Made by a program: the position numbers and the translations under genes | Shown: piece after piece, positions 1 to 64,000 of the stretch | How the letters are laid out: the number at the start of each line of letters is the position of its first letter | How positions within the stretch are numbered: position 1 is the first letter of the stretch | Notes under the pieces: model-generated | The model's input: only the letters and a program-made list of their open reading frames with translations | The model's database searches: none | What the model was told of the DNA's origin: nothing | Assembly (NCBI GenBank): GCA_026770705.1 | Contig: JANJGN010000038.1 | Coordinates: forward strand, 12,710,001 to 12,774,000 | DNA: 64,000 nt | Reading direction: 5' to 3' | Source: Isurus oxyrinchus | Taxonomy: Eukaryota

Positions 1-2985
1 CAATCTCCCGATTATCCCCAGTGCTACAGAACGGTTAGTGCAAGAGCAGCAAAATAATCCAGGTTTAATGTACGAATGACGAAACTGTTCAGAAGATGCT
101 TCAAAATATGGGGCCAATGGGACCATTTGAGAGGCTGTTCGGACCTGAAGAATGTGGACGTATTGCATACAAAGAGGACTGAAATCAATCCATCGCAGGA
201 ATATTAATCAAATCGTGGTGGAGGCTTTAAATGAGTATAGCAGAGAAGGCACATCCAACTCCACTACCCCACCACCACCACCCCCTACCCCCAACACCAC
301 CCACCCAACAGATGAAGAACTTGAGGGCAGAGAAAAGTTGCAGAGAGCGTAAAGAAACAAATTAGATTTAATTGAGGAACAGCTCCGAATTAGATAGGTT
401 GGTGCACGGAGAATTGCAAAACAATCCAAGATCACATTGTGCCCATGTGTGTTAATTCCTGGTAAATGTTAATTAACATCATTGGGCTGTAGGTACGAGA
501 GACCACGTAGCATTATGTTGTAACTGCAGTAACAGAGACCTAGGGGAAGTGAGGGAAGGCATGTCAATTTTGAAATCATGTCGACAACATTTTGAGGAAA
601 GATGAGGAAGGAAAAAAAAGGAGCGAAGGTGGAACATTTATGTAATATACTTTTTAAGCATTAGAAAGTGTTGGTGTACTTGAGAGTTCGAACACGGAAT
701 TTGTTTCAGTAGAACTGATGAATAGCAGAAACATTATTAGGTGCTAGGTGTATAAAATGGACCACAACATAGTGGGGAGGAAATGGAGGAGCAAAACTAC
801 AGGAACATCACAGAAATTTGCGAGAAATTCAGCGTATTGGCGATAGGGGGCATCATTTATTATACGAGGCTGAATGAAACTGTATCAAACAAAAAGACAT
901 GGAGTAACTCGTGCAATGTGGATAAGATAGTTCTCATGGTCTCTGTGTTTTACCCCCAATCAAGGAAGGAAGCAGTCGTATCTAGTTCTAAGGAATTATG
1001 TGAGGCATGTAGCAGACGGAGATAATATGGAAAATAATGATAATATCATTATGTTTAAAGTACATATGGATTTGTAGAAGAACTAATCATATGTGAAAAT
1101 ATTCAACGGAAGTGGCGTTAATTTTGGTGAATGGAAAGGTGACGTGCTCCAGATGGATTGACGTGAAAGACTAAGCAAATCACTAAATGAACAAGAGGAG
1201 GCTCTCTGAGTGGCGATAGTTTATTTTCATAAAGCAGACAAAGGGAATGATAAGAGATCATGTAAAAAGTGGCAAAGAGCATTTGGCAATAGATTATCAG
1301 GTAATGGAAAGGTGAGTCTAAACCTCTGTTCTAAACATGTAAAGAGAAAACATGTAGCCAAAATAAGGCTGAGTCAATTAGAAAGCGAAAGTTAACTTTA
1401 TTCTGGAGGTAGAGGGAGTACGACGTAGGGACTAAGTTAATACTTTGCAAAAGTCTTCAGGGAAGAAATTAACGCTGGAAATGTCACAGTCAGAAGGTGG
1501 CACTGGAAAGAAAATAAAAACAGAGGGGAGAAGCACAGATGCAAGGGAAGAAGTTAATGTTCTGCCAGTGCACAAGGTGAAAAATTCACCCAGTTGGATG
1601 GGATGCATCAGAAACGGATTAGTGAAGTAAGCATTACAATTGCAGATAGTCTGGACACGACGTTGCAGTTCTGCTTTGATATGGGCCTAGTTACAGGAGA
1701 ATGGAAGCTTATCAATAACGTACCCTGTCCAAAAAAAGATAACATTATGCAATTGAACTACACGTCAGCTCCCCTCGCGCCAGAGGTGGGGAATATTCCA
1801 GGAACCACAGATCAGTCTTGTCTCCAGTTCTCAGCACTAACCTTCAGGATGAAAAGGCTTAGCGACAGAAGCAATGAGAATTACTGGTATGGGACCAGGA
1901 ATAAAACATTCAGTTATGTGTTGGCACTGGAAAACCTAGTATGTTGGAATAGAAACGATTATGAGTAGATTTTAGTAAATAATGGAAAGTGCTTCCAGCA
2001 CAAGAATTGCCAGCTATTTGTCTCTGGGAGGGGGGCCTCTGAATTGGGATGTACTTTATCTGCTATGCTTGTCAAGGGTTTGAGAAGACGGAATAGAAAG
2101 CCATACACCTCAATTTGCTGACAATGATAATTTAAGCAGCACAGCAAAGAGTAGAAAGTCGCAAGTGGTCTTCCTAAAATTAAATCAATGCGGGATTGGG
2201 GTAGGCTCTGCACAACGATATGTAAAGTTCCCTATGGAAACGTGAGGTCATCTAGTCTGAAATTAAGGAAGATAGACGATTGTTATTTTCTAACAATGAG
2301 ACGATAAAAACTGTAGAACATCTCGAATAATTAGCTTTCCAACTACGGAAATCCTTAAAGTTAGTGGGAAAGGAAAACAAATAATTAAAGAAGCAAATGG
2401 ATAGTTGGCTTTAACCCTGGGCATGGGGTAGTTGGAATCCAAAGGGGTAGATACCTTGTCTCAGTTGTACAAAGCTCTCGTTACTTTGTTCACTTCTGCG
2501 AAGCCCACATCAGGAAGTGCTTGCAGGGATGGAACAGAGATTCACCAGAACAACACCGGTCACAAAATGGTTAAAATTATGCCTGCATGATCTTCACCTT
2601 CGGATTGTGTTGCCTGGACGATTACAGGGTGATCTAATTGAGTTACTTAAATAATTACTTGATATGGCTGTTAATATAGTAATAAACTAAAAACAAAAAT
2701 CTACCATATGACAACAACACGAAAAAAACCTTAAAAGTAGAGTTTGGTATTTCAGGGACGAATCGAGGGAACACTTCTTTACACATTGGCTGGATGACAT
2801 CTAAGACTCTCCCCTCAGCCCAAAAGGAAATTAAATGTGGAGGTTGGATGCCAATTTAAATGCTTACAACTGCGTTTGACAGAGTTTTGTTAGTTAGGCA
2901 TATTAATAATCCTGAAGGTAAGATGTGCTTAATTCGCTAAAGCACAGATCAGCCACAATCTGAATGAATGAAGGAGGATGGTGAG
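1..2985 (+). mobile_element. Old degenerate CR1-type LINE (end of ORF1, endonuclease and RT remnants)
   Basis: Paralogous to 16878-19800. Endonuclease-like LGVYYGPQHSG (GVYYRPP consensus) is readable in the paralog; 3' end CAGATCAGCCAC..CTGAATGAATG. Confidence 0.75.
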
Positions 2986-3962
2986 CGCCACAAACTTCCC
3001 TTTGTCTTCTTCTTGACATAATATTTACTCTTCGGTTTAATCCTAACCTTAACAGTTGTCATTTGCTAAAATTGAAGCCCAGATCTATAGTTTATTTTTC
3101 TATGATTGTGGATTTTTGGGCCAACCGACCTTCATCTTGTATCATTTGCTGATCAATTTAAAAGCTAACATTTTCTCCATTCCTTCCGTCAATCCCCTTC
3201 TCACCTATTAACAATGCTCCTGTTTGGTAGTCTTCCATAGTAAATGTTTGTTTTCATCTCTCCAACGGACACATCACCTCCTATTCTTCCCTAGTCACTG
3301 CTTTCTTCGTGTCTCCACAATGATCCATTTCCCATCATTTCATAGGGTACGCTTTCCTAATCATTTCACAGTGATTAACCTTACATCCTTGTGAGCTAGT
3401 GCTTTCCTCAACCCGCACTGTTTTCCACCTCCTAGCAATCATAATAAATGATTTTCCATTCGATTCACGTTGATCCATCTCCCATCAATCTGCAATCAAT
3501 AATTTCTTCATCTCTTTACAGTGATCCATGTTTGCATGAAAATGCTTTGCTTGTGCGCTCTGCTTTCTCTCAGAGAAAACTTCTCGTGACTTCAAAAACC
3601 TCATGGTCAATGCTTCAAGGGATTTGCCATCACATCACCAACTGGTTCAGGTCATTACCTAAAGATCCAGAATCTAGAAACAATGCATCTTTTTTTTCAT
3701 CATTGACATATTCTTCTGCTTAATGTGGCAATAATATTACTATGCATTAAGCCTTCTCCCCAATCTTCAAAATAGGGAGGCTTACAAAATATATAGATGG
3801 AAATTACTAATGAAACTCAACCTAACGCTGTGGGATAGGTTTAAATTATGCAAATATTGAAATGTTTAGTTCTTCATCTGTATCTTTGCTATATCTCGGT
3901 AAGAAATTCAACTGTTGAATAAATTTACACATTTTCCCGATACTACTGCGAGCCATCTTGAC

Positions 3963-4121
3963 CTTAAGGCCTGTCACATATGAGCTGTATATCGTACTTA
4001 GAATGAACAAAGTGACGAAAGTGACTACTGTTGATGCCGTGCCTAAATACTCGTCGAAGTTTTTTTAATCCGTCTTCCTCTACCAATTGGTCTTCCAGAC
4101 CTTCCATTATTTGAGGGAGTT
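3963..4121 (-). pseudogene. Duplicated TM1 exon (TM1'), +1 frameshift as assembled
   Basis: 159 nt versus 158 nt. By manual alignment to 22476-22633: 13 substitutions plus one extra base in the T7 run at 4060-4066. Acceptor intact; donor GTCAAG instead of GTAAAG. Confidence 0.9.
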
Positions 4122-4579
4122 CTAGAATAAATAAATGGAGTGTGTTATAAATGAGATCAGGTTGAATATAGACCAGATATAACACAAAGGCGGCAGCTGG
4201 CAGGGGTATGCTGCATTGGAAGTCAACGTAAAGGAACATGAAAATACCTTAAGTCGATTAATGTAATTTTCCAAAAACATGGGTATGATTGTTGGGTGGT
4301 GACATTGGGTGTCATACAGGGTACCTAGGTCATAGGAGTGATTTTAAATGATAATGTGTGCATCATTTGCACGTTTCCGTGAAAAATGATCAATCCCATG
4401 TGATTGAAGTTTAGTTTTTCTCCTTTAGCAGCCGATAACACCAAAATAATCAAAAATCTATTCAGAAGGTTCACTCGGCCCCTATCTGAATAGAAGGGTG
4501 GACTCAGGCTCGAATCACTTGCAGTTCACAGGCTAAATAACCTAACAGATCATCAGGAAAATGGGGCGGAGTCACAGAA

Positions 4580-5900
4580 GAATTTAGGAGGTCTTGTCAG
4601 TAGCAGAACCAGGCACACCAGAAAAAGAGGTGTCAACCTGGGGGAGCTATAACACAGGACTGCTTGCATGCCAAACAGCATAATCAGTAAGTGATAGGCA
4701 GAGCTAAGCGATCCCGCAACCAATGGATCAGTTCTGCCACATGCAGTTGTGAATCACGGTGGACAATTAAACAACTCACTGAAGGAGGAGGCTACAAAAA
4801 CATTCCCATCCTCAATGATGGAGGAGCCCAGCACATCAGTGCAATAGATACTGCTGGAGCATTTGCTGCAATCATCAACCAGAGTTGCCCAGTGGATGAG
4901 CCACCTTGGACTCATCTGTACGTCCCCAGAATCACAGATGCCAGTCTTCAGCCAATTCGATTCACTCCACGTGATCTCAAGAAAAGGCTGAAGGCATAGA
5001 ATTGTACAAATGCGACGGTCCAGGAAAATATTCTGTCAATGATACTGATGACTCGTACTCCAAAACTTGCCAGGCCACTAGCAAAGCTATGTGCTAGTTC
5101 ATCTACAACACTGGGTTGCTCAGGATAGTGACCTCGGCCCAACCACCTTCAGCTGCTTCATCAATGACCTTCCTTTCATCATAAGGTCAGAGGTGGGGGT
5201 GTTTGCTGATGATTCCACAATGTAAATACACAATTCGCGACTCCTCTGATGCTGAAGCAGTTCGTGTCCAAATGCAGCAAGACCTGTACCGTAACCTGTT
5301 TTGGACTGACAAGTAGCAATTAACAATCGTGCTACTCAAATGACAAGCTATGTCCCTCTGCAACAAGGGAGAATCTAGCCACCAATCATTACCAATGACA
5401 TTACTATCGCAGAATCCCCCGGTATCAACATCCTGGGGGTTAACATTCACCCGAAATTGAACTGGCATATAAATACTTTGACTACAAGATCAGGCCACAG
5501 GCTAGGAATCCTGGGACGAGAATCTCACCTCCTGACTCCGCAAAGTCTGTCCACCAATCTACAAAGCACAACTCAGGAGTGCCATTGGATACTCTCCACT
5601 TGCCTGCATGTGTGCAGCTCTCACAGCACTCAAGAAGCTGGAGAACATCCAGGCAAACCCGCCCACTTGATTGGCATCACATGTGCGAACATGTACCCCC
5701 TACAGCACAGTAGCATCTGTGTGCATCATCTACTAGATGCACTGCAGGAATGCAACAGGACTCCTTCGACAGCACCTTCCAAGCACATAGGCTGTGGGTC
5801 CACCTACACCACATGGCTGCAAAGCCGCTCACCAGCTCAAGGGCTATTAGGAATGGACAATAAATGCTGGCCAAGCCAGCGAAACCCACATCCTGTGACT
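4580..5900 (+). mobile_element. 5'-truncated LINE of a second family (L2/Crack-like; clade uncertain)
   Basis: RT motif GVFADD at about 5197-5214; 3' end AATAAATGCTGGCCAAGCCAGCGAAACCCACATCC shared with other copies in the window. Confidence 0.75.
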
Positions 5901-6079
5901 GAAAAGTATATGCCAGGGAATCCACTGTCTCTGGCACTTTTAGACGCCCAAGTTAAATGCCATCACGCCCTGGGAACTTGGCGGATTTCCGTTTTTTTTG
6001 TCTTCAGTAATTTTTCTGTTGATATAAATTACCTTAATTTATTCACTCTTATAAGCACTTATGTTAACTTATATTCCTG

Positions 6080-7200
6080 GTGAGCATCTTGTAATTTCCA
6101 TTGTGAAGGTACTCACCACCTCTCTGTGCAATTTCCCTGCCATCTCGTCATTCCCGGTAACAATTTCCCCTGACACTAGTAAGTGTTTACTTCAGTTACA
6201 TTCATTTTTTAACTAGTGAAAGTTTTTACAATCTGTTTTATGCTCCTGTCTAGTGTGCTCTGCAATTGAATGCTTTCCCCCCTTTTTAACAACTTTTGGC
6301 TGATCCTTTCATTCTTTGTAATACAATCTTAATCCTCAGTCTTGCTCCCACTCTTTGCAACATTATACGTTTTTCTTTTTAATCTGATACCATCTTTACT
6401 TCCTGAGTAATACTCGGATGTGATTTTTCTTGTTGAGTTTTTGGTTTTACAATCGAATGAATTTTGTCCAAAAATATGAATTGTTCCTTGAAATTGTTCC
6501 CACTGTTTATTTACTACCATAACTGTAATTCGTTTACCCCAACCACACTTACTCAGTCCTCTCCTCATTCCTAAATAATTGGTTTTATTTAAATTGAATG
6601 TTATTGTTTGGTAGAATATGTCGCTCTCAAGCTTAACGTGGAAGTTAAATGCATAACGATCAGCAGCTCCCAGTGGATCTTTAATAATGTCCCATTTTCC
6701 GCGAAGCATTGTTCCAAGAAATAATCATCTTCTTGACGACCCTTGTCAATTTGTTATGCCTTATTTTTATGAGGATTAAAATTCCCCAGTTTTATTAAAT
6801 AGCCTTTGTGACAGGTTCCAATAATTTCTTGTTTAATGCTCTTTGCAACTGTTAGGTTCTCCTAGTGGATGTATAACCTACTCCCACCAGGGTTTACTGA
6901 CTCTCTTTGTCCAAAATATTCACCTAACCAGATTCCACTGCATCATCTTCTGATCCAAGGCCCTTGCTCACAAAGGTCCTTATGCCATCATTTACTATCA
7001 GGACCGCTTGGCAATTCAGTCTGCATTTGAAACATATTGCGTAGCCTGGAATACTTATACTACAACCTTAGTCACCGTGCAGCTCTGTTTCTGTATTGAC
7101 GAATAGCTGTTAGTTGTTTATCTCGATTTGTGACAATAGTTCATCGACTTATCGTTTGTGAGTGTATTTCTGTATCCTGACAAGGATAATTTAGTTTAAT
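6080..7200 (-). mobile_element. Degenerate CR1-type LINE, endonuclease region
   Basis: ORF 6329-6709 (FNLNKTNYLGMRRGLSKCGW) resembles CR1 ORF2 just after the endonuclease. Confidence 0.55.
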
Positions 7201-8559
7201 TTCGGCGACTATTGCCTGAATGTTATTTTTTCACTTTCTGATGCAGGATTACTGTTCAACTCTTTGCACCTTCCTGATCTGCTCTGCTGGTTTTTAGTTT
7301 GTTCCATTGCCTTGACTTTTATCTTCATATTTCTATACCTCCCTTCACACAGACTCTGCTCCCACCCTACATTTGACGAAGTAACAGAAACCCTAGTTAT
7401 ACAGTTCACCATGACACTGCCAACAGCCATGTTTCAGCACAGCCTGTGCCAATTGAACAATCCTATCTTTAATGGGTGCTTGTGCCGCTTCCCCATGAAT
7501 GCCGTCTTTCTGCTCATTCAAGTAGGCCACAAGCACATCTGTCTCTTGGGCAAATTCAAGGGCTCTGAACTCACCATCAGTATCTACAGCATACTGATCC
7601 CTGCCTATCTCACAGTCATAATCCGCTGTCTCTGGTAATTGCAAGACTCTAACTTTCTACTTGGCCTAAAGGGCTGAGAGAGGTTCCTGGAACACAATGT
7701 CTGGATAGCGATCCCCCTCCCAGACGCTACACAAAGTCTGGGTCTCTGGCTTCTGCTTGCGGTCGAATGCCTTTAAGGAGCCTATCTATAACTACTGTAC
7801 ACTATCAGAGAGTTTGCGATGTACATGCTCAATTAATCATCACGCTGAAGATATGAGCAGCTCGAGGGACAGGACCTGTCAGCGCACTTGCAGAGATTGG
7901 TGCATGTGGTTTCACCCCATGAAATAAAAGAGCCCACATAATTGTGTTACCAATCTTCTTGGTTGTGGTATCTGTGTGTCGCAGAAACCAAAACATTGCT
8001 CAATAGATCAGAGGCGAAATCTCTTGCCACAGATTTAGTTTTTTGGGATTGCAATCATTCCACAGATTCTGATGTTTTTGAATTAAAGCACGCCAGTATG
8101 ACTGTCATGGCTGAATAATCTTATTTAATGAACAAATCAATTATATACTAATTGATACAGCTAAACTAGTAGCAAGTTATCCCCCATAGATTTTTGGCAG
8201 AAAAAAACCTACCTGCTACTGAAGGCCCCAGAATGGTACAAAAAGTGCATCTCCTTCTTCCTTTGCACCGATTTCCCACTTAAACCAAATTCCCAAATTG
8301 GCTTTTGTTCCTCGTCGCAGGCAAGCCTTGTCATCTCACTTTGTCATCTCACACTGTATAATTCTCTCGAGAGAGCAGATGGCGCAAACCAAGATGCAAC
8401 TGCTAAGTCAGCTGTCTGCTCCAGTAAATAACATCTATTCAGGTAGCAACTTTCAGTTGGCTGACTGATAACTGAAAGTGACATAGGCGTTTCTGTTAAC
8501 TATGCCTGTTAACAAGCACACCTAAGTTTCATATCAGAGAGTGACTGCTAATCTGAATT

Positions 8560-10730
8560 CTATCTTGAGAAACACTTAGCGGAGATATTCCTGTTGTATG
8601 GCACCTACCACCGTGCTCTTTGGGATTGATTTCCAACACATCTTGAAACTTCAAACTGGGCGTCATGAGGCAATGTGGACCATCAGCAGCAGTGGAATTC
8701 TATTCAACCGCAATGTATAATCTCGAGGCCCTGCAAATAGCCCACTGCACCACTACCGTCAAATCAGTGGATCCACTCTGGTTTAATGAAGAGTGGAGGA
8801 GGGCATGAGTTGGGCAGAATCAGGCAGGCCTAATGTAGAGGTGTCAACATGGCGAAGGGAGAACACAAGATACTTGATTGCCAAAGAGCAGAAACAGCAT
8901 GCAAGCGAGAGAGGTAAGGGATCCCACAACCAACGTATCATATTGAAGGTCTGCAGTCCAGCCACATCCAGTCATAAAAGTGCTTAGATAAGGCAACAAC
9001 TAACAAGACGATGAGAATTCATGAATATCCTCATCACCAATAATCGGTGGGCCCAAATCATAAGTGCAAAATACAATGCTGAATAATTTGCAAACATATT
9101 CAGCTAGAAATGCCCAGTGGATGCCCAATTTCCCTGCTCTTGAGCTCAGCATCATCAGAAGAGCCAGTTTTCAGCCAAATGGATTCACGCTACTTCGTGA
9201 AGAATCTGCAGAAGGCGCTCGAAAATGCAAAAGGTTTCGGGCCCTGACAACATTCCAACAATCGTGCTGAAATCTTTTCCTGCTTAATAAGCTGTACACT
9301 TAGCCAAGCTGTTCCAGTGTATTTGGAACAGTGACATTTACCCTGCAAAGTAGAACATTGCCCTATTTTAGAGTGTGCACAAAAAGAAGGGACAAAACCA
9401 ACACAGCCAGTTTTACCACGCCATCAGTTTACTCTTGGTTATCAACAATTTTATGGGAGGTGCTTTCAACAGTGTAATACAGAGGTGCTCGCTGACGCTC
9501 AGTTTGGGGTACATCATCGCTACTCAGCTCTGAACGCCATTGCAGTCTTGATCCAAATATGAACCAGAATTGAACTCAAGAGGTGAGAATGACTGCTGTG
9601 ACGTCAGGGCATCATTTGACAGGGTGTGCCATTAAGGAGCCTAAAATAACTGTCGTCAATGGGAAAATGGTGAGACTCATACTTAGCAAAAAAGATCATT
9701 GTCATTTCTCAAGGTCAGTCATCTTGGTCCTAGGATATTCCTGCAGGAGTTCCTCGGGGTAGTGTCCTCGGACCAAAAATCTTCCCATGGTTCATCAATG
9801 ACCTTCCTTCCGTCATAAGGTCAGAAGTGGGGATGTTAGTGATGATTGTACAAGGTTCAACATGAATATCCGCACCATAGATACTGGAGCAGCTCGTGGC
9901 TTTGGGCAGCAAGAATAAGACAAAATCTACACTTGGGCTGATAAGTTGAAACTAACATTCGTTCGATACCATTATCAGGCAATGGTCATCTCCAGCATGA
10001 AAGAATCTGATCATTTCTATCTGACAATCAATGACATGACTATCACTGATTCCCCCCAATATCAACATTGTGGGGATTACTATTGGACAGAACCTGAACT
10101 GTACCTTCCAGGTGAATAATGTGGCGAAAAGAGCAGTTCACAGACTAGGAACTCTGCAGTGAAAAGCTCACCTCATTACCCCCCAGGAACTGTCCACGAT
10201 CTACAAAGCACAAGGCAAGAGTGTGATGTAATATTGTCCACTTGCCCAGATAGATGCAGCTCCAACAGCACTCAGGAAACGCAGCAATATCCAGGAAATG
10301 GTGCCCCCTTCAATGGCACCTTATCCACCGCCTTAAACATTAAGGCCCTCAGTCAGAGACAGATAGTGACCACAGTATGTACCACACAAAATGAACTTCA
10401 GCAACTCACAAAGCCTCCATCGACAGCACGATGCAATCACGTGACCTCTACCACGTTGAAGGACAAAGGTTGTAGATGAAATGGAACACCACCGACTGCA
10501 AGTTCCCCTCCAAACCACACGCCACCCTGACTTGGAAATATGTTGCCGTGCTATCAATGGTGCTGGCCCAAAGCCCTCTAACCGCCTTCCTGACATAAAT
10601 GTTTTTACACGTAAACCATGTGGGCAACAGCATTTCATTAAGGCGGCGCATCACCACCTTTCAAGGGCAATTAGGGATGGTCAATAATAACTGGTGTAAC
10701 CAGAGGCACCAACTTGCCATTAATAAATCA
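8560..10730 (+). mobile_element. LINE of the second family, longer degenerate copy
   Basis: Homologous to 4580-5900 (TCATCAATGACCTTCCTTCC.TCATAAGGTCAGA); GVPRGSVLGP RT motif at about 9746-9775; same 3' tail. Confidence 0.8.
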
Positions 10731-11749
10731 ATAATTCCCAGCTGCTCCAAGTTCGGGACTTAGCTCTTGTTCCTTGTTGCACAACCGCCTATTCATCTCA
10801 AGCCGTGTTCCCACAGAATGCTGTTAAAAAATCTAAATGTATTGAATTATAACCCTCACTTTAGTAAATTGCTGACTGTTAATTCAACAAAATAATTATC
10901 AGAACATAGCTGCTAAGAATACTCAATCAATAAGAATATATGTGGACTGTGTTTAAGCATCTGAAATGCTGTAGAATAATTGGACGTAATAAATTTTCCG
11001 GATTATTTCCCAAGTTCTCTTTATCCACCCAAGCCTATGTTGCTCTAGTCAATTAAGTAGCTGCAATAATAAATGGGGGTTAATAAGCTCATTGTTCCAT
11101 CGAATTGCATCTTTCGTTATTTCTATTTTTGATGTGTTAGAATTAATGATTTTTGCGGGTGAGTTTCATTAACCTAATAAATGGTGCAAACGGAAACTTG
11201 AACAAAGTGCATAAGCAAAACAATCGTTAGAAATAAAGGCGGGACACTCAGATTTTTTTTAAGAAAAACAACGGTGAATTTTAGAATCACACAGCTTATT
11301 TTATTATATTCCAAACCTTTGCATATACAGAGTATAAAATAGTGACTAAATAATAACATCATAGCAACAATTTAAACAAAGATGAATATTAAATGTATTG
11401 TTGAGAACATGCAATCTCCACATGACTAGCAACGGGCATAAGTTCCCAACGTTTCTAACATTTCATTTAGACAAATCACTGCAAAGATTGCAATTACAGA
11501 TAAAGTCAACAAGGGATCTTGAGCCAATGCAGAACAACGAGGTAAAGGTGCTCATCAGCCATGATCTAAATGAATGCAAAAAAACCATATCCGTATATAT
11601 TTTAATTGTCACTCAACTTACGTCTTAATTGTTGAGAACATCAAATATCAGTGTTTGTATCTGAAATTGTATAATGGAGAGAATTCACCTTCTAAATTTG
11701 GGCAACGATGTTTCATGGAAAGGGCTGTGGAATTGCAAGCTTTACACCC

Positions 11750-13155
11750 ATGTTCAAAAAAGGTTGTAAGAATAAGCCCACAAATTACAGACCAGTCAGC
11801 CTAACTTCAGTGGTGGGCAAGATTCTAGAGAAAAAATTATTACGGATAGAATTAGCAGTCACATACAAAAATAATGATTCATAAGTAAGAGCCAGCATGG
11901 ATTTCTCAGGGGGAAATCGTGTTTAAAGAACTTGCTGGAGTTATTTGAAGAGGCAACAGAAAAGGTCAATGAGGGTAATGCTGTTGATGTGGTGTACATG
12001 GACTTTCAAAAGGCATTTGATACAGTGCCAAACAACAGATCTGTGAGAAATGTCATTGCTAATGGAATAAAAGGGACAGTAACAACTTTGATCCAAAGTT
12101 ATGTGAAAAAAATAGGAGGCAGAGACTAATGGTCAATGGATATTTTGGTGGCTGGAGGGAGGTTTGCAGTGGAGTTCCCCAGGGGTCGGCATTGGTACGT
12201 TTGCTTGTCCTGACATATATTAGCGATCTAAATCTTGGTGTGCAGGGGAGAATTTGAACGCTTGCAGATGATACTCAGCTTCGGAGTGTTGCAAACAGCG
12301 AGGGGGACAGTGCAGAACTTCAAGAGGAGATAGTCAAGTTGATGAACTGTGGAGGTAGGTGATGAAATTTAACACAGAAAAGTGTGAAATGTATTTTATA
12401 GGATGAACATTTAAAGGCAGTATAAAATAAGGGATAAATTTTAAAGAGGATGCAGGAGCAGAAAGACCTGGGGTGTATATGTGCATAGATAGTTGAATGT
12501 GGCAGGACAGGTGGAGAGAGCAGTTAATAAAGCAGATCGTACACTGGGCTTTGTTAATAGGGGCATAATGTACAGGTTAGCTGATTTTGTATACGGCACT
12601 CACTAGGCCTCAGCTGGTGTATTGTGTACAGTTCTGGGCGATAAATTATAGGAAGGGTGTGAACTCATTGGAGACAGAGCAGAGGAGTTTTAAAAGAATT
12701 GATGAGAATCTTCAGCTATATGGATAGATTAAAGAGGTTGGGACCGTTTTCCTTGGAGAGATGAAGGCTAAGAGGGGATTTGATAGAGATGTTCAAAATC
12801 ACAACAAAACTGAATAGATTAGGTAAAGAGTAGCTTTTGCCGCCGTTAAAGGATAAAGAACGAGAGGACACAGACTTAAAGTGATTTGCAAATGAAGCAA
12901 ATGCGACGTGAGAGAAAACACTTTCACAAAACAATGGTTCGGGTCTGGAAGTTGCTGCCTGGGAGTATTGTGGAGGCAGGTTCAGTGGAGGTTCAAGAGA
13001 GCATCGGATATTTATTTGAATAGAAACAATAGGCAGGGGTACAGGGAAGAGGCAGGACAATGACACTAGTTCGTTATGCTCATTTGGGGATCCGGTGCAG
13101 GCACGATGGGCCGAATGGCCTCCTTCTGTGCCATTATGATTTTGTGATTCAGTGA
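11750..13155 (+). mobile_element. CR1-type LINE 3' portion (RT)
   Basis: ORF 11932-12129 reads VDVVYMDFQKAFDTVP; 3' end GGGCCGAATGGCCTCCTTCTGTG. Confidence 0.9.
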
Positions 13156-13973
13156 TATGGTTTCTCCCTTCTTGTGCCCTTAACGATTTTCTTCAAAAAT
13201 GTTTAAAAAATTGGCCAGAAATAGATCTTCAGAGGAATTGATTTGGAGGCATCAGCGATCTCAGAGCAAGAAACTTCCAGAGGAATCCACAAACATGTGT
13301 TGAAACAAGGGTTTTGTTTTTAAAAATATTTTTCAGGAATCTGTGTAGCTAACAATCAGTCAGGTCTGCCTTTAGTTTCCATTGGGTCTCTACAAGGATG
13401 TAAGCCCGTGCGACTGTGCCTGAAAATAATGTCTCTGTTACTTGCATGGCGCTGGTAAGCAAAGATGCAATGCTATGCTCCTCTGGGAGCTGTATGTGAG
13501 ATATGCACAAAACGTTTTTAAAATTTCCTCAGTTATGCAACACTAATTAAATCATTTCCACATTCAGATATGGTCTATTAACAATTCTGGAACATTTGCC
13601 AGTGGAGAAAGTCTTTCCTTAACAAAATGGGATTTTCAGTATAAGCCGTGACCAGATGAATGCTTAGTATTGCTGCATATCTTCTTTCAACGATGTATTT
13701 TTGGTATTATTCACATACGTGTTTTCATTTCCTATAGGGAATGCTTTGATCTTCTGTAACAGCCGGCGAGCCTTAACTCATCCTAGGACAAGGGCAGGTT
13801 CGACAAGCCTGGTGGGTTGTCTGCGAGCTCACGGACGTGGTAAGGGCGTTTTTCTTGTCAATTTTCAAATTCAAATTGTCATGAAATATTCAACAAATGA
13901 TTGAGACAGGAAACAATCCTACTATTTCAAAAGTAGTACTAACACATAGCGGCATTCAATGTTTTCTTCTCAA

Positions 13974-13979
13974 TTTATT
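13974..13979 (-). terminator. Poly(A) signal of membrane IgNAR mRNA
   Basis: AATAAA on the minus strand about 280 nt after the TM2 stop codon. Confidence 0.65.
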
Positions 13980-14257
13980 TTAATTGATTCTGTGGGATTT
14001 GCTGAACATACAGGGTTGTTGTAATGATGCACAATTCTATTTAGCTCTGCTGCTTAAGAAAGAAAGTGTTAATTTATGAGCTAATAGAAGCAAATTAAGC
14101 AGAGTTGCCACGGATTGGCTGAGACTATTGTGCAACCACAAGGTGAAGTGGTGTAATGGAGCAGCTGCTAACGCTGATAGACTCACACAATCCGGCCCCA
14201 AGGGATCCGTCACAAGCTTTGAAGAGAAAGCTGAAGTGACCACTGCTCAAGCAGTTG

Positions 14258-14266
14258 CTATTTCAC
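14258..14266 (-). CDS. IgNAR: IgNAR TM2 exon, coding part (VK-stop)
   Basis: TTTTTTTCACTGCAG|GTG AAA TAG. Completes the KVK cytoplasmic tail typical of IgM-like membrane heavy chains; phase 0 matches TM1. Confidence 0.88.
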   Translation of the reverse strand: MK

Positions 14267-15458
14267 CTGCAGTGAAAAAAAGCATAGCATTAAAACTAGT
14301 GAGTACCGCAATGAGAAAAATGATGTGCAATTCAACTGACAAGTCCGGGGTATACAACAACAACAATACTATACATAACTATCGTGAAAGATAAGGAGCT
14401 TTACGGGTTTGGGTCATTACCCCCCACAATCGACATTCAGGACCCCACGTGCAGATAATCTCATTTGCCGTGTGTCTTCTTGATCTTATAAATGAAAAGT
14501 GAATTATTTGTTACCTGATTTTAAATACTCCACAATAATTATATAACTTTCGGAAACAAATGTGACGAATCAATGCTTGATCCCTAGCGCACCCAATGTA
14601 CTCCATCTGCAGTTCCATTGATCTGAACATTGCATTCCAAATGAGATTTGAACGATGGTCTTTTAAAAAAAAATGCTGCTTAATCAATATGTTTGGACCA
14701 GGGAAATGCCATCGCATCAGTATTTTGGTCACCCGGTACCTTTCCCTTAAATATTGACCTGGTCAACATTTTTTTGTTGTTCCTGTGTATCTGTTCAGAG
14801 CTTTCCCATTTCCACATTATTACCGTTGACTATCCCTACGCATCTAAATCAGGTCCTCACATAGTTTATACGTGCACACAAATTGTCATTCATTTACCCG
14901 CAAGCTAAATTAAACTGCTTTTTATTGTAATGCCATTTTCTGTTCAAAGTCTAATGCACCCTCTCGGTTAGTATTGTCAGTGATTGTATATATACTCTCC
15001 TCTGTTCCTTCGAATTCCAGTGAATTGCTTTGCAGTATAATCTCACAAGGTGAGTAAGTATATGCATTCCCATTTTAATATCATGGATCATGACGTAAGG
15101 TTTAGAAAATACGTTGATGTTACATGAACAATATTGTAGCTGAATGGTTAAACCTGCTGAAGTTTTGGGAGGAGAGAAGTACAGTTGGTTGAAGTATAGA
15201 ATGCGATCGACAGCATTGTCAGAGAGGACGGGAATGCTGAAAACAACATTGTTGTTAGTTTCTGTTTGTAATCACTACCTAATAAGCGAATGTTCGCAAT
15301 CTACATTGTAAATGTGCATTTATGAATTTACAACGCCATGGGGGAAATAAGGACTGAGGAAATGACTTTGGAATGTGAACTGAATAATATCCTTGCTCTA
15401 ATAATCCTTTGCTTTCTACATGTGAAAGCATTACTTGCTCCCGATGCTCCCTGTGGAA

Positions 15459-15602
15459 NNNNNNNNNNNNNNNNNNNNNNNNNNNNNNNNNNNNNNNNNN
15501 NNNNNNNNNNNNNNNNNNNNNNNNNNNNNNNNNNNNNNNNNNNNNNNNNNNNNNNNNNNNNNNNNNNNNNNNNNNNNNNNNNNNNNNNNNNNNNNNNNNN
15601 NN
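15459..15602. other. Assembly gap (144 N) in the TM1-TM2 intron
   Basis: Run of N in the sequence. Confidence 1.
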
Positions 15603-15944
15603 GATATAAACAGATAGATGGCTGGGAGATTGTTAGTCGGAAAGAGATGGAAAGCTAGAAAGATGAGTGAAACATATCAAGTGTGAGAGAGAAACTTAAA
15701 AATGTTCACACTTGAAGGTGTAAGTTTTCAGATTTTGATGTTTATCAACTTGTTTACTTTCAGACATATCCATTGTCTCCAACTCTACCAAAATGTCGCT
15801 CTCCTACTGGATTATACAGAGGGGTATAAAACCACGTGCAATCTATGGAATAAGTCTTTATTCAAAATGATAGATAAATAAGCAGGTAGACAGTTGGAAA
15901 ATCATTATAGATAAGTGAGAGAAATATTGAGTAAAAAAGGAAAA

Positions 15945-16250
15945 ACCGAATTTATGGAGCGCTATTACTACCTCAGAACGTCCAGCACGCTTTCTGGCCA
16001 GTGAAATCCTCCTGAGCTGTAATCAGTTTTGTAATGTATGGAACGTGGCAGTCCATTTCCACACAGTAATCTACCAGAAAGCTCAATGTGATAATGACCG
16101 GATAATCTGCTTTCCATGATGTTGATTGAGTGATTTGTTTACCAGAGCACTGGGGAGAACTTCCTTGCCCTTCTTCGAAATAGTGTCATAGGATCGTTTG
16201 CTTCTGACTGAGTAAGCAAACGGGATTTTGGTTCACAGTTCCACAGTAGA
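15945..16250 (-). mobile_element. Deu-domain SINE (SacSINE1-like) remnant
   Basis: Reverse complement resembles the Deu domain as recalled (AAATTGGCTGCCGCGTTTCCTACATTACAA...AAAGCGCTTTGGGACGTCCTGAGG). Confidence 0.6.
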
Positions 16251-16299
16251 GAGCACCAAAATTTCCCGGATCAATATTCATAAATAAACATCATGTTTC

Positions 16300-19200
16300 C
16301 AGCATGAATAAAATAATAAACATGAGTAAGGTACGATGGAACTCAAACAACTCGTGTACATTAACCGAGGAGCAGCTGGAGTTACTGCGGGCCTCAGAAT
16401 CTCCTGAAGTGCATTAATTACAGGAGGTTGTCATCCTGCCGATCCAGTGTTCAGGATGTTTGTAAATGGTTGGCCATCCGATAGGTTAAGGAAATGCTCA
16501 CAGTGCAGGAATCCTCCAGGGTTATTACATATTCAAATCAGTTTGCAGGGCTTTGAGTAGAGCTGTCTAGTAATCATCCACGTGACTATGGGCGAGATTG
16601 AAACACGTCAGTGAATCACAAAGTGGAGGATTGCAGTTTGTTAGGAAACCTGATATTCCACAGAATTGGCCGGCGTTTCTGCCACCACCAACATGAGTTA
16701 CACTTTACCTCAATTGTGCCAAAGTCAGTAACATCATTGAGTGGATGAAGAAGATTTTGAGAAGGAAAGGAAAATGACCAAATATCACTGTCCATGTTTC
16801 AACCAATGATACAGGTAGGGAAAGGATTGAGGTAGACCGAAATAGTTTCAGCACCTAGCGCACAACCTTCATGTTGGCAATCCCCCGATTATCCCCAGTG
16901 CTACAGAACAGTTAGTGCAAGAGCAGCAACATAAATCAGGTTAATGTACGAGTGGTGAAACTGTTCAGAAGATGCTTCAAAATATGGGGCCAGTGGGGCC
17001 ATTTGAGGGGTTGCTGGGACCTGAACAAGGTGGACACCTTGCACACAAAGAGGACTGGAATCAATGCCGTCGCAGAAATAATAACCAAATCGTGGCGGAG
17101 GGTTTAAATGAGAATGGCAGAGGTGGTCCATTCCCCACCCAGCAGATGAAGAATTAGAGGGCAGAGAAAAGTTGCAGAGAGCGTAAATACACAAACTGGA
17201 TTTGATTGAAGTACAGCTCCGAGTTAGAAGGGTTAATAAAAGAAGAATTGCAAAACAATCCACGATCACGTTGTGTCCATGTGTGTTAATTCCCGGTAAA
17301 TTTTAATTAACATCATTGGGCTGCAGGCACGAGAGGCCATATAGTATTATGTTGTAACCGCAATAACAGAGAACTAGGTGAGATGAAGGAAGAAATAACA
17401 ATTTTGTAATCATGTCGACAATGCTTTGAGGTAAGATGAGGAAGGGAAAAAGGAGGGAGGGTGGTACTTTTATCAAATATATTTTTTAAGTACGAGAAAG
17501 TGTTGGTGCACTTGAGAGTTCAAACACGGAATTTGTTTCAGTAGAACTGATGAATAGCAGAAAAGACTATTAGGTGCTAGGTGTATACTATGGACCACAA
17601 CATAGTGGGGAGGAAATGGAGGAGCAAAACTACAAGAACATCACAGAAATTTGCGAGGCATTCGGCGTATTGGCGATAGGGGGCATCATTTATTATATGA
17701 GGCTGAATGAAACAGTATCAAACAAAAAGACATGGAGGAACTCCTGCAATGTAGAGAAGATAGTTCTCGTGGTCACTGTGTTTTACCTCCCAGCAAGGAA
17801 GGAAGCGGTGGCGAATCTAGCTCTAAGGAATTAAGTGAATCATGTAGCAGACGGAGATAATATGGGAAACGACTGATAATATTATTATGTTTAAAGTACA
17901 TATGGATTCGTAGGACTAATCATTTGTGAAAATATTCAATGGAGGTGGCGTTAATTTCGTTGAATGGAAAGGTGACGTGCTCCAAATGGATTGAAATGAA
18001 AGACTGAAAGCAAAACACTAAATTAACAAAAGGAGGCTCTCTGAGTGGTGATAGTTTATTTTCATAAAGCAGACAAAGGGAGTGATAAGAGATCATGTAA
18101 AAGTGGCAAAGAGCATTTCGCAATAGATTATCTGGTAACAGAGAGGTGAGTCTAAACCTCTGTTCTAAACTTGTAAAGAGAAAACGTGTAGCCAAAGTAA
18201 GAGTGATCCGATTAGAAAGCGAAAGGTAACTCTGTTCTGGAGGCAGAGGGAGCGACTTTGGGACTAAGTTAATACTTTGCATATGTCTTCAGGGAAGAAG
18301 ATAACGCTGCAAATGTTACAATCAGGAGGTGACACTGGAAAGACAAAACAGAGAGGAGAAACACAGATGCAGGGGAAGAAGATAATGTTCTGCCAGTGCG
18401 CAAAGTGAAAAATTCACCCAGCTGGATGGGATACATCCGAAACAGATTAGTGAAGTAGGATTACAATTACAGATAGTCTGGACACAACGTTCCAGTTCTG
18501 CTTTGATATGGGTCTAGTTACAGGGGAATGGGAGCTTATCAATGACACGCCCTGTCCAAAAATAGGATCACATTATGCAGTTGACCTACACGTCAGCTCC
18601 CCTCGCGCCAGAGGTGGGGAATATTCCACCAACTATGGATCAGTATTGCCTCCAGTTCTGACCACTACCCTGCAGGATGTAAAGGCTTAGTGACAACAGC
18701 AATGAGAATTACTGGAATGGCACCAGGAATAAAAATGTCAGTTATGTATTGGCACTGGAAAACCTGGTATATTGGGATATAAACTATTATGAGTAGATTT
18801 TAGTAAATAATGGAAAGAGCTTCCAGTGTTAGAATAGTCAGCTAATTATCTCTGCAAGGGAGTCCTCTGAATTGGGATGTAGATTTTTTGTGATGCTTGT
18901 CAGTGGTTTGTGAAGACGGAATAGAGAGCCATACATCTCAGTTAGCTGACAATGCTAACTTAAGCAGCACAGCAAAGAGCAGAAAGTCACAAACGGTCTT
19001 CCTAATATTAAATCAATGGGGGATTGGGGTAGACTCTGCACAATGATAGGTAAATTTGCCTGTGGAAACCTGAGGTCATCTAGTCTGAAACTAAGGAAGA
19101 TATACGATTGTTATTTTCTAACAATGAGACGATTAAAACTATAGAACATCTGGAATAATTAGCTTTACAACTACAGAAATGCTTAAAGTTAGTGGGAAAG

Positions 19201-19810
19201 AAATACAAATAAGTAAAGAAGCAAATGGACAGTTTGCTTTAATCCCAGGCGTGGGGCAGGTGGAATACAAAGCAGTAGACCTAATTTCTCTGTTGTACAA
19301 AGCTTTCGTTACTGTGTTCGGTTCTGGGAAGCCCACATCAGGAAGTGCGTGCAGGGATGGAACAGGGATTCACCAGAAAGACACCGGTTATAAAACGGTT
19401 AAAATTATGCTAACATGATCTTCACATTTGGATTGTGTTGCCTTGAATATTACAGGATGAACTACTTTAGTTGCTTAAATAATTGCTTGGTATGGCTGTT
19501 AATATAGTAATAATTTAAAAACAAAAATCTACCATATGCCAACAACATGAAAAAAAAACTTAAAAGTAGATTTGGCTACTTCAGGGACAAATCGAGGGAG
19601 CACTTCTTTACACATTGGCTGGACACAATCTAAGACTTTCCCCACAGCCTAAAAGGAAATTAAAATGTCGAGGTTGGATTCCAATTTAACTGCGTTTGAC
19701 AGAGCTTTGTTAGTTAGGCATATTAATAAACATGACGGCAAGGTATGCTTAATTCGCTAAAACACAGATCAGCCACTATCTGAATGAATGAAGGAGGATG
19801 GTGAGCGCCA
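16300..19810 (+). mobile_element. Old degenerate near-full-length CR1-type LINE (ORF1 esterase, endonuclease and RT remnants)
   Basis: ITVHVSTNDTGR at about 16784-16819 (SGNH-esterase VHVGTND motif of CR1 ORF1); LGVYYGPQHSG in ORF 17574-17834. Confidence 0.75.
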
Positions 19811-20207
19811 CAAACTTCCCTTTGTCTTCTTCTTGACATAATCTTTCCTCTTCGGTTTAATCCTAACCTTAACTGTTGTCATTTGCTAAAATTGAAGCCC
19901 AGATCTATAGTTCATTTTTCTATGATTGTGGATTTTTGTGCCAACCAACCTTAGTATTGTATTATTTGCTTATCGATTGAAAACCTAACATTTTCTTCAT
20001 TCCTTCCGTAGTCAATTCCCTTCTCACCTGTTAACAATGTTCCTGTTTGGTAATCTTCCATAGTCAATGTTTGTTTTCATCTCTCCAACGGCCACATCAC
20101 CTCCTATTCTTCCATAGTGACTGCTTTCCTCATCTCTCCACAGTGATCCATTTCCCATCATTTCATATGTTACACTATCCTAATCATTTCACAGTGATTC
20201 ACCTCAC

Positions 20208-21904
20208 AACCATAAGACCATAAGACATAGGAGCAGAAATTAGGCCACTCGGCCTATTGAGTCTGCTTCGCCATTCAATCTTGGCTGATAAGTTTCTCAA
20301 CCATTTCTCCCGCCTTCTCCCTGCAACCTTTGATCAGCTTACCAATCAAGAACCTATCTATCTCGGTCTTAAATACACTGAATGACCTGGCCTCCACAAC
20401 CTTCTGTGGCAATGAATTCCATAGATTCACCACTCTCTGGCTAAAGAAGTTTCTCCTCATCTCTGTTCTGACAGGTCTTCCCTTTACTCTGAGGCTGTGC
20501 CCTCGGGTCCTAGTCTCTCCTACTAATGGAAACATCCTCCGCACATTCACTCTATCCAGGCCTTTCAGTATTCTGTAAGTTTCAATCAGATCCCCCCTCA
20601 TCCTGCTGAACTCTATAGAGTATAGACCCAGCGACCTCTAATATTCCGCATATGTTAAGCCTTTCATTCCTGGGATCATTTTTGTTAACCTCCTCTGGGC
20701 CCTCTCCAGGGCCAGCACATCCTTCCTGAGATACAGCGCCAAAAATTGCTCAAAATGTTCTAAATGTGGTCTGACCAGAGCGTTATGAAGCCTCAGCAGC
20801 ACATCCTTGCTTTTATATTCTAGTCCTCTCAAAATAAATGCCAACATTGCAATTGCCTTACTAACTACCCACTCAACCGGCAAGTTAACCTTAAGAAAAT
20901 CCCTTTGCACTCCAGATTTCTGAATTCTCTCCGCATTTGGAAAATAGTCTATGCCTCTATTCTTCCTACCAAAGTGCATGACCTCGCACTTCCCCACGTT
21001 GTATTCTATCTGCCACTTCTTTGCCATTCTCCTAACCTGTCCAAATCCTTCTGCAGCCTCCCCGCCTCCTCAATACTACCTGTCCCTCCACCTATCTTTG
21101 TATTATCTGGAAACCTAGCCAGGATGCCCTCAGTTCCTTCATCGAGTTCATTAATGTATAAAGTGAAAAGTTGTGGTCACAACACTGACCCCTATGGAAC
21201 TCCACTAGTCACTGGCCATCATCCTGAGAAGAATCCCCTTATCCCCACTCTCTGCCTCCTGCCAGACAGCCATCTTCTATCCATGCTAGTAGCTTGCCTC
21301 TAACAGCATGGGCTTTTATCTTACTGAGCAGCCTCCTGTGCGGCACCTTGTCAAAGGCCTTCTGGAAGTCCAAGTAGATAACATCCATTGGCTCTCCTTT
21401 GTCTAACCTACTCGTTACAACCTCAAAGAATTCTAACAGATTTGTCAGGCATGACCTCCCCTTGATGAAACCATACTGACTTTGCCCTTTTACCATGCAC
21501 TTCCAAGTATTCTGAAATCTCAACCTTTATATTGGGCTCTAAAATCTTACCAATGACCGAGGTCAGGCTAAACGGCCTGTAATCTCCCATCTTTCGCGTC
21601 ATTCCCTTCTTAAACAGAGGGCTTACATTTGCAATTTTCCAGTCCTCTGGGACCCTCCCTGACTCGAGTGATTCCTGAAAGATCACAAACAACCACCTCC
21701 ACTGTCTCTTCAGCTATCTCCTTCAGAATTCTTTGGTGTAATCCATCTGGTCCAGGACATTTATCCACCTTCAGAACTTTCAGTTTTCCAAGCACCTTCT
21801 CCTTGGTAATGGCAACATACTCATCTCTACCCCCCCCCCCCACCCCCCCACCCTCCGACTCTCTTGAACTTTGGGGAGGTTACTCGTGTCTTCCACCGTG
21901 AAGA
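20208..21904 (-). mobile_element. Younger 5'-truncated CR1-type LINE inserted into duplication copy B
   Basis: ORFs with YLDFQKAFDKVPH, KCPGPDG and RGDLIETYRILKG. 3' tandem (CATAAGAC)n tail at about 20211-20230. Absent from the matching site in copy A (about 3385). Confidence 0.95.
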
Positions 21905-22475
21905 CATCATTGTGAGCTAGAGCTTTCCTCAACCCCACTGTATCCCACCTCCCAGCAATCATAATAAGTGATTTTCTCATCTATTCACATTGATCCATCA
22001 ACCATCAATTTGCAATCAATACTTTCTTCAACTCTTTAGAGTGATCCAGGTTTACATGCAAATGCTTTGCTTGTGCTTTCCCCTTTCTCTCAAACAAAAC
22101 TTCTCATGACTTCAGAAACCTCATGCTCAATACACGAGATTTGTCATCACATCACCAATTGTTTCTGATCATTAGCTTAAAGATCCAGAATCTAGAAACA
22201 ATGCACCTTTTTTCATTATTGACATATTCCGCTCCTTAATGTGGCAATAATATTACTATGCATTAGGTCTTCTCCTCAATCTTCTGAATAGGGAGGCTTA
22301 TAAAATATGTAGATGGAAATTAGTAATGAAACTCAACCTGACACTGTGGGAAAGGTTGAAATTATGCAAATATTGAAATCTTTAGTTCATCTGTATCTTT
22401 GCTATATCTCAGTAAGAAGCTCAACTGCTGAATAAATTTACACATTTTCTCGATACTACTGTGAGCCATCTTTAC

Positions 22476-22633
22476 CTTAAGGACTGTCACGTACGAGCTG
22501 TATATCATACTTAGAATGAACAAAGTGACGAAAGCGACTACTGTTGATGCAGTGCCTACATCCTCATCGAAGTTTTCTAATCCGTCTTCCTCTACTAATT
22601 GGTCGTCCATACCTTCCATTATTTGAGGGAGTT
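22476..22633 (-). CDS. IgNAR: IgNAR transmembrane exon TM1
   Basis: Acceptor TTTATTCTAG|AA, donor AAG|GTAAAG; 158 nt, phase 1-0. Acidic spacer ELPQIMEGMDDQLVEEDGLENFDED, then a CART-motif helix GTASTVVAFVTLFILSMIYSSYVTVLK. Confidence 0.95.
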
Positions 22634-25600
22634 CTAGAATAAATAAACGGAGTGTGTTATAAATGAGATCAGGTTGAATATAGACTCGATATAACATAAA
22701 GGCGGCAGCTGGCAGGGCACATGAAAAGACCTTAAGTCGATTGAAGTAATTTTCTGAAAACACGGTATGATTGTTGGGGGTGACCATCGAGGTCATACAG
22801 CTCACCTTGGATAGAGGAGTTATTTTAAATGATAATGTTTGCATTATTTGCACCGTTCCATGAAAAATGATCATTCACCTGTGACTGAAGTTTATTTTTA
22901 CTCTTTTAGCAGCCGCTAACACCAAAATAATCAAAAATCTATTTAGAAGGCGAATTCGGCACTGATCTGAATAGAAAGGTGGACTCAGGCTCGAATCACT
23001 TGCATTTCACAGGCTACACTAACCAGGAGATCATCAGGCAAATGAGGGCGGAGTCACATTTCAACTCAAGATTCAGCTGCACCTCATCGGCACAGTTTAT
23101 GTTCGCCTCTTAGGAGTTATTGACATTTTACGGCAAAGATCATTCGTCGGTAGAAACAAATGATTTCACAGTATTTAAACCGGTTAAGGTGCATATATAT
23201 TGACAGTATAATCTGAACAGCAGCATTACTCTTTACCCAATGTCATCAGATTGGATTGTTATTGATGACGTCAGCATTGCAGTATCAACATCTTTGCTAT
23301 GACTATCGCGATATATTATGTTTACAATTCTCTGGTTACACGGTTACTAAGGTCCTGTGAATTCTGGAATACATTGTGTCGTATATTTCCCTATGGCAGC
23401 TCCAGCATTATATCACAATAGCACCATAGGGATGGTTACCCTTTGGGGTAGAACTGTGAGCGCCTGGTTAAAGGTGACGTTAACAATTCCCTCAATCCCC
23501 TGAACGTGTCACTACTAACTCTCTAATTCTGCAAGCTATCCCACTGGCTGATTTTTCGATTTGTATTGAGCGCAGGTGGCTTAAGTGAATGCAGAAGCAT
23601 CGTAATTTTATGTGTACCTGCACCAAAAAAATAAACATTGTCATATTTTATCAAATTCATCGTTCTCATCAAATGCTTGTTTCCCCTCTATGAGAGTTGA
23701 ATGATTGACAAGCCTCGTTTTCTAAACAACCAAACAAGACCTTCCAATTTTACAATTCGAAAAAAATTTCGATCCTACAATACCTACTCTACCTTGAATT
23801 CTACCAGGCCATGAGCCCTTCATATATATGAGCTGATGAAGCATTGTAGGATCAGGCAATCTACAGAAATATCTGTACTGGAGTAAGACCAGCTGTTTAA
23901 GCTGTTCAGCCGGACTCGAGTCAACGCAACTGAATAGTACCGAGATAACTCAAAGACTGAAATTGTGCAGGACACGGATATAAGTTGTGTTCACTTACCT
24001 ATTGCACTTGAACGTGTGCCAAGTAGGGGATATTACGTGTAATATCCACAGCTTCACCAAACACTCGGCAGATAGATAGGCCGAATGGCCTCCTTCTTTT
24101 CCTGGATAACTGCCACTCTATGAGCATCCAACATCGATAGCTGCCAGACCCTTTAGAAGACTGCTTCCTTCACTCAGCGAGATATTTTCCAGCATGGAGT
24201 GATCCCACAAGACATAAAAGAGCAGCTCCAACTACTGGAGGTTCAGAGACTCAGCAACATTTGCTTAACTCTGGGCAGGTACATCAATAGTCACCTGGGC
24301 ATATATTCTCTACATGGCCATGCATACATTTTTCGATGACATGGCTGAGATTTCAGATCAACAATGGATGAAGTATTGTACTCCTGCTATGTTTCTCACT
24401 TAGTAAACCCAGTATAACAGAAAGTTATGCGAGAATGCACTGTCCAGAAGGTGAATTGTGCAATGATCCCTGGTTGACATGTTTTTGTTTGCCCATCGAA
24501 ACTTTATTGGGTCTTTTTCAGATTCCGAGGATGTTTGTGGACTGCCTGGTAAGGCGACCTACCAACCAACTCTCTGATCTGCGCCTTTAATTTTAGTGTA
24601 TTTTTCAACAGGGCACAATGAATAGCGGCCTGATGCACGTAAACAAGGGGGAAGAAAAAACAGCGCAACTATTGGCAACACGAATGCGACCAGTTGATTT
24701 ACTGCAGACTGAGATTCTCCTTGAAAAATCAGTTCTTGGTGCCTCCGCTTCGCATTGGACATACGGACAGATTGTGTGCTAAATTATGTGAGCTGAGCAA
24801 GGTTGACGATGGTGGCAACAAAGTCATGTCCTGCTTCATAGGTAACCTTTCACTGATTCAGAATTTCCCAAATACTTCATGGGGAAATAAGAATACTTTT
24901 TCAAAAATTTAAATACTTTAGTGTTTGAGTCCACAGCAAATTAAACTAAAATAACACCCCGAAAAAAACTAAAGGAGCAAATAGGAAGACAGTCTATATA
25001 ATGCTGTGTCTGGATATAATAGAGATAACAGACTCTGGAAGATATCACTGCTCCTGCAATTCTGCATGGAGTCTTCAACATGCGCCGGAACTATCGGATC
25101 GGGTCAAGAATATGCTTTTCAAATGAAACACAGCAGCACTGAGACTTCACTACCCTTCACACCGTTCGACTGCAATATGAGCCTCGATCAAGTGCCAGAA
25201 TTGTGGAAAGGAGATTAATCCACAACCTTCTGATTCAGAAGCCAGGGAAATGTTAATGATGTCCGCTATGATTAAAAATAAAAATACGGGGATAATTTCA
25301 AATCAATGCGCATCTCCGAATGCGATCTTTGGAAATTATACATATCGATCATTCATTGCACAACAACATCAAGTTGCAGCTTTGCAGCACGATAAACGTG
25401 GGGAAAAAGCCTCGAGGTGTTTTATAGGAGCAAAATCAGACAGCACCTGATGCCAAGTGAAGGAAGATCCAATCAGGTCAAGTAAACAAATCTTTGTAAA
25501 ATATCGTTTCTTTAATGTGCTTCTTGAAGTAGCAGAGATAGGTAAAAGCAGCGCACAGGTTTAACGATGCATGTGTAGAGCTTAGTGTTTGGGCAGTTGA

Positions 25601-27230
25601 CACCCATATTCTATAAGTGATATAGGGAGCTGGTGGCCTAACGGTGATGTCAGTGAACAAGTAATAGTAGAAATCGCCTTAGTAATGGTGACCACGAAAC
25701 TGCCACCGAACGCTGTAAACCAGATCTGCTTCACTAATGCCCCTGACGGAAGGAAATCTGAAATCCGTACATGGACCATGCCAGTTTCATTGACTTTTAA
25801 GCTGTCCTCCACCATGACTTAGAAATACATCAGCTCATGGGCAATTCGGCAACAAGTGCTGGCCTTGCCAGCGACATCCCATGAAATAATTAGGACAAAA
25901 TAAAGAAAATTGAGCATGCACACGAGATCTGAATTGGAGGCACGTGGGGATCCGGGAGGGCAGGCTGACTGGAGCAATAGCCAGCATAAAGTTTCCCGCT
26001 TGGTCGGCAACATGTTAAACTTTTTCAACATTTCTTTCTTCACTCCCGACGCACAGTGGCACCAGTGTGACCCATCTATAAGAGACCCTCCAGCCAGTCC
26101 CTAACGCTACTTTGACAGCACTTTCCAAGCGCGGAACCACTACAATCTAGAAAGAAAAGGACAGCAGATGCGTAGGAACACGATCATCTGAAAAGGCTCC
26201 TCCAAGTTGCACACCATCTTTACTTGCCACTAAATCATCATTCCATCATTATTTCTGGGTCTAAATCCTGTAATCCCCTACAGTATTGTGCGTGTCATAC
26301 GCCACGTGGTTTACAATGGTTCAAGAGAAAAGGTCACTGCCATCTTCTCTAGGACAATTAGAGACAAAACATGACCTTACCAGCGACCCAAAAACTAGCC
26401 GAATGAATACTTTAAAAAAAAAAACAGTTGATCGAGGAGAAAAGCCATGCAGGTATTTAAAAAACAGGAATAAGAATTTTCAAACGGTGTAGTTATTTGA
26501 CTTGGAGCCAGCACAAGAGTAATAGTTAAATGGGGACATGTCGTGAATTGGGCCAACGGCTCAATAATTTTGGATGATTCTTGTTTGAAAGTGAAGATGT
26601 GGAGATGGAGTGTATGGCGGGATTCAAAGATGATAGCTTTGCGATTCTCGAGGAGACAACCTGTACTCGCTTAATATTGACTGTCTAGACATGCAGCGGA
26701 AAAGTGAGAGGCAGTGGAGAATACAGAGAATGGGCAGTGAGGTAGCCCTTTGTCAGTGGCCAAATGGGATAAAGAATTGCGATTTAGAAATATGTGGTTG
26801 AGGGGCATCATCGGGTTGAAACATGGAAGATGAGTAAATAGTCAGAAGCTAGAAGACTCTCAATGTTAGGTGTTTTTCTGGCTGGAATTGATTTATCAGA
26901 GTGAAACCATTCAAAAATCAGTTTTGGTGAATGTTGTCACTATATAGGTTGAGCGTAACTTCCTCCAATTTATTCAATCCGCCCTCTAGGTAAATACCTT
27001 ATTGTGAAAGAGTAAATCACAGTAACTCTGAAAGAACGCTGATGCTTTGTGTAATCTGCTTGAAAGCACACCAAGTATTTCTAAAAGTGGAGGAACAGAC
27101 GGGTGTTGCACATTTTGGGTATTAGAGCATATATATCTTATACATTTGCTTCAAAGCATTAATGATCACCACGAAGATATCACACACAGACAAACCATGA
27201 ATAAGCAAGGCAGCCAATTTTCATTTTGCT

Positions 27231-27236
27231 TTTATT
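27231..27236 (-). terminator. Poly(A) signal of secretory IgNAR mRNA
   Basis: AATAAA on the minus strand about 225 nt after the secretory stop codon. Confidence 0.75.
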
Positions 27237-27461
27237 GCAATCAGTTGTGCCACATACAGACAAACTAACCATGCGTCACTAAACCCTTCATGAGTTTTTG
27301 ATAATATGGCAACTTGTATAAAATGCGAACAGTCATTCGCTGCCCTGGAGGGTGATTGTGAGGTCAGATGTTTGGGAGATTTGTTGATTCCAATGTTGAA
27401 ATAATTAGGAACCTCACAGCGGTGACATTTCTACAGGAAAGGCCTGGTCAATCATGGCGGG

Positions 27462-27844
27462 TTATGTACACGATTTAACACTGTCAGTTAGGAGAAGCGA
27501 AACATTAACTAAAGTAGGTTTACCGTGGGATTTATTAATACTTCGGATTAAATTCCTCTCGAGGGACGGGTGGCCCACTAAACAGGAGTAAGTGGTGCCA
27601 GTGTTCCACTCGGCTGCGGTGAGTCTCAATCTGCCGGCTAAGAAGCTGGAACCATTTCCCTTCTCACTCTCCAGTTGGCTCGGATGACCTGAATCCAGAA
27701 GGGTGTCATTGGCCATCCAAGCGATGTAAATCTCAGCAGGATAAAAACCGGTGGCGAGACACACCAGCGTTGCCGTATTCTCAGTGTCGATCTCATCCTC
27801 TGACGGAGACAGAATGTAGACTTTGGGACTAATCATTGTGCCAA
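27462..27844 (-). CDS. IgNAR: IgNAR constant exon C5 plus secretory tailpiece
   Basis: Acceptor TTTACAG|TT. Encodes VGTMISPKVYILSPSEDEIDTENTATLVCLATGFYP...YSCLVGHPSL...KSHGKPTLVNVSLLLTDSVKSCT*, with NVS sequon and penultimate Cys. An internal donor CAC G|GTAAAC at 27524/27523 serves the membrane form. Confidence 0.98.
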
Positions 27845-28289
27845 CTGTAAAGAGAGAAATATACAAATATTTTTTTAAACTGACTCTGTCTATTGTTTGG
27901 TCTTCACTATACATTTTCTTCTCTTAGAAGTACCATATGTTTGGAAATGTGGAATATTTCCTATCTCATAGGTTTAAAAATCTTTTTCCTTGCACATGGC
28001 TCTCATTCATATTTTTTCTTTTTATTGTTTGCATTGTGGCCCTATTTTTTTCCCCATAGAGTTGGGGAAAGCATTTTAAAGAAATGCTGACACTGTTGGA
28101 CTTGGGGATGCAGCAGTTTCAGATTTCTTACATTTTCTTTACCATAGTTTTCATCAACGTGGTGACTGGTTGGACCCGGGACTGTATCTCATTGATTATA
28201 CTAGAATTTAACGTTTGGCCTGCTTTTTATTTTCGTTTGGGGCCATTGGCAATTGGACCAGTCCCTGAACGAGTGTTATCTGTGCTTAC

Positions 28290-28610
28290 CCTTTAATTTC
28301 CTCGTTGAGCGTCTCTTTGGTGTTGGTAATTCACTTCCTTCTACAAGACAGACATATTCCACCCCACTGTCCCACTCTGCCGCAGTGACCGTCAGTTTGC
28401 TCACGATGGCCGAATTGCTTCCACTCCACTCAGGATTCTGGGTCTCAACTCCTTCCGTTCTCATTCTCCCATCCACTTGCCAGGACACGCTGACGCTTTC
28501 TAAATCACTGTAAAGGATTTCACAAGCAATGGTCGCTGTCTTTTGAACCCATATCTCTTCAAACGGAGGGTTCAATATATTGACAGAAATGTCTGACTCA
28601 GGGCAATCAG
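28290..28610 (-). CDS. IgNAR: IgNAR constant exon C4
   Basis: Acceptor TTCTTTCCAG|CT, donor AAG G|GTAAGC; 321 nt. Encodes ADCPESDISVNILNPPFEEIWVQKTATIACEILYSDLE...YVCLVEGSELPTP. Retains the N-terminal Cys at the C3-C4 linker (interchain disulfide in IgNAR). Confidence 0.97.
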
Positions 28611-29384
28611 CTGGAAAGAAAAGCGAACGGTTGTTTCAAACTCTCATGTTGAAATCACGGACGACAAACACTGCAGAATGCTAGAAAATGTGAACCAGTA
28701 CTTACTGAAAAGTGATTGAGTTGTTATTATCCTGTTGCTGGTTGAGATAACATGATGCTGCGCTCTCCTAGACTTATTGTTTTCATTCCTATGGCTTCCA
28801 TGGATCATGTTCTGAATAATATTCACTGCAATTCTTTCCAGGCTCGCCGATTACTCTGACAGGGACTGAATATTTGATTGTATTTGCGCTGATTCTGGAG
28901 GTCGAACGCTGTCTAGTGGCCTGTAGGTGCCCGATTCATTTCCCACTCATGTAACGTAATTAAAAGTTCCCTCTATTTATGACCCAATGTTTAGTTAATT
29001 TTCCCAGGACTGATCAAAGGGCGGACGCGTGCCCTGAGCAAAACTTTATAGACGTTCTGCATGATTTGACACCAAGTTCACTCACTCAATTGGAGAGTCT
29101 AATGTTTTAGAGAGAGTGAAATATCATCCAGTTTGGAAGGACTGCCGCTGGAATTTTGAGTTTAAGCAATTGTTTTGCAGAATGTAAAGTGAGGAAATGT
29201 GTAGGTTTACCATGATATACCTGACCCAGAGGTACACAAATTTTAAATTAGTAACAATGGACAGGCCTTCTATACTATCCGTGCACTGAGAGCAATAACA
29301 GGTTTACCAACAAAAATGGGGCGGGGGAGGGAGGCGGTGGGGTAGTTTTAAAAAAAATAAAATTCTGCTTCTGGTCAGGGAAAT

Positions 29385-29965
29385 AAAAACGTAAGAAATC
29401 GGAGCCGCAGCAGGCCATTCGATCCCTGAAGGCTCGCCGGCCATTCATTACAAGCATGACCTTCGCCTCTATCTCCAGCTCCCCACCCACTGCACATATT
29501 CCTTGATTCCCTGAAAGACCAACATTTATCCAGACTGTCAGATGTGACCACTTACTTGCCTGTTGGCAATCAATCACTTAACAAATCTCCTCTCAACCTC
29601 CTCTTATCCAAAGAGAACAGCCCTTCCCTTTAGAATCTACCTACGTAACTGATTCCCGTAACCCTGGAATAATTCTCACAATCCCTTTCTGCAGTCTCTC
29701 GAAACTTTTCATATTCTTGCTAACTTGTGGTGCCCAGAAATGGACACATTATAAAATACTGATTTGACCTAAACTGGAATAAAGCTTGAACATAATCTCC
29801 TTGTTTTGGAACTCTCTGCCTCTGTTTGTACAGCCCTGGTTCTCATTGTTTAACCATTATCTCCAGCTTCCCCACGCTCATCAATGATTTGTACAGGTAT
29901 AAGGCCACGTATCCCTGTACTTGCAACCCGTTCGGAATTGCAGCCTTTAGTTTATATTGTCTCTC
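29385..29965 (-). mobile_element. Degenerate CR1-type 3' fragment
   Basis: AAGAAATCGGAGCCGCAGCAGGCCATTCGATCCC is the reverse complement of a CR1 3' end. Confidence 0.6.
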
Positions 29966-30343
29966 CTCATTTGGCAGCAAAAGAAAATATTTGGAGGGAA
30001 TGAGGAAATTTTATAAAATAATAATGACAGTGTAATAAAACGAGCCATCTCAATGAGTTTAAACAGGATAAAACGTGGCAACGAGAAGGAATTTTGCAAC
30101 CAATTGACAAAAAATGTCCCCAAGTTTTAAAGGGGCAGATTTCAACATTGCAAAGCTCAGATCATCCTTCCAGCAAAGAAAATGGGATGTTTTAGATTAT
30201 TTTCTAACGGTTTCCTTGTAACTATTTGAACCAACATGAGACATTTAACTGTATCACATAAACATTATTTTCTGGTATAAGATCTAACAGGGAAGGTCAC
30301 TTTGAGTATCTCTGTCAAATGTCGATTGTTTATCATGCAGAGA

Positions 30344-30728
30344 ATGTGGGCCTCGCTGGCCGGGCCAGCACTTGTTGCCCATCCATAACTGCGCTCGAGA
30401 AGATGGTGGTGAGCTGCCTTCTTGAACCACTGCAGTCTATGTTTTATTGGTACACCCACAATGCTGTTAGGAAGGGTGTTCCTGGATTTTGACCAGCGGC
30501 AGTGAAGCAAACGACAAATATATTTCCAACTCAGGATTGTGTCTTGGAAATATATTGCCTTCCCTTCATTGTTGTCTGATAAAAATCCTGAAGCTCCCTT
30601 CCTAACAGCGCTGCGGGTAAACCTACACCACGTGGACTGGAGCGGTTCAAGAATGCAGCTCACCACCACCTTCTCACGGGCCACTAGGGATGGGAAGTAA
30701 GTGCTGGCCCAGCCAGCGAAGACCACAT
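30344..30728. repeat. Inverted pair of LINE/SINE 3'-end fragments in the C3-C4 intron
   Basis: 30344-30476 is the reverse complement of 30596-30728 (about 133-nt arms, imperfect); both match the second-family 3' tail. Confidence 0.8.
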
Positions 30729-32082
30729 CCCGTTATGAGTGGGTCAGCAGGGACAGAGTGCATCAGCAGCCTATTTTACCGAGAATGCATCACAGCCCAG
30801 TCGACTCTTGCCATCAGCAGATGTCCAAACATGTCGACTCCGACGATGGCCACTCAGGCCGTAGGAGGAGCAAAGAAAGGGTCCCTCACCTGTTACCAGA
30901 TACGCCCGGACCACTGTACCTTCCAAGAGTCACCGGTTCAGTGTGGTTAACCCAGTGATGAAAAACAGCCTCATTGAGGGAACATTATTATGAGTTGGTT
31001 CACATTACAGTGCATAGGTGCTCAGCGATCAGATGGAGCTCGAGCTTTAAGAGTCTGGGGCTCCGTCAGTCGAAGTATTTGCCCTGTTATTGCCACTGCT
31101 CACTATTGAGTTCTGTTCATCACCTCTCGAACCTCAGCTAATGGTTGTTCCCAATGAACCCACATAGGCAGAAAATATCAGCAATTTATTATGCCCTGAA
31201 TGCATCGCACCCAATTTTAACATTCATTCCAAACTGGCACATCGGTAGCTACCGTAGATTGGGAATCAAACCAATGACCATTCCTACTGCACAAACGAAG
31301 AGATACCGAGGCCAATTACCAGACACCAAAGGTCAATATCAACGAACTCAGCAAAGTACCTCCAGCTTCCTGGGAAATCTGAGAATTCCCAGCCAATCAC
31401 TGAGGCGCTGGGCAATTATTGTGCAGGGTTTTTTTAGCCTTCACTTAAAAAATACTACACCGCCGGAAATGAAAATGTTGATCAGAGGAGATTAAATTGA
31501 TCAAAATAAATTGTCACTTCATTAGGTTCAGTCCATGAGGACGTTATTTGCCCAGGCCTGTGACCTCTAATGCATTTGTTGCAGTAGCTTTCAAGACTAG
31601 AAACATACAAAACGGCTTCGATTGTTCAACTCCCTGGTGACTGGCTGCTTCTGGTTCTGAACTCACTGCTGAAAAGCAGTCACTGTTGTAGTTTTCTAAA
31701 AAAGAAATGAAACAGGGAAGTGGACCGCGCAAAGTCTTAACCCCACTTTGTGGAACAGAGTGTCCCTTAAGGTGTGCTTAGCACCATCTAAATAAAGCGC
31801 TCATTTCCAGAAAACTGAGAAGTTAAGTCTCAAACATTCTTATCCTTCCCCTTATCATCACTGGATTCTCAAATTGCTTGTGGAGGCGGACATATTGAGT
31901 GCTGAGCACTGTACCATCTCTGTGCTGTCTGGGAGATCAGGCCACATTAATTGGTTCCCATACGTTATTTAGTCCCTGCAACCTGGAGGAATGTACTTGC
32001 TAGTGTGGTGGTTCTTCGGTGTTGCTGTCAATTTAAGTACAAACCTTGAATGTGGAAATGCAATCTGAGAAACTGTTTTTAC

Positions 32083-32400
32083 CTTTCGTGTTGCTGATGG
32101 TCATATTTTCTGTGGATTGTGTAGGTGGGTGTGAGGCGGCACAGGTGTATCTTGCTCCTGACTTCCATTCCGCTTCAGGTAAAATGAGGAGGCTCTTTGA
32201 ACTGAAGGTCTGGTCCTGTTCAAGGGCCGTGGGGAAACTGCTGATGTTCGACCTCAAAGCAGCTCCGTTCTTCTGCCAGGAAATTATTATTTTGTCCGGG
32301 TAGAATCCTCTTATCAAACAAGTGAGGGTTGCGGCTTTGGTGCTTTGAATTTCTTCTGGTGATGGAGGCAAGAGCCGGAGCTTTGGCTCCACTGGCTCGA
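32083..32400 (-). CDS. IgNAR: IgNAR constant exon C3
   Basis: Acceptor TTTTGTTACAG|TC, donor AAA G|GTAAAA; 318 nt. Encodes VEPVEPKLRLLPPSPEEIQSTKAATLTCLIRGFYP...YTCAASHPPTQ. The C2-C3 intron is 87 nt. Confidence 0.97.
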
Positions 32401-32487
32401 CTGTAACAAAAGTTCAACCACTGTTAGTCTTAACTTCATTGCCATTGGTAAACGTATATATATATATGTAGGCATGTATAAGCTTAC

Positions 32488-32793
32488 CTCGTTGTTTCTT
32501 TCGTGTGCCTTTTGATACCGGAGTCGATGATAGATTGTCCTGTGCTGAACATGAGTATTCAGCCCCGCTCTCCCACTCTTCCACGCTGCTTGTCAAGCGG
32601 CTGATGGTCAGGTACTGGTTACCATCTTGGGTACCGGTTTCGATTTGAACACCTTCAGCCCTCACCTTTCCATTCACCTTCCAGGAGATCACAACCTCAT
32701 TGGGAGCTGTGGACACCACTTCACACACTAGGATGGCAGTTTTATTGATCCAAATATCTTCAACTGTGGGATCTCTGAGAAGTACTGTGATAT
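32488..32793 (-). CDS. IgNAR: IgNAR constant exon C2
   Basis: Acceptor TTGTAG|AT, donor CGA G|GTAAGC; 306 nt. Encodes DITVLLRDPTVEDIWINKTAILVCEV...YSCSAQ...KGTRKKQR. Confidence 0.97.
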
Positions 32794-33909
32794 CTACAAG
32801 TGAGCAACAAAAACAAAAAAAAATAAAATCACGAGGAGGCTTTAATGCTGACAATTCTACTTATTAACAATAATTTTTATATCAGTGACAATCTGTGGGC
32901 AGACATGTCAACACGTGGCATGCAGGACGTTTTAACCTGTAAGGAGGAAGGTCGCCTTCAAGGCTCTCAGTGCCTGGTGGAGGGACCCATGATCATGAAG
33001 GGGGTGCTGCGCTGTGAGTCACCCCCAGCAGGCAAAACCCCTTCCACCATTCCTCAGGTGTGGCCTGGGTCACCCCTTTTCTACATTGGACGACACGTCC
33101 CAAGGACATTACCCTCCATCACACTTTCCTAGCACCAACATGCCCTTTCTACATCGGACGCCCTCCCAAAGACTTCCAACCGTGGATGCTCGCTTCCTTC
33201 CACCCCAGCCTCTCCATAAGGACTACTTAATCATATCTGCACACACCCGGCATCATCTCCCTTGTCAGCCTTGAAACACCCAACACTTACATGACCCTGG
33301 AATCCGAGATTCAGACGCAGTGGACTTGTTGTGTCCCCAGACCTGCCCACTGCTGCCGCTGGTGCTGCTGGGTAAATAGCGCTGCCAGCCAGTCAGATTG
33401 GCTAGCAGGTCCCTGAGTTGGAACATCCACCTGAGTTCGAGACACAAGTCCGGATCAAGCCAATTATTACTCCTGATTCAGGGGCTGCTGCGATTGGCGG
33501 GGATGTGATCCAACCACCAACCTCCCCTGCTCTGCACCCCCCCAAAAACCTTGCCCAGCCCCCACACCTCACCCCGATTCTGTGGCTGGCAGTGCTGGGG
33601 TCTACTGATCCGGAACTTCCTGCCAGTGACAGGTTAATTCCATTGTCTATTTCTCTGCCCTTGCTTTCTCTCTGCTCCATTCTTCCGTTTCATCTTACAT
33701 GCACATTTTGGTACCGATACTCAGCAGCAAATAGAATCCACTCTGGCAATTGGAACGATTATCTGAATGAGGCTTTACAGTTTGACAGATTGTGTTGAAA
33801 ATATATCCATTTGCTGTAATTCTCTGTTCTATTTTGCCTGCAGAAATTTGGTGAATTCAGTGGGTAGGGTGTGTCAACATTTTTTTTTATCATAATATCA
33901 AAATAGGTT

Positions 33910-35165
33910 ATAAGAACATGAGAACGAGGAGCAGGAGTTGGCAATTCAGCCCCTCGAGCCTGCCCCGCCATTCAATACGATCATGGCCGATCTCATTTTG
34001 GCCTCAACTCCAATTTCCCCCCTCTCCCCATAACCTTTAAACCCATTACTAATTAAAAATCTGTCTATCTCCTCCTTAAATTTATTCAGCGTCCCAGCAT
34101 CAACTGTACTCTGAGGTGGTGAATTCCACAGGTTCACGACGTTTTGAGAAAAGTAATTCCTCCTCATCTCTGATTTAACACTACCACCCGTTAGACAAAA
34201 GCTATGGTCTCCTGTTCTAGAAAGCCCCAGAAAGAGAAACATCCGCTCCATGTCTACTTTGTCTATCCCCTTTAGCATCTTATATACCTCAATTAGATCT
34301 CCTGTCATCCTTCTAAACTCTAGCGAGTATAGGCCTAAAATGCTCAATCTCTCCTCTTAAGACAAGCCTCGCATCGCTGGAATCAATCGAGTGAACCTCC
34401 TCTGAACCACATCCAGTGCAGCTATATCCTTCCTCAAGTAAGGGTGAATCTGTGCACCATACCCCAGGTGCAGTCTCACCAATGCCTTGCCTACTTGCAA
34501 CAAACACTTCCCTATTTTTATATTCTATGCTTTGAGCAATAAATGCCAAAATTCCATTTGCCTTCCTTATTACCTGCTGTACCTGCATGCTACCTTTCAG
34601 CGATTCATGCACAAGGATATCCAGATCCCTCTGCACTGAAGGATTCTGAAGTTTCTCTCCATTTAAACAATAAGTAGCCTTTTTATTCTTTCGACCAAAA
34701 TGGATAACCTCACACTTATCCACGTTAAACTCCCTCTGCAAAATCTCGGCCTATTCACCTAACCTGTCCATATCCATTTGTAAATTTATTTCTTTTTCAT
34801 TGCAATTTACTTTCCCACCTATTTTGATGTCATCTGCAAATTTGGTTATGGTATCTCCTATCTCTGAATCCAAGTTATTAACATAGATGGTAAATAGTTG
34901 GGGCCCAAGGACCGAACCGCGGGGCACACCACTAGTTGTTACAGCTTGCTATCCAGAAAAAGACCCATTTATCCCGAATCTCTGCTTTCTGTTGGTTATG
35001 CCAATCCTCTATCCAAGCTAATGTGTTACCCCTAACACCGTGTAATCTTATTTTGTGTATTAATCTTTTGTGTGGCACCTTAAGAAAGGCCTTCTGGAAG
35101 TCCAGATATATTACATCTTCAGGATCACCATTGCCCACTTTGCTTGTCACATTTTCAAAGAAGTC
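33910..35165 (-). mobile_element. CR1-type LINE 3' portion in the C1-C2 intron
   Basis: ORFs with IYLDFQKAFLKVPH, FNVDKCEVIHFGRKN and [12 protein letters not shown]. Confidence 0.93.
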
Positions 35166-35604
35166 AATATGCTCAATGCTCAAAGCAAGATTATGCTCAA
35201 TGTGCACATTAACCAGAGCATAACATTCATCAGAAGGCGCCATGGAAAAGAATTTTGCAAAATTCGCCCGACTATGAGCACCATCCTGAACTTCAGGCAT
35301 TGCCGGTGCAATACAGAATGCGAGAGAGCAGCAGGAGACCATTCGGCCGTTCATGACACTCACTACCTTTTTGAAAGAGCACCATCAAATGCATTGGTCA
35401 ATGCTGCTGAAACTCTTCCAGCAAATTTTATTGTAGTGTTTCACTGCATCTTGCTCTGTCACTGATCACACTCAGTGTTGCCTGTTCCAGGACCTTGAAT
35501 CCGAAATGATAAATTATTGCAATAACAATCCCAATTAATCAGATGCTAATAAAGTAACCATGTTTGACATCTGCAAACCGTATGAACTGGTTCCATTTCC
35601 TCAC

Positions 35605-35919
35605 CTGACGTTGATCGAATTTCTTTCTGCTTGTTACTGTTGGTTGCGGAATGGGTCACTTGGCATCTGTACACGGAACCGCTGCTCCATTCCCGAAGAG
35701 GCACATTCAGGAAGCTCGTGGAGCTGAAGTCTCCTTTCGATGATTTAGCTGGGGGCGTAGTGGTAAAGCCAGAGTCTATGCTATTTCCGTTCTTTTGCCA
35801 GGTCACCCCAATGCTTTCTGGCTTGTACTCCCTGATGAGGCAAAGCAGCTGCACAAAACCCTTTGCTCTCAGTTCGGAATTTTCGAGGTAGAAGAGACTT
35901 ATTATTGGAGGAGTCGGCC
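35605..35919 (-). CDS. IgNAR: IgNAR constant exon C1
   Basis: Acceptor TTTTCTAATTTTAG|GG, donor TCA G|GTGAG; 315 nt, phase 1-1. Encodes GPTPPIISLF...FVQLLCLI...W...YRCQVTHSATNSNKQKEIRSTS, close to nurse shark IgNAR C1. Confidence 0.97.
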
Positions 35920-35959
35920 CTAAAATTAGAAAAAAAAAACATCTTAGTTCTTTACTAAA

Positions 35960-36190
35960 AGTACGATAAATCGTTTCCAACATATCTCCACCAGTATTTA
36001 TCCCTTGGCCAAAATCTAAATCAGATATTGCAGTCACAGGCTCATTATAGGAGCTTGGTATGAGCAAATTAACTGCCGGGTTTCTTACAGGACAATGGTG
36101 CCTGCGCTTCAAAAATAATCTCATAGTTTGTAAGGCGCTATGTGGTGTTCTGAGGACCTGGAAGACACAATAGAAATTCAACTTTTTCCT
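35960..36190 (+). mobile_element. Deu-domain SINE remnant just 5' of the C1 acceptor (antisense to the gene)
   Basis: GCAAATTAACTGCCGGGTTTCTTACA...CTTCAAAA...TGTAAGGCGCT..TGAGG resembles the Deu domain as recalled. Confidence 0.6.
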
Positions 36191-37652
36191 CAATTATTTA
36201 TTGGAATATTTGCGCTTTGTTAATTGTCATTTCTATTATTATCGTAGCAATGCAATGGAATGTGACACCACCTGAAATCTTACCTAAAATAGAGGCCAGA
36301 TTCTTAAGATAATATGAATGACTCACGGCCCTAGTCTGCACCGGGTGCAACACAAATGGCGGACAGATTAGAGATTATCAATATTATTATTATCTTAATA
36401 ACAGCAATTGAAGCTTTACCGACCCGTTCACATAATACAATAAAATTTCCTGGAATTTCCTTCCGTCATATCGGCGCACATATGAGAAGGTCACCGCTTA
36501 AGCGGGAGAGAACTGAACTGCAACTATTGGGAGTCAATTTATGCTCTAATCAGGAAGTTGCATTTCGCTTCCAAGGGCTCGGCAAAAGTCCATGTCCTTG
36601 ATCCAACCCGACCCTGTAATAATGGAAATTTGGCTGTGAACTTAGAAAGCTGTTTATTTATTTATTTAGGGCCGATATTAGCGGGCGTGGAGACTGCTCA
36701 GGATGGAATCCACAAACCGGTAGTACGCATTTGAAATTTATTTTAATGATTTATCACCAATGCCTGTTGCAGGTAGCTATGGAAATTGGAACTTTCCTCA
36801 AGCTATTTTAAAAGAAGTACATTGGTAGAAAGGGATCAGTCGGAGCAGGTATGAAACTAATGCACCATTATTGCTTGCATGTTATATTTCTGCTTATGAA
36901 AGCTCCCTGGGAGCAGGTATGGAGGTGGCTGCAGTGGTGTTAAATTAAATATTAATGGACCCCTTATATCTGCTGGCCAGCAGAATGAAAAACAGGATGC
37001 CACCCAACATTCTTGCAGTCAGCTCCATATCTGCTCCCACTCAGCCTGTTACAAGCAACACATGAGAATGGGAATATTGTCATAAAGGAAGTCAGGTCTT
37101 GAATAACAATTCAAATATTGCTGAAAAAAGGATTTTTCTGTCGATGATTTTCGTCTTGCACTCATCAGGATAGTTCGCAAGAAATTTTTTACTCTCAGGG
37201 GAAATGACATATTTATACCGCATGACAAAACAGACGCACAAGCCAGGAGCTCACGTATTGCGGGTAATGCATTAGCATGGATTAAGGATTGACTATCACA
37301 GGGAAGATAAGGAATCGGTATTTAATGTTTTTTTTCAGGTGGAAAAACCACAAAGTTCAGTCCAAGGGCCTCAATTATTTACTATCAATATTAATTACTT
37401 GGAGTCGGGGCAGAGTGTGATATATCCAAATTTGCAGACAATATAAAATAGGTGGGAGGGCATGTTGTGATGAACGCATAATCAATTGGCAAGGGAATAT
37501 AGATGGGTTGAGTAAGTGGGAAAAACTTGCAGATATAGCTTACTGCAGAAAAGTGTGAGGTTATGCACTATGGTAGGAAGAAGCAAAAGTCAGACTATTA
37601 TTTAAATTGAGAGATGCTCCAAAAACGTGCAGCAGAGACGGATCTGGTAGTT

Positions 37653-39020
37653 ATAGAACCAATAACAAAGAAAAGTACAGCACAGGAACAGGACCTTCGG
37701 CACTCCAAGCTTGCGCCGATCATACTGCTTGTCAGACTAAAACATTGTACAACTCCGGGGTCCATATCCCTCTATTCCCATCCTATTCATGTATTTGTCA
37801 AGCTGCCTCTTAAACACCACTATCGTACCTGCTTCCACCACCTCCTCTGGCAGCAAATTCCAGACACTCACTACCCTCTGGGTAAAAAGCTTGCCCTGCT
37901 CATCTCCTATTAAGTTTTCTCCTCTCACCTTCAATATATGTCCCCTAGTAATTGACTCTTCCACCCTGGGAAAAAAAGCTTCTATCTACTCTGTTCATGC
38001 CACTCATAATTTTGTAAACTTCTATCAAGTCGCCTCTCAATCTCTGTTGCTCTAATGAGAACAATCCGAGTTTCTCCAACCTCTCTTCATATACAATAAC
38101 CTACAGACCAGCAGCATCCTGCAAAACCTCCTCTGCACCCTCTCCAACGCCTCCATATCCTTCTAGTAATGTGGTGACGAGAACTTCAAGCAATAATCCC
38201 AGTCTGGCCTAACCAAGGTTCTATACAGCTGCAGCATGACTTCCAGGCTTTAAGATTCAATAACCCTGCTGATGAAGGCAAGCATGCCATATGCCTTCAT
38301 GACTATGTTATCCAACTGTGTTGCCACTTTCAGTGGCCTGTGGATCTGTACACCCAGATCCCTTTGCCCGTCGATTCACTCAAAGTTTCTGACATTTACT
38401 GTATAATTCCTACCTGTATTAGACTTTCCAAAAGGCAATACCTCCCATTTGTCGGGATTAAACTCCATGTGCCATTTCTCCGCCCAAGTCTCCAACCTAT
38501 CTATATCCCATTGTATCCTTTGACAATCCTCTTCACTATCTGCAACTCCTCCAAAATTAGTGTCGTCTGCAAACTTACTGATTAACCCAGTAACATTTTC
38601 TTCCAAATTATTTACATATCCTACAAACAACCAATGTCCCATCACTGATCACTGTGGAAATCCACCGATCACACCTCTCCATTCAGAAAAGCAACCTTCC
38701 ACTGCTACCCTTTGTCTTCTATGACCAAGGCAATTCTGCATCCATCTTACCAACTCACATCTGATGCCGTGCGACTTTACCTTCTGTGCCAGTCTGCAAT
38801 GAGGGACATTGTCAAAGGCCTTACTGAAATCTATGTAGATAGAATCCACCGCCCTTCCATCGTCGATCATCTTTGTCACTTCCTCGGAAACTCGGTCAAG
38901 TTAGTGAGACCACGACCTTTCCTTCAAAAACCATGCTGCCTCTCACTAATACACCCATTTGCATCCAAATGCTAGTACATCCTGTCACAAAGAATCTTCT
39001 CCAATAATTTCCATACCACT
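37653..39020 (-). mobile_element. Nested CR1-type LINE insert 1
   Basis: ORFs with YIDFSKAFDNVPH and ISKFADDT; its 3' end lies at about 37653. Confidence 0.92.
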
Positions 39021-39219
39021 CACCGGTGGAACAACATTGCACATGAAGCACAAAAACAAAGTTATCAAACAGGTGCAACAGGTGATTAATAAGGCAAATG
39101 GATTTTGGTCTGTATTGCTAGGGGGTTAAAGTGTAAAAACAGGAAGTATTTTTACAAATGTGGAGGGCCTTGTTGAGGCCGCACCTGGAGCACTGTCTGT
39201 AGTTTTGGTTCCTGATTTT

Positions 39220-40906
39220 CAGAGAATCACTGAATCACACAGTGCAGAAGGGGCCCTTTGGCCCATCGAGTCTGCACCGACACGTGAGATCTACCTACCT
39301 AATCCAATTCACCAGCACATGTCCCATAATCTTAAATGTTATGATGTGCCAAGTGCTCATCCAGGAACTTTTTAAAGGATGTGAGGCAACCTGCCTCCAC
39401 CACCCTCCAATTCAGCGCATTCCAGAATGTCAAAACCCTCTGGGTAAAAATGTTTTTCCTCACATCCCACCTAAGCCTCCTGCCCCTCACCATGAACTTA
39501 TGTCCCTTCGTGACTGACCCTTCAACTAAGGAGAACAGCTGTTCCCTATCCACCCTGTATATGCACCTCATAATCTTGTACACCTCGATCAGAACGCCCC
39601 TCAATGTTCGCTGCTCCAACGACCACAAACCCAGTCCATACAACCTCTCTTCATAACTTAAATGTTTCATCCTAGGCATCATCCTGGTGAATCTCCTCTG
39701 CACCTCCTCCACTGCAATCATGGAGAGACCAGAACTGCACATGTTACTCCAGCTGTGGCCTCACCAAGGTTCTATACTTCTCCAAGATGTCCTCCCTAGT
39801 TTTGTAATCTATGCCTCGATTGATAAAGGCAAGTGTCTTATATGCTTTTTTCACCACCCGACGAACATGACGCTCCGCCTTCAGACATCTAGGGACACAC
39901 ACGCCAAGGCCCCTTTGTTCCTCAGAACTTCCTCCTGTCGTGCCTTTCATTTGAATTCTTCCTTGTCAAATTACTCCTTCCAAAGCGTATCACCTCATAC
40001 TTTTCAGGGTTAAATCCCATCCACCACTTATCTGCCCATTTGACCATCCTTTACATATATTCCTGTTACCCAAGACACCCTACCTCACTGTTAAACATCT
40101 GGGAAATCTTTGTGCCATCCGAAAACTCACTAATCCTACCCCCCACATAGTCTTATATGCCGTTTATATGAATGATGAATAAAAGGGGACCCAGCACACA
40201 TCCCTGTGGTACGCCAATGGACGCTGGTTTCCAGTCACTAAAGCATCCCTGTGTCATCACCCTCTGTCTCAGACAACTAAGCGAATTTTGAATCCACCTT
40301 ATAAATTACCCTGTATCCCATGCGCATTTGCCCTCTGTATAAGTCTCCCATGTGGGAACTAATCAAAGGATTTGCTGAAATCCACATAAACTACATCAAC
40401 AGCAGTACCCTCATCTACCCGCCTGGTCCCCTTCTCAAAAAAGTGAAGCAAATTTGTTAGGCATGGCCTCCCTCTGACAAAGCCATGCTGAATATCCCTG
40501 TTCAAGCCTTGCCTCTCCAAATGTAGGTCGGTTCTATCCTTCAGAATTTTCTCCAATAGTTTCCCTACCACTGATGTGAGACTCACTGGTGTGTAGGTTT
40601 CTGGCTTATCTCCATACCCCTTCTTCAATAGCGGAACCAAATTCGCTGTTCTCCAGTCCTCAGGCACATCCCCGATGGCCATAGGGGAATTAAAAATTTG
40701 GGCCAGATACCTGCCCCCCTCAGCAGTTTGGGACATAAATCATCTGGACCTGGAGGTTTGTCCACCTCTAAGCCTGCCAACAACTCCAATATCTTGTCAG
40801 TCCCAATGTCAATTTGCTTAACAACCTCGCAATCTCTCTCCAATAGTTCGAACTTTTCATCCTCATTCTCTTCTGTGAAGACGCATGAGAAGTATTCATT
40901 CAACAC
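39220..40906 (-). mobile_element. Nested CR1-type LINE insert 2
   Basis: ORFs with KPPGPDD, PVSLTSVVGKLLE and YVDFSKSFD; ATTT present at both junctions. Confidence 0.92.
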
Positions 40907-41779
40907 ATTTAAGAAAGGAAGTAGTCGCATTGAAGGCAGTTCAAAAGATATTCACTGGGCTGATTCATGGAATGAAGGAGTTGACTTATCAAGAATGGCT
41001 AAACAGTTTCGGCCTTTATCCATTAGAGTTTTGAAGAATGAGTGTTATCTTAGTGAAACGCACAAAATCCTGAGGTTGCTTGGCAGGGTAGGCGTTGAGA
41101 AAATATTTCCACCACTGGGGAAATCTAAAACTAGGGGACATGGTTAGAAAATAAAGGGACAATCATTTGAAGATGAGATGCAACGGAATTTGGCCTCTCA
41201 GAGGGTAGTCAATGCCTGGAATTCTTTACCCCAGAGTGTTGTGGAGGCTAGGCTACCGAAAGTACTTAAAGAGGAGATGGATGTGCTTTTGCAATATCAG
41301 GAAGTTGAGAGCTATGAGGAGCTGGCAAGAAAGAGGAGTTGTGGCCTGGGGCAGATCAGTTCTCATTTTATTGAAAGACGGGGCAGGCTTGAGAGGCCAA
41401 ATGGCCTACTCCTGCTCCTCTTTGTTTTGTTCATTAAAGATTGCTGAATGTTGGAAAATGGCTCTGATTGGTAGAGGCTCTGCTGCGGAGGATCCACAAG
41501 CATCAAGCTTACATAGAGAGCAAATGGCTCGGGCCCAATTTAGGGGTTTTACGATAAGACCAATTTTATAGTGCTTGGTACTTTAAGAGTCCCAACGCGT
41601 GTATTGGGCATTGTGGGTTGACCTGCAGCAAACGCTGATTGTGAGCACTTGTTAATTTATGACTTAACTGTTGTCAGTGATGTAGGTCTAATATTTCTTC
41701 ACTTTTGCTCTGCTAAGTAGTGATTGTCAAATATTGAATGCACATTGATTCTTTCTCTGTCATTTCCCATTTAAACCCT

Positions 41780-42700
41780 GCCCCTCGGCGATGTTATCTG
41801 AAACCACACCATTAATTTTCACCTCTATGATGATGATGCTGAATTCTACACCACCACCACCACTATCGACTCCTCCAATGTCATGAAATTGCCAGACTAA
41901 TGCCCGACATTCAGTCCTAGATTAACAGTAATTTCGCCCAACTAAATATCGGGAATGCTGAAGCCGTGATCTTCAGAACCAGCTGCACATTCCACTCCCT
42001 TGAAGCCGGTTCCACCCCTCTGTCTGCTAATGGCTGAGGCTGTATCACAGTCTTTGCCACTTTGGTGTAATTATTTGACCCCAAGACCAGTTTCTGACCA
42101 TATATTTGCTCCATTGCTCCGACAGTCTATTTAAACCTCAGGAAGATCTTCCCACTCCGCTCACACTTCTCCACAATCTATGCTGCAGCTTCATTCATAC
42201 CTTTATTCCCTTTAGATTTGGCTATTCCAATGCACTTGTAGCCAATAGCCCACATTCTATCCTCAGTGAACTTTAGGTCATCGAAAACTACTGCCCGTGT
42301 ATTAATCACTTTAAGTACCATTCACCAATCACCTTCTGCTTGCTGAATGGCATTGTGCCCCGTTCAACCAAAGCATTGATTTTTAAATTCCCATCCATCC
42401 ATGATCTTGAACATCCCACACCCTGTAAAGTCATCCAGCTACGTAAGTTTCCAAAAATGTGGGCCTGCCAAATAAAGCTTCTCTGATTTTAATTGCACCC
42501 CTGCCCGCCCTAAGGACCGAAGCACTAGAATTCCCTCTCGAAACTTCACCCGTTATCCAGCGTTTTTTTTAACCAAACATTAGCCATTCTCCTAATTATC
42601 ACCTTACGTATCTCATTGGTTTGGCTTTTAAGACTCCTCTGAAGTGCATTGGGAAGTTTCATTGCGCTGAAGATAATGTAAGTCCAAGTTTTGTTTGTTA
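41780..42700 (+). mobile_element. Degenerate L2-like LINE 3' fragment
   Basis: FHLYDDD (YADD-like) at about 41818-41838; similar to 51300-52060. Confidence 0.55.
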
Positions 42701-43096
42701 ACTGCTATCGATAACCTGTTTTATCTTTCATGTTTATGGAGCACTATGGTTTTGTAACTTCACCTGGAAACATTTTCAAACAAAATTTTCTGAAATAATG
42801 GGATTCATATTCGACAGCAAAAAAGAATTTAGGACACACTCAAATCATTCATGATATCATCAAATGGTGGAACAAGATGAAGCGGCACATCAGCTCACTC
42901 CAAATGTTTTTGTTCGCATCGGCTAATGATAACAATCCAAGTTCATCTAAGTTGCTTCATAAGTTAAATCCCGTGTCACATGTACTATTATAGCTTATTT
43001 CCTCTATGCCCTTGCTAAGATGTTAACATCATCCCTTATCTGCAGTTCACATAATTAGGCACATTATTCCAAATGGTTCTTAAGCACTATTCTTAC

Positions 43097-43830
43097 TGTT
43101 ATGACACAACTGTTGATAAAGGCTAACCTTTAAAATCCCAGATGGAAACTTTAAACAACTGTCATTATCTACATTTTCAATTGGTGCGTTTGAGATGCAA
43201 CTCTGAATTCAGAAATGAACCCCCTCAACCCTTCAGTGGTTATTATATCAAACTAAATGATACATTTATGAATAGACAACAAGGCATTGAACACATAAAC
43301 ATTTCTACAAATTATTAACATAACTTATAACAAATTTCCAAATTAATCTCCAAGAAGGCAAAAATAGCCAATAGACTTAACCAGAGCCCCGGCAAAGCAA
43401 TTTCATCTTATGAATTGAAAATGAGTTTCCTTTCAAGTTGGTTCCTTTGCAGGCAGCTGTAGGCTTACAGCTTTTGACCTTACATGACTCTGGTTTAACA
43501 CACAGAACTCTTACGCATATACCGAGCCTTCCCCTTTGAATGCAGTTGTTCATTCTATCACCAGGTCATTTGAACGCCTTTCACAATACCAATTTTGTTA
43601 GTAATATAGACATTGCTTTGTTTCTCTTGGCTTAGTGCAAGTTTTCGCTCTGCTTCTCGAATGCTGCATTCAACAAAATGCAAATGCACCCTAGCATACT
43701 GTTTACATCTCAAAATTAGTATACATCAAAGCAGGCAGGCAAGCTGCCTTTAGTCCAATTAACACACACAGACTAAACCCCTATTTAAAAAAAACAATTA
43801 CATTGCATCGATTAATATTTCTTCCTGACA
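43097..43830. mobile_element. Probable solo LTR in the J-C1 intron
   Basis: TGTTA...TGACA termini, near-identical 4-bp flanks (TTAC/TTAT), 734 bp. Appears to interrupt a minus-strand CR1 remnant. Confidence 0.5.
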
Positions 43831-45400
43831 TTATTTTAAGTTTAGCATAACCTTATTACCTTATGCTTTATGAAACAACTGCAAATGTCTGCCACCTTCA
43901 AGATCACTGTGCATGCGGCCCCAGGTCGCTCGATTCCAGTCCCCTTCTCCACCGACTAAGAACTGATTATTTAGTTTTTGTTACAATTTCTCATTCATTC
44001 ATCAAAAACCTATACCACAACACTTCCCTGCATTTAACAGAACCTGCAATGCATCAACCCAGTTGACCAGTCAGACTACGTTAGCTCTTCATTATATTTA
44101 CACATTGCATGCCATCTGAAATCTTTGAAATTCTGCCCCGTATCCCTGAGTCCAGGTCATTAATATGTACCAGAAAGAACAATAGTTCTCAAACCGCCCC
44201 GGGCTGACAACGGGCAATTTCTTCCAATCAGAAACAATAATTCAGAACCATTATTTGGTGACTTCTATCCCTTCCCAAATCTTGTATTCAGCCTGTCGCC
44301 TCCATTTTAACCCCGTGGACTTTAGTTTTGATGCTTAAGCAAACAATATTTGTAGGTCCATATACTCAGCATCACCTGCACTGAGCTCAACAACCGTCTC
44401 TGCTACACCATCAAAAATTCATCCAAGATAGTTAAACATAATTTTCCTTTAACAAACTCCGTTTGCTTGTAACTAATGAGAGTACCAATTAATTTTCGCC
44501 GCATTATCGTCTGTACAGTTTTCCACATTTCTACTTCTGGGCTGATTGGCTGCATTTTTCAAGTTCTCCGCTTTGTGTGCCCGGGTACAACATTTTGGAA
44601 CACCCAGTCTTCCAGGACCACTGTCATATCTAAGGAGGTTTGAAGGCTGTGGTGGTAGCTTTAACTGTTTCATCACTTGCTTCTATCAGCATTCCATCCG
44701 TCCATGTGATTTTTTTCTTCTTTAAGCGCTGCTAACATTTAAGTAACGTTTTTAAATATATCGAATCTCTTCAGTTTCCTTAGTGCCCCCAACTTACTGT
44801 GACATTGACAGAATTAAGCAACTTTTTCAGTGAAGGCACAAGTAAACTATTTATTTTTGCCTCTGCCACGCCCTTTACCGCCAGAACAATATAGGTTTCG
44901 GTGCCTAATTATCCTCACACTTCCTTTGACAATCCTACTGCTTAGGTGCTCATAAAAGAAGTTATGAAACACTTTGAGTTTGCCTTTTATTTTAAAGGCA
45001 TATATATATTCACATACATTGCCACTATTATTCTGTTTTTCTCGTTCGCCCTTTACATTATATGCTCAATTTGCTTCTGTACTTATGAAACATACATTTC
45101 CCATAAGCATTGCGATTCTGCTTCATATTAATTTCTACGTTTAGTCATTCATGGAATTCCAGTTTGATGTTCTTCCCTTTCATTTCATGGAAATGTGTCT
45201 ACCCTGTACCCGAGCCATTTTCTCTTTAAAGATCTATTATACGTTTGTGGTTTTAACTATCAATTTATGATTCCAATCATCCTGTGTCAGGTCCATTAAC
45301 ATATCATTGAAAATGTTTCACAATTTTATATGTATTTTTTCTCATTTTCTGGGAGGATCTTTCATGCAGTTCTGCCTTAATATTAGTAGTTTACAGGAAT
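43831..45400 (-). mobile_element. Old degenerate CR1-type LINE
   Basis: Patchy reverse-complement similarity to the CR1 copies elsewhere in the window. Confidence 0.5.
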
Positions 45401-47550
45401 TAGCATTAAATAAAGGGTGGTTTTTATTCCTAGAGTCCTCTCTCTATATTGGATCTTTTGGGCTCTCTCACTGCGAAATGAGAACAGTACATTACTGTCG
45501 TGTCATTCGTTGCCACAAAACGTTCCTTGGCTAACCAGTAAGAATAAGAAACTAGTTACACAGTGGCACAAGACAAATGGGAAGATACGATTTGAAAATG
45601 GACGAAGAATGAGATTTACTTCGGGAAGATGAAAAAAATAAAAAAAACGCAAGGATAAACACGGGGTTTGCCTCGACTGAAAATAAAATACTTTCATAAA
45701 GATTGAATGTTAGAAGGGCATGGTGTGGAGGAGTTCAAATGTGAGAACGTTAAGTTGAAATTGGCAAAAAAAATAAGAAACTGCAAGAGGTAATTGATGG
45801 CACATAGCCTAAAATATCGATAACAGACAAAGAGCAGATGATTTATCGAGAAACTTCCAAATATCTTTGGACTGAACCTGTGCCAGAGATATGGAGTGTT
45901 AGCAATGCAGTTTAATTATTTGAGCAGTGGTAAAGGAATACACAGGATAAGGGTGGAGCAAATAATGATAAGTCATCTTCTGGAGTCATAAAGGTGAAGG
46001 CAATTACCATTATTTATGGACTTGAATGTGTTCGAGTGAAAATTGCAAACAATCATTCTTCAGATATGTCGGGAAGATAACATGGGCAAAGTTGGGAAGG
46101 ATTTTTATAGGAGATTATATAGGCAGCCTAAAAAAATGGAAAATTCGGAGAAAAATAAAATGTATCACAAATTACAGTTGATGAAAGTGTACAAAACTGA
46201 GTAAAAATTGATACGTGTCTGCAAAAATAAAAGATGGAGTGCGGAAATGGGGATGAGGAAGTGAACAATTTAATCAGCTGCATAATTATGGCCAATGGAA
46301 GTCTTAAATTAACAATCATTTGCCAAGTTGGAAAAAAAACTATATAAAATTATTTCCCTCTGATGTTGAGAATGTGAATATTATTGAAGTATATGTTGCA
46401 ACCAACGTTTTACCCGTTGATTTGTCAGTAAAGGCAAGGAATGATATTAAGCCACAAAACCTCCTTTTCCGACTTCAGGGAACCGCAATTAGCATTTAAT
46501 CTTCCTCTTTACACTATTTGATAAAGGGTTTAAAACATTTTTATGTCAATAAATGAATGCCTGCTTTATCGGTCCTGTAACAGCTCAAGGGAAAGTTAAC
46601 AGTTTTAACGTAGCTTAAATTGGGGAGCATCAGTTGCAGAGAGAAGGAATTCTATGGGTGGAACAACCTGTATGACTCCAGGTAATGGAAGCGATACCAG
46701 TTTATCGCCACGTGTTTTATTTTTCAGCTTTCATAGAATATTGCACTTTTCTATTAATGACTGTTCCATCTATGCAGCGATTCCCTTCAACCTCAGCAAT
46801 GCTCCTAGTCCAGTCTGCATCTCACCCCTACCTTCTCAGTGTTAATGGGCTAAAGGTTCATCTCTGCCGATGGCGCAAATCGGGCAGAAGCGGATCGGCA
46901 GCTATTATGTGCAGTGCCTGATGTAACGCCCATTGCAGTCAGTGAAACATAACATCAGATGCTGCTTTAAACAGGCGGCCGAGCCAAAACCGCCCGTCTT
47001 TGCACTACCACCAGGGACGGATTTCCAGCCCTCAGATCCCAAATTAACAAATTTCTTCTTCAAATACAGTAAGGCAATGAACGGTATAACATACCAAGTG
47101 TTAGAAAAAGCTTCACCATTCTCAATAAAGCTTTAAATAAAGGGGCAGGGAGGGGGTGGTTGGGGAGCAGCTCTTACTTTATTTCCATGCATCGAATTTA
47201 AAAGAGAACATAATTGGAACATTGTAACCTGCTGTTGTTTCAAAGCTCTCTGCTGTTCCTCCTAATCATAAACACAGAGCGCCGCTATCAGCTGAAATAC
47301 AGGTCTAGGATACAGGATTCCATGGAAACATGATTCCCATATCATTGCAGTCCAGAGCTGAAATTGGTTGTCGTTGGTAATACAACACAACCTGATAGCG
47401 AATCGCTAGTTAGTGTTTCACCTTATACTGTCTAATTTCCATTGAAGTTCACAGAACATTTCAATCTCCTTTAGGAAACTCGACTGGTTTCACTGTCATT
47501 TTTCCTTGATGAGAAATTAAAACGATGACATTGTAGTCCACGTCAACCGA

Positions 47551-47616
47551 GTGGGGGGTGGTGGGGGGGGGGGGGGGGGGGGGGTCGGGGGGTGGGAGGA
47601 GGGGGGCTGGTGGGGG
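47551..47616 (+). repeat. G-rich tract with a G22 run
   Basis: G6, G22 (47563-47584), G6, G3, G6 and G5 runs. Confidence 0.9.
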
Positions 47617-48294
47617 AAGCTGGCGCTTGTAAAATAGGTTTCTCAATTTCTAGCGCACCTTTAACGCCACTTGGACAGACCAGTGTCATGCCCAGTGAGT
47701 CACTTTCTAGGTCACTGACTTGTGCCCTTAAATCAAAAGTCACAAATCTCCAGGTGCGAATGGACAACAGATTTTTAAGGTTCTGTTCCGATATTAACGT
47801 AAATCTTTGTCATAGAGAACGATAAAAGGTTTAGAGGGAGTAATAAATCGTAAGCTGTGTTTTACAAAATAATAGCACGCATCATTTATTTGCTTTCAGA
47901 AACCATTCCTCACTGCAACATTGTATTAACTTTTCGGATTAGAATTGTTGCCTCTACTTTGTGAAGGAACATCTCAGTAAGGAGGAACTTTGCAAATCCG
48001 GTTCCGTTTTAAGTATTTAAAACATCACCATCTTTCTAAACAACTATCTTAAGTGTTATGTGACAGATAAGTTATAAACCTAAAACCAATTTCACTAGAT
48101 TATCGAAAGAAATACCTTTTGAAATAACAAAGTTCTAAGCCCGTTCGAAGTTGACTGACAGTCAAACCAATCAGGTCCTGGAAAGAGCTGCGAACATCAC
48201 AAACCTGCTTCAGCCGATTTGAATGAGAACATTAATTCTTCTTATCCTATATGTACAAAATCTTATTAACAAATTAGAAAGAAAGGTCACTTAC

Positions 48295-48342
48295 CAGAGT
48301 TCACAGTCAGCACCGTGCCAGCCCCATCGTAGTTGTTATAGT
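48295..48342 (-). CDS. IgNAR: IgNAR J segment (YNNYDGAGTVLTVNS)
   Basis: VNAR FR4 motif YDGAGTVLTVN; donor TCT G|GTAAGT, phase 1. Confidence 0.97.
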
Positions 48343-48381
48343 CACAGTCAGTCAGCTCCCAGTCAGCCCAGTTCAAAAAGT
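48343..48381 (-). other. J 5' recombination signal sequence (23-bp spacer)
   Basis: CACAGTC 48343-48349, 23 nt, TCAAAAAGT 48373-48381, read away from the J coding end. Confidence 0.88.
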
Positions 48382-48696
48382 ATCAACGAAGAAGAATTTG
48401 GCAATAAATATTCCAAAGCAAGACGGATCCAAGGACATGTTGCATACTTTTTATTCCTTAATAAAACTTTATTTTCTGTCCGTTTCTGTCCGTGCCGATA
48501 GTTCGTATGAGCAATGGGGCTTTTTGTAACATTGAAAAAGACAATCCAGTGTTTCAATTTTACTGGGAATGCGGATAGATTCCAAACAAAAGTCGATCAG
48601 GAATTGATTTCAACCTCTGTGCAGCAAGAGATCAAGTGTAAGAAAGTAGATTATTCAGCCATATTCACGAGCAGTAAAGTAAATAACTGTCGGGGA

Positions 48697-48764
48697 GGTT
48701 TGTGCTGTGGCCCGAGTCACTGTGTCATAGCAGTTACACATCAATTCATTCCAACACAATAAAT
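48697..48764 (-). other. IgNAR: IgNAR D3 segment (coding 48725-48736, TAACTGCTATGA) with 12/12 RSSs
   Basis: V-facing RSS is degenerate: CACATCA 48737-48743, 12 nt, ACAATAAAT. J-facing RSS: CACAGTG 48718-48724, 12 nt, GCACAAACC 48697-48705. Open frames NCY and TAM. Confidence 0.88.
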
Positions 48765-49079
48765 CCATTCTCCAAAACTTTACAATAAATCCTTCAGGTG
48801 TTCAAAAAATTGATTGAAAAATGTGGTAAATCGTTGCCTTTATGTTAGGATCCCTTAGATGTCTATAATTCTCACCCACTAGAAAAATCCTGGCGAATGT
48901 AAAGTGTTCCATTATGAAGATGACATTTATAAAATTTATAAAATAACCACCTAAATAGCTAGAAAAAAGCCTTTAAAATACCAGGCACTGTCTGACGAAG
49001 ATAATAAATATTTAGTCATGAGATATCTTAGCCATTCAGAAAGTGATATCTGTTCGCTTTGCCTTAAGAGGTGTGGGGA

Positions 49080-49165
49080 AGTTTGTGTATTATGCGAATC
49101 CAGGATTCATCACTGTGGCACATCGTCACACCAGCCACACAGTCATAGGGATCAGTGCAAAAAGG
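49080..49165 (-). other. IgNAR: IgNAR D2 segment (coding 49118-49137, TGGCTGGTGTGACGATGTGC) with 12/22 RSSs
   Basis: V-facing RSS: CACAGTC 49138-49144, 12 nt, GCAAAAAGG. J-facing RSS: CACAGTG 49111-49117, 22 nt, ACACAAACT 49080-49088. Open frames GWCDDV and AGVTMC. Confidence 0.93.
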
Positions 49166-49353
49166 TCGCACGTGCAGTAATGCAACGCTCTCAGTTTTGA
49201 TGTATACACTATCTGTATACACAACACAACATTGTTCTTTTAAGCCTTTTATAACTAAACCCATCCAAATCACTGAGAAACCGAAAACTTGCTGCTAAAC
49301 CCGTTGAGATATGATGACTCTGTTCTCACTTTTAAAACATAATCTCTGCTGGT

Positions 49354-49436
49354 AGTTTGTGTATTACAGGAACCGTCTTCTCGATTGCTGTGGCAGCTAT
49401 AGTATGTACACAGTGGTACAGCCCAGCGCACAAATA
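49354..49436 (-). other. IgNAR: IgNAR D1 segment (coding 49393-49408, TACATACTATAGCTGC) with 12/23 RSSs
   Basis: V-facing RSS: CACAGTG 49409-49415, 12 nt, GCACAAATA. J-facing RSS: CACAGCA 49386-49392, 23 nt, ACACAAACT 49354-49362. Open frames TYYSC and HTIA. Confidence 0.92.
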
Positions 49437-49626
49437 GGTTCACATGCGGGGCTGTACATTGAACAACCGCACTTCAAATCCTCATTCTCACTGCGGAGAT
49501 TTCTGATCTTGAAAATATCACCAATTATTTACACAACTCCGCCGGTCTCAGATGGGAATCTGTGAGTGCAACGTTTGAGTGAAAAAACGAAGCAGTTCCT
49601 ATTTTAATCACCAGAAGATCCGAGGG

Positions 49627-49664
49627 TGTTCTTGTATGAGCAGAAGTTCAAACTCATTACTGTG
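49627..49664 (-). other. V 3' recombination signal sequence (22-bp spacer)
   Basis: CACAGTA (49658-49664), 22 nt, ACAAGAACA (49627-49635). Confidence 0.9.
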
Positions 49665-49936
49665 AGTTTGAGCTTTGCAGTAAAACGTGACACTGTCTTC
49701 AACTGTCAGGTCATTGATTCGCAGGGAAAATGACTTGCTTCCCTTGTTGACTGATTCAACATATCGGCCGCCAATGGTTATCCGTTCCCAATTTGTTGAT
49801 CCCGGGTTTTTCCGGAACCATGATGTAGAGTACAAGCTACAGCAAGTATCCTTTAGGACGCAGTTGATTGTCAGGGAATCGCCTGTCTCTTTCGTTGCCG
49901 TTCTTGGTGTTTGGTCCACTCTAATACTGAAGGTAC
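49665..49936 (-). CDS. IgNAR: IgNAR V segment (VNAR), type II-like, germline unrearranged
   Basis: Acceptor TTCTCCATTCAG|GT. Encodes [91 protein letters not shown]. Canonical C22, W36 and C83; short VNAR fold without CDR2; Cys in CDR1 and none in FR2. Confidence 0.98.
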
Positions 49937-50078
49937 CTGAATGGAGAAAATATATTAAATAACTTGCGGGTCTGAAACAATGAAAACATTTAAAGGCAAA
50001 GGCAAATTACACAATACGGGCGCAGCCACACTAATTTAACCAGTTACTGTACACTCTTTTTTAGCGAACAGCACTTAC

Positions 50079-50121
50079 TTGGTAACCAGGTTAAAAGGAG
50101 CGAAAGGCAGAAAATATTCAT
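50079..50121 (-). CDS. IgNAR: IgNAR leader exon (signal peptide MNIFCLSLLLTWLP)
   Basis: ATG at 50121; 43-nt exon ending CCA A|GTAAGT (phase 1). The peptide matches the MNIFLLS..L.WLP leader of shark IgNAR. Confidence 0.95.
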
Positions 50122-50211
50122 TGTTTCTTCACCAGTGTGGAAAACATAAGCAGAACGAACTCTAGACCTCAACACCAACTGTTCTGTGTAACGGTGTGTA
50201 GCAGAACACCG

Positions 50212-50254
50212 ACCTTATAAACATCAAGAGGATGGGCGGATTTGCATAGGGCGG
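50212..50254 (-). promoter_or_regulatory. IgNAR V promoter: octamer flanked by two GC boxes, plus TATA-like box
   Basis: Plus-strand ATTTGCAT at 50240-50247 is ATGCAAAT on the gene strand, the IgH-type orientation. GGGCGG at 50234-50239 and 50249-50254. Gene-strand TTTATAA at 50215-50221, about 95 nt upstream of the leader ATG. Confidence 0.85.
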
Positions 50255-51289
50255 AGTGATAGACCATTAGCAATGTGGTTAGCTTAGGGTTTGCGATAGG
50301 TTAGGTTATGACTTCTATGTCTACAGTCACAGTCACACTAGTCGAATCTGCATCCAATTAATGTGGACAGATCGGCTGACTAAAAATGAAGATACTTCAC
50401 GGTCACCATGTTCAGTTTGTTTCCATACAAGCTGATTGCTTTTCATACTATTTTGTTTGTTTTAATTGTACTTTCATGGGGTGTGGGCTTCGCTGGCAAG
50501 GCCATCAATTGTGAACATTCACTATTTGTGCTTGTGAAGGTGGCTCCTTGAATCTCAGCAGTCCATCTTATGCAAGTACACACACACTGCTGTTAGCAAC
50601 AAATTTACAAGACATTGATTCAGCCACAGTGAATGCATGGCGATATAGTTTCAAGTCAGGATGCTGTGGGGCTTGGAGGGAAACCTGCTGGTTGTACTGT
50701 TATCATGCGTTTGGTGTATATTGTTGTCTTCAAAATGGTAGATGTGGAATGTTTGGAAGGTGCTTTCGTTGGAGACTTGGTGAATCGCTGTAGTTCATCT
50801 TGCATATTGTAAACGTACATGTTCAACAATTGGCGATGCATTAGTCTTAGATTGATAATGATATCCATGTTTAAATGTCAGCTTTGTGCACCGAATGAAA
50901 TAAACAGCTCTCACTAAAATAACGTCTAATGGAACAGTCATGCCTTTAATGTGACAAATCTATTGACCTACCAGTGATAAACAAAGACCGCATGCTTGGT
51001 TTGAGCTGTGTTCATGCAAGAAACCTTCCTTGTTTTCCTTTTTTTTTCCTGTGATATTTCGACTTTTGGTCATGTACATTTACGCACGCGAAGCTTAAGA
51101 AAGCCTTTCACAGGACAGTACTGGAGAACTATGGAAAGATTAAGGAAAAGAGCGCAAATCAATTAAAATGCATCACAGCAAGGCCAACAGGGATATCAAT
51201 ATAATCATTGTTGTTGGAAATGGGTAAAACTCTAGCACATGATTCTGTTCTCTGGGCATGTTTGTTCACCCCGTAAATCAGTGATATTA

Positions 51290-52060
51290 TTGTGATCCCC
51301 GCTCCAAAATCCCTTTCCTAGCTACTGACTCCAACTAATTCCCCGGCAGCAGGCTCTGTTCATGGCAGTCTCTTTGCAACCTCGATGTCATATTCGATGC
51401 GGCAAAGAGCTTCCGACTTCATAATCACATCATATCTAAGATGCACTATTTCCACCCCCATAGCATCACTTGACTTCGCCCCTGTCTCAGCTCACCCTTG
51501 GCTCTTTTCTTCGTTACCTCTAGATTCAATTATTCCAACGCACTCCTGCCTCCCATATTCTACCCACTGTAAACCTGAAGTCCTGTAAAACTCTGCTGCC
51601 CTCATTTTATCTCACAGCAAGTCCCACTCACCTATAATCTCTTTGCTCACAGACTGACATTTACTTCTGGGCAAGCAACCTTTGATTTTAATATTATAAT
51701 CCTTGTTTTCATAAGCCTCCATAGCCTTGCCCATTTTTATATCTATAATTTGCTCCAAACACAAAAACGCTACAAGAGATCTATGCCTTTATTTCTGGCC
51801 TCTTGTACACTCCAAACTTTAATCGCTCCACAGCTGGTGGCCGTGCCTTCAACTGTCTCGAACACAAACTCTGAGATGCAGTCCTTACAGCTCTCAGCCT
51901 CTCTGCCTCGCTTTCTCCATTTAAGGCATTCATTAAACTACCTGTTTGACGAAGCTTTTGGCAATCAGACCCAATATCTCCTTATGTGCCTTGGTGTCAT
52001 TCTTTATTTAATAATTTTCACAGGGAAACCCCATAGGCCAATGAAAGGCGCTACATTTGA
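51290..52060 (+). mobile_element. Degenerate L2-like LINE 3' fragment
   Basis: Similar to 41950-42700; ends in TGAAAGGCGCTACAT. Confidence 0.55.
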
Positions 52061-54041
52061 TTTTATTAGTTTTGTTGTTATAGCCGTGAGGAAAGTTTTC
52101 CGAATGGTGAACGCAACATAAGAAACACTTCTTAATATTTGGAAAACCAAACGGAGTTGGGTAATATGCGGGGAAGTGCTAATAAGTGGCAGGGGACAGT
52201 CAATGCCAATAACATTCAGATGATTCCCTTTGTAAAGAAGGCGCTGGAAATGATACTCTGAAAGAAAATTAGTTCAGTTTTGTGGAAGAGCAGAGAGTTT
52301 ATGCAATTTTGGCTCTCCAATATGATATGGACGTTGAGGCTTTAAATGTTGTGCCAAACATTTTTTGTTGCCTCATTCATTCACAGGACGCCTCTGGTAA
52401 AACTAATATTTATTTACTGTCCCTAATTGCCCTTTGGAAGTGGTGGTGAGCATCTTTCCTGACAAGAATGACTTACTTGATAATTTTAGAGAGCAGATAA
52501 AAGCCAGTTACATGGTTACGCATTTGGGTTTTTGTGTATGTGAGACCGGGTGAGAACATAATGGGAATTAGAAAACGAAAGGGCCGTCCTCTAAAAGAAT
52601 CCGGTAATTTCATCTCAACATTGCTGACTGTAGCATTTTATTTGCAGATTTATTAAATTTACTGAATGTTAATTCCCAAGCTGCTGTTTTGGTATTTTTA
52701 CTCATGTTCCTATACTATTTGGCGAGCCTTGAAGGTTATTTCTTCTGTAGCTTAATCACTCTGCTGCTATTCTTGATGACTAGAACGATGCCAGTTATGA
52801 CGATATGTAAATGGGAATAAAAAAAACTATAAGCTTGGTCATTTTTTTAAAGAAAGCTTTCATTAAGAGTAGATAAAGCAAACTGTTTAAAACGTCAACG
52901 AATTGGTCAGGGTAGATAGATGGGAGCAGGACGTTATTAATGGTTAAGTGATCAAGGAGAGGACAATATTAAAATTGAGGGATTTTAAGCAGTAATCGAG
53001 TGAAACGTCTTCATACAGAAAGTTGTTTGGCTGCGGGATTTACGAGCAAGTATAATGTTTGATTCATGAGCTATGTGAACCTGTACGATTAGTCTGGAAG
53101 GCGTTTGGAGTTGACGCCACTTTCTCATCTCGTAAACAGAGCTCAAGGAGCCAGGTGCATTGCCTTTGACAGATAGAAATGTGCATTACCCCCTAAAAAA
53201 CAGAAGGCCATGTTCATGTGGACTCATCCCTTTAAAGCAGGGAATAGTACTCTTTTAGCCCTCCAATAGTCGAGCCTATCGGCATTCACGGGAAGAGTAA
53301 CTGCAAGATCAAAGGTGCAAGTTTCAAAGAATGTGCTTCCCTCTGGTACCCTTCCCACAAGGCTTTGTAACTCAAATCATCATAACTGAACCGCCCTCTC
53401 ATAATTTTAGATCATTAATATCGACGGGCGGTAAATCACCATCCGGATGTACTTTGATACAAACCTGCCAATAATCTCCCGAACCATCAACATCCCAATC
53501 ATTTGTGATTCATAATTGTTAGAACGTGGGCCTTATAATTTGATTCACGCAAGCGCAATGCCCATATGATCAACGAGTTTTCATGTACTTGGGGTTTGCT
53601 GTCCTTAACTTGGTCATATACATAAACTGGCAATATGATAGTGTTAATGGGCATGGATGAAGTTCATATTATGAAAACAGCGTCGGTTTGATAATAACTG
53701 ATAGGTGAACTGCACTATTTCTAATTGCTGGTACCATGAGCATTGCAGCTGACGTTAATATTTGCATATTAATGTTGATGGCGTTAGGAAACCAATATTA
53801 AGAGCATCGGGAAGCCATTTTCATTCGCAGAGATTTTAATTGGTTTAATTTAAGCATATGATAACCCAATTATGAAATGGAATGATGGGCATTTAAGGGA
53901 TCCTAGTACGTCACACTGTTTTCTTCTTGCCCAGTTTCAATTATTAACCATCTGCTTTACATGTGACACCACAACATGTTACATGGAGTGTATTCCGTGC
54001 TACATACAGACTGAGATTGTAATGTAGCTTCCAGAAGATAA

Positions 54042-54850
54042 ATAGAAACATAGAAACATAGAAGCAAGGAGCTGGAATAGGCCATTCAGTCCTTCGAGAC
54101 TGCTCTGCCTTTCATCATGATCATGGTTGATTATCCAACTCAATAGCCTGCTTCTGCTTTCTCCTCACACCCTTTGAACCCTTTTGCCCCAGGAGCTATA
54201 TGTAACTCCATGAAAGCACACAAATGTTTTGGTCTCAACTACTTTCTGTGGTAACGAATTCCACAGGCTCACCACTCTCTGTGTGAAGAAATTTCTCCTC
54301 ATCTCAGGCCTAAATGGTTTACATCACATCCTCGGACTGTGGCCCCTTGCTCTGGACTCCCCCACCATCGGAAACATTCTTCCTGCATCTACCCTGTCTA
54401 GTCCTCTTAGAATTTTATAAGTTTCTATGAGATCTCCCCTCATTCTTCTGAACTCCAGTGAATATAATCCTAATCGACTCAACCTCTCCTCACATGTCAG
54501 TCTCACCATACCAGGATTCATTCGGGCAAATCTTCGCTGCACTCCTTCTATAGTAAGTACATCCTTACTCAGATAAGGAGACCAAAATTAAACACAATAT
54601 TCGAGATGTGGTCTCACCAAGGCCCTGTACAATTGCAGCTATACATCCCTGCTCCTGTACTCGAATCCTCTCGGTATGAAGGCCAACATGCCATTTTCTT
54701 TCTTTACCACCTGCTGCACCTGCATCCTTACCTTCAGCGACTGGTGTGCAAGGATCCCCAGGTGTCGTTGCAAATTCCCCTCTCTCAATTTATAGCCATT
54801 CAGATAATAATCTGCCTTCCTGTTTTTGCTACCAAAATGGATAATCTCAC
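54042..54850 (-). mobile_element. CR1-type LINE 3' fragment
   Basis: (ATAGAAAC)n tail; ORF LGLYSLEFRRMRGDLIETYKILRG. Confidence 0.92.
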
Positions 54851-55599
54851 TGGTTATCGGGAATGTTTTAGCGAGTACAAACGCACAAAGGGCAGCGATG
54901 TAGGACGTGTCCTAGAGTTGGTTGAATGAAATGTACTGGCACCTGAATCTTAGCTCAAATGCCAGAAACAAAATGACGATGTGTGATCTCCATTCCCCAT
55001 TCCCCTTTAACTCCATTTCCACTAAGGCCCATGTTCCCGATTCTGTCTTCAATAGCGTGAGACTAGAACTTTTCTCCTGACTTTGATGCTCGATTATCCC
55101 AAACTCCGTTCCTTATTCCTCTCAAAGATTTCGCATTGGGTTGACTGAACTTTCCCGTTAAATTAATCAAGCACAGCGGGGACGGGGCCTTAAAATGTGA
55201 CGAGTCGCTCAAAAGTCCATTGACTCCGGTGGGACCAGAAAATCTCACTGGCGGGGTGGGCCAAGATTTCCTCCCATAGTGTCCGGAGTGCATTGTTAAG
55301 ATTATGGTGAGTCGACAAATTTAGATGAATTTTTGAGGACGATACCAGTAAGTAGAAACCAGTGTACCTTGAGACATTAGCCATATAGATTTACTGAAAA
55401 CCTCGAAAAAGGTCGACATGCACTCAAAAAGAAGCAAAAAGGACGAGCCAAAAAGTTGTGATATATGTTACACATTCGGATTGATAGGATCTGACATGTC
55501 GTGGTTCCCCAAGTTTGTTATCTGGGTTTTCAAATATCTGCCTTATTTATTGAATGTATTGGATCAAAGAAAATACATTTAAATGTCTAAGACTGAAGA

Positions 55600-56830
55600 G
55601 GGTTGTAAGCATGTGCGCTAGAAAATAATGCAGGTGGGGGCACAGCATTGCATAGAGGTATCTACAGATTAGGAGTTCGGCTGAAGCCGGCAGATGGAGA
55701 TTAATTTGCATAAGTGCGAGGTCACTTTGCTTTCATGCAAGACAAACATATCAAGATGTATTCTAAATTCTGATACAACTATATACTGCAGAGGAAGAAG
55801 AAAGAGATTTCCAACTACTCATATTTGTTAAAGCTGTACAGAGGTGCAACAGCGAATCAAAAAAAAAGGCCAAATGTGCCCTGATTTTATTGACCATTAT
55901 TGAAGAGAACATTACAGTACAGTTACTGGTTATTTTGACAAATAGCTCTGTACGGAGTACAGAGTAGTTCATACTCCACAAAAGCCGCTTTCCAGTTGCT
56001 TCATGTCAATAGATCAAAATATGTTCACGCTTTCCACTAGCATGTATTCTAGCTTCTCCTAAATTTATTATTAATATTCGTCACGACCACACCATGTAAG
56101 AACGAGTGCTGAATTTTTGCTAACTTCTGTGTTTCCTGAATAAACTTGAAAAAGTGACAATTATTAGGGAAATGAAGTTGAGCACACATAAATGCGAAGG
56201 GACACATTTTGGTGGGAATAATGTGGAGGTAACTTTTAACTTGGAAGATGTAAGTCACAATGGGGTAAAGGTGGAATCTAGCATGATCGTGGGGTGTTAG
56301 TGCGTTGTTCTCTAAAGGTTGTGTCACAAGTTAGCAAGACAATAAAAAACCATCATGAATTCTTTATAGAGGGTTAAATTTGAAAAGCAGGAACTTTATG
56401 CTTAACCTGTGTCGAACCTTGGTTCAACTACACTCGGATTAGTATGTGTAGTTATGCCCCACGTATTATAAAATTAGAGGGTATAGAGGTGCTTAAGAGT
56501 GAAAAGAAAATGCACACCGATGTTACCAGAATTTCGTGGATATACATATCAGGAAGGGCTTAGCAGCTAGCGTCACTTTTCTCTTGATGTAAGGAAGGCT
56601 GCATGGTGACATAATAGAGGCCATTATGTTTGCAAGGTTTGGATAGAGTCTATACGAAGGAAATACTTTATTTGTTGATAAATAACATAACCAGAGGCTA
56701 TCATCAAAAGAGAGACAACAAATCTGGCCTGTAATTCAAAATAAACTTATTCATGCAAAGAGTGATGAAAATTCAGAACTCGCTACCACAAGCTGAATCG
56801 AATAGTAAAGGATTAATTAAGGGGAGCCTA
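55600..56830 (+). mobile_element. Old degenerate CR1-type fragments
   Basis: CAGATGGAG..AATTTGCATAAGTGCGAGGTC and later pieces match the CR1 RT C-terminal consensus. Confidence 0.5.
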
Positions 56831-56850
56831 AACAATCCACATAACGGGAG

Positions 56851-57070
56851 AAAAACTGAAAATGTTGAAAAAAAAACTCAACAGGTCTGGCAGCAGCTAC
56901 GGAGGAAGAAACAGAATTAACGCTCGAGTCCGTAGGACCCTTCTTCGGAGTCATACGGACTCGAAACATTAATTCTGTTTGGCTCTCCACAGATGCAGCC
57001 AGGCCTGTTGAGATTTTCCAGTATTCAGTTTTTGTTTCAGATTTCCAGCATTCGCAGTATTTTGCTTTCA
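56851..57070. repeat. Palindromic repeat element (about 85-nt arms), probably Penelope-derived
   Basis: 56851-56938 is the reverse complement of 56948-57032 with a few mismatches. Family assignment is from recall. Confidence 0.75.
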
Positions 57071-60064
57071 CATGAGGAGATATTTGGACAGATGTAAAAA
57101 AAAAATGTTTGGTCAGTGTGCTATTAAGAATCGTCGTAAGGAGGGAAAGTGTTGTAGGAATGTGGAGATGTGTCCGGGCGGAATTACAGCGCCCAGGGCC
57201 TTGCCCGTGGAAGGCACAATTATGGAGTGATTAAAATTGAGGGTGTACAACAGGCCGGATTTGGTGGCGTTCACTTATCTCGACGGATAGTAGGACTGAA
57301 GAAAACTATAAAGATAATAAGGGGTGAGGTCACGAAGGGATTTGAAAACCAGAAATAGAATTCTAAAATGCTCACATATCCAGATATCTATAAATGTCCC
57401 ATGAGCTCGAGTGTGTTAAATGTATTATACATTTAGATGCACAGGATAATGCATGCTTCCAACACAATAGTATTCAATGGTAAGCTATTGAGCGTCAGTG
57501 TTCTTGATATATGTGGGTGTTATTGCTCCCCAGTGTTCTGCACATACGTTATGCTTTGAAGCCTTATTCATTCACATGTACAGGCTTGTGCACACCGTTT
57601 CTGCCCACGCCTATATTATTGAATGATTTACTACATATCTCCTGTAGAATTTCTAATGAGCGGCAAGTGAGACACTGTCTTCAACATAGCAAGACTGACC
57701 GCCCTGGACATTATATCGCTCAACCACAGAGCGTGGTGGGGGCAAAGTTTGCAGATGCACATAGATTTTAATACGTAATATGGAATTATCTATTTGTTTA
57801 AAAAAGATTTTTTCAAAAAAAAAGCTTACTATGGCAATTCGAAACCAGTGCGCTTGAACTTATAAGGGTTAGTGCAACTGACTCATAACACGCTCCCCTT
57901 TTTACTCCAGCCAAATGTGAAACAGTAAACATACTATTAATCAACTGACATTGTTCTTTTTCGACCTGCCTACACGTTTTAATTAATCGTAAGCTTGGCT
58001 GTCATGTTTTCGCTCCTCTACATTAGCTAACTTCTGCCAGTTTGTAACATTATCCAAGAGCCTGAGATAGTGGCAATATAACGTGCAAAGTTAGAGCGGA
58101 ATTCATGAAATACGTACAAATCGTGTCTTTCCATCTCAAGAACCAAGGACAGCAATGGATCTAGTTCTAGGAAAGGAAATGTTGCTAGCGGAGCATTGTT
58201 CATTGGGAAAATATATCAGAAACAGTAATCATCATAACAGCATCGGCTATAGAATTTGTGGATCACCATTCATCTGAAACTGAATTGGAATAACTATGTA
58301 AATAAAGTAACTACAAAATGAAGCAGAACAGTGACTGGGAATTATGAGGCGAGTAAGTCATCTCTTGACCACTTCCCCTCACCCCGAACCTCCCAAAACC
58401 CTGTAAAACATCATCGAGATACGAGTAAGAAATGTGATGGAATATCTCTTCTCGACTGGATCAGTGCACTTCCAACAATCGTAACGAATCTCGGCGCCAT
58501 CCTGGACAAGGAAGCCGAACAATATACCAAACATTCATTCGGAGTACCAGCACTGTATAGCATTCATAATGATCACGGCAGCAACCCATAACTCCTGTCA
58601 ATTTGAATACATATCGTTTAATCTCTAAACTCTGCCTCCTACCTCCCATCCAAGACACAATCTATGCCAAATGGGTACATCCTTATAAATTTGCTGCATT
58701 TCTTCTTGAGTTGACAACACACAAATTAAACATATTTCAGGAATTCCTCTCCCTTTTTGCACTTCACATTGCCACTATGTCCGTATATATTAAGATAATT
58801 GAAGGCCCGTTTGTCACTACTATGTAATCACATATTCTTTCTGTAATATGGCTCCAAATTTGCTTTTCAATCTCCTTCTTAATAATTCAGAGCTTATGGT
58901 AAATTCTCGGGCATATTAGATTTCAACAGAGATAATTAAATGTAGATGAGCAAATATACTGGACTGCTAACCGACTTATTAAAAGTAGGTGGGCAGGTAC
59001 AAGAATAATGAATATTACTTAATAGCATTCTTACCATTTTACTTGCGACTAGAATAAACTGTGGACTACGTTATGTCTGAGTTGTGGAAGCTTCGATGTA
59101 AGTTTAAGTGCAGCATGGAAATTGCGTTCTCATCATTTCCAATAATCTCTGATACATATATCTATCTATCTATAAATTCAAAGGCCTACAGATTCTTGCT
59201 TTAACTCTTCCAGCCATTTTAAATAAGGGAATTAAATTCGAAATGTCCCTTTCCTTCCGATCACGATTCACAACAAACACTCACAGAAGCCCAATTTACC
59301 CACCCGCAACACTGCTGCTCCCACCTCCACCCCCCACCTGTCCCCATCCGGACTCTTATCCGGCTCCAGCTCTGCACTCCATTGGGCATTGGCTGCGGTC
59401 GGAGTATTCACCACCCCTCCAGTTTCTGCAGCTGGCATTGGAAAGTTGCCAGCCACTGGATTGGCCAGTATCTCTTGATGGCTGGAAGTGATCCCGGATG
59501 GGGGCGGAAGTCATAAAGTGAACCAATTTACAAACCGATGTACATTCACTCCGCAGTCTTCACTCTGAATTTTAAATTGCTGAACGCGTCCAACGCCTGT
59601 CGCTATATTTCCATCGTGGATGGAATTAATCAAGGAAATTGGTGAGGCCAGGTCTGGAGCAGCGTGTGCTGTTTGTGTCCCCGGCCTTATGGAAAGATAT
59701 ACTTCTCCTAGTGGGAGTAAATTTAATGCTCGCTAGTTTGTTTCAGTTGTGAGAGGAATTTCATATAACGATAAATTTAGCCTATACTTTCTGAAGTTTT
59801 GGGAATGAGAGACAAATGCATTGTAAGGCAAAAATAAACCTCTTAGGGAGATTTATAGGCTAAATGCTAAAGTGTTTCCTCTGTTCGGAGGCTCTAGAAT
59901 TGGAGTTCATTCCCTCTGTTAAGTGGCCAGTCATTTGCAACCGTGATGATTAAAAAACAAAAATCATCATTTAGAGGGATCAACACATTATGATTTTTCT
60001 ACCAAGAGAATAAAGATCCTGACCTGGAACTATATCCCCGATCCTTCACTGTCGGTAGGTGAAA

Positions 60065-62690
60065 ATCATACAGTCACAGGATCATGGAGGCCTACAGCAT
60101 AAAAAAGGCCCTTCAGCCCTTCGAGTCTGCGCCGGTCAAACAAGTACCTTACAATTCTAATCCCATTTTCCAGCACTAGACCCATAGCCTTGTATGCCAT
60201 GGCATCGCAAGTGCATATCCAAATGCTTCTTAAATGTTATGAGGTTTTCTGCATCTACCACCCTTTCAGGCAGTGGGTTGCAGATTCTCACAACCCTCAG
60301 GGTTAAAGAATTCTTCCACACATCGCCCCTTAATGTCCTGCCCCTTACATTAAATCTATTGCCACTAGTTATTGATCTCTCCACCGAGGAGAAAGGTTCA
60401 TTCCTGTCTACCCTATCTATACTCCTCATAATTTTATACACCTCAGTCCTATCCCCCCTCAATCTCCTCGGTGCTAAGGAAAGTAACCCCAGTCTATCCA
60501 ATCTCTCCTCTTAACTAAAACTCTCCAGCCCAGGCAACATCTGGTAAATCTCTTCTGCACTCTCTCTAGTGCAATCTCATCCTTCCTATAATGTGGATTT
60601 CAGAACTGTACACAATACTCTAGCAGGGGCCTAACCAGCGCTTTATTCAGTTCCAGCATAAAATGCCTGACTTATACTCAATGCCTCGGCTAATAAAGGC
60701 AAGTATCCTATAAACCTTCTTAACCACCTTATCTACCTGCCCTGCTACCTTAAGGGACCGGTGGACATGTACACCAAGATACCTCTGACCCTCAATATTT
60801 CCCAGGGTCCTATCATTTATTACGTGTTCCCGTACATTTTTTGTCTTGCCCCAGTGCATCATCTCAAAATTATCTGAATAAAACTCCATTTACCACTGAT
60901 CAGCCCATCTGACCAACTGTCTATGAACTCGTGCAATCTAAGGCTATGCCCCTCACAATTTACCATGCCACCACTTTCAATGTCATTTATGAATTTACTA
61001 ATCAACCCTCCTATGTTCAAGTCTAAATCATTTATATTTACCACAAACAGCGAAGGATGCAACACTGATCTCTGTGGAAACTCACTGGACACAGGCATCC
61101 AGTCACAAAAGCAACCCTCGGCCATCACACTCTGCTTCCTCCACACAGCCAATTCTGGATCCAATTTTCCAAATTGCCTTGGATCCCATGAGCTCTTACC
61201 TTCGGTATCAGTCTTCCATGTGGGGCCTTACCAAATGCCTTGCTGAAGTCCAAGTAGGCTACCACAAATGCATTGTCTTCATCTACATGCGTAGTCACCA
61301 TTTCGAAAAATTCAATCAAATTGGTCAGACATGATCTCCTCCTAACAAAGCTATGCTGACTGTCCTTGACTGAACACTTCCTCTCCAAGTGTAGATTAAT
61401 TTTGTCTCTCAGAATTACTTCCAATAACTTCCCCACCACTGAGGTGAGGCTGACTGGTCTGCAGTTCCCTGGTTTATCCCTTCCTCCCTTCTTGAAAAAT
61501 GACACCACGTTGGCTGCTGCCTGTCCTCTGGCAACTCTGCGATGAAAAGAGAGGTATTGAAAGTTATTGCCAGCGGCCCTGCTATCTCCTCCCATGTCTC
61601 AGTCAACAGCCTGCGACATATTTCATTCAGACTTGGAAATTTATCTACCTTTGTGCCTGCCAGGCCACTTAGGAACTCCATTCTTTCTATGCTAATTTAC
61701 TTAATTATATTACAGTACTTCTGTCTGATTTCCTTGCCCACGTTGTCCCTTTCACCAGTGAACACTGACACAAAGTATTCATTTTGAACATACCTACGTC
61801 TTTCAGCTCCACCCACAAATTACCAACATGGTCCTTAATGGACCCTACTCTTTCCCTACTTATCCTCTTGCTCCTAAGATGCATGTAAAATAACTTTGCA
61901 TTTCCCTATATTTTACCTGTTTTTTGATGTCCCTTTTTTCTCTCCTAATTTCCTTTTTAACTTCCTCCTACACATTCTATACTCCTCTAGGGATTCCGGT
62001 GTTTTGAGCCTTCGGTATCTCTCGTAAGCCTCCGCTTTTCTCTTTATCCAATCTTGTCTACCCCTCGACATCCAGGGTCCCCGGAATTTGTTGGTCTCAC
62101 CCTTTGTCTTTAATGGAATATGTTGGCCCTGTACTCTTTACATTTCCTTCTTGAATCGGCCCCACTGTTCTGAGGCAGATTTACTTTAAAGTCGCTGCTC
62201 TCAGTCCAATCTGGCCAAATCGTATCTGCTCTCATTAAAATCGACCTTCCCCCAATTTAGAACTCCGATTTCTGGCTCATCCTTGTCCTTTACCATAACA
62301 ATCTTGAATCTAATGGAGTTTTGATCACTATCTGCAAAATGCTCCCCCAATGATACCTCTACCACTTTCCCGGCTTCATTCCCTAAAATTAAGTCCAGGA
62401 CCGCCCCATGTTGTGTTGGGCCTTCCACGTACAGGCTTAAAAAAGCTCTTCTGGATGCATTTTAAGAAATTCTGCTCCCTCTAAACGTATAACACTATGA
62501 TTAATCCAAACAATGTTCGGGACGTTGAAACCCCCCACCATTAATACTCTATTATTTTTACACTTATATGAAATTTTCCTACATATCTGCTCTTCCAATT
62601 CTCTCTGACTGATTGGGGGCCTATAGTACATTCCCAAAAAGTGCTTGTGTTTTGTTTTTAAATTCTACACATATAGCTTCATTTGGGTAG
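60065..62690 (-). mobile_element. CR1-type LINE ORF2 (endonuclease to 3' end), frameshifted
   Basis: GMYYRPP, LMVGGFNVPNI, VLDLILGNE, PVSLTSVVGKLLE, YLDFSKAF and RRLRGD motifs in successive minus-strand ORFs. Confidence 0.95.
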
Positions 62691-63284
62691 AAAGCTTTTC
62701 CTGACAGCACTGTGGGTGCACCTATACCACAGGGACTGTAACAGTTCAGGAAGGCGGCTCACCACCACTTTGGCAAGGGCAATTATGGATGAGTAATTAA
62801 TAATGTCCTAGCCAGCAACAACAAAACCCCATGAACGAATAAATAAAAGCTGAGGATATGAATTTTGGGAAAGATATATATCTTACACTATGGAATCAAG
62901 GGATTGTTGGATAGATGTGGAGGGGGAAGGTGCCGTTTGATCCCACATGTAAAGATTTCAGTGTGTCCATCAATCAATGAAACGGCTCCAAAATATCAAC
63001 AACTTGCAGCTATGTTAATATACCCATCACGCTCTTCCGAAATCCATTCCAATCATTTTAACAACTGAAGTCATTCCAAAGGATCAGACGTTCGGTATTC
63101 TTGCCAAATCCGCAGATAATTAAGTTTCTGTGGGAAGAAACTTTGGAATATAAAGTCTGGGAAAGTTAGTCGCACAATCCCTGAATATTAAACAGTGATC
63201 CACATGCCAGGCTTTCAGCACTCATTTCATAATCGGGTCATCTGGGAATTCGACAGAGGAATGAATTTCAACCATACCATCAGA

Positions 63285-64000
63285 GACTGGGAACAGCGCA
63301 GAAAGAAGCTATTCTGATCGCCATGCCCGTGCCCGTTCTCTGCAGCAGCCACTCATCTAGACCCAATTCTCCGCCCTGCATTGTTTCTCTCTCAGATAAT
63401 TATGCAATTCCCTTTTGAAGCCATGACTGATTCTCCCTCCAGGGCATTCCAGAGCCTATCCGCTTGCTGAGTGAAAGCAACATTACTTTTATTCCCTTCC
63501 CTTGTGTGACATTTTTCACCTTAAATAAGTTTCCCCTCGTTCTTGATTCTTCCGCCAATGGAACAGTTTCTTGCTTTGTTTTCTGTCCAGGCACATCATA
63601 ATTTTTATTACTTCTATAAAATCTGCTCTGGCCCTTCTCTTCTCCAAGTTGAACAGCCACAGTTTTTCTAAACCACCCGTACAACGAAAACACCTCTTCC
63701 CTGGAACCGTTTTTGAAATTCGCTCCTGTACCCTAATTAATGCCTTCAGATCCTTCCAAATGTGTAGACACCAGAACTGATCATAATATTCCATTTAATG
63801 TCAAGCATTTGTGTGACAACCAGCTTGTTTTTGCATCATATGCTTCTAATTATGAAGCCCCCGATTAGCTATAACTTTTTAACCATGTTTTCAACTTGTT
63901 CTGTTGCATCAATTGGTTTGTGCAAATATACCCTGCAGGTCACTCTGCACCTCCATTCCCCTGAGGAAAGTGCCCTTATTTATTCATTGCCTTGCCTCGT
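63285..64000 (-). mobile_element. Degenerate CR1-type 3' fragment
   Basis: ORF 63516-63794 LEKLWLFNLEKRRARADFIEVIKIM. Confidence 0.8.

What the first reader, a model, noticed from the sequence alone, without database searches (positions are those of the whole stretch)
1..4576. Second transmembrane cassette duplicated downstream of the IgNAR gene, with no V or C exons of its own
Seen: after TM2 and its poly(A) signal (about 14.0-14.3 kb) there is a same-orientation duplicate of the TM1 exon and its introns (1-4576, matching 16878-23058). No Ig C exon is recognisable between 4.6 and 14 kb. TM2 and TM1' lie on the same gap-free stretch, so the order TM2 then TM1' is not created by the N gap. Removing one base from the homopolymer at 4060-4066 restores a full membrane exon (ELPQIMEGLEDQLVEEDGLKNFDEYLGTASTVVTFVTLFILSTIYSSYVTGLK) with CART residues and acceptor intact; 5 of the 13 substitutions are synonymous. 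Known: an IgNAR cluster normally has one TM1/TM2 pair. Inference: this is either a tandem membrane cassette giving one VDJ-C unit alternative 3' ends, or the stump of a neighbouring cluster that lost V-C.
Basis: partly seen in the sequence, partly recalled or inferred. Interest (0 to 1): 0.75.

Follow-up and report, generated by a model that had tools for sequence, protein, structure and literature searches.

The report
Decaying spare membrane exon behind IgNAR
Downstream of a shark single-chain antibody (IgNAR) gene lies a real, old second copy of the exon that anchors the antibody in the cell membrane, but this copy is frameshifted, has a weakened splice site and evolves like junk DNA, so it is most likely a dead leftover of a duplication.

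Summary
Window 1-4576 is a same-orientation copy, 85-89% identical, of 16878-23058. That region is the TM1 membrane exon and flanking introns of a minus-strand IgNAR gene. The copied exon (TM1', 4121..3963) keeps its acceptor but has one extra base, which shifts the frame. No V or C exon lies in 1-15458. TM2 and TM1' sit on one gap-free stretch.

- The donor is AAG|GTCAAG instead of AAG|GTAAAG.
- All 5 replacement changes that could be polarised lie on the TM1' branch.
- Exon divergence (13 of 158) and indel load (1 seen, 1.03 expected) do not differ from the introns.

Public contigs show the copy is not an assembly artefact. Run X2 holds copy-specific contigs with 0 of 266 and 1 of 346 differences, and a second organism label holds both sequence types. 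The extra base could not be checked in X2, and the nearest copy-like contigs of the second organism lack it. The one RNA-like run laid held no membrane-exon contig, so expression is untested.

Verdict: most likely a decaying relic of a tandem duplication of the gene's 3' end. Use as an alternative 3' end is unsupported but not excluded.

The parts
1..4576 (-). Copy B: second, downstream copy of the TM1 exon plus flanking intron sequence. It runs off the window's left edge.
   Evidence: Self-blastn gives four collinear blocks at 85-89% identity to 16878-23058. The global alignment has 494 mismatches in 4310 non-exon aligned positions, K2P about 0.12. X2 holds copy-B-specific contigs at 3156-3421 (0 differences) and 4177-4522 (1 difference).
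3963..4121 (-). TM1' pseudo-exon (159 nt). The acceptor is intact, the frame is shifted by one extra base, and the shifted frame stops 1 nt before the exon end.
   Evidence: tblastn with TM1 hits it in two frames.
4060..4066 (.). T7 homopolymer (A7 on the coding strand) that carries the frameshift. Copy A reads AGAAAA here.
   Evidence: In X5 and X7, 2 of 2 contigs each lack one T and have C at 4065. X2 had no contig over 4022-4065.
3957..3962 (-). Donor of TM1': GTCAAG, with C at +3 where copy A has GTAAAG.
4576..4577 (.). Sharp upstream end of the homology, the duplication junction. A very high-copy repeat starts about 35-80 nt further on.
   Evidence: Searches show no resumption of homology. 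Depth jumps from roughly 1e2 to 1e5-1e6 from the bin 4608-4674 onwards.
16878..23058 (-). Copy A: the gene's own TM1 exon with flanking introns.
22476..22633 (-). TM1 exon of the IgNAR gene (158 nt, phase 1, open). It encodes an acidic membrane-proximal stretch and a TM helix.
   Evidence: It is 57% identical to the C-terminus of P0001, a V-C1-C2-C3-TM IgNAR. The only PDB hits are membrane Ig heavy chains, with weak E-values of 0.17-1.7.
20211..21909 (-). Retroelement fragment (reverse-transcriptase ORFs) present only in copy A, so inserted after the duplication or lost from B.
   Evidence: 1698-nt gap in B. RVT_1 match, E 4e-8, at 21242-21526.
14258..14266 (-). TM2 (GTG AAA TAG, Val-Lys-stop) behind a pyrimidine tract and CAG acceptor.
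   Evidence: No transcript evidence.
13974..13984 (-). Overlapping ATTAAA/AATAAA poly(A) signals about 280 nt after TM2.
27465..27845 (-). C5 exon with secretory tail. The internal TM donor has its last base at 27524 (phase 1).
32036..32413 (-). Open frame holding C3. The donor's last base is 32083 (phase 1), usable for the short membrane form.
   Evidence: P0001 shows the C3-to-TM architecture in a relative.
15459..15602 (.). Assembly gap inside the TM1-TM2 intron of copy A.
   Evidence: Not filled or looked up.

Best explanation
TM1' is a non-functional, decaying pseudo-exon. It was left by a tandem segmental duplication of the 3' membrane end of the IgNAR gene.

Inferred sequence of events:
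- A unit starting about 425 nt upstream of TM1 (window 23058) and ending at 4577 was copied head-to-tail. It contained TM1, the TM1-TM2 intron, TM2, its poly(A) site and about 9.4 kb of 3' flank.
- The second TM1 therefore lies about 9.9 kb past the gene's membrane poly(A) signal.
- Transcripts normally end before reaching it.
- The upstream TM1 acceptor differs at only 1 of the 36 positions compared, so it would be used first.
- The second copy escaped selection.

What is shown directly: the duplicate, the sharp junction, the lesions, and neutral-looking divergence. What is inferred: the size of the unit, the lack of use, and the mechanism.
For: - The duplicate is in the same orientation with a sharp junction, and no homology resumes beyond it.
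- No V or C exon lies in 1-15458.
- The window carries a frameshift and a +3 A>C donor change.
- Exon divergence is 13 of 158 (8.2%) against 494 of 4310 (11.5%) outside it. Binomial p is 0.12 and Fisher p is 0.25.
- The exon ranks at the 20th percentile of all 158-nt windows, and 4 of 28 non-overlapping windows are as similar or more similar.
- One indel event is seen where 1.03 are expected from the introns.
- There are 5 synonymous changes over 34.7 sites and 8 replacement changes over 124.3 sites. That gives a raw ratio of about 0.45, as expected if one copy is constrained and the other is free.
- With P0001 as outgroup, 5 of the 8 replacement differences can be polarised. All 5 are derived in TM1' and none in TM1. 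E20, M43 and V51 of TM1 sit at positions also conserved or hydrophobic in human membrane mu and gamma chains.
- The copy is real. X2 holds copy-B-specific contigs with 0 of 266 and 1 of 346 differences, at word depths (186-194) like those of the A-type contigs (191-202). The tool warns that depth is a poor measure. X5 and X7 of another organism label hold both A-type and B-like contigs, including the B-specific 29-nt segment 4207-4235.
- There is a precedent for an orphaned, pseudogenised Ig TM1 exon in killifish IGHZ (PMC7287348, passages read).
Against: - The extra T was not verified. X2 had no contig over 4022-4065 among the roughly 50% of its contigs that were read.
- In X5 and X7, 2 of 2 contigs each lack the extra T. 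An open-frame B-like exon therefore exists somewhere in a relative.
- At three places the window's letter is unsupported by every contig laid there: 3422, 3978 and 4227. The window may carry private variants or consensus errors.
- The exon is slightly, though not significantly, less diverged than its flanks, and the core TM motif letters survive.
- Expression is untested. The only RNA-like run (X8) held neither TM1 nor TM1' contigs.
- The cis arrangement rests on the assembly alone.
- There is only one outgroup sequence.
Confidence: 0.62

Rival explanations
1. Stump of a neighbouring IgNAR cluster. A whole cluster was duplicated in tandem, and a later deletion removed V through C5 and most of the C5-TM1 intron of the downstream copy, leaving only its membrane cassette. 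The present state is the same, a dead relic. Only the history differs.
For: - Shark Ig genes multiply as whole clusters, and incomplete IgNAR clusters are reported in bamboo shark: 3 of 7 incomplete (PMC8692893, passages read).
- The layout in the window fits equally well.
- Unchecked first-reader notes list further orphan Ig TM cassettes in this genome.
Against: - It needs two events where one suffices.
- No remnant of any V or C exon lies in 4.6-14 kb, even at E 0.47.
- The junction at 4576/4577 is a single clean break.
Confidence: 0.2
2. Functional second membrane cassette. The frameshift is an assembly error or a private allele, and the TM1'/TM2' pair gives the same VDJ-C unit an alternative 3' end. 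That could be a membrane anchor with a different face, or, if the frameshift is real, a tail-less secreted form ending in a 52-residue basic tail.
For: - The acceptor is intact and its phase is compatible with the C5 and C3 donors.
- The core TM motif letters are retained when read across the break.
- The nearest B-like contigs of organism B lack the frameshift, 2 of 2 in X5 and 2 of 2 in X7.
- Unchecked notes say other IgNAR clusters of this genome also carry a second cassette.
Against: - The donor is weakened.
- All 5 of the 5 polarisable replacements are on this copy, several at conserved positions.
- Divergence and indel load cannot be told from the introns.
- It lies 9.9 kb beyond the poly(A) signal and behind an almost identical acceptor.
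- No transcript evidence exists (uninformative).
- An open 158-nt frame surviving by chance is not unlikely. The probability of no indel is 0.36 for the whole A-B distance.
Confidence: 0.1
3. Assembly artefact: a falsely duplicated or misplaced contig.
For: - The window's letters at 3422, 3978 and 4227 are unsupported by any contig laid there.
- An N gap lies inside the gene.
- The cis arrangement was not tested with long reads.
Against: - The copies differ by about 11.5%, by 28 indel events and by a 1.7-kb retroelement. That is far beyond haplotype or error level.
- Copy-B-specific contigs occur in X2 and B-like ones in X5 and X7.
- TM2 and TM1' share one gap-free contig.
Confidence: 0.03

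Closest known systems
Orphaned, pseudogenised IGHZ-TM1 exon of the killifish Austrofundulus limnaeus (PMC7287348)
   Same: A lone Ig heavy-chain TM1 exon without constant-domain exons, read as a relic of locus turnover.
   Different: That exon is what remains after an isotype was lost. Here the intact parent gene sits directly upstream, and the orphan is a tandem paralogue of its own TM1. The host is an elasmobranch minicluster, not a teleost translocon locus.
Canonical IgNAR cluster (V-D-D-D-J-C1-5, one secretory tail, one Tm), as described for the white-spotted bamboo shark (PMC8692893)
   Same: The upstream gene in the window has this layout. It has a phase-1 C5 internal donor and C3 donor that can both feed TM1. 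This matches the 5-C and 3-C membrane forms cited in the review PMC5192425.
   Different: The published description gives one Tm per complete cluster. The window has a second TM1 copy behind TM2.
Ig heavy-chain M1/M2 membrane exons of tetrapods (human mu and gamma chains in BCR cryo-EM entries 7xq8, 7wso and others)
   Same: TM1 shares the acidic E-x-G-x-EN stretch and the F-x-x-LF-x-LS-x-x-YS-x-x-VT-x-x-K pattern. TM2 encodes Val-Lys-stop, as I recall for mouse mu M2.
   Different: Sequence similarity is weak, with E-values of 0.17-1.7. TM1' has K, T and G where these relatives keep E, a hydrophobic residue and a hydrophobic residue.

Membership tests
Ig heavy-chain TM1 (M1) membrane exon | AG acceptor in phase 1, compatible with the donor inside the last C exon | tested here: met
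   The ttctag| acceptor is shared by both copies. The C5 donor (27524) and C3 donor (32083) are phase 1.
Ig heavy-chain TM1 (M1) membrane exon | One open frame encoding an acidic membrane-proximal stretch plus a TM helix with the conserved antigen-receptor motif | tested here: not met
   TM1 (copy A) meets it. TM1' is split over two frames by one extra base, and the first frame ends in a stop. The motif itself is recalled, not taken from a call.
Ig heavy-chain TM1 (M1) membrane exon | Good GT donor leading to a short TM2 exon and a poly(A) site | tested here: inconclusive
   The donor is GTCAAG with C at +3. The predicted TM2' lies outside the window.
Tandem segmental duplication | Two copies in the same orientation with a discrete junction between the tail of unit 1 and the head of unit 2 | tested here: met
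Tandem segmental duplication | The second unit repeats the rest of the first (TM2', 3' flank) and ends at the equivalent of the junction | not testable with these tools
   Copy B runs off the window's left edge at position 1.
Pseudo-exon or relic (non-functional duplicate) | Disabling lesion present in the organism, not only in the assembly | tested here: inconclusive
   X2 had no contig over 4022-4065. X5 and X7 contigs (2 of 2 each) lack the extra T but are 4-5% from the window's copy, so they may be paralogues.
Pseudo-exon or relic (non-functional duplicate) | Evolves like the neighbouring non-coding DNA | tested here: met
   Divergence is 8.2% against 11.5% (p 0.12 and 0.25), the exon is at the 20th percentile, and 1 indel is seen against 1.03 expected. 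All 5 polarisable replacements are on this copy and none on TM1. The exon is small, so power is low.
Alternative 3'-terminal exon cassette in use | Transcripts spliced from a C exon into the cassette | tested here: inconclusive
   The one RNA-like run (X8) laid contigs only on the repeat at 4608-5000, with none on TM1' and none of TM1 type either. The other three runs behaved as DNA.

The most novel reading that the evidence does not exclude
The second membrane cassette is an old, standing part of the IgNAR cluster unit in this shark lineage. It would be present behind several clusters and in a related organism, with some copies keeping an open frame and working splice sites. B cells would occasionally read past the first membrane poly(A) site and splice C3 or C5 to it. 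The result would be an IgNAR receptor with an altered membrane-proximal and TM face (E>K, M>T, V>G) and so different coupling to the signalling partners. From frameshifted copies such as this one, the result would be a tail-less secreted chain.
Probability: 0.07. Interest if true: 0.7.

Novelty: new member of a known kind. Interest (0 to 1): 0.3.

Why it matters
- For annotation: gene predictors and readers may attach TM1' to IgNAR models, or count it as evidence of a further cluster. It should be flagged as a pseudo-exon.
- For evolution: an approximately 12%-diverged second cassette travelling with the cluster would be a handy marker for ordering the IgNAR cluster duplications. It also adds an elasmobranch case to the orphan Ig membrane exons known from teleosts.
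- If the minority reading were right, it would be the first antigen-receptor gene I know of with two alternative membrane anchors. That would bear on how single-chain receptors couple to signalling partners.
- In the held library I found no description of such a duplication.

Tried and rejected
- RNA test. I chose the run query on C4-C5 (window 27000-28700) to get runs that hold IgNAR exons, then laid X2, X8, X5 and X7 on 3000-5000 at likeness 88, so that TM1-type contigs would serve as a positive control. X5 and X7, which I had hoped were RNA, behaved as DNA, with contigs on introns. X8 held no membrane-exon contig of either type.
- T6 versus T7. Not resolvable. X2 had no contig over 4022-4065, and only about 50% of its contigs were read.
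- More outgroups. The search of 1.84 billion representatives with TM1 gave 1 hit, P0001. A word search with its TM region found only itself, 1 scoring protein among 2 candidates. A search with the 170-aa open frame around TM1 gave nothing among 27 candidates. The polarisation therefore rests on one outgroup.
- Homology beyond the junction. blastn with word size 9 of 4577-15458 against 15603-64000 found only 5 short repeat-like matches. Short-word blastn around the breakpoints found nothing beyond 4576/23058.
- Rfam on 1-24000: 0 matches. Tandem repeats in the window: 0 rows.
- Pfam on 10 open frames: only 2 weak to moderate RVT_1 matches.
- Earlier findings by place (near) and by sequence were blank. 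Word look-ups gave unchecked first-reader titles only.
- Age estimate. I rejected giving a number, because I have no sourced substitution rate for this lineage.
- I rejected calling the organism-B contigs orthologues. They are 3.4-5% from copy B, while the A-type contigs are about 1% from copy A.
- I did not build or search any joined C-to-TM model.
Full report
WHAT IS THERE

The window holds one N run, 15459-15602. A germline IgNAR gene lies on the minus strand. Open frames with the V domain are at 49611-50006, and C1-C5 lie at about 36.2-35.5, 32.9-32.4, 32.4-32.0, 28.6-28.3 and 27.9-27.5 kb. These domains cross-detect each other by tblastn.

The C5 exon has an internal donor whose last base is 27524. 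The C3 exon ends at 32083. Both are phase 1.

The membrane exon TM1 is 22633..22476 (158 nt). A CAG|GTGAAATAG acceptor plus Val-Lys-stop at 14269-14258 is the only such match in the window. It follows a pyrimidine tract, and ATTAAA/AATAAA lie at 13984-13974. TM2 is therefore a sound prediction but has no transcript evidence.

THE DUPLICATE

Self-blastn finds four collinear, same-strand blocks joining 1-4576 to 16878-23058 at 85-89% identity.

In a global alignment the copies differ at 494 of 4310 non-exon positions, K2P about 0.12. They also differ by 28 indel events outside the exon. One of these is a 1698-nt segment present only in copy A, which carries a reverse-transcriptase match (RVT_1, E 4e-8).

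Homology ends abruptly at 4576/23058 and does not resume. Only 5 short repeat-like matches join 4577-15458 to the rest of the window, and short-word blastn finds nothing beyond the break.

tblastn with V and C1-C5 finds nothing in 1-15458 (best E 0.47), while TM1 hits 3963-4122 in two frames.

THE COPIED EXON

TM1' (4121..3963, 159 nt) keeps the ttctag| acceptor. Its first 23 exon bases are identical to TM1.

It differs from TM1 by 13 substitutions, 5 synonymous and 8 replacement. It also has one extra base in a run that reads A7 on the coding strand, where TM1 reads AGAAAA. The shifted frame runs into a stop one base before the exon end.

From general knowledge of U1 pairing, C at +3 in a donor that also lacks G at +5 is weak. 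I did not score it.

IS THE EXON UNDER SELECTION?

- Exon divergence is 13 of 158 (8.2%) against 11.5% outside. Binomial p is 0.12 and Fisher p is 0.25.
- Among all 4311 sliding 158-nt windows of the alignment, 20.5% are as similar or more similar. Of 28 non-overlapping windows, 4 are.
- One indel event is seen where the intron rate predicts 1.03.
- The raw replacement to synonymous ratio is about 0.45 (8 over 124.3 sites against 5 over 34.7 sites). This sums both branches, and it is what one constrained copy plus one free copy would give.
- The single outgroup I could find is P0001, a 480-aa V-C1-C2-C3-TM IgNAR. It allows 5 of the 8 replacement differences to be polarised. All 5 (D10E, E20K, D25Y, M43T, V51G) are changes on the TM1' branch and none on TM1. 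The other 3 are uninformative.
- E20, M43 and V51 sit at positions that are E, hydrophobic and hydrophobic in human membrane mu and gamma chains. Those alignments are weak, E 0.17-1.7, but the 7 hits are all membrane Ig heavy chains of B-cell-receptor structures.

The exon is short and there is one outgroup, so these tests have low power. They all point the same way.

PUBLIC READS

The run search used C4-C5 as query and listed 24 runs. None is on record as RNA. I laid four of them on 3000-5000 at likeness 88. All are Logan contigs, so they can show presence but not absence.

X2 (organism A, about 50% of its contigs read):
- It holds copy-B-specific contigs at 3156-3421 (0 differences in 266) and 4177-4522 (1 in 346).
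- It also holds A-type contigs, for example 3722-3977 with 20 differences plus a 3-nt gap, where the A/B alignment predicts 21 plus 3.
- Their word depths are alike, 186-194 against 191-202. The tool warns that depth is a poor measure.
- It had no contig over 4022-4065, so T7 is unverified.

X5 and X7 (organism B) turned out to be DNA:
- Each holds an A-type contig over the exon. It covers 3896-4128 with 19 differences plus 1 gap, where 20 plus 1 are expected.
- Each also holds a B-like contig. In X5 it covers 3872-4121 and in X7 3872-4101, each with 11 differences plus 1 gap.
- X7 also has a contig at 4099-4259 without gaps that contains the B-specific 29-nt segment.
- In both runs, 2 of 2 contigs over the homopolymer lack one T and have C at 4065. 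That is the unshifted TM1-like state.
- The B-like contigs are 3.4-5% from the window's copy B, while the A-type contigs are about 1% from copy A. They may therefore be paralogues from another cluster rather than orthologues.
- At 3907-3915 each of the two runs has 4 different contigs, so the family has several members.

Other points from the same call:
- At 3422, 3978 and 4227 the window's letter is supported by no contig laid there.
- X8, the only RNA-like run laid (whole run read), placed contigs only on the high-copy repeat from about 4608 (6 of 30 bins). It had nothing of TM1' type and nothing of TM1 type, so it says nothing about use of either membrane exon.

READING

The copy is real and old, and it is not made by the gap. 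The simplest history is one head-to-tail duplication of a unit running from 23058 to 4577. That unit held TM1, TM2, the poly(A) site and the 3' flank.

TM1' lies about 9.9 kb past the membrane poly(A) signal and behind an almost identical acceptor. It would rarely be transcribed or chosen, and it has drifted. This last step is inference.

A whole-cluster duplication followed by loss of V-C gives the same picture. It cannot be separated from the first history without the sequence to the left.

A working alternative 3' end is not excluded, because the frameshift is unverified and informative RNA is missing. Nothing measured here favours it.

EARLIER NOTES OF THIS SCAN

Unchecked first-reader titles report a second IgNAR membrane cassette at three other places of this genome: s1-870859, s1-868837 and s1-871780, the last one 'with a stop before the membrane anchor'. 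They also report orphan IgH TM cassettes 130 kb before this window, s1-900701. I could not test them.

If true, the composite unit was copied along with the clusters, and different copies carry different lesions. That fits a relic carried passively.

LITERATURE

- The bamboo-shark locus paper describes complete clusters with one secretory and one Tm tail, and 3 of 7 clusters incomplete (PMC8692893, passages).
- The nurse-shark IgNAR localisation paper contains none of the words transmembrane, TM1, TM2, membrane or pseudogene (PMC11641339, find).
- A review states that membrane IgNAR has three or five C domains (PMC5192425, passages).
- An orphaned pseudogenised IGHZ-TM1 exon is reported in a killifish (PMC7287348, passages).
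- PMC12227049 notes that TM exons are often missed by gene prediction (passages).
- Five full-text searches found no description of a duplicated IgNAR membrane cassette. Supplements were closed, and subscription papers are not in the library.

VERDICT

TM1' is most likely an ordinary decaying duplicate, a new member of a known kind. There is a small chance that the cassette family is used in some copies.

Noticed in passing
window 2920-3133 and 19740-19953: A roughly 200-nt island in the TM1-TM2 intron is about 97% identical between the two copies, with a minimum of 4 mismatches per 158 nt against a median of 18. It may be a conserved non-coding element or a patch of gene conversion. Rfam finds nothing there.
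   Followed up: partly
window 4608-5000: A very high-copy repeat. Summed contig depth is 1e5-2e6 against about 1e2 for the neighbouring unique DNA in three DNA runs. It is also the only part of 3000-5000 covered by the RNA-like run X8. It starts 35-80 nt beyond the duplication junction.
   Followed up: partly
window 3422, 3978, 4227: The window's letter is contradicted by every contig laid there. At 3422 the counts are X2 3 of 3 and X5 2 of 2. At 3978 they are 2 of 2 in each of X2, X5 and X7. At 4227 they are 1 of 1, 2 of 2 and 1 of 1. These may be private variants of the assembled individual or consensus errors.
   Followed up: no
window 22475-22365 and 3962-3850, minus strand: In both copies the intron begins GT(A/C) AAG, which is Val-Lys, the same two residues that TM2 encodes. 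The frame then stays open for about 35 more codons. An unspliced TM1 would therefore still end in ...K-V-K plus a tail.
   Followed up: no
window 3873-3875 against 22389: Copy A of the window and of X2 lacks 3 nt that copy B has. No contig of X5 or X7 shows this deletion (0 of the depth at 3870), so it separates the two organism labels.
   Followed up: no
window 11878-12126 (+), 20211-21909 (-), and many open frames from 33.9 to 41 kb and 54 to 63 kb: Numerous reverse-transcriptase-like open frames lie in the introns and flanks of the IgNAR gene. Only two were scanned against Pfam, both matching RVT_1.
   Followed up: partly

Follow-up and report, generated by a model that had tools for sequence, protein, structure and literature searches.

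An IgNAR gene cluster whose V segment encodes two adjacent cysteines in CDR1 (Cys28 and Cys29) was identified in Isurus oxyrinchus. The CDR1 binding loop normally carries one cysteine; the twin cysteines found here are real, multi-copy and expressed. On its sequence, the gene most likely encodes a type II VNAR whose second CDR1 cysteine is optional and for which a CDR1-CDR3 disulfide is predicted.

The analysed stretch of DNA (64,000 nt; hereafter the window) contains on its minus strand a complete IgNAR cluster, running from a promoter octamer through leader, V, D1, D2, D3, J and C1 to C5 to the secretory tail (Sec) and transmembrane (TM) exon. It has the L-V-D1-D2-D3-J-C1..C5-Sec-TM arrangement of an IgNAR cluster with RSSs, and its V lacks CDR2. 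The motif ATGCAAAT (50240..50247), read from the sequence upstream of the leader, is taken to be the Ig-promoter octamer. The leader exon (50079..50121) comprises 14 codons plus one base with a GT donor, and the leader-V junction at 49936 was seen in contigs of runs X15, X16 and X3. The V exon (49665..49936) encodes a mature domain of 87 amino acids (49925-49665) and is followed by a 3' RSS with a 22-base spacer (49627..49664). The segments D1 (16 nt, 49393..49408, frame TYYSC; 12-RSS on the 5' side and 23-RSS on the 3' side), D2 (20 nt, 49118..49137, frames GWCDDV and AGVTMC; 12-RSS 5' and 22-RSS 3') and D3 (12 nt, 48725..48736, frame NCY; 12-RSS on both sides) each carry a cysteine in at least one stop-free frame. 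The J segment (YNNYDGAGTVLTVNS, 48295..48342; 23-RSS 5') has no cysteine. The exons C1 (35605..35919), C2 (32488..32793), C3 (32083..32400) and C4 (28290..28610) are open, the exon containing C5 and the secretory tail (27462..27844) is open to its stop, and the transmembrane exon (22476..22633), also open, resembles the transmembrane stretch of P0014 (basking shark). A decayed second copy of the transmembrane exon, with its frame broken by one extra base, lies on the minus strand at 4121-3963, some 18.5 kb farther downstream.

The CDR1 of the window V reads KDTCCSLYS. Codon 28 is TGC (49842..49844), part of the WGCW hotspot TGCT, and codon 29 is TGT (49839..49841), the type II CDR1 cysteine. 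The germline cysteines of this V are thus Cys22, 28, 29 and 83, whereas FR2 and J contain none and CDR1 has no Trp. These features had been claimed in the first-pass annotation and are borne out, the TGC TGT pair at 49844-49839 and the absence of FR2 and FR4 cysteines and of a CDR1 Trp by the V and J sequences; its proposal of a single-base origin (AGC to TGC) likewise agrees with the other loci, which mostly carry AGC at codon 28. A confident model of the mature V (20-row alignment, mean pLDDT 88.2) places Cys28 and Cys29 in a predicted surface loop (residues 26-32) between strands 17-25 and 33-39. The window V is up to 75% identical to solved VNARs, and in germline form it ends before CDR3 and the G strand.

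A genome search with the window V, in which 150 of 489 candidates were scored, yielded 11 IgNAR V loci at 71-100% identity, the next-best match standing at 51%. All 11 loci of this scored set show V-D-D-D-J with RSSs. Cys28 and Cys29 occur together in three of them (L001, which is the window, L002 and L003), Cys29 alone in five (L004-L007 and L010) and Cys32 alone in three (L008, L009 and L011), while the 29+32 pair occurs in none; at least one CDR1 cysteine (28/29 or 32) is kept in every locus. Codon 28 is TGC in three loci, AGC in seven and ATC in one. The three Cys28 loci lie on two contigs with differing flanks, and their V exons have no stop. C1-C5 are open in all six units examined (of the 11, fetched over at least 60 kb), including the three Cys28 units.

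Several other features of these loci were recorded. L008, L009 and L011 (V exon at about 1500-1760 of each locus) encode Tyr or Phe at position 29 together with Cys32, and a conversion tract joining a Cys29 gene to a Cys32 gene would yield the cysteine pair (29+32) of the proposed type V. The J segments of L003, L005 and L008 encode a germline cysteine in their CDR3 part (TNCYY, TNCYQ and CNNY, respectively), a further source of CDR3 cysteine. The V of L011 is divergent (71%), with six cysteine-bearing or odd framework changes, among them Cys37 adjoining Trp36 and His in place of Tyr82, and no leader was found by pattern; this V may be decaying. Contigs C26, C140, C151, C152, C210, C242 and C301 of assembly G000 carry further V-like sequences, over 100 in number, which match at 39-51% across most of the domain. 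They include L012-L030, adjoin IgNAR clusters on C26, and are probably NAR-TCR V genes.

Expression was assessed in the eight of 24 listed runs that were aligned to the site (X3, X5, X6, X7, X12, X15, X16 and X19); the RNA type of X15, X16 and X19 is a guess and X3 is labelled 'DNA?'. A contig of run X16 (depth 8.2, 140 aligned letters) joins the leader exon to a V with TGC-TGT, and a spliced Cys28-Cys29 transcript therefore exists. This contig fits L002 with one difference, outside codons 28-29, and spans residues 1-44, thus ending short of any V-D-J junction. Only Ser28 contigs cover the site in X15 (same sample as X16) and in X5 and X6 (two other samples with the same label), and Ser28 is present in all covering contigs of X7, X12 and X19 (organism B), although contigs cannot prove absence. 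None of the contigs connects Cys28 to a CDR3.

Despite its label, run X3 shows leader-V joins and heavy mutation. In its 1,511 aligned contigs (differences taken from 40 of 42 rows), changes at the second base of codon 28 account for 32% of contig depth, and changes in codon 30 for 37%; the only change at codon 29 among the differences listed amounts to 4.7% of depth and yields Tyr, which is also a germline state. Codons 28 and 30 both lie in WGCW hotspots of AID, and TGCT, formed with the Cys28 codon, retains the motif as an overlapping AID hotspot. The run is dominated by one Ser28 cluster (Thr17 marker in 67% of contig depth), and most of the mutation load at codon 28 therefore belongs to clones other than those with Cys28. 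A first-base T in codon 28 reaches at most 14% of contig depth and may be partly somatic; Cys28 clones are a minority in X3, with contig depth a poor measure of their share. Over window positions 49780-49940, a Glu16-Thr17 cluster type like L007 makes up about two thirds of X3 contig depth, which suggests very uneven use of IgNAR clusters.

Protein searches returned 13 and 3 matches. Among named proteins, a basking shark model (P0014; 89%, CDR1 DTSCGLHS) and a Triakis IgNAR (P0015; 85%) come closest; both have Ser28. Cys28 was found in none of 20 database VNARs, and a PDB search with the CDR1 stretch gave no CC in five alignments of 30 matches. As the closest relatives carry Ser28 and the 20 database VNARs lack Cys28, Ser28 (AGC), one base from Cys28 (TGC), is regarded as ancestral. 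An AU test on the flanks of all 11 loci, with the V exon removed, rejected the Cys28 loci as one clade (p-AU 3e-70 upstream, 5.5e-4 downstream and 2e-196 for pooled flanks). The window is 99.1% identical over 62 kb to its sister L004, with identical D and J segments, yet L004 keeps Ser28; the two differ at 5 of 261 V bases, compared with 30 differences in some 7,900 neighbouring bases (Fisher p=0.005). The window V is two bases from that of L002, whose flanks are far more distant than those of L004. Because the Cys28 loci form no flank clade and the 99% twin L004 retains Ser28, V-exon gene conversion is likely. The simplest reading of these sequences is that Cys28 likely arose once and was moved between clusters by such conversion, although recurrent mutation or loss at codon 28 could mimic it. 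A review reports some evidence of gene conversion in cartilaginous fish V regions (PMC4279169).

L001 and L004 may be alleles or, alternatively, recent duplicates. A further possibility, that contigs C38 and C42 represent two haplotypes, with Cys28 heterozygous at three loci, is not supported: L003 and L007 share only 96% identity across 59 kb, the six units are all collinear at 96-99%, and a probe from mid-way along C38 gave no C42 match among the 26 of 49,270 candidates scored. The IgNAR units on C38, C42 and C100 of G000 are collinear over at least 60 kb at 96-99%, and their upstream and downstream flanks give different trees, the pattern of a recombining segmental-duplication array.

V variants among nine close loci comprise 21 replacement and 3 silent changes (ratio 2.3, p=0.12, not significant), against 14 replacement and 10 silent in the constant exons of six units, and 6 of the 24 V variants fall in the eight CDR1 codons (p=0.02). 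The replacement excess and CDR1 enrichment hint, at the level of sequence comparison, at diversifying pressure on V.

Among known VNARs, the window V is closest to type II (nurse shark PBLA8, PDB 2I24/2I26; dogfish 3B4, 7SPO), with which it shares Cys22/Cys83, Cys29, 66-75% identity, the lack of FR2 or FR4 cysteines and cysteine-coding D segments. In type II, Cys29 bonds to CDR3 (PMC6312525, PMC11432006). The window V departs from type II in its second germline cysteine at position 28, where all 20 database VNARs have another residue. The classical four-cysteine type II has one non-canonical CDR1 cysteine and the window V has two; under the looser rule of 'at least one extra cysteine' (PMC6312525), it would count as a non-classical type II. 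It differs from type I (cysteines in FR2 and FR4, neither present in the window cluster), type III (conserved CDR1 Trp, absent from the window CDR1) and type IV (two canonical cysteines only, against four).

A type V with Cys29, Cys32 and two CDR3 cysteines has been proposed from the horn shark (Cabanillas-Bernal 2019, PMC6576789). It was defined from expressed clones; the word 'germline' is absent from the text of that paper, and the bond map was left open by its authors. Like the window V, the proposed type V has two non-canonical CDR1 cysteines and none in FR2 or FR4, but the window pair is adjacent (28+29 against 29+32) and germline, being known here from the V gene. In a topeshark paper, CDR3 is the sole basis for assignment to type V (PMC10672104). 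Off-class VNARs with unusual cysteine counts are also numerous in libraries: 70% of a nurse shark library is type II/III and 57% classical type II (PMC6312525, section 6), and 18.8% of a bamboo shark library is reported as 'new types' (PMC8692893). The running text of these two papers, figures apart, neither singles out a 28+29 pair nor ties one to germline genes. A 2026 review (PMC12907318) lists types I-IV, and its available text has no match for Cys28 or vicinal. The first-pass annotation had placed the gene outside the standard classes, which holds in that it fits none of types I-IV exactly; the phrase is overstated, because a type V with two CDR1 and two CDR3 cysteines had already been proposed (PMC6576789), and off-class patterns are many. 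No germline 28+29 pair was found in the literature searched (running text of articles, few of them from subscription journals). The 28+29 register is apparently undescribed and constitutes a single-base positional variant of known architectures.

The reading that we favour by a little over even chances is that of a type II-like VNAR in which Cys28 is an optional second thiol, double-stapled in some clones and erased or culled in others. Cys29 would make the usual CDR1-CDR3 disulfide. Depending on the B-cell clone, Cys28 would either pair with a further CDR3 cysteine supplied by a D segment or be lost to mutation. Clones with two CDR3 cysteines would be double-stapled and type V-like in the 28+29 register; a count of one or three would leave a thiol unpaired, and such clones would tend to lose Cys28 through hypermutation or be culled. 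In a toy joining model, for which the trimming and N-addition settings were our own choice, 20-51% of productive Cys28-cluster joins had an even CDR3 cysteine count (2 or 4) and 45-53% an odd count; 0-35% of simulated joins lacked cysteine. The simulated counts of Cys28 clusters were the same as those of their Ser28 counterparts, which argues against co-evolution of the D segments with Cys28. Residue 28 of PBLA8 is somatically mutated and faces CDR3, and its change from Asn28 to Arg raised contact with CDR3 Asp93 from 2% to 95% of simulation frames (PMC8093575). Since the precursor Asn28 touches Asp93 in only 2% of frames, the short Cys28 may not reach CDR3. The replacement excess and CDR1 enrichment hint at selection stronger than 'optional' implies.

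It is conceivable, though doubtful, that gene conversion reshuffles the CDR1 cysteine position (29, 28+29 and 32 within one genome) and that 28+29 represents a selected germline double-staple class rescuing the numerous two-cysteine joins; if so, a germline source for a type V-like VNAR would be shown here for the first time. The narrower reading of a dedicated double staple is rather unlikely. Under it, almost every expressed clone would have both Cys28 and Cys29 bonded to CDR3 cysteines, and positive selection would act on a type V-like class encoded in the germline. The occurrence of Cys28 in three clusters on differing flanking backgrounds, the enrichment of germline variants in CDR1, the frequent supply of two CDR3 cysteines by the D segments, the CDR1 cysteine at 28/29 or 32 kept across the loci and the precedent of type V are all consistent with it. 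However, D and J are identical in the window and its Ser28 twin L004 with equal simulated cysteine counts, codon 28 remains in an AID hotspot, and Cys28 is absent from the contigs of X5, X6 and organism B, which cannot prove absence. The double CDR1-CDR3 staple raised as one option in the first-pass annotation accordingly has no direct support, given the D and J shared with the Ser28 twin and the WGCW hotspot at codon 28.

Near-neutral or mildly harmful status of Cys28 is also unlikely. The spare thiol would mispair, Cys28 clones would be under-used or purged, and the three copies would reflect drift and conversion. A young single-base change, the non-significant replacement excess and the low share of T at codon 28 in X3 (at most 14% of depth, though 3 of 11 loci carry TGC) would fit this, whereas a Cys28 transcript free of mutation at codons 28-29 was seen in X16, all three Cys28 clusters look intact, and shark cluster usage is uneven in any case (PMC8692893).

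Improbable in our estimate is a vicinal disulfide between Cys28 and Cys29 that makes CDR1 stiffer and leaves CDR3 free, with type IV-like behaviour. The two cysteines are adjacent in the predicted surface loop and available to each other before any CDR3 partner, but vicinal disulfides are strained and rare, and with cysteine-rich D segments most joins would be left with free thiols (0-35% cysteine-free in the simulation). Linkage by Cys28 of the two V domains of the IgNAR homodimer, an option also raised in the first-pass annotation, or binding of another protein, is very improbable: the modelled surface position of Cys28 would allow it, but according to the published description V domains form unpaired tips (PMC8093575), and a bond at CDR1 would presumably block the paratope. 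A sequencing or assembly error, for which nothing speaks beyond the single-base nature of the change, is refuted by three loci on two contigs with differing flanks and by the spliced contig of X16, an independent run type, and is excluded in practice because TGC-TGT recurs in two further V genes (L002 and L003).

Cysteine pattern is the basis on which VNAR classes are told apart, and for the proposed type with two CDR1 cysteines the disulfide map has been left open. The reach of the present finding is limited to VNAR specialists. A double-stapled CDR3, if true, would be usable as a rigid scaffold, and a spare thiol, if true, would be a drawback to screen out of Isurus oxyrinchus libraries. The almost identical clusters that share their D and J segments, one with Ser28 and the other with Cys28, constitute a natural controlled pair, which lets one ask whether B-cell selection matches the number of CDR3 cysteines to CDR1.
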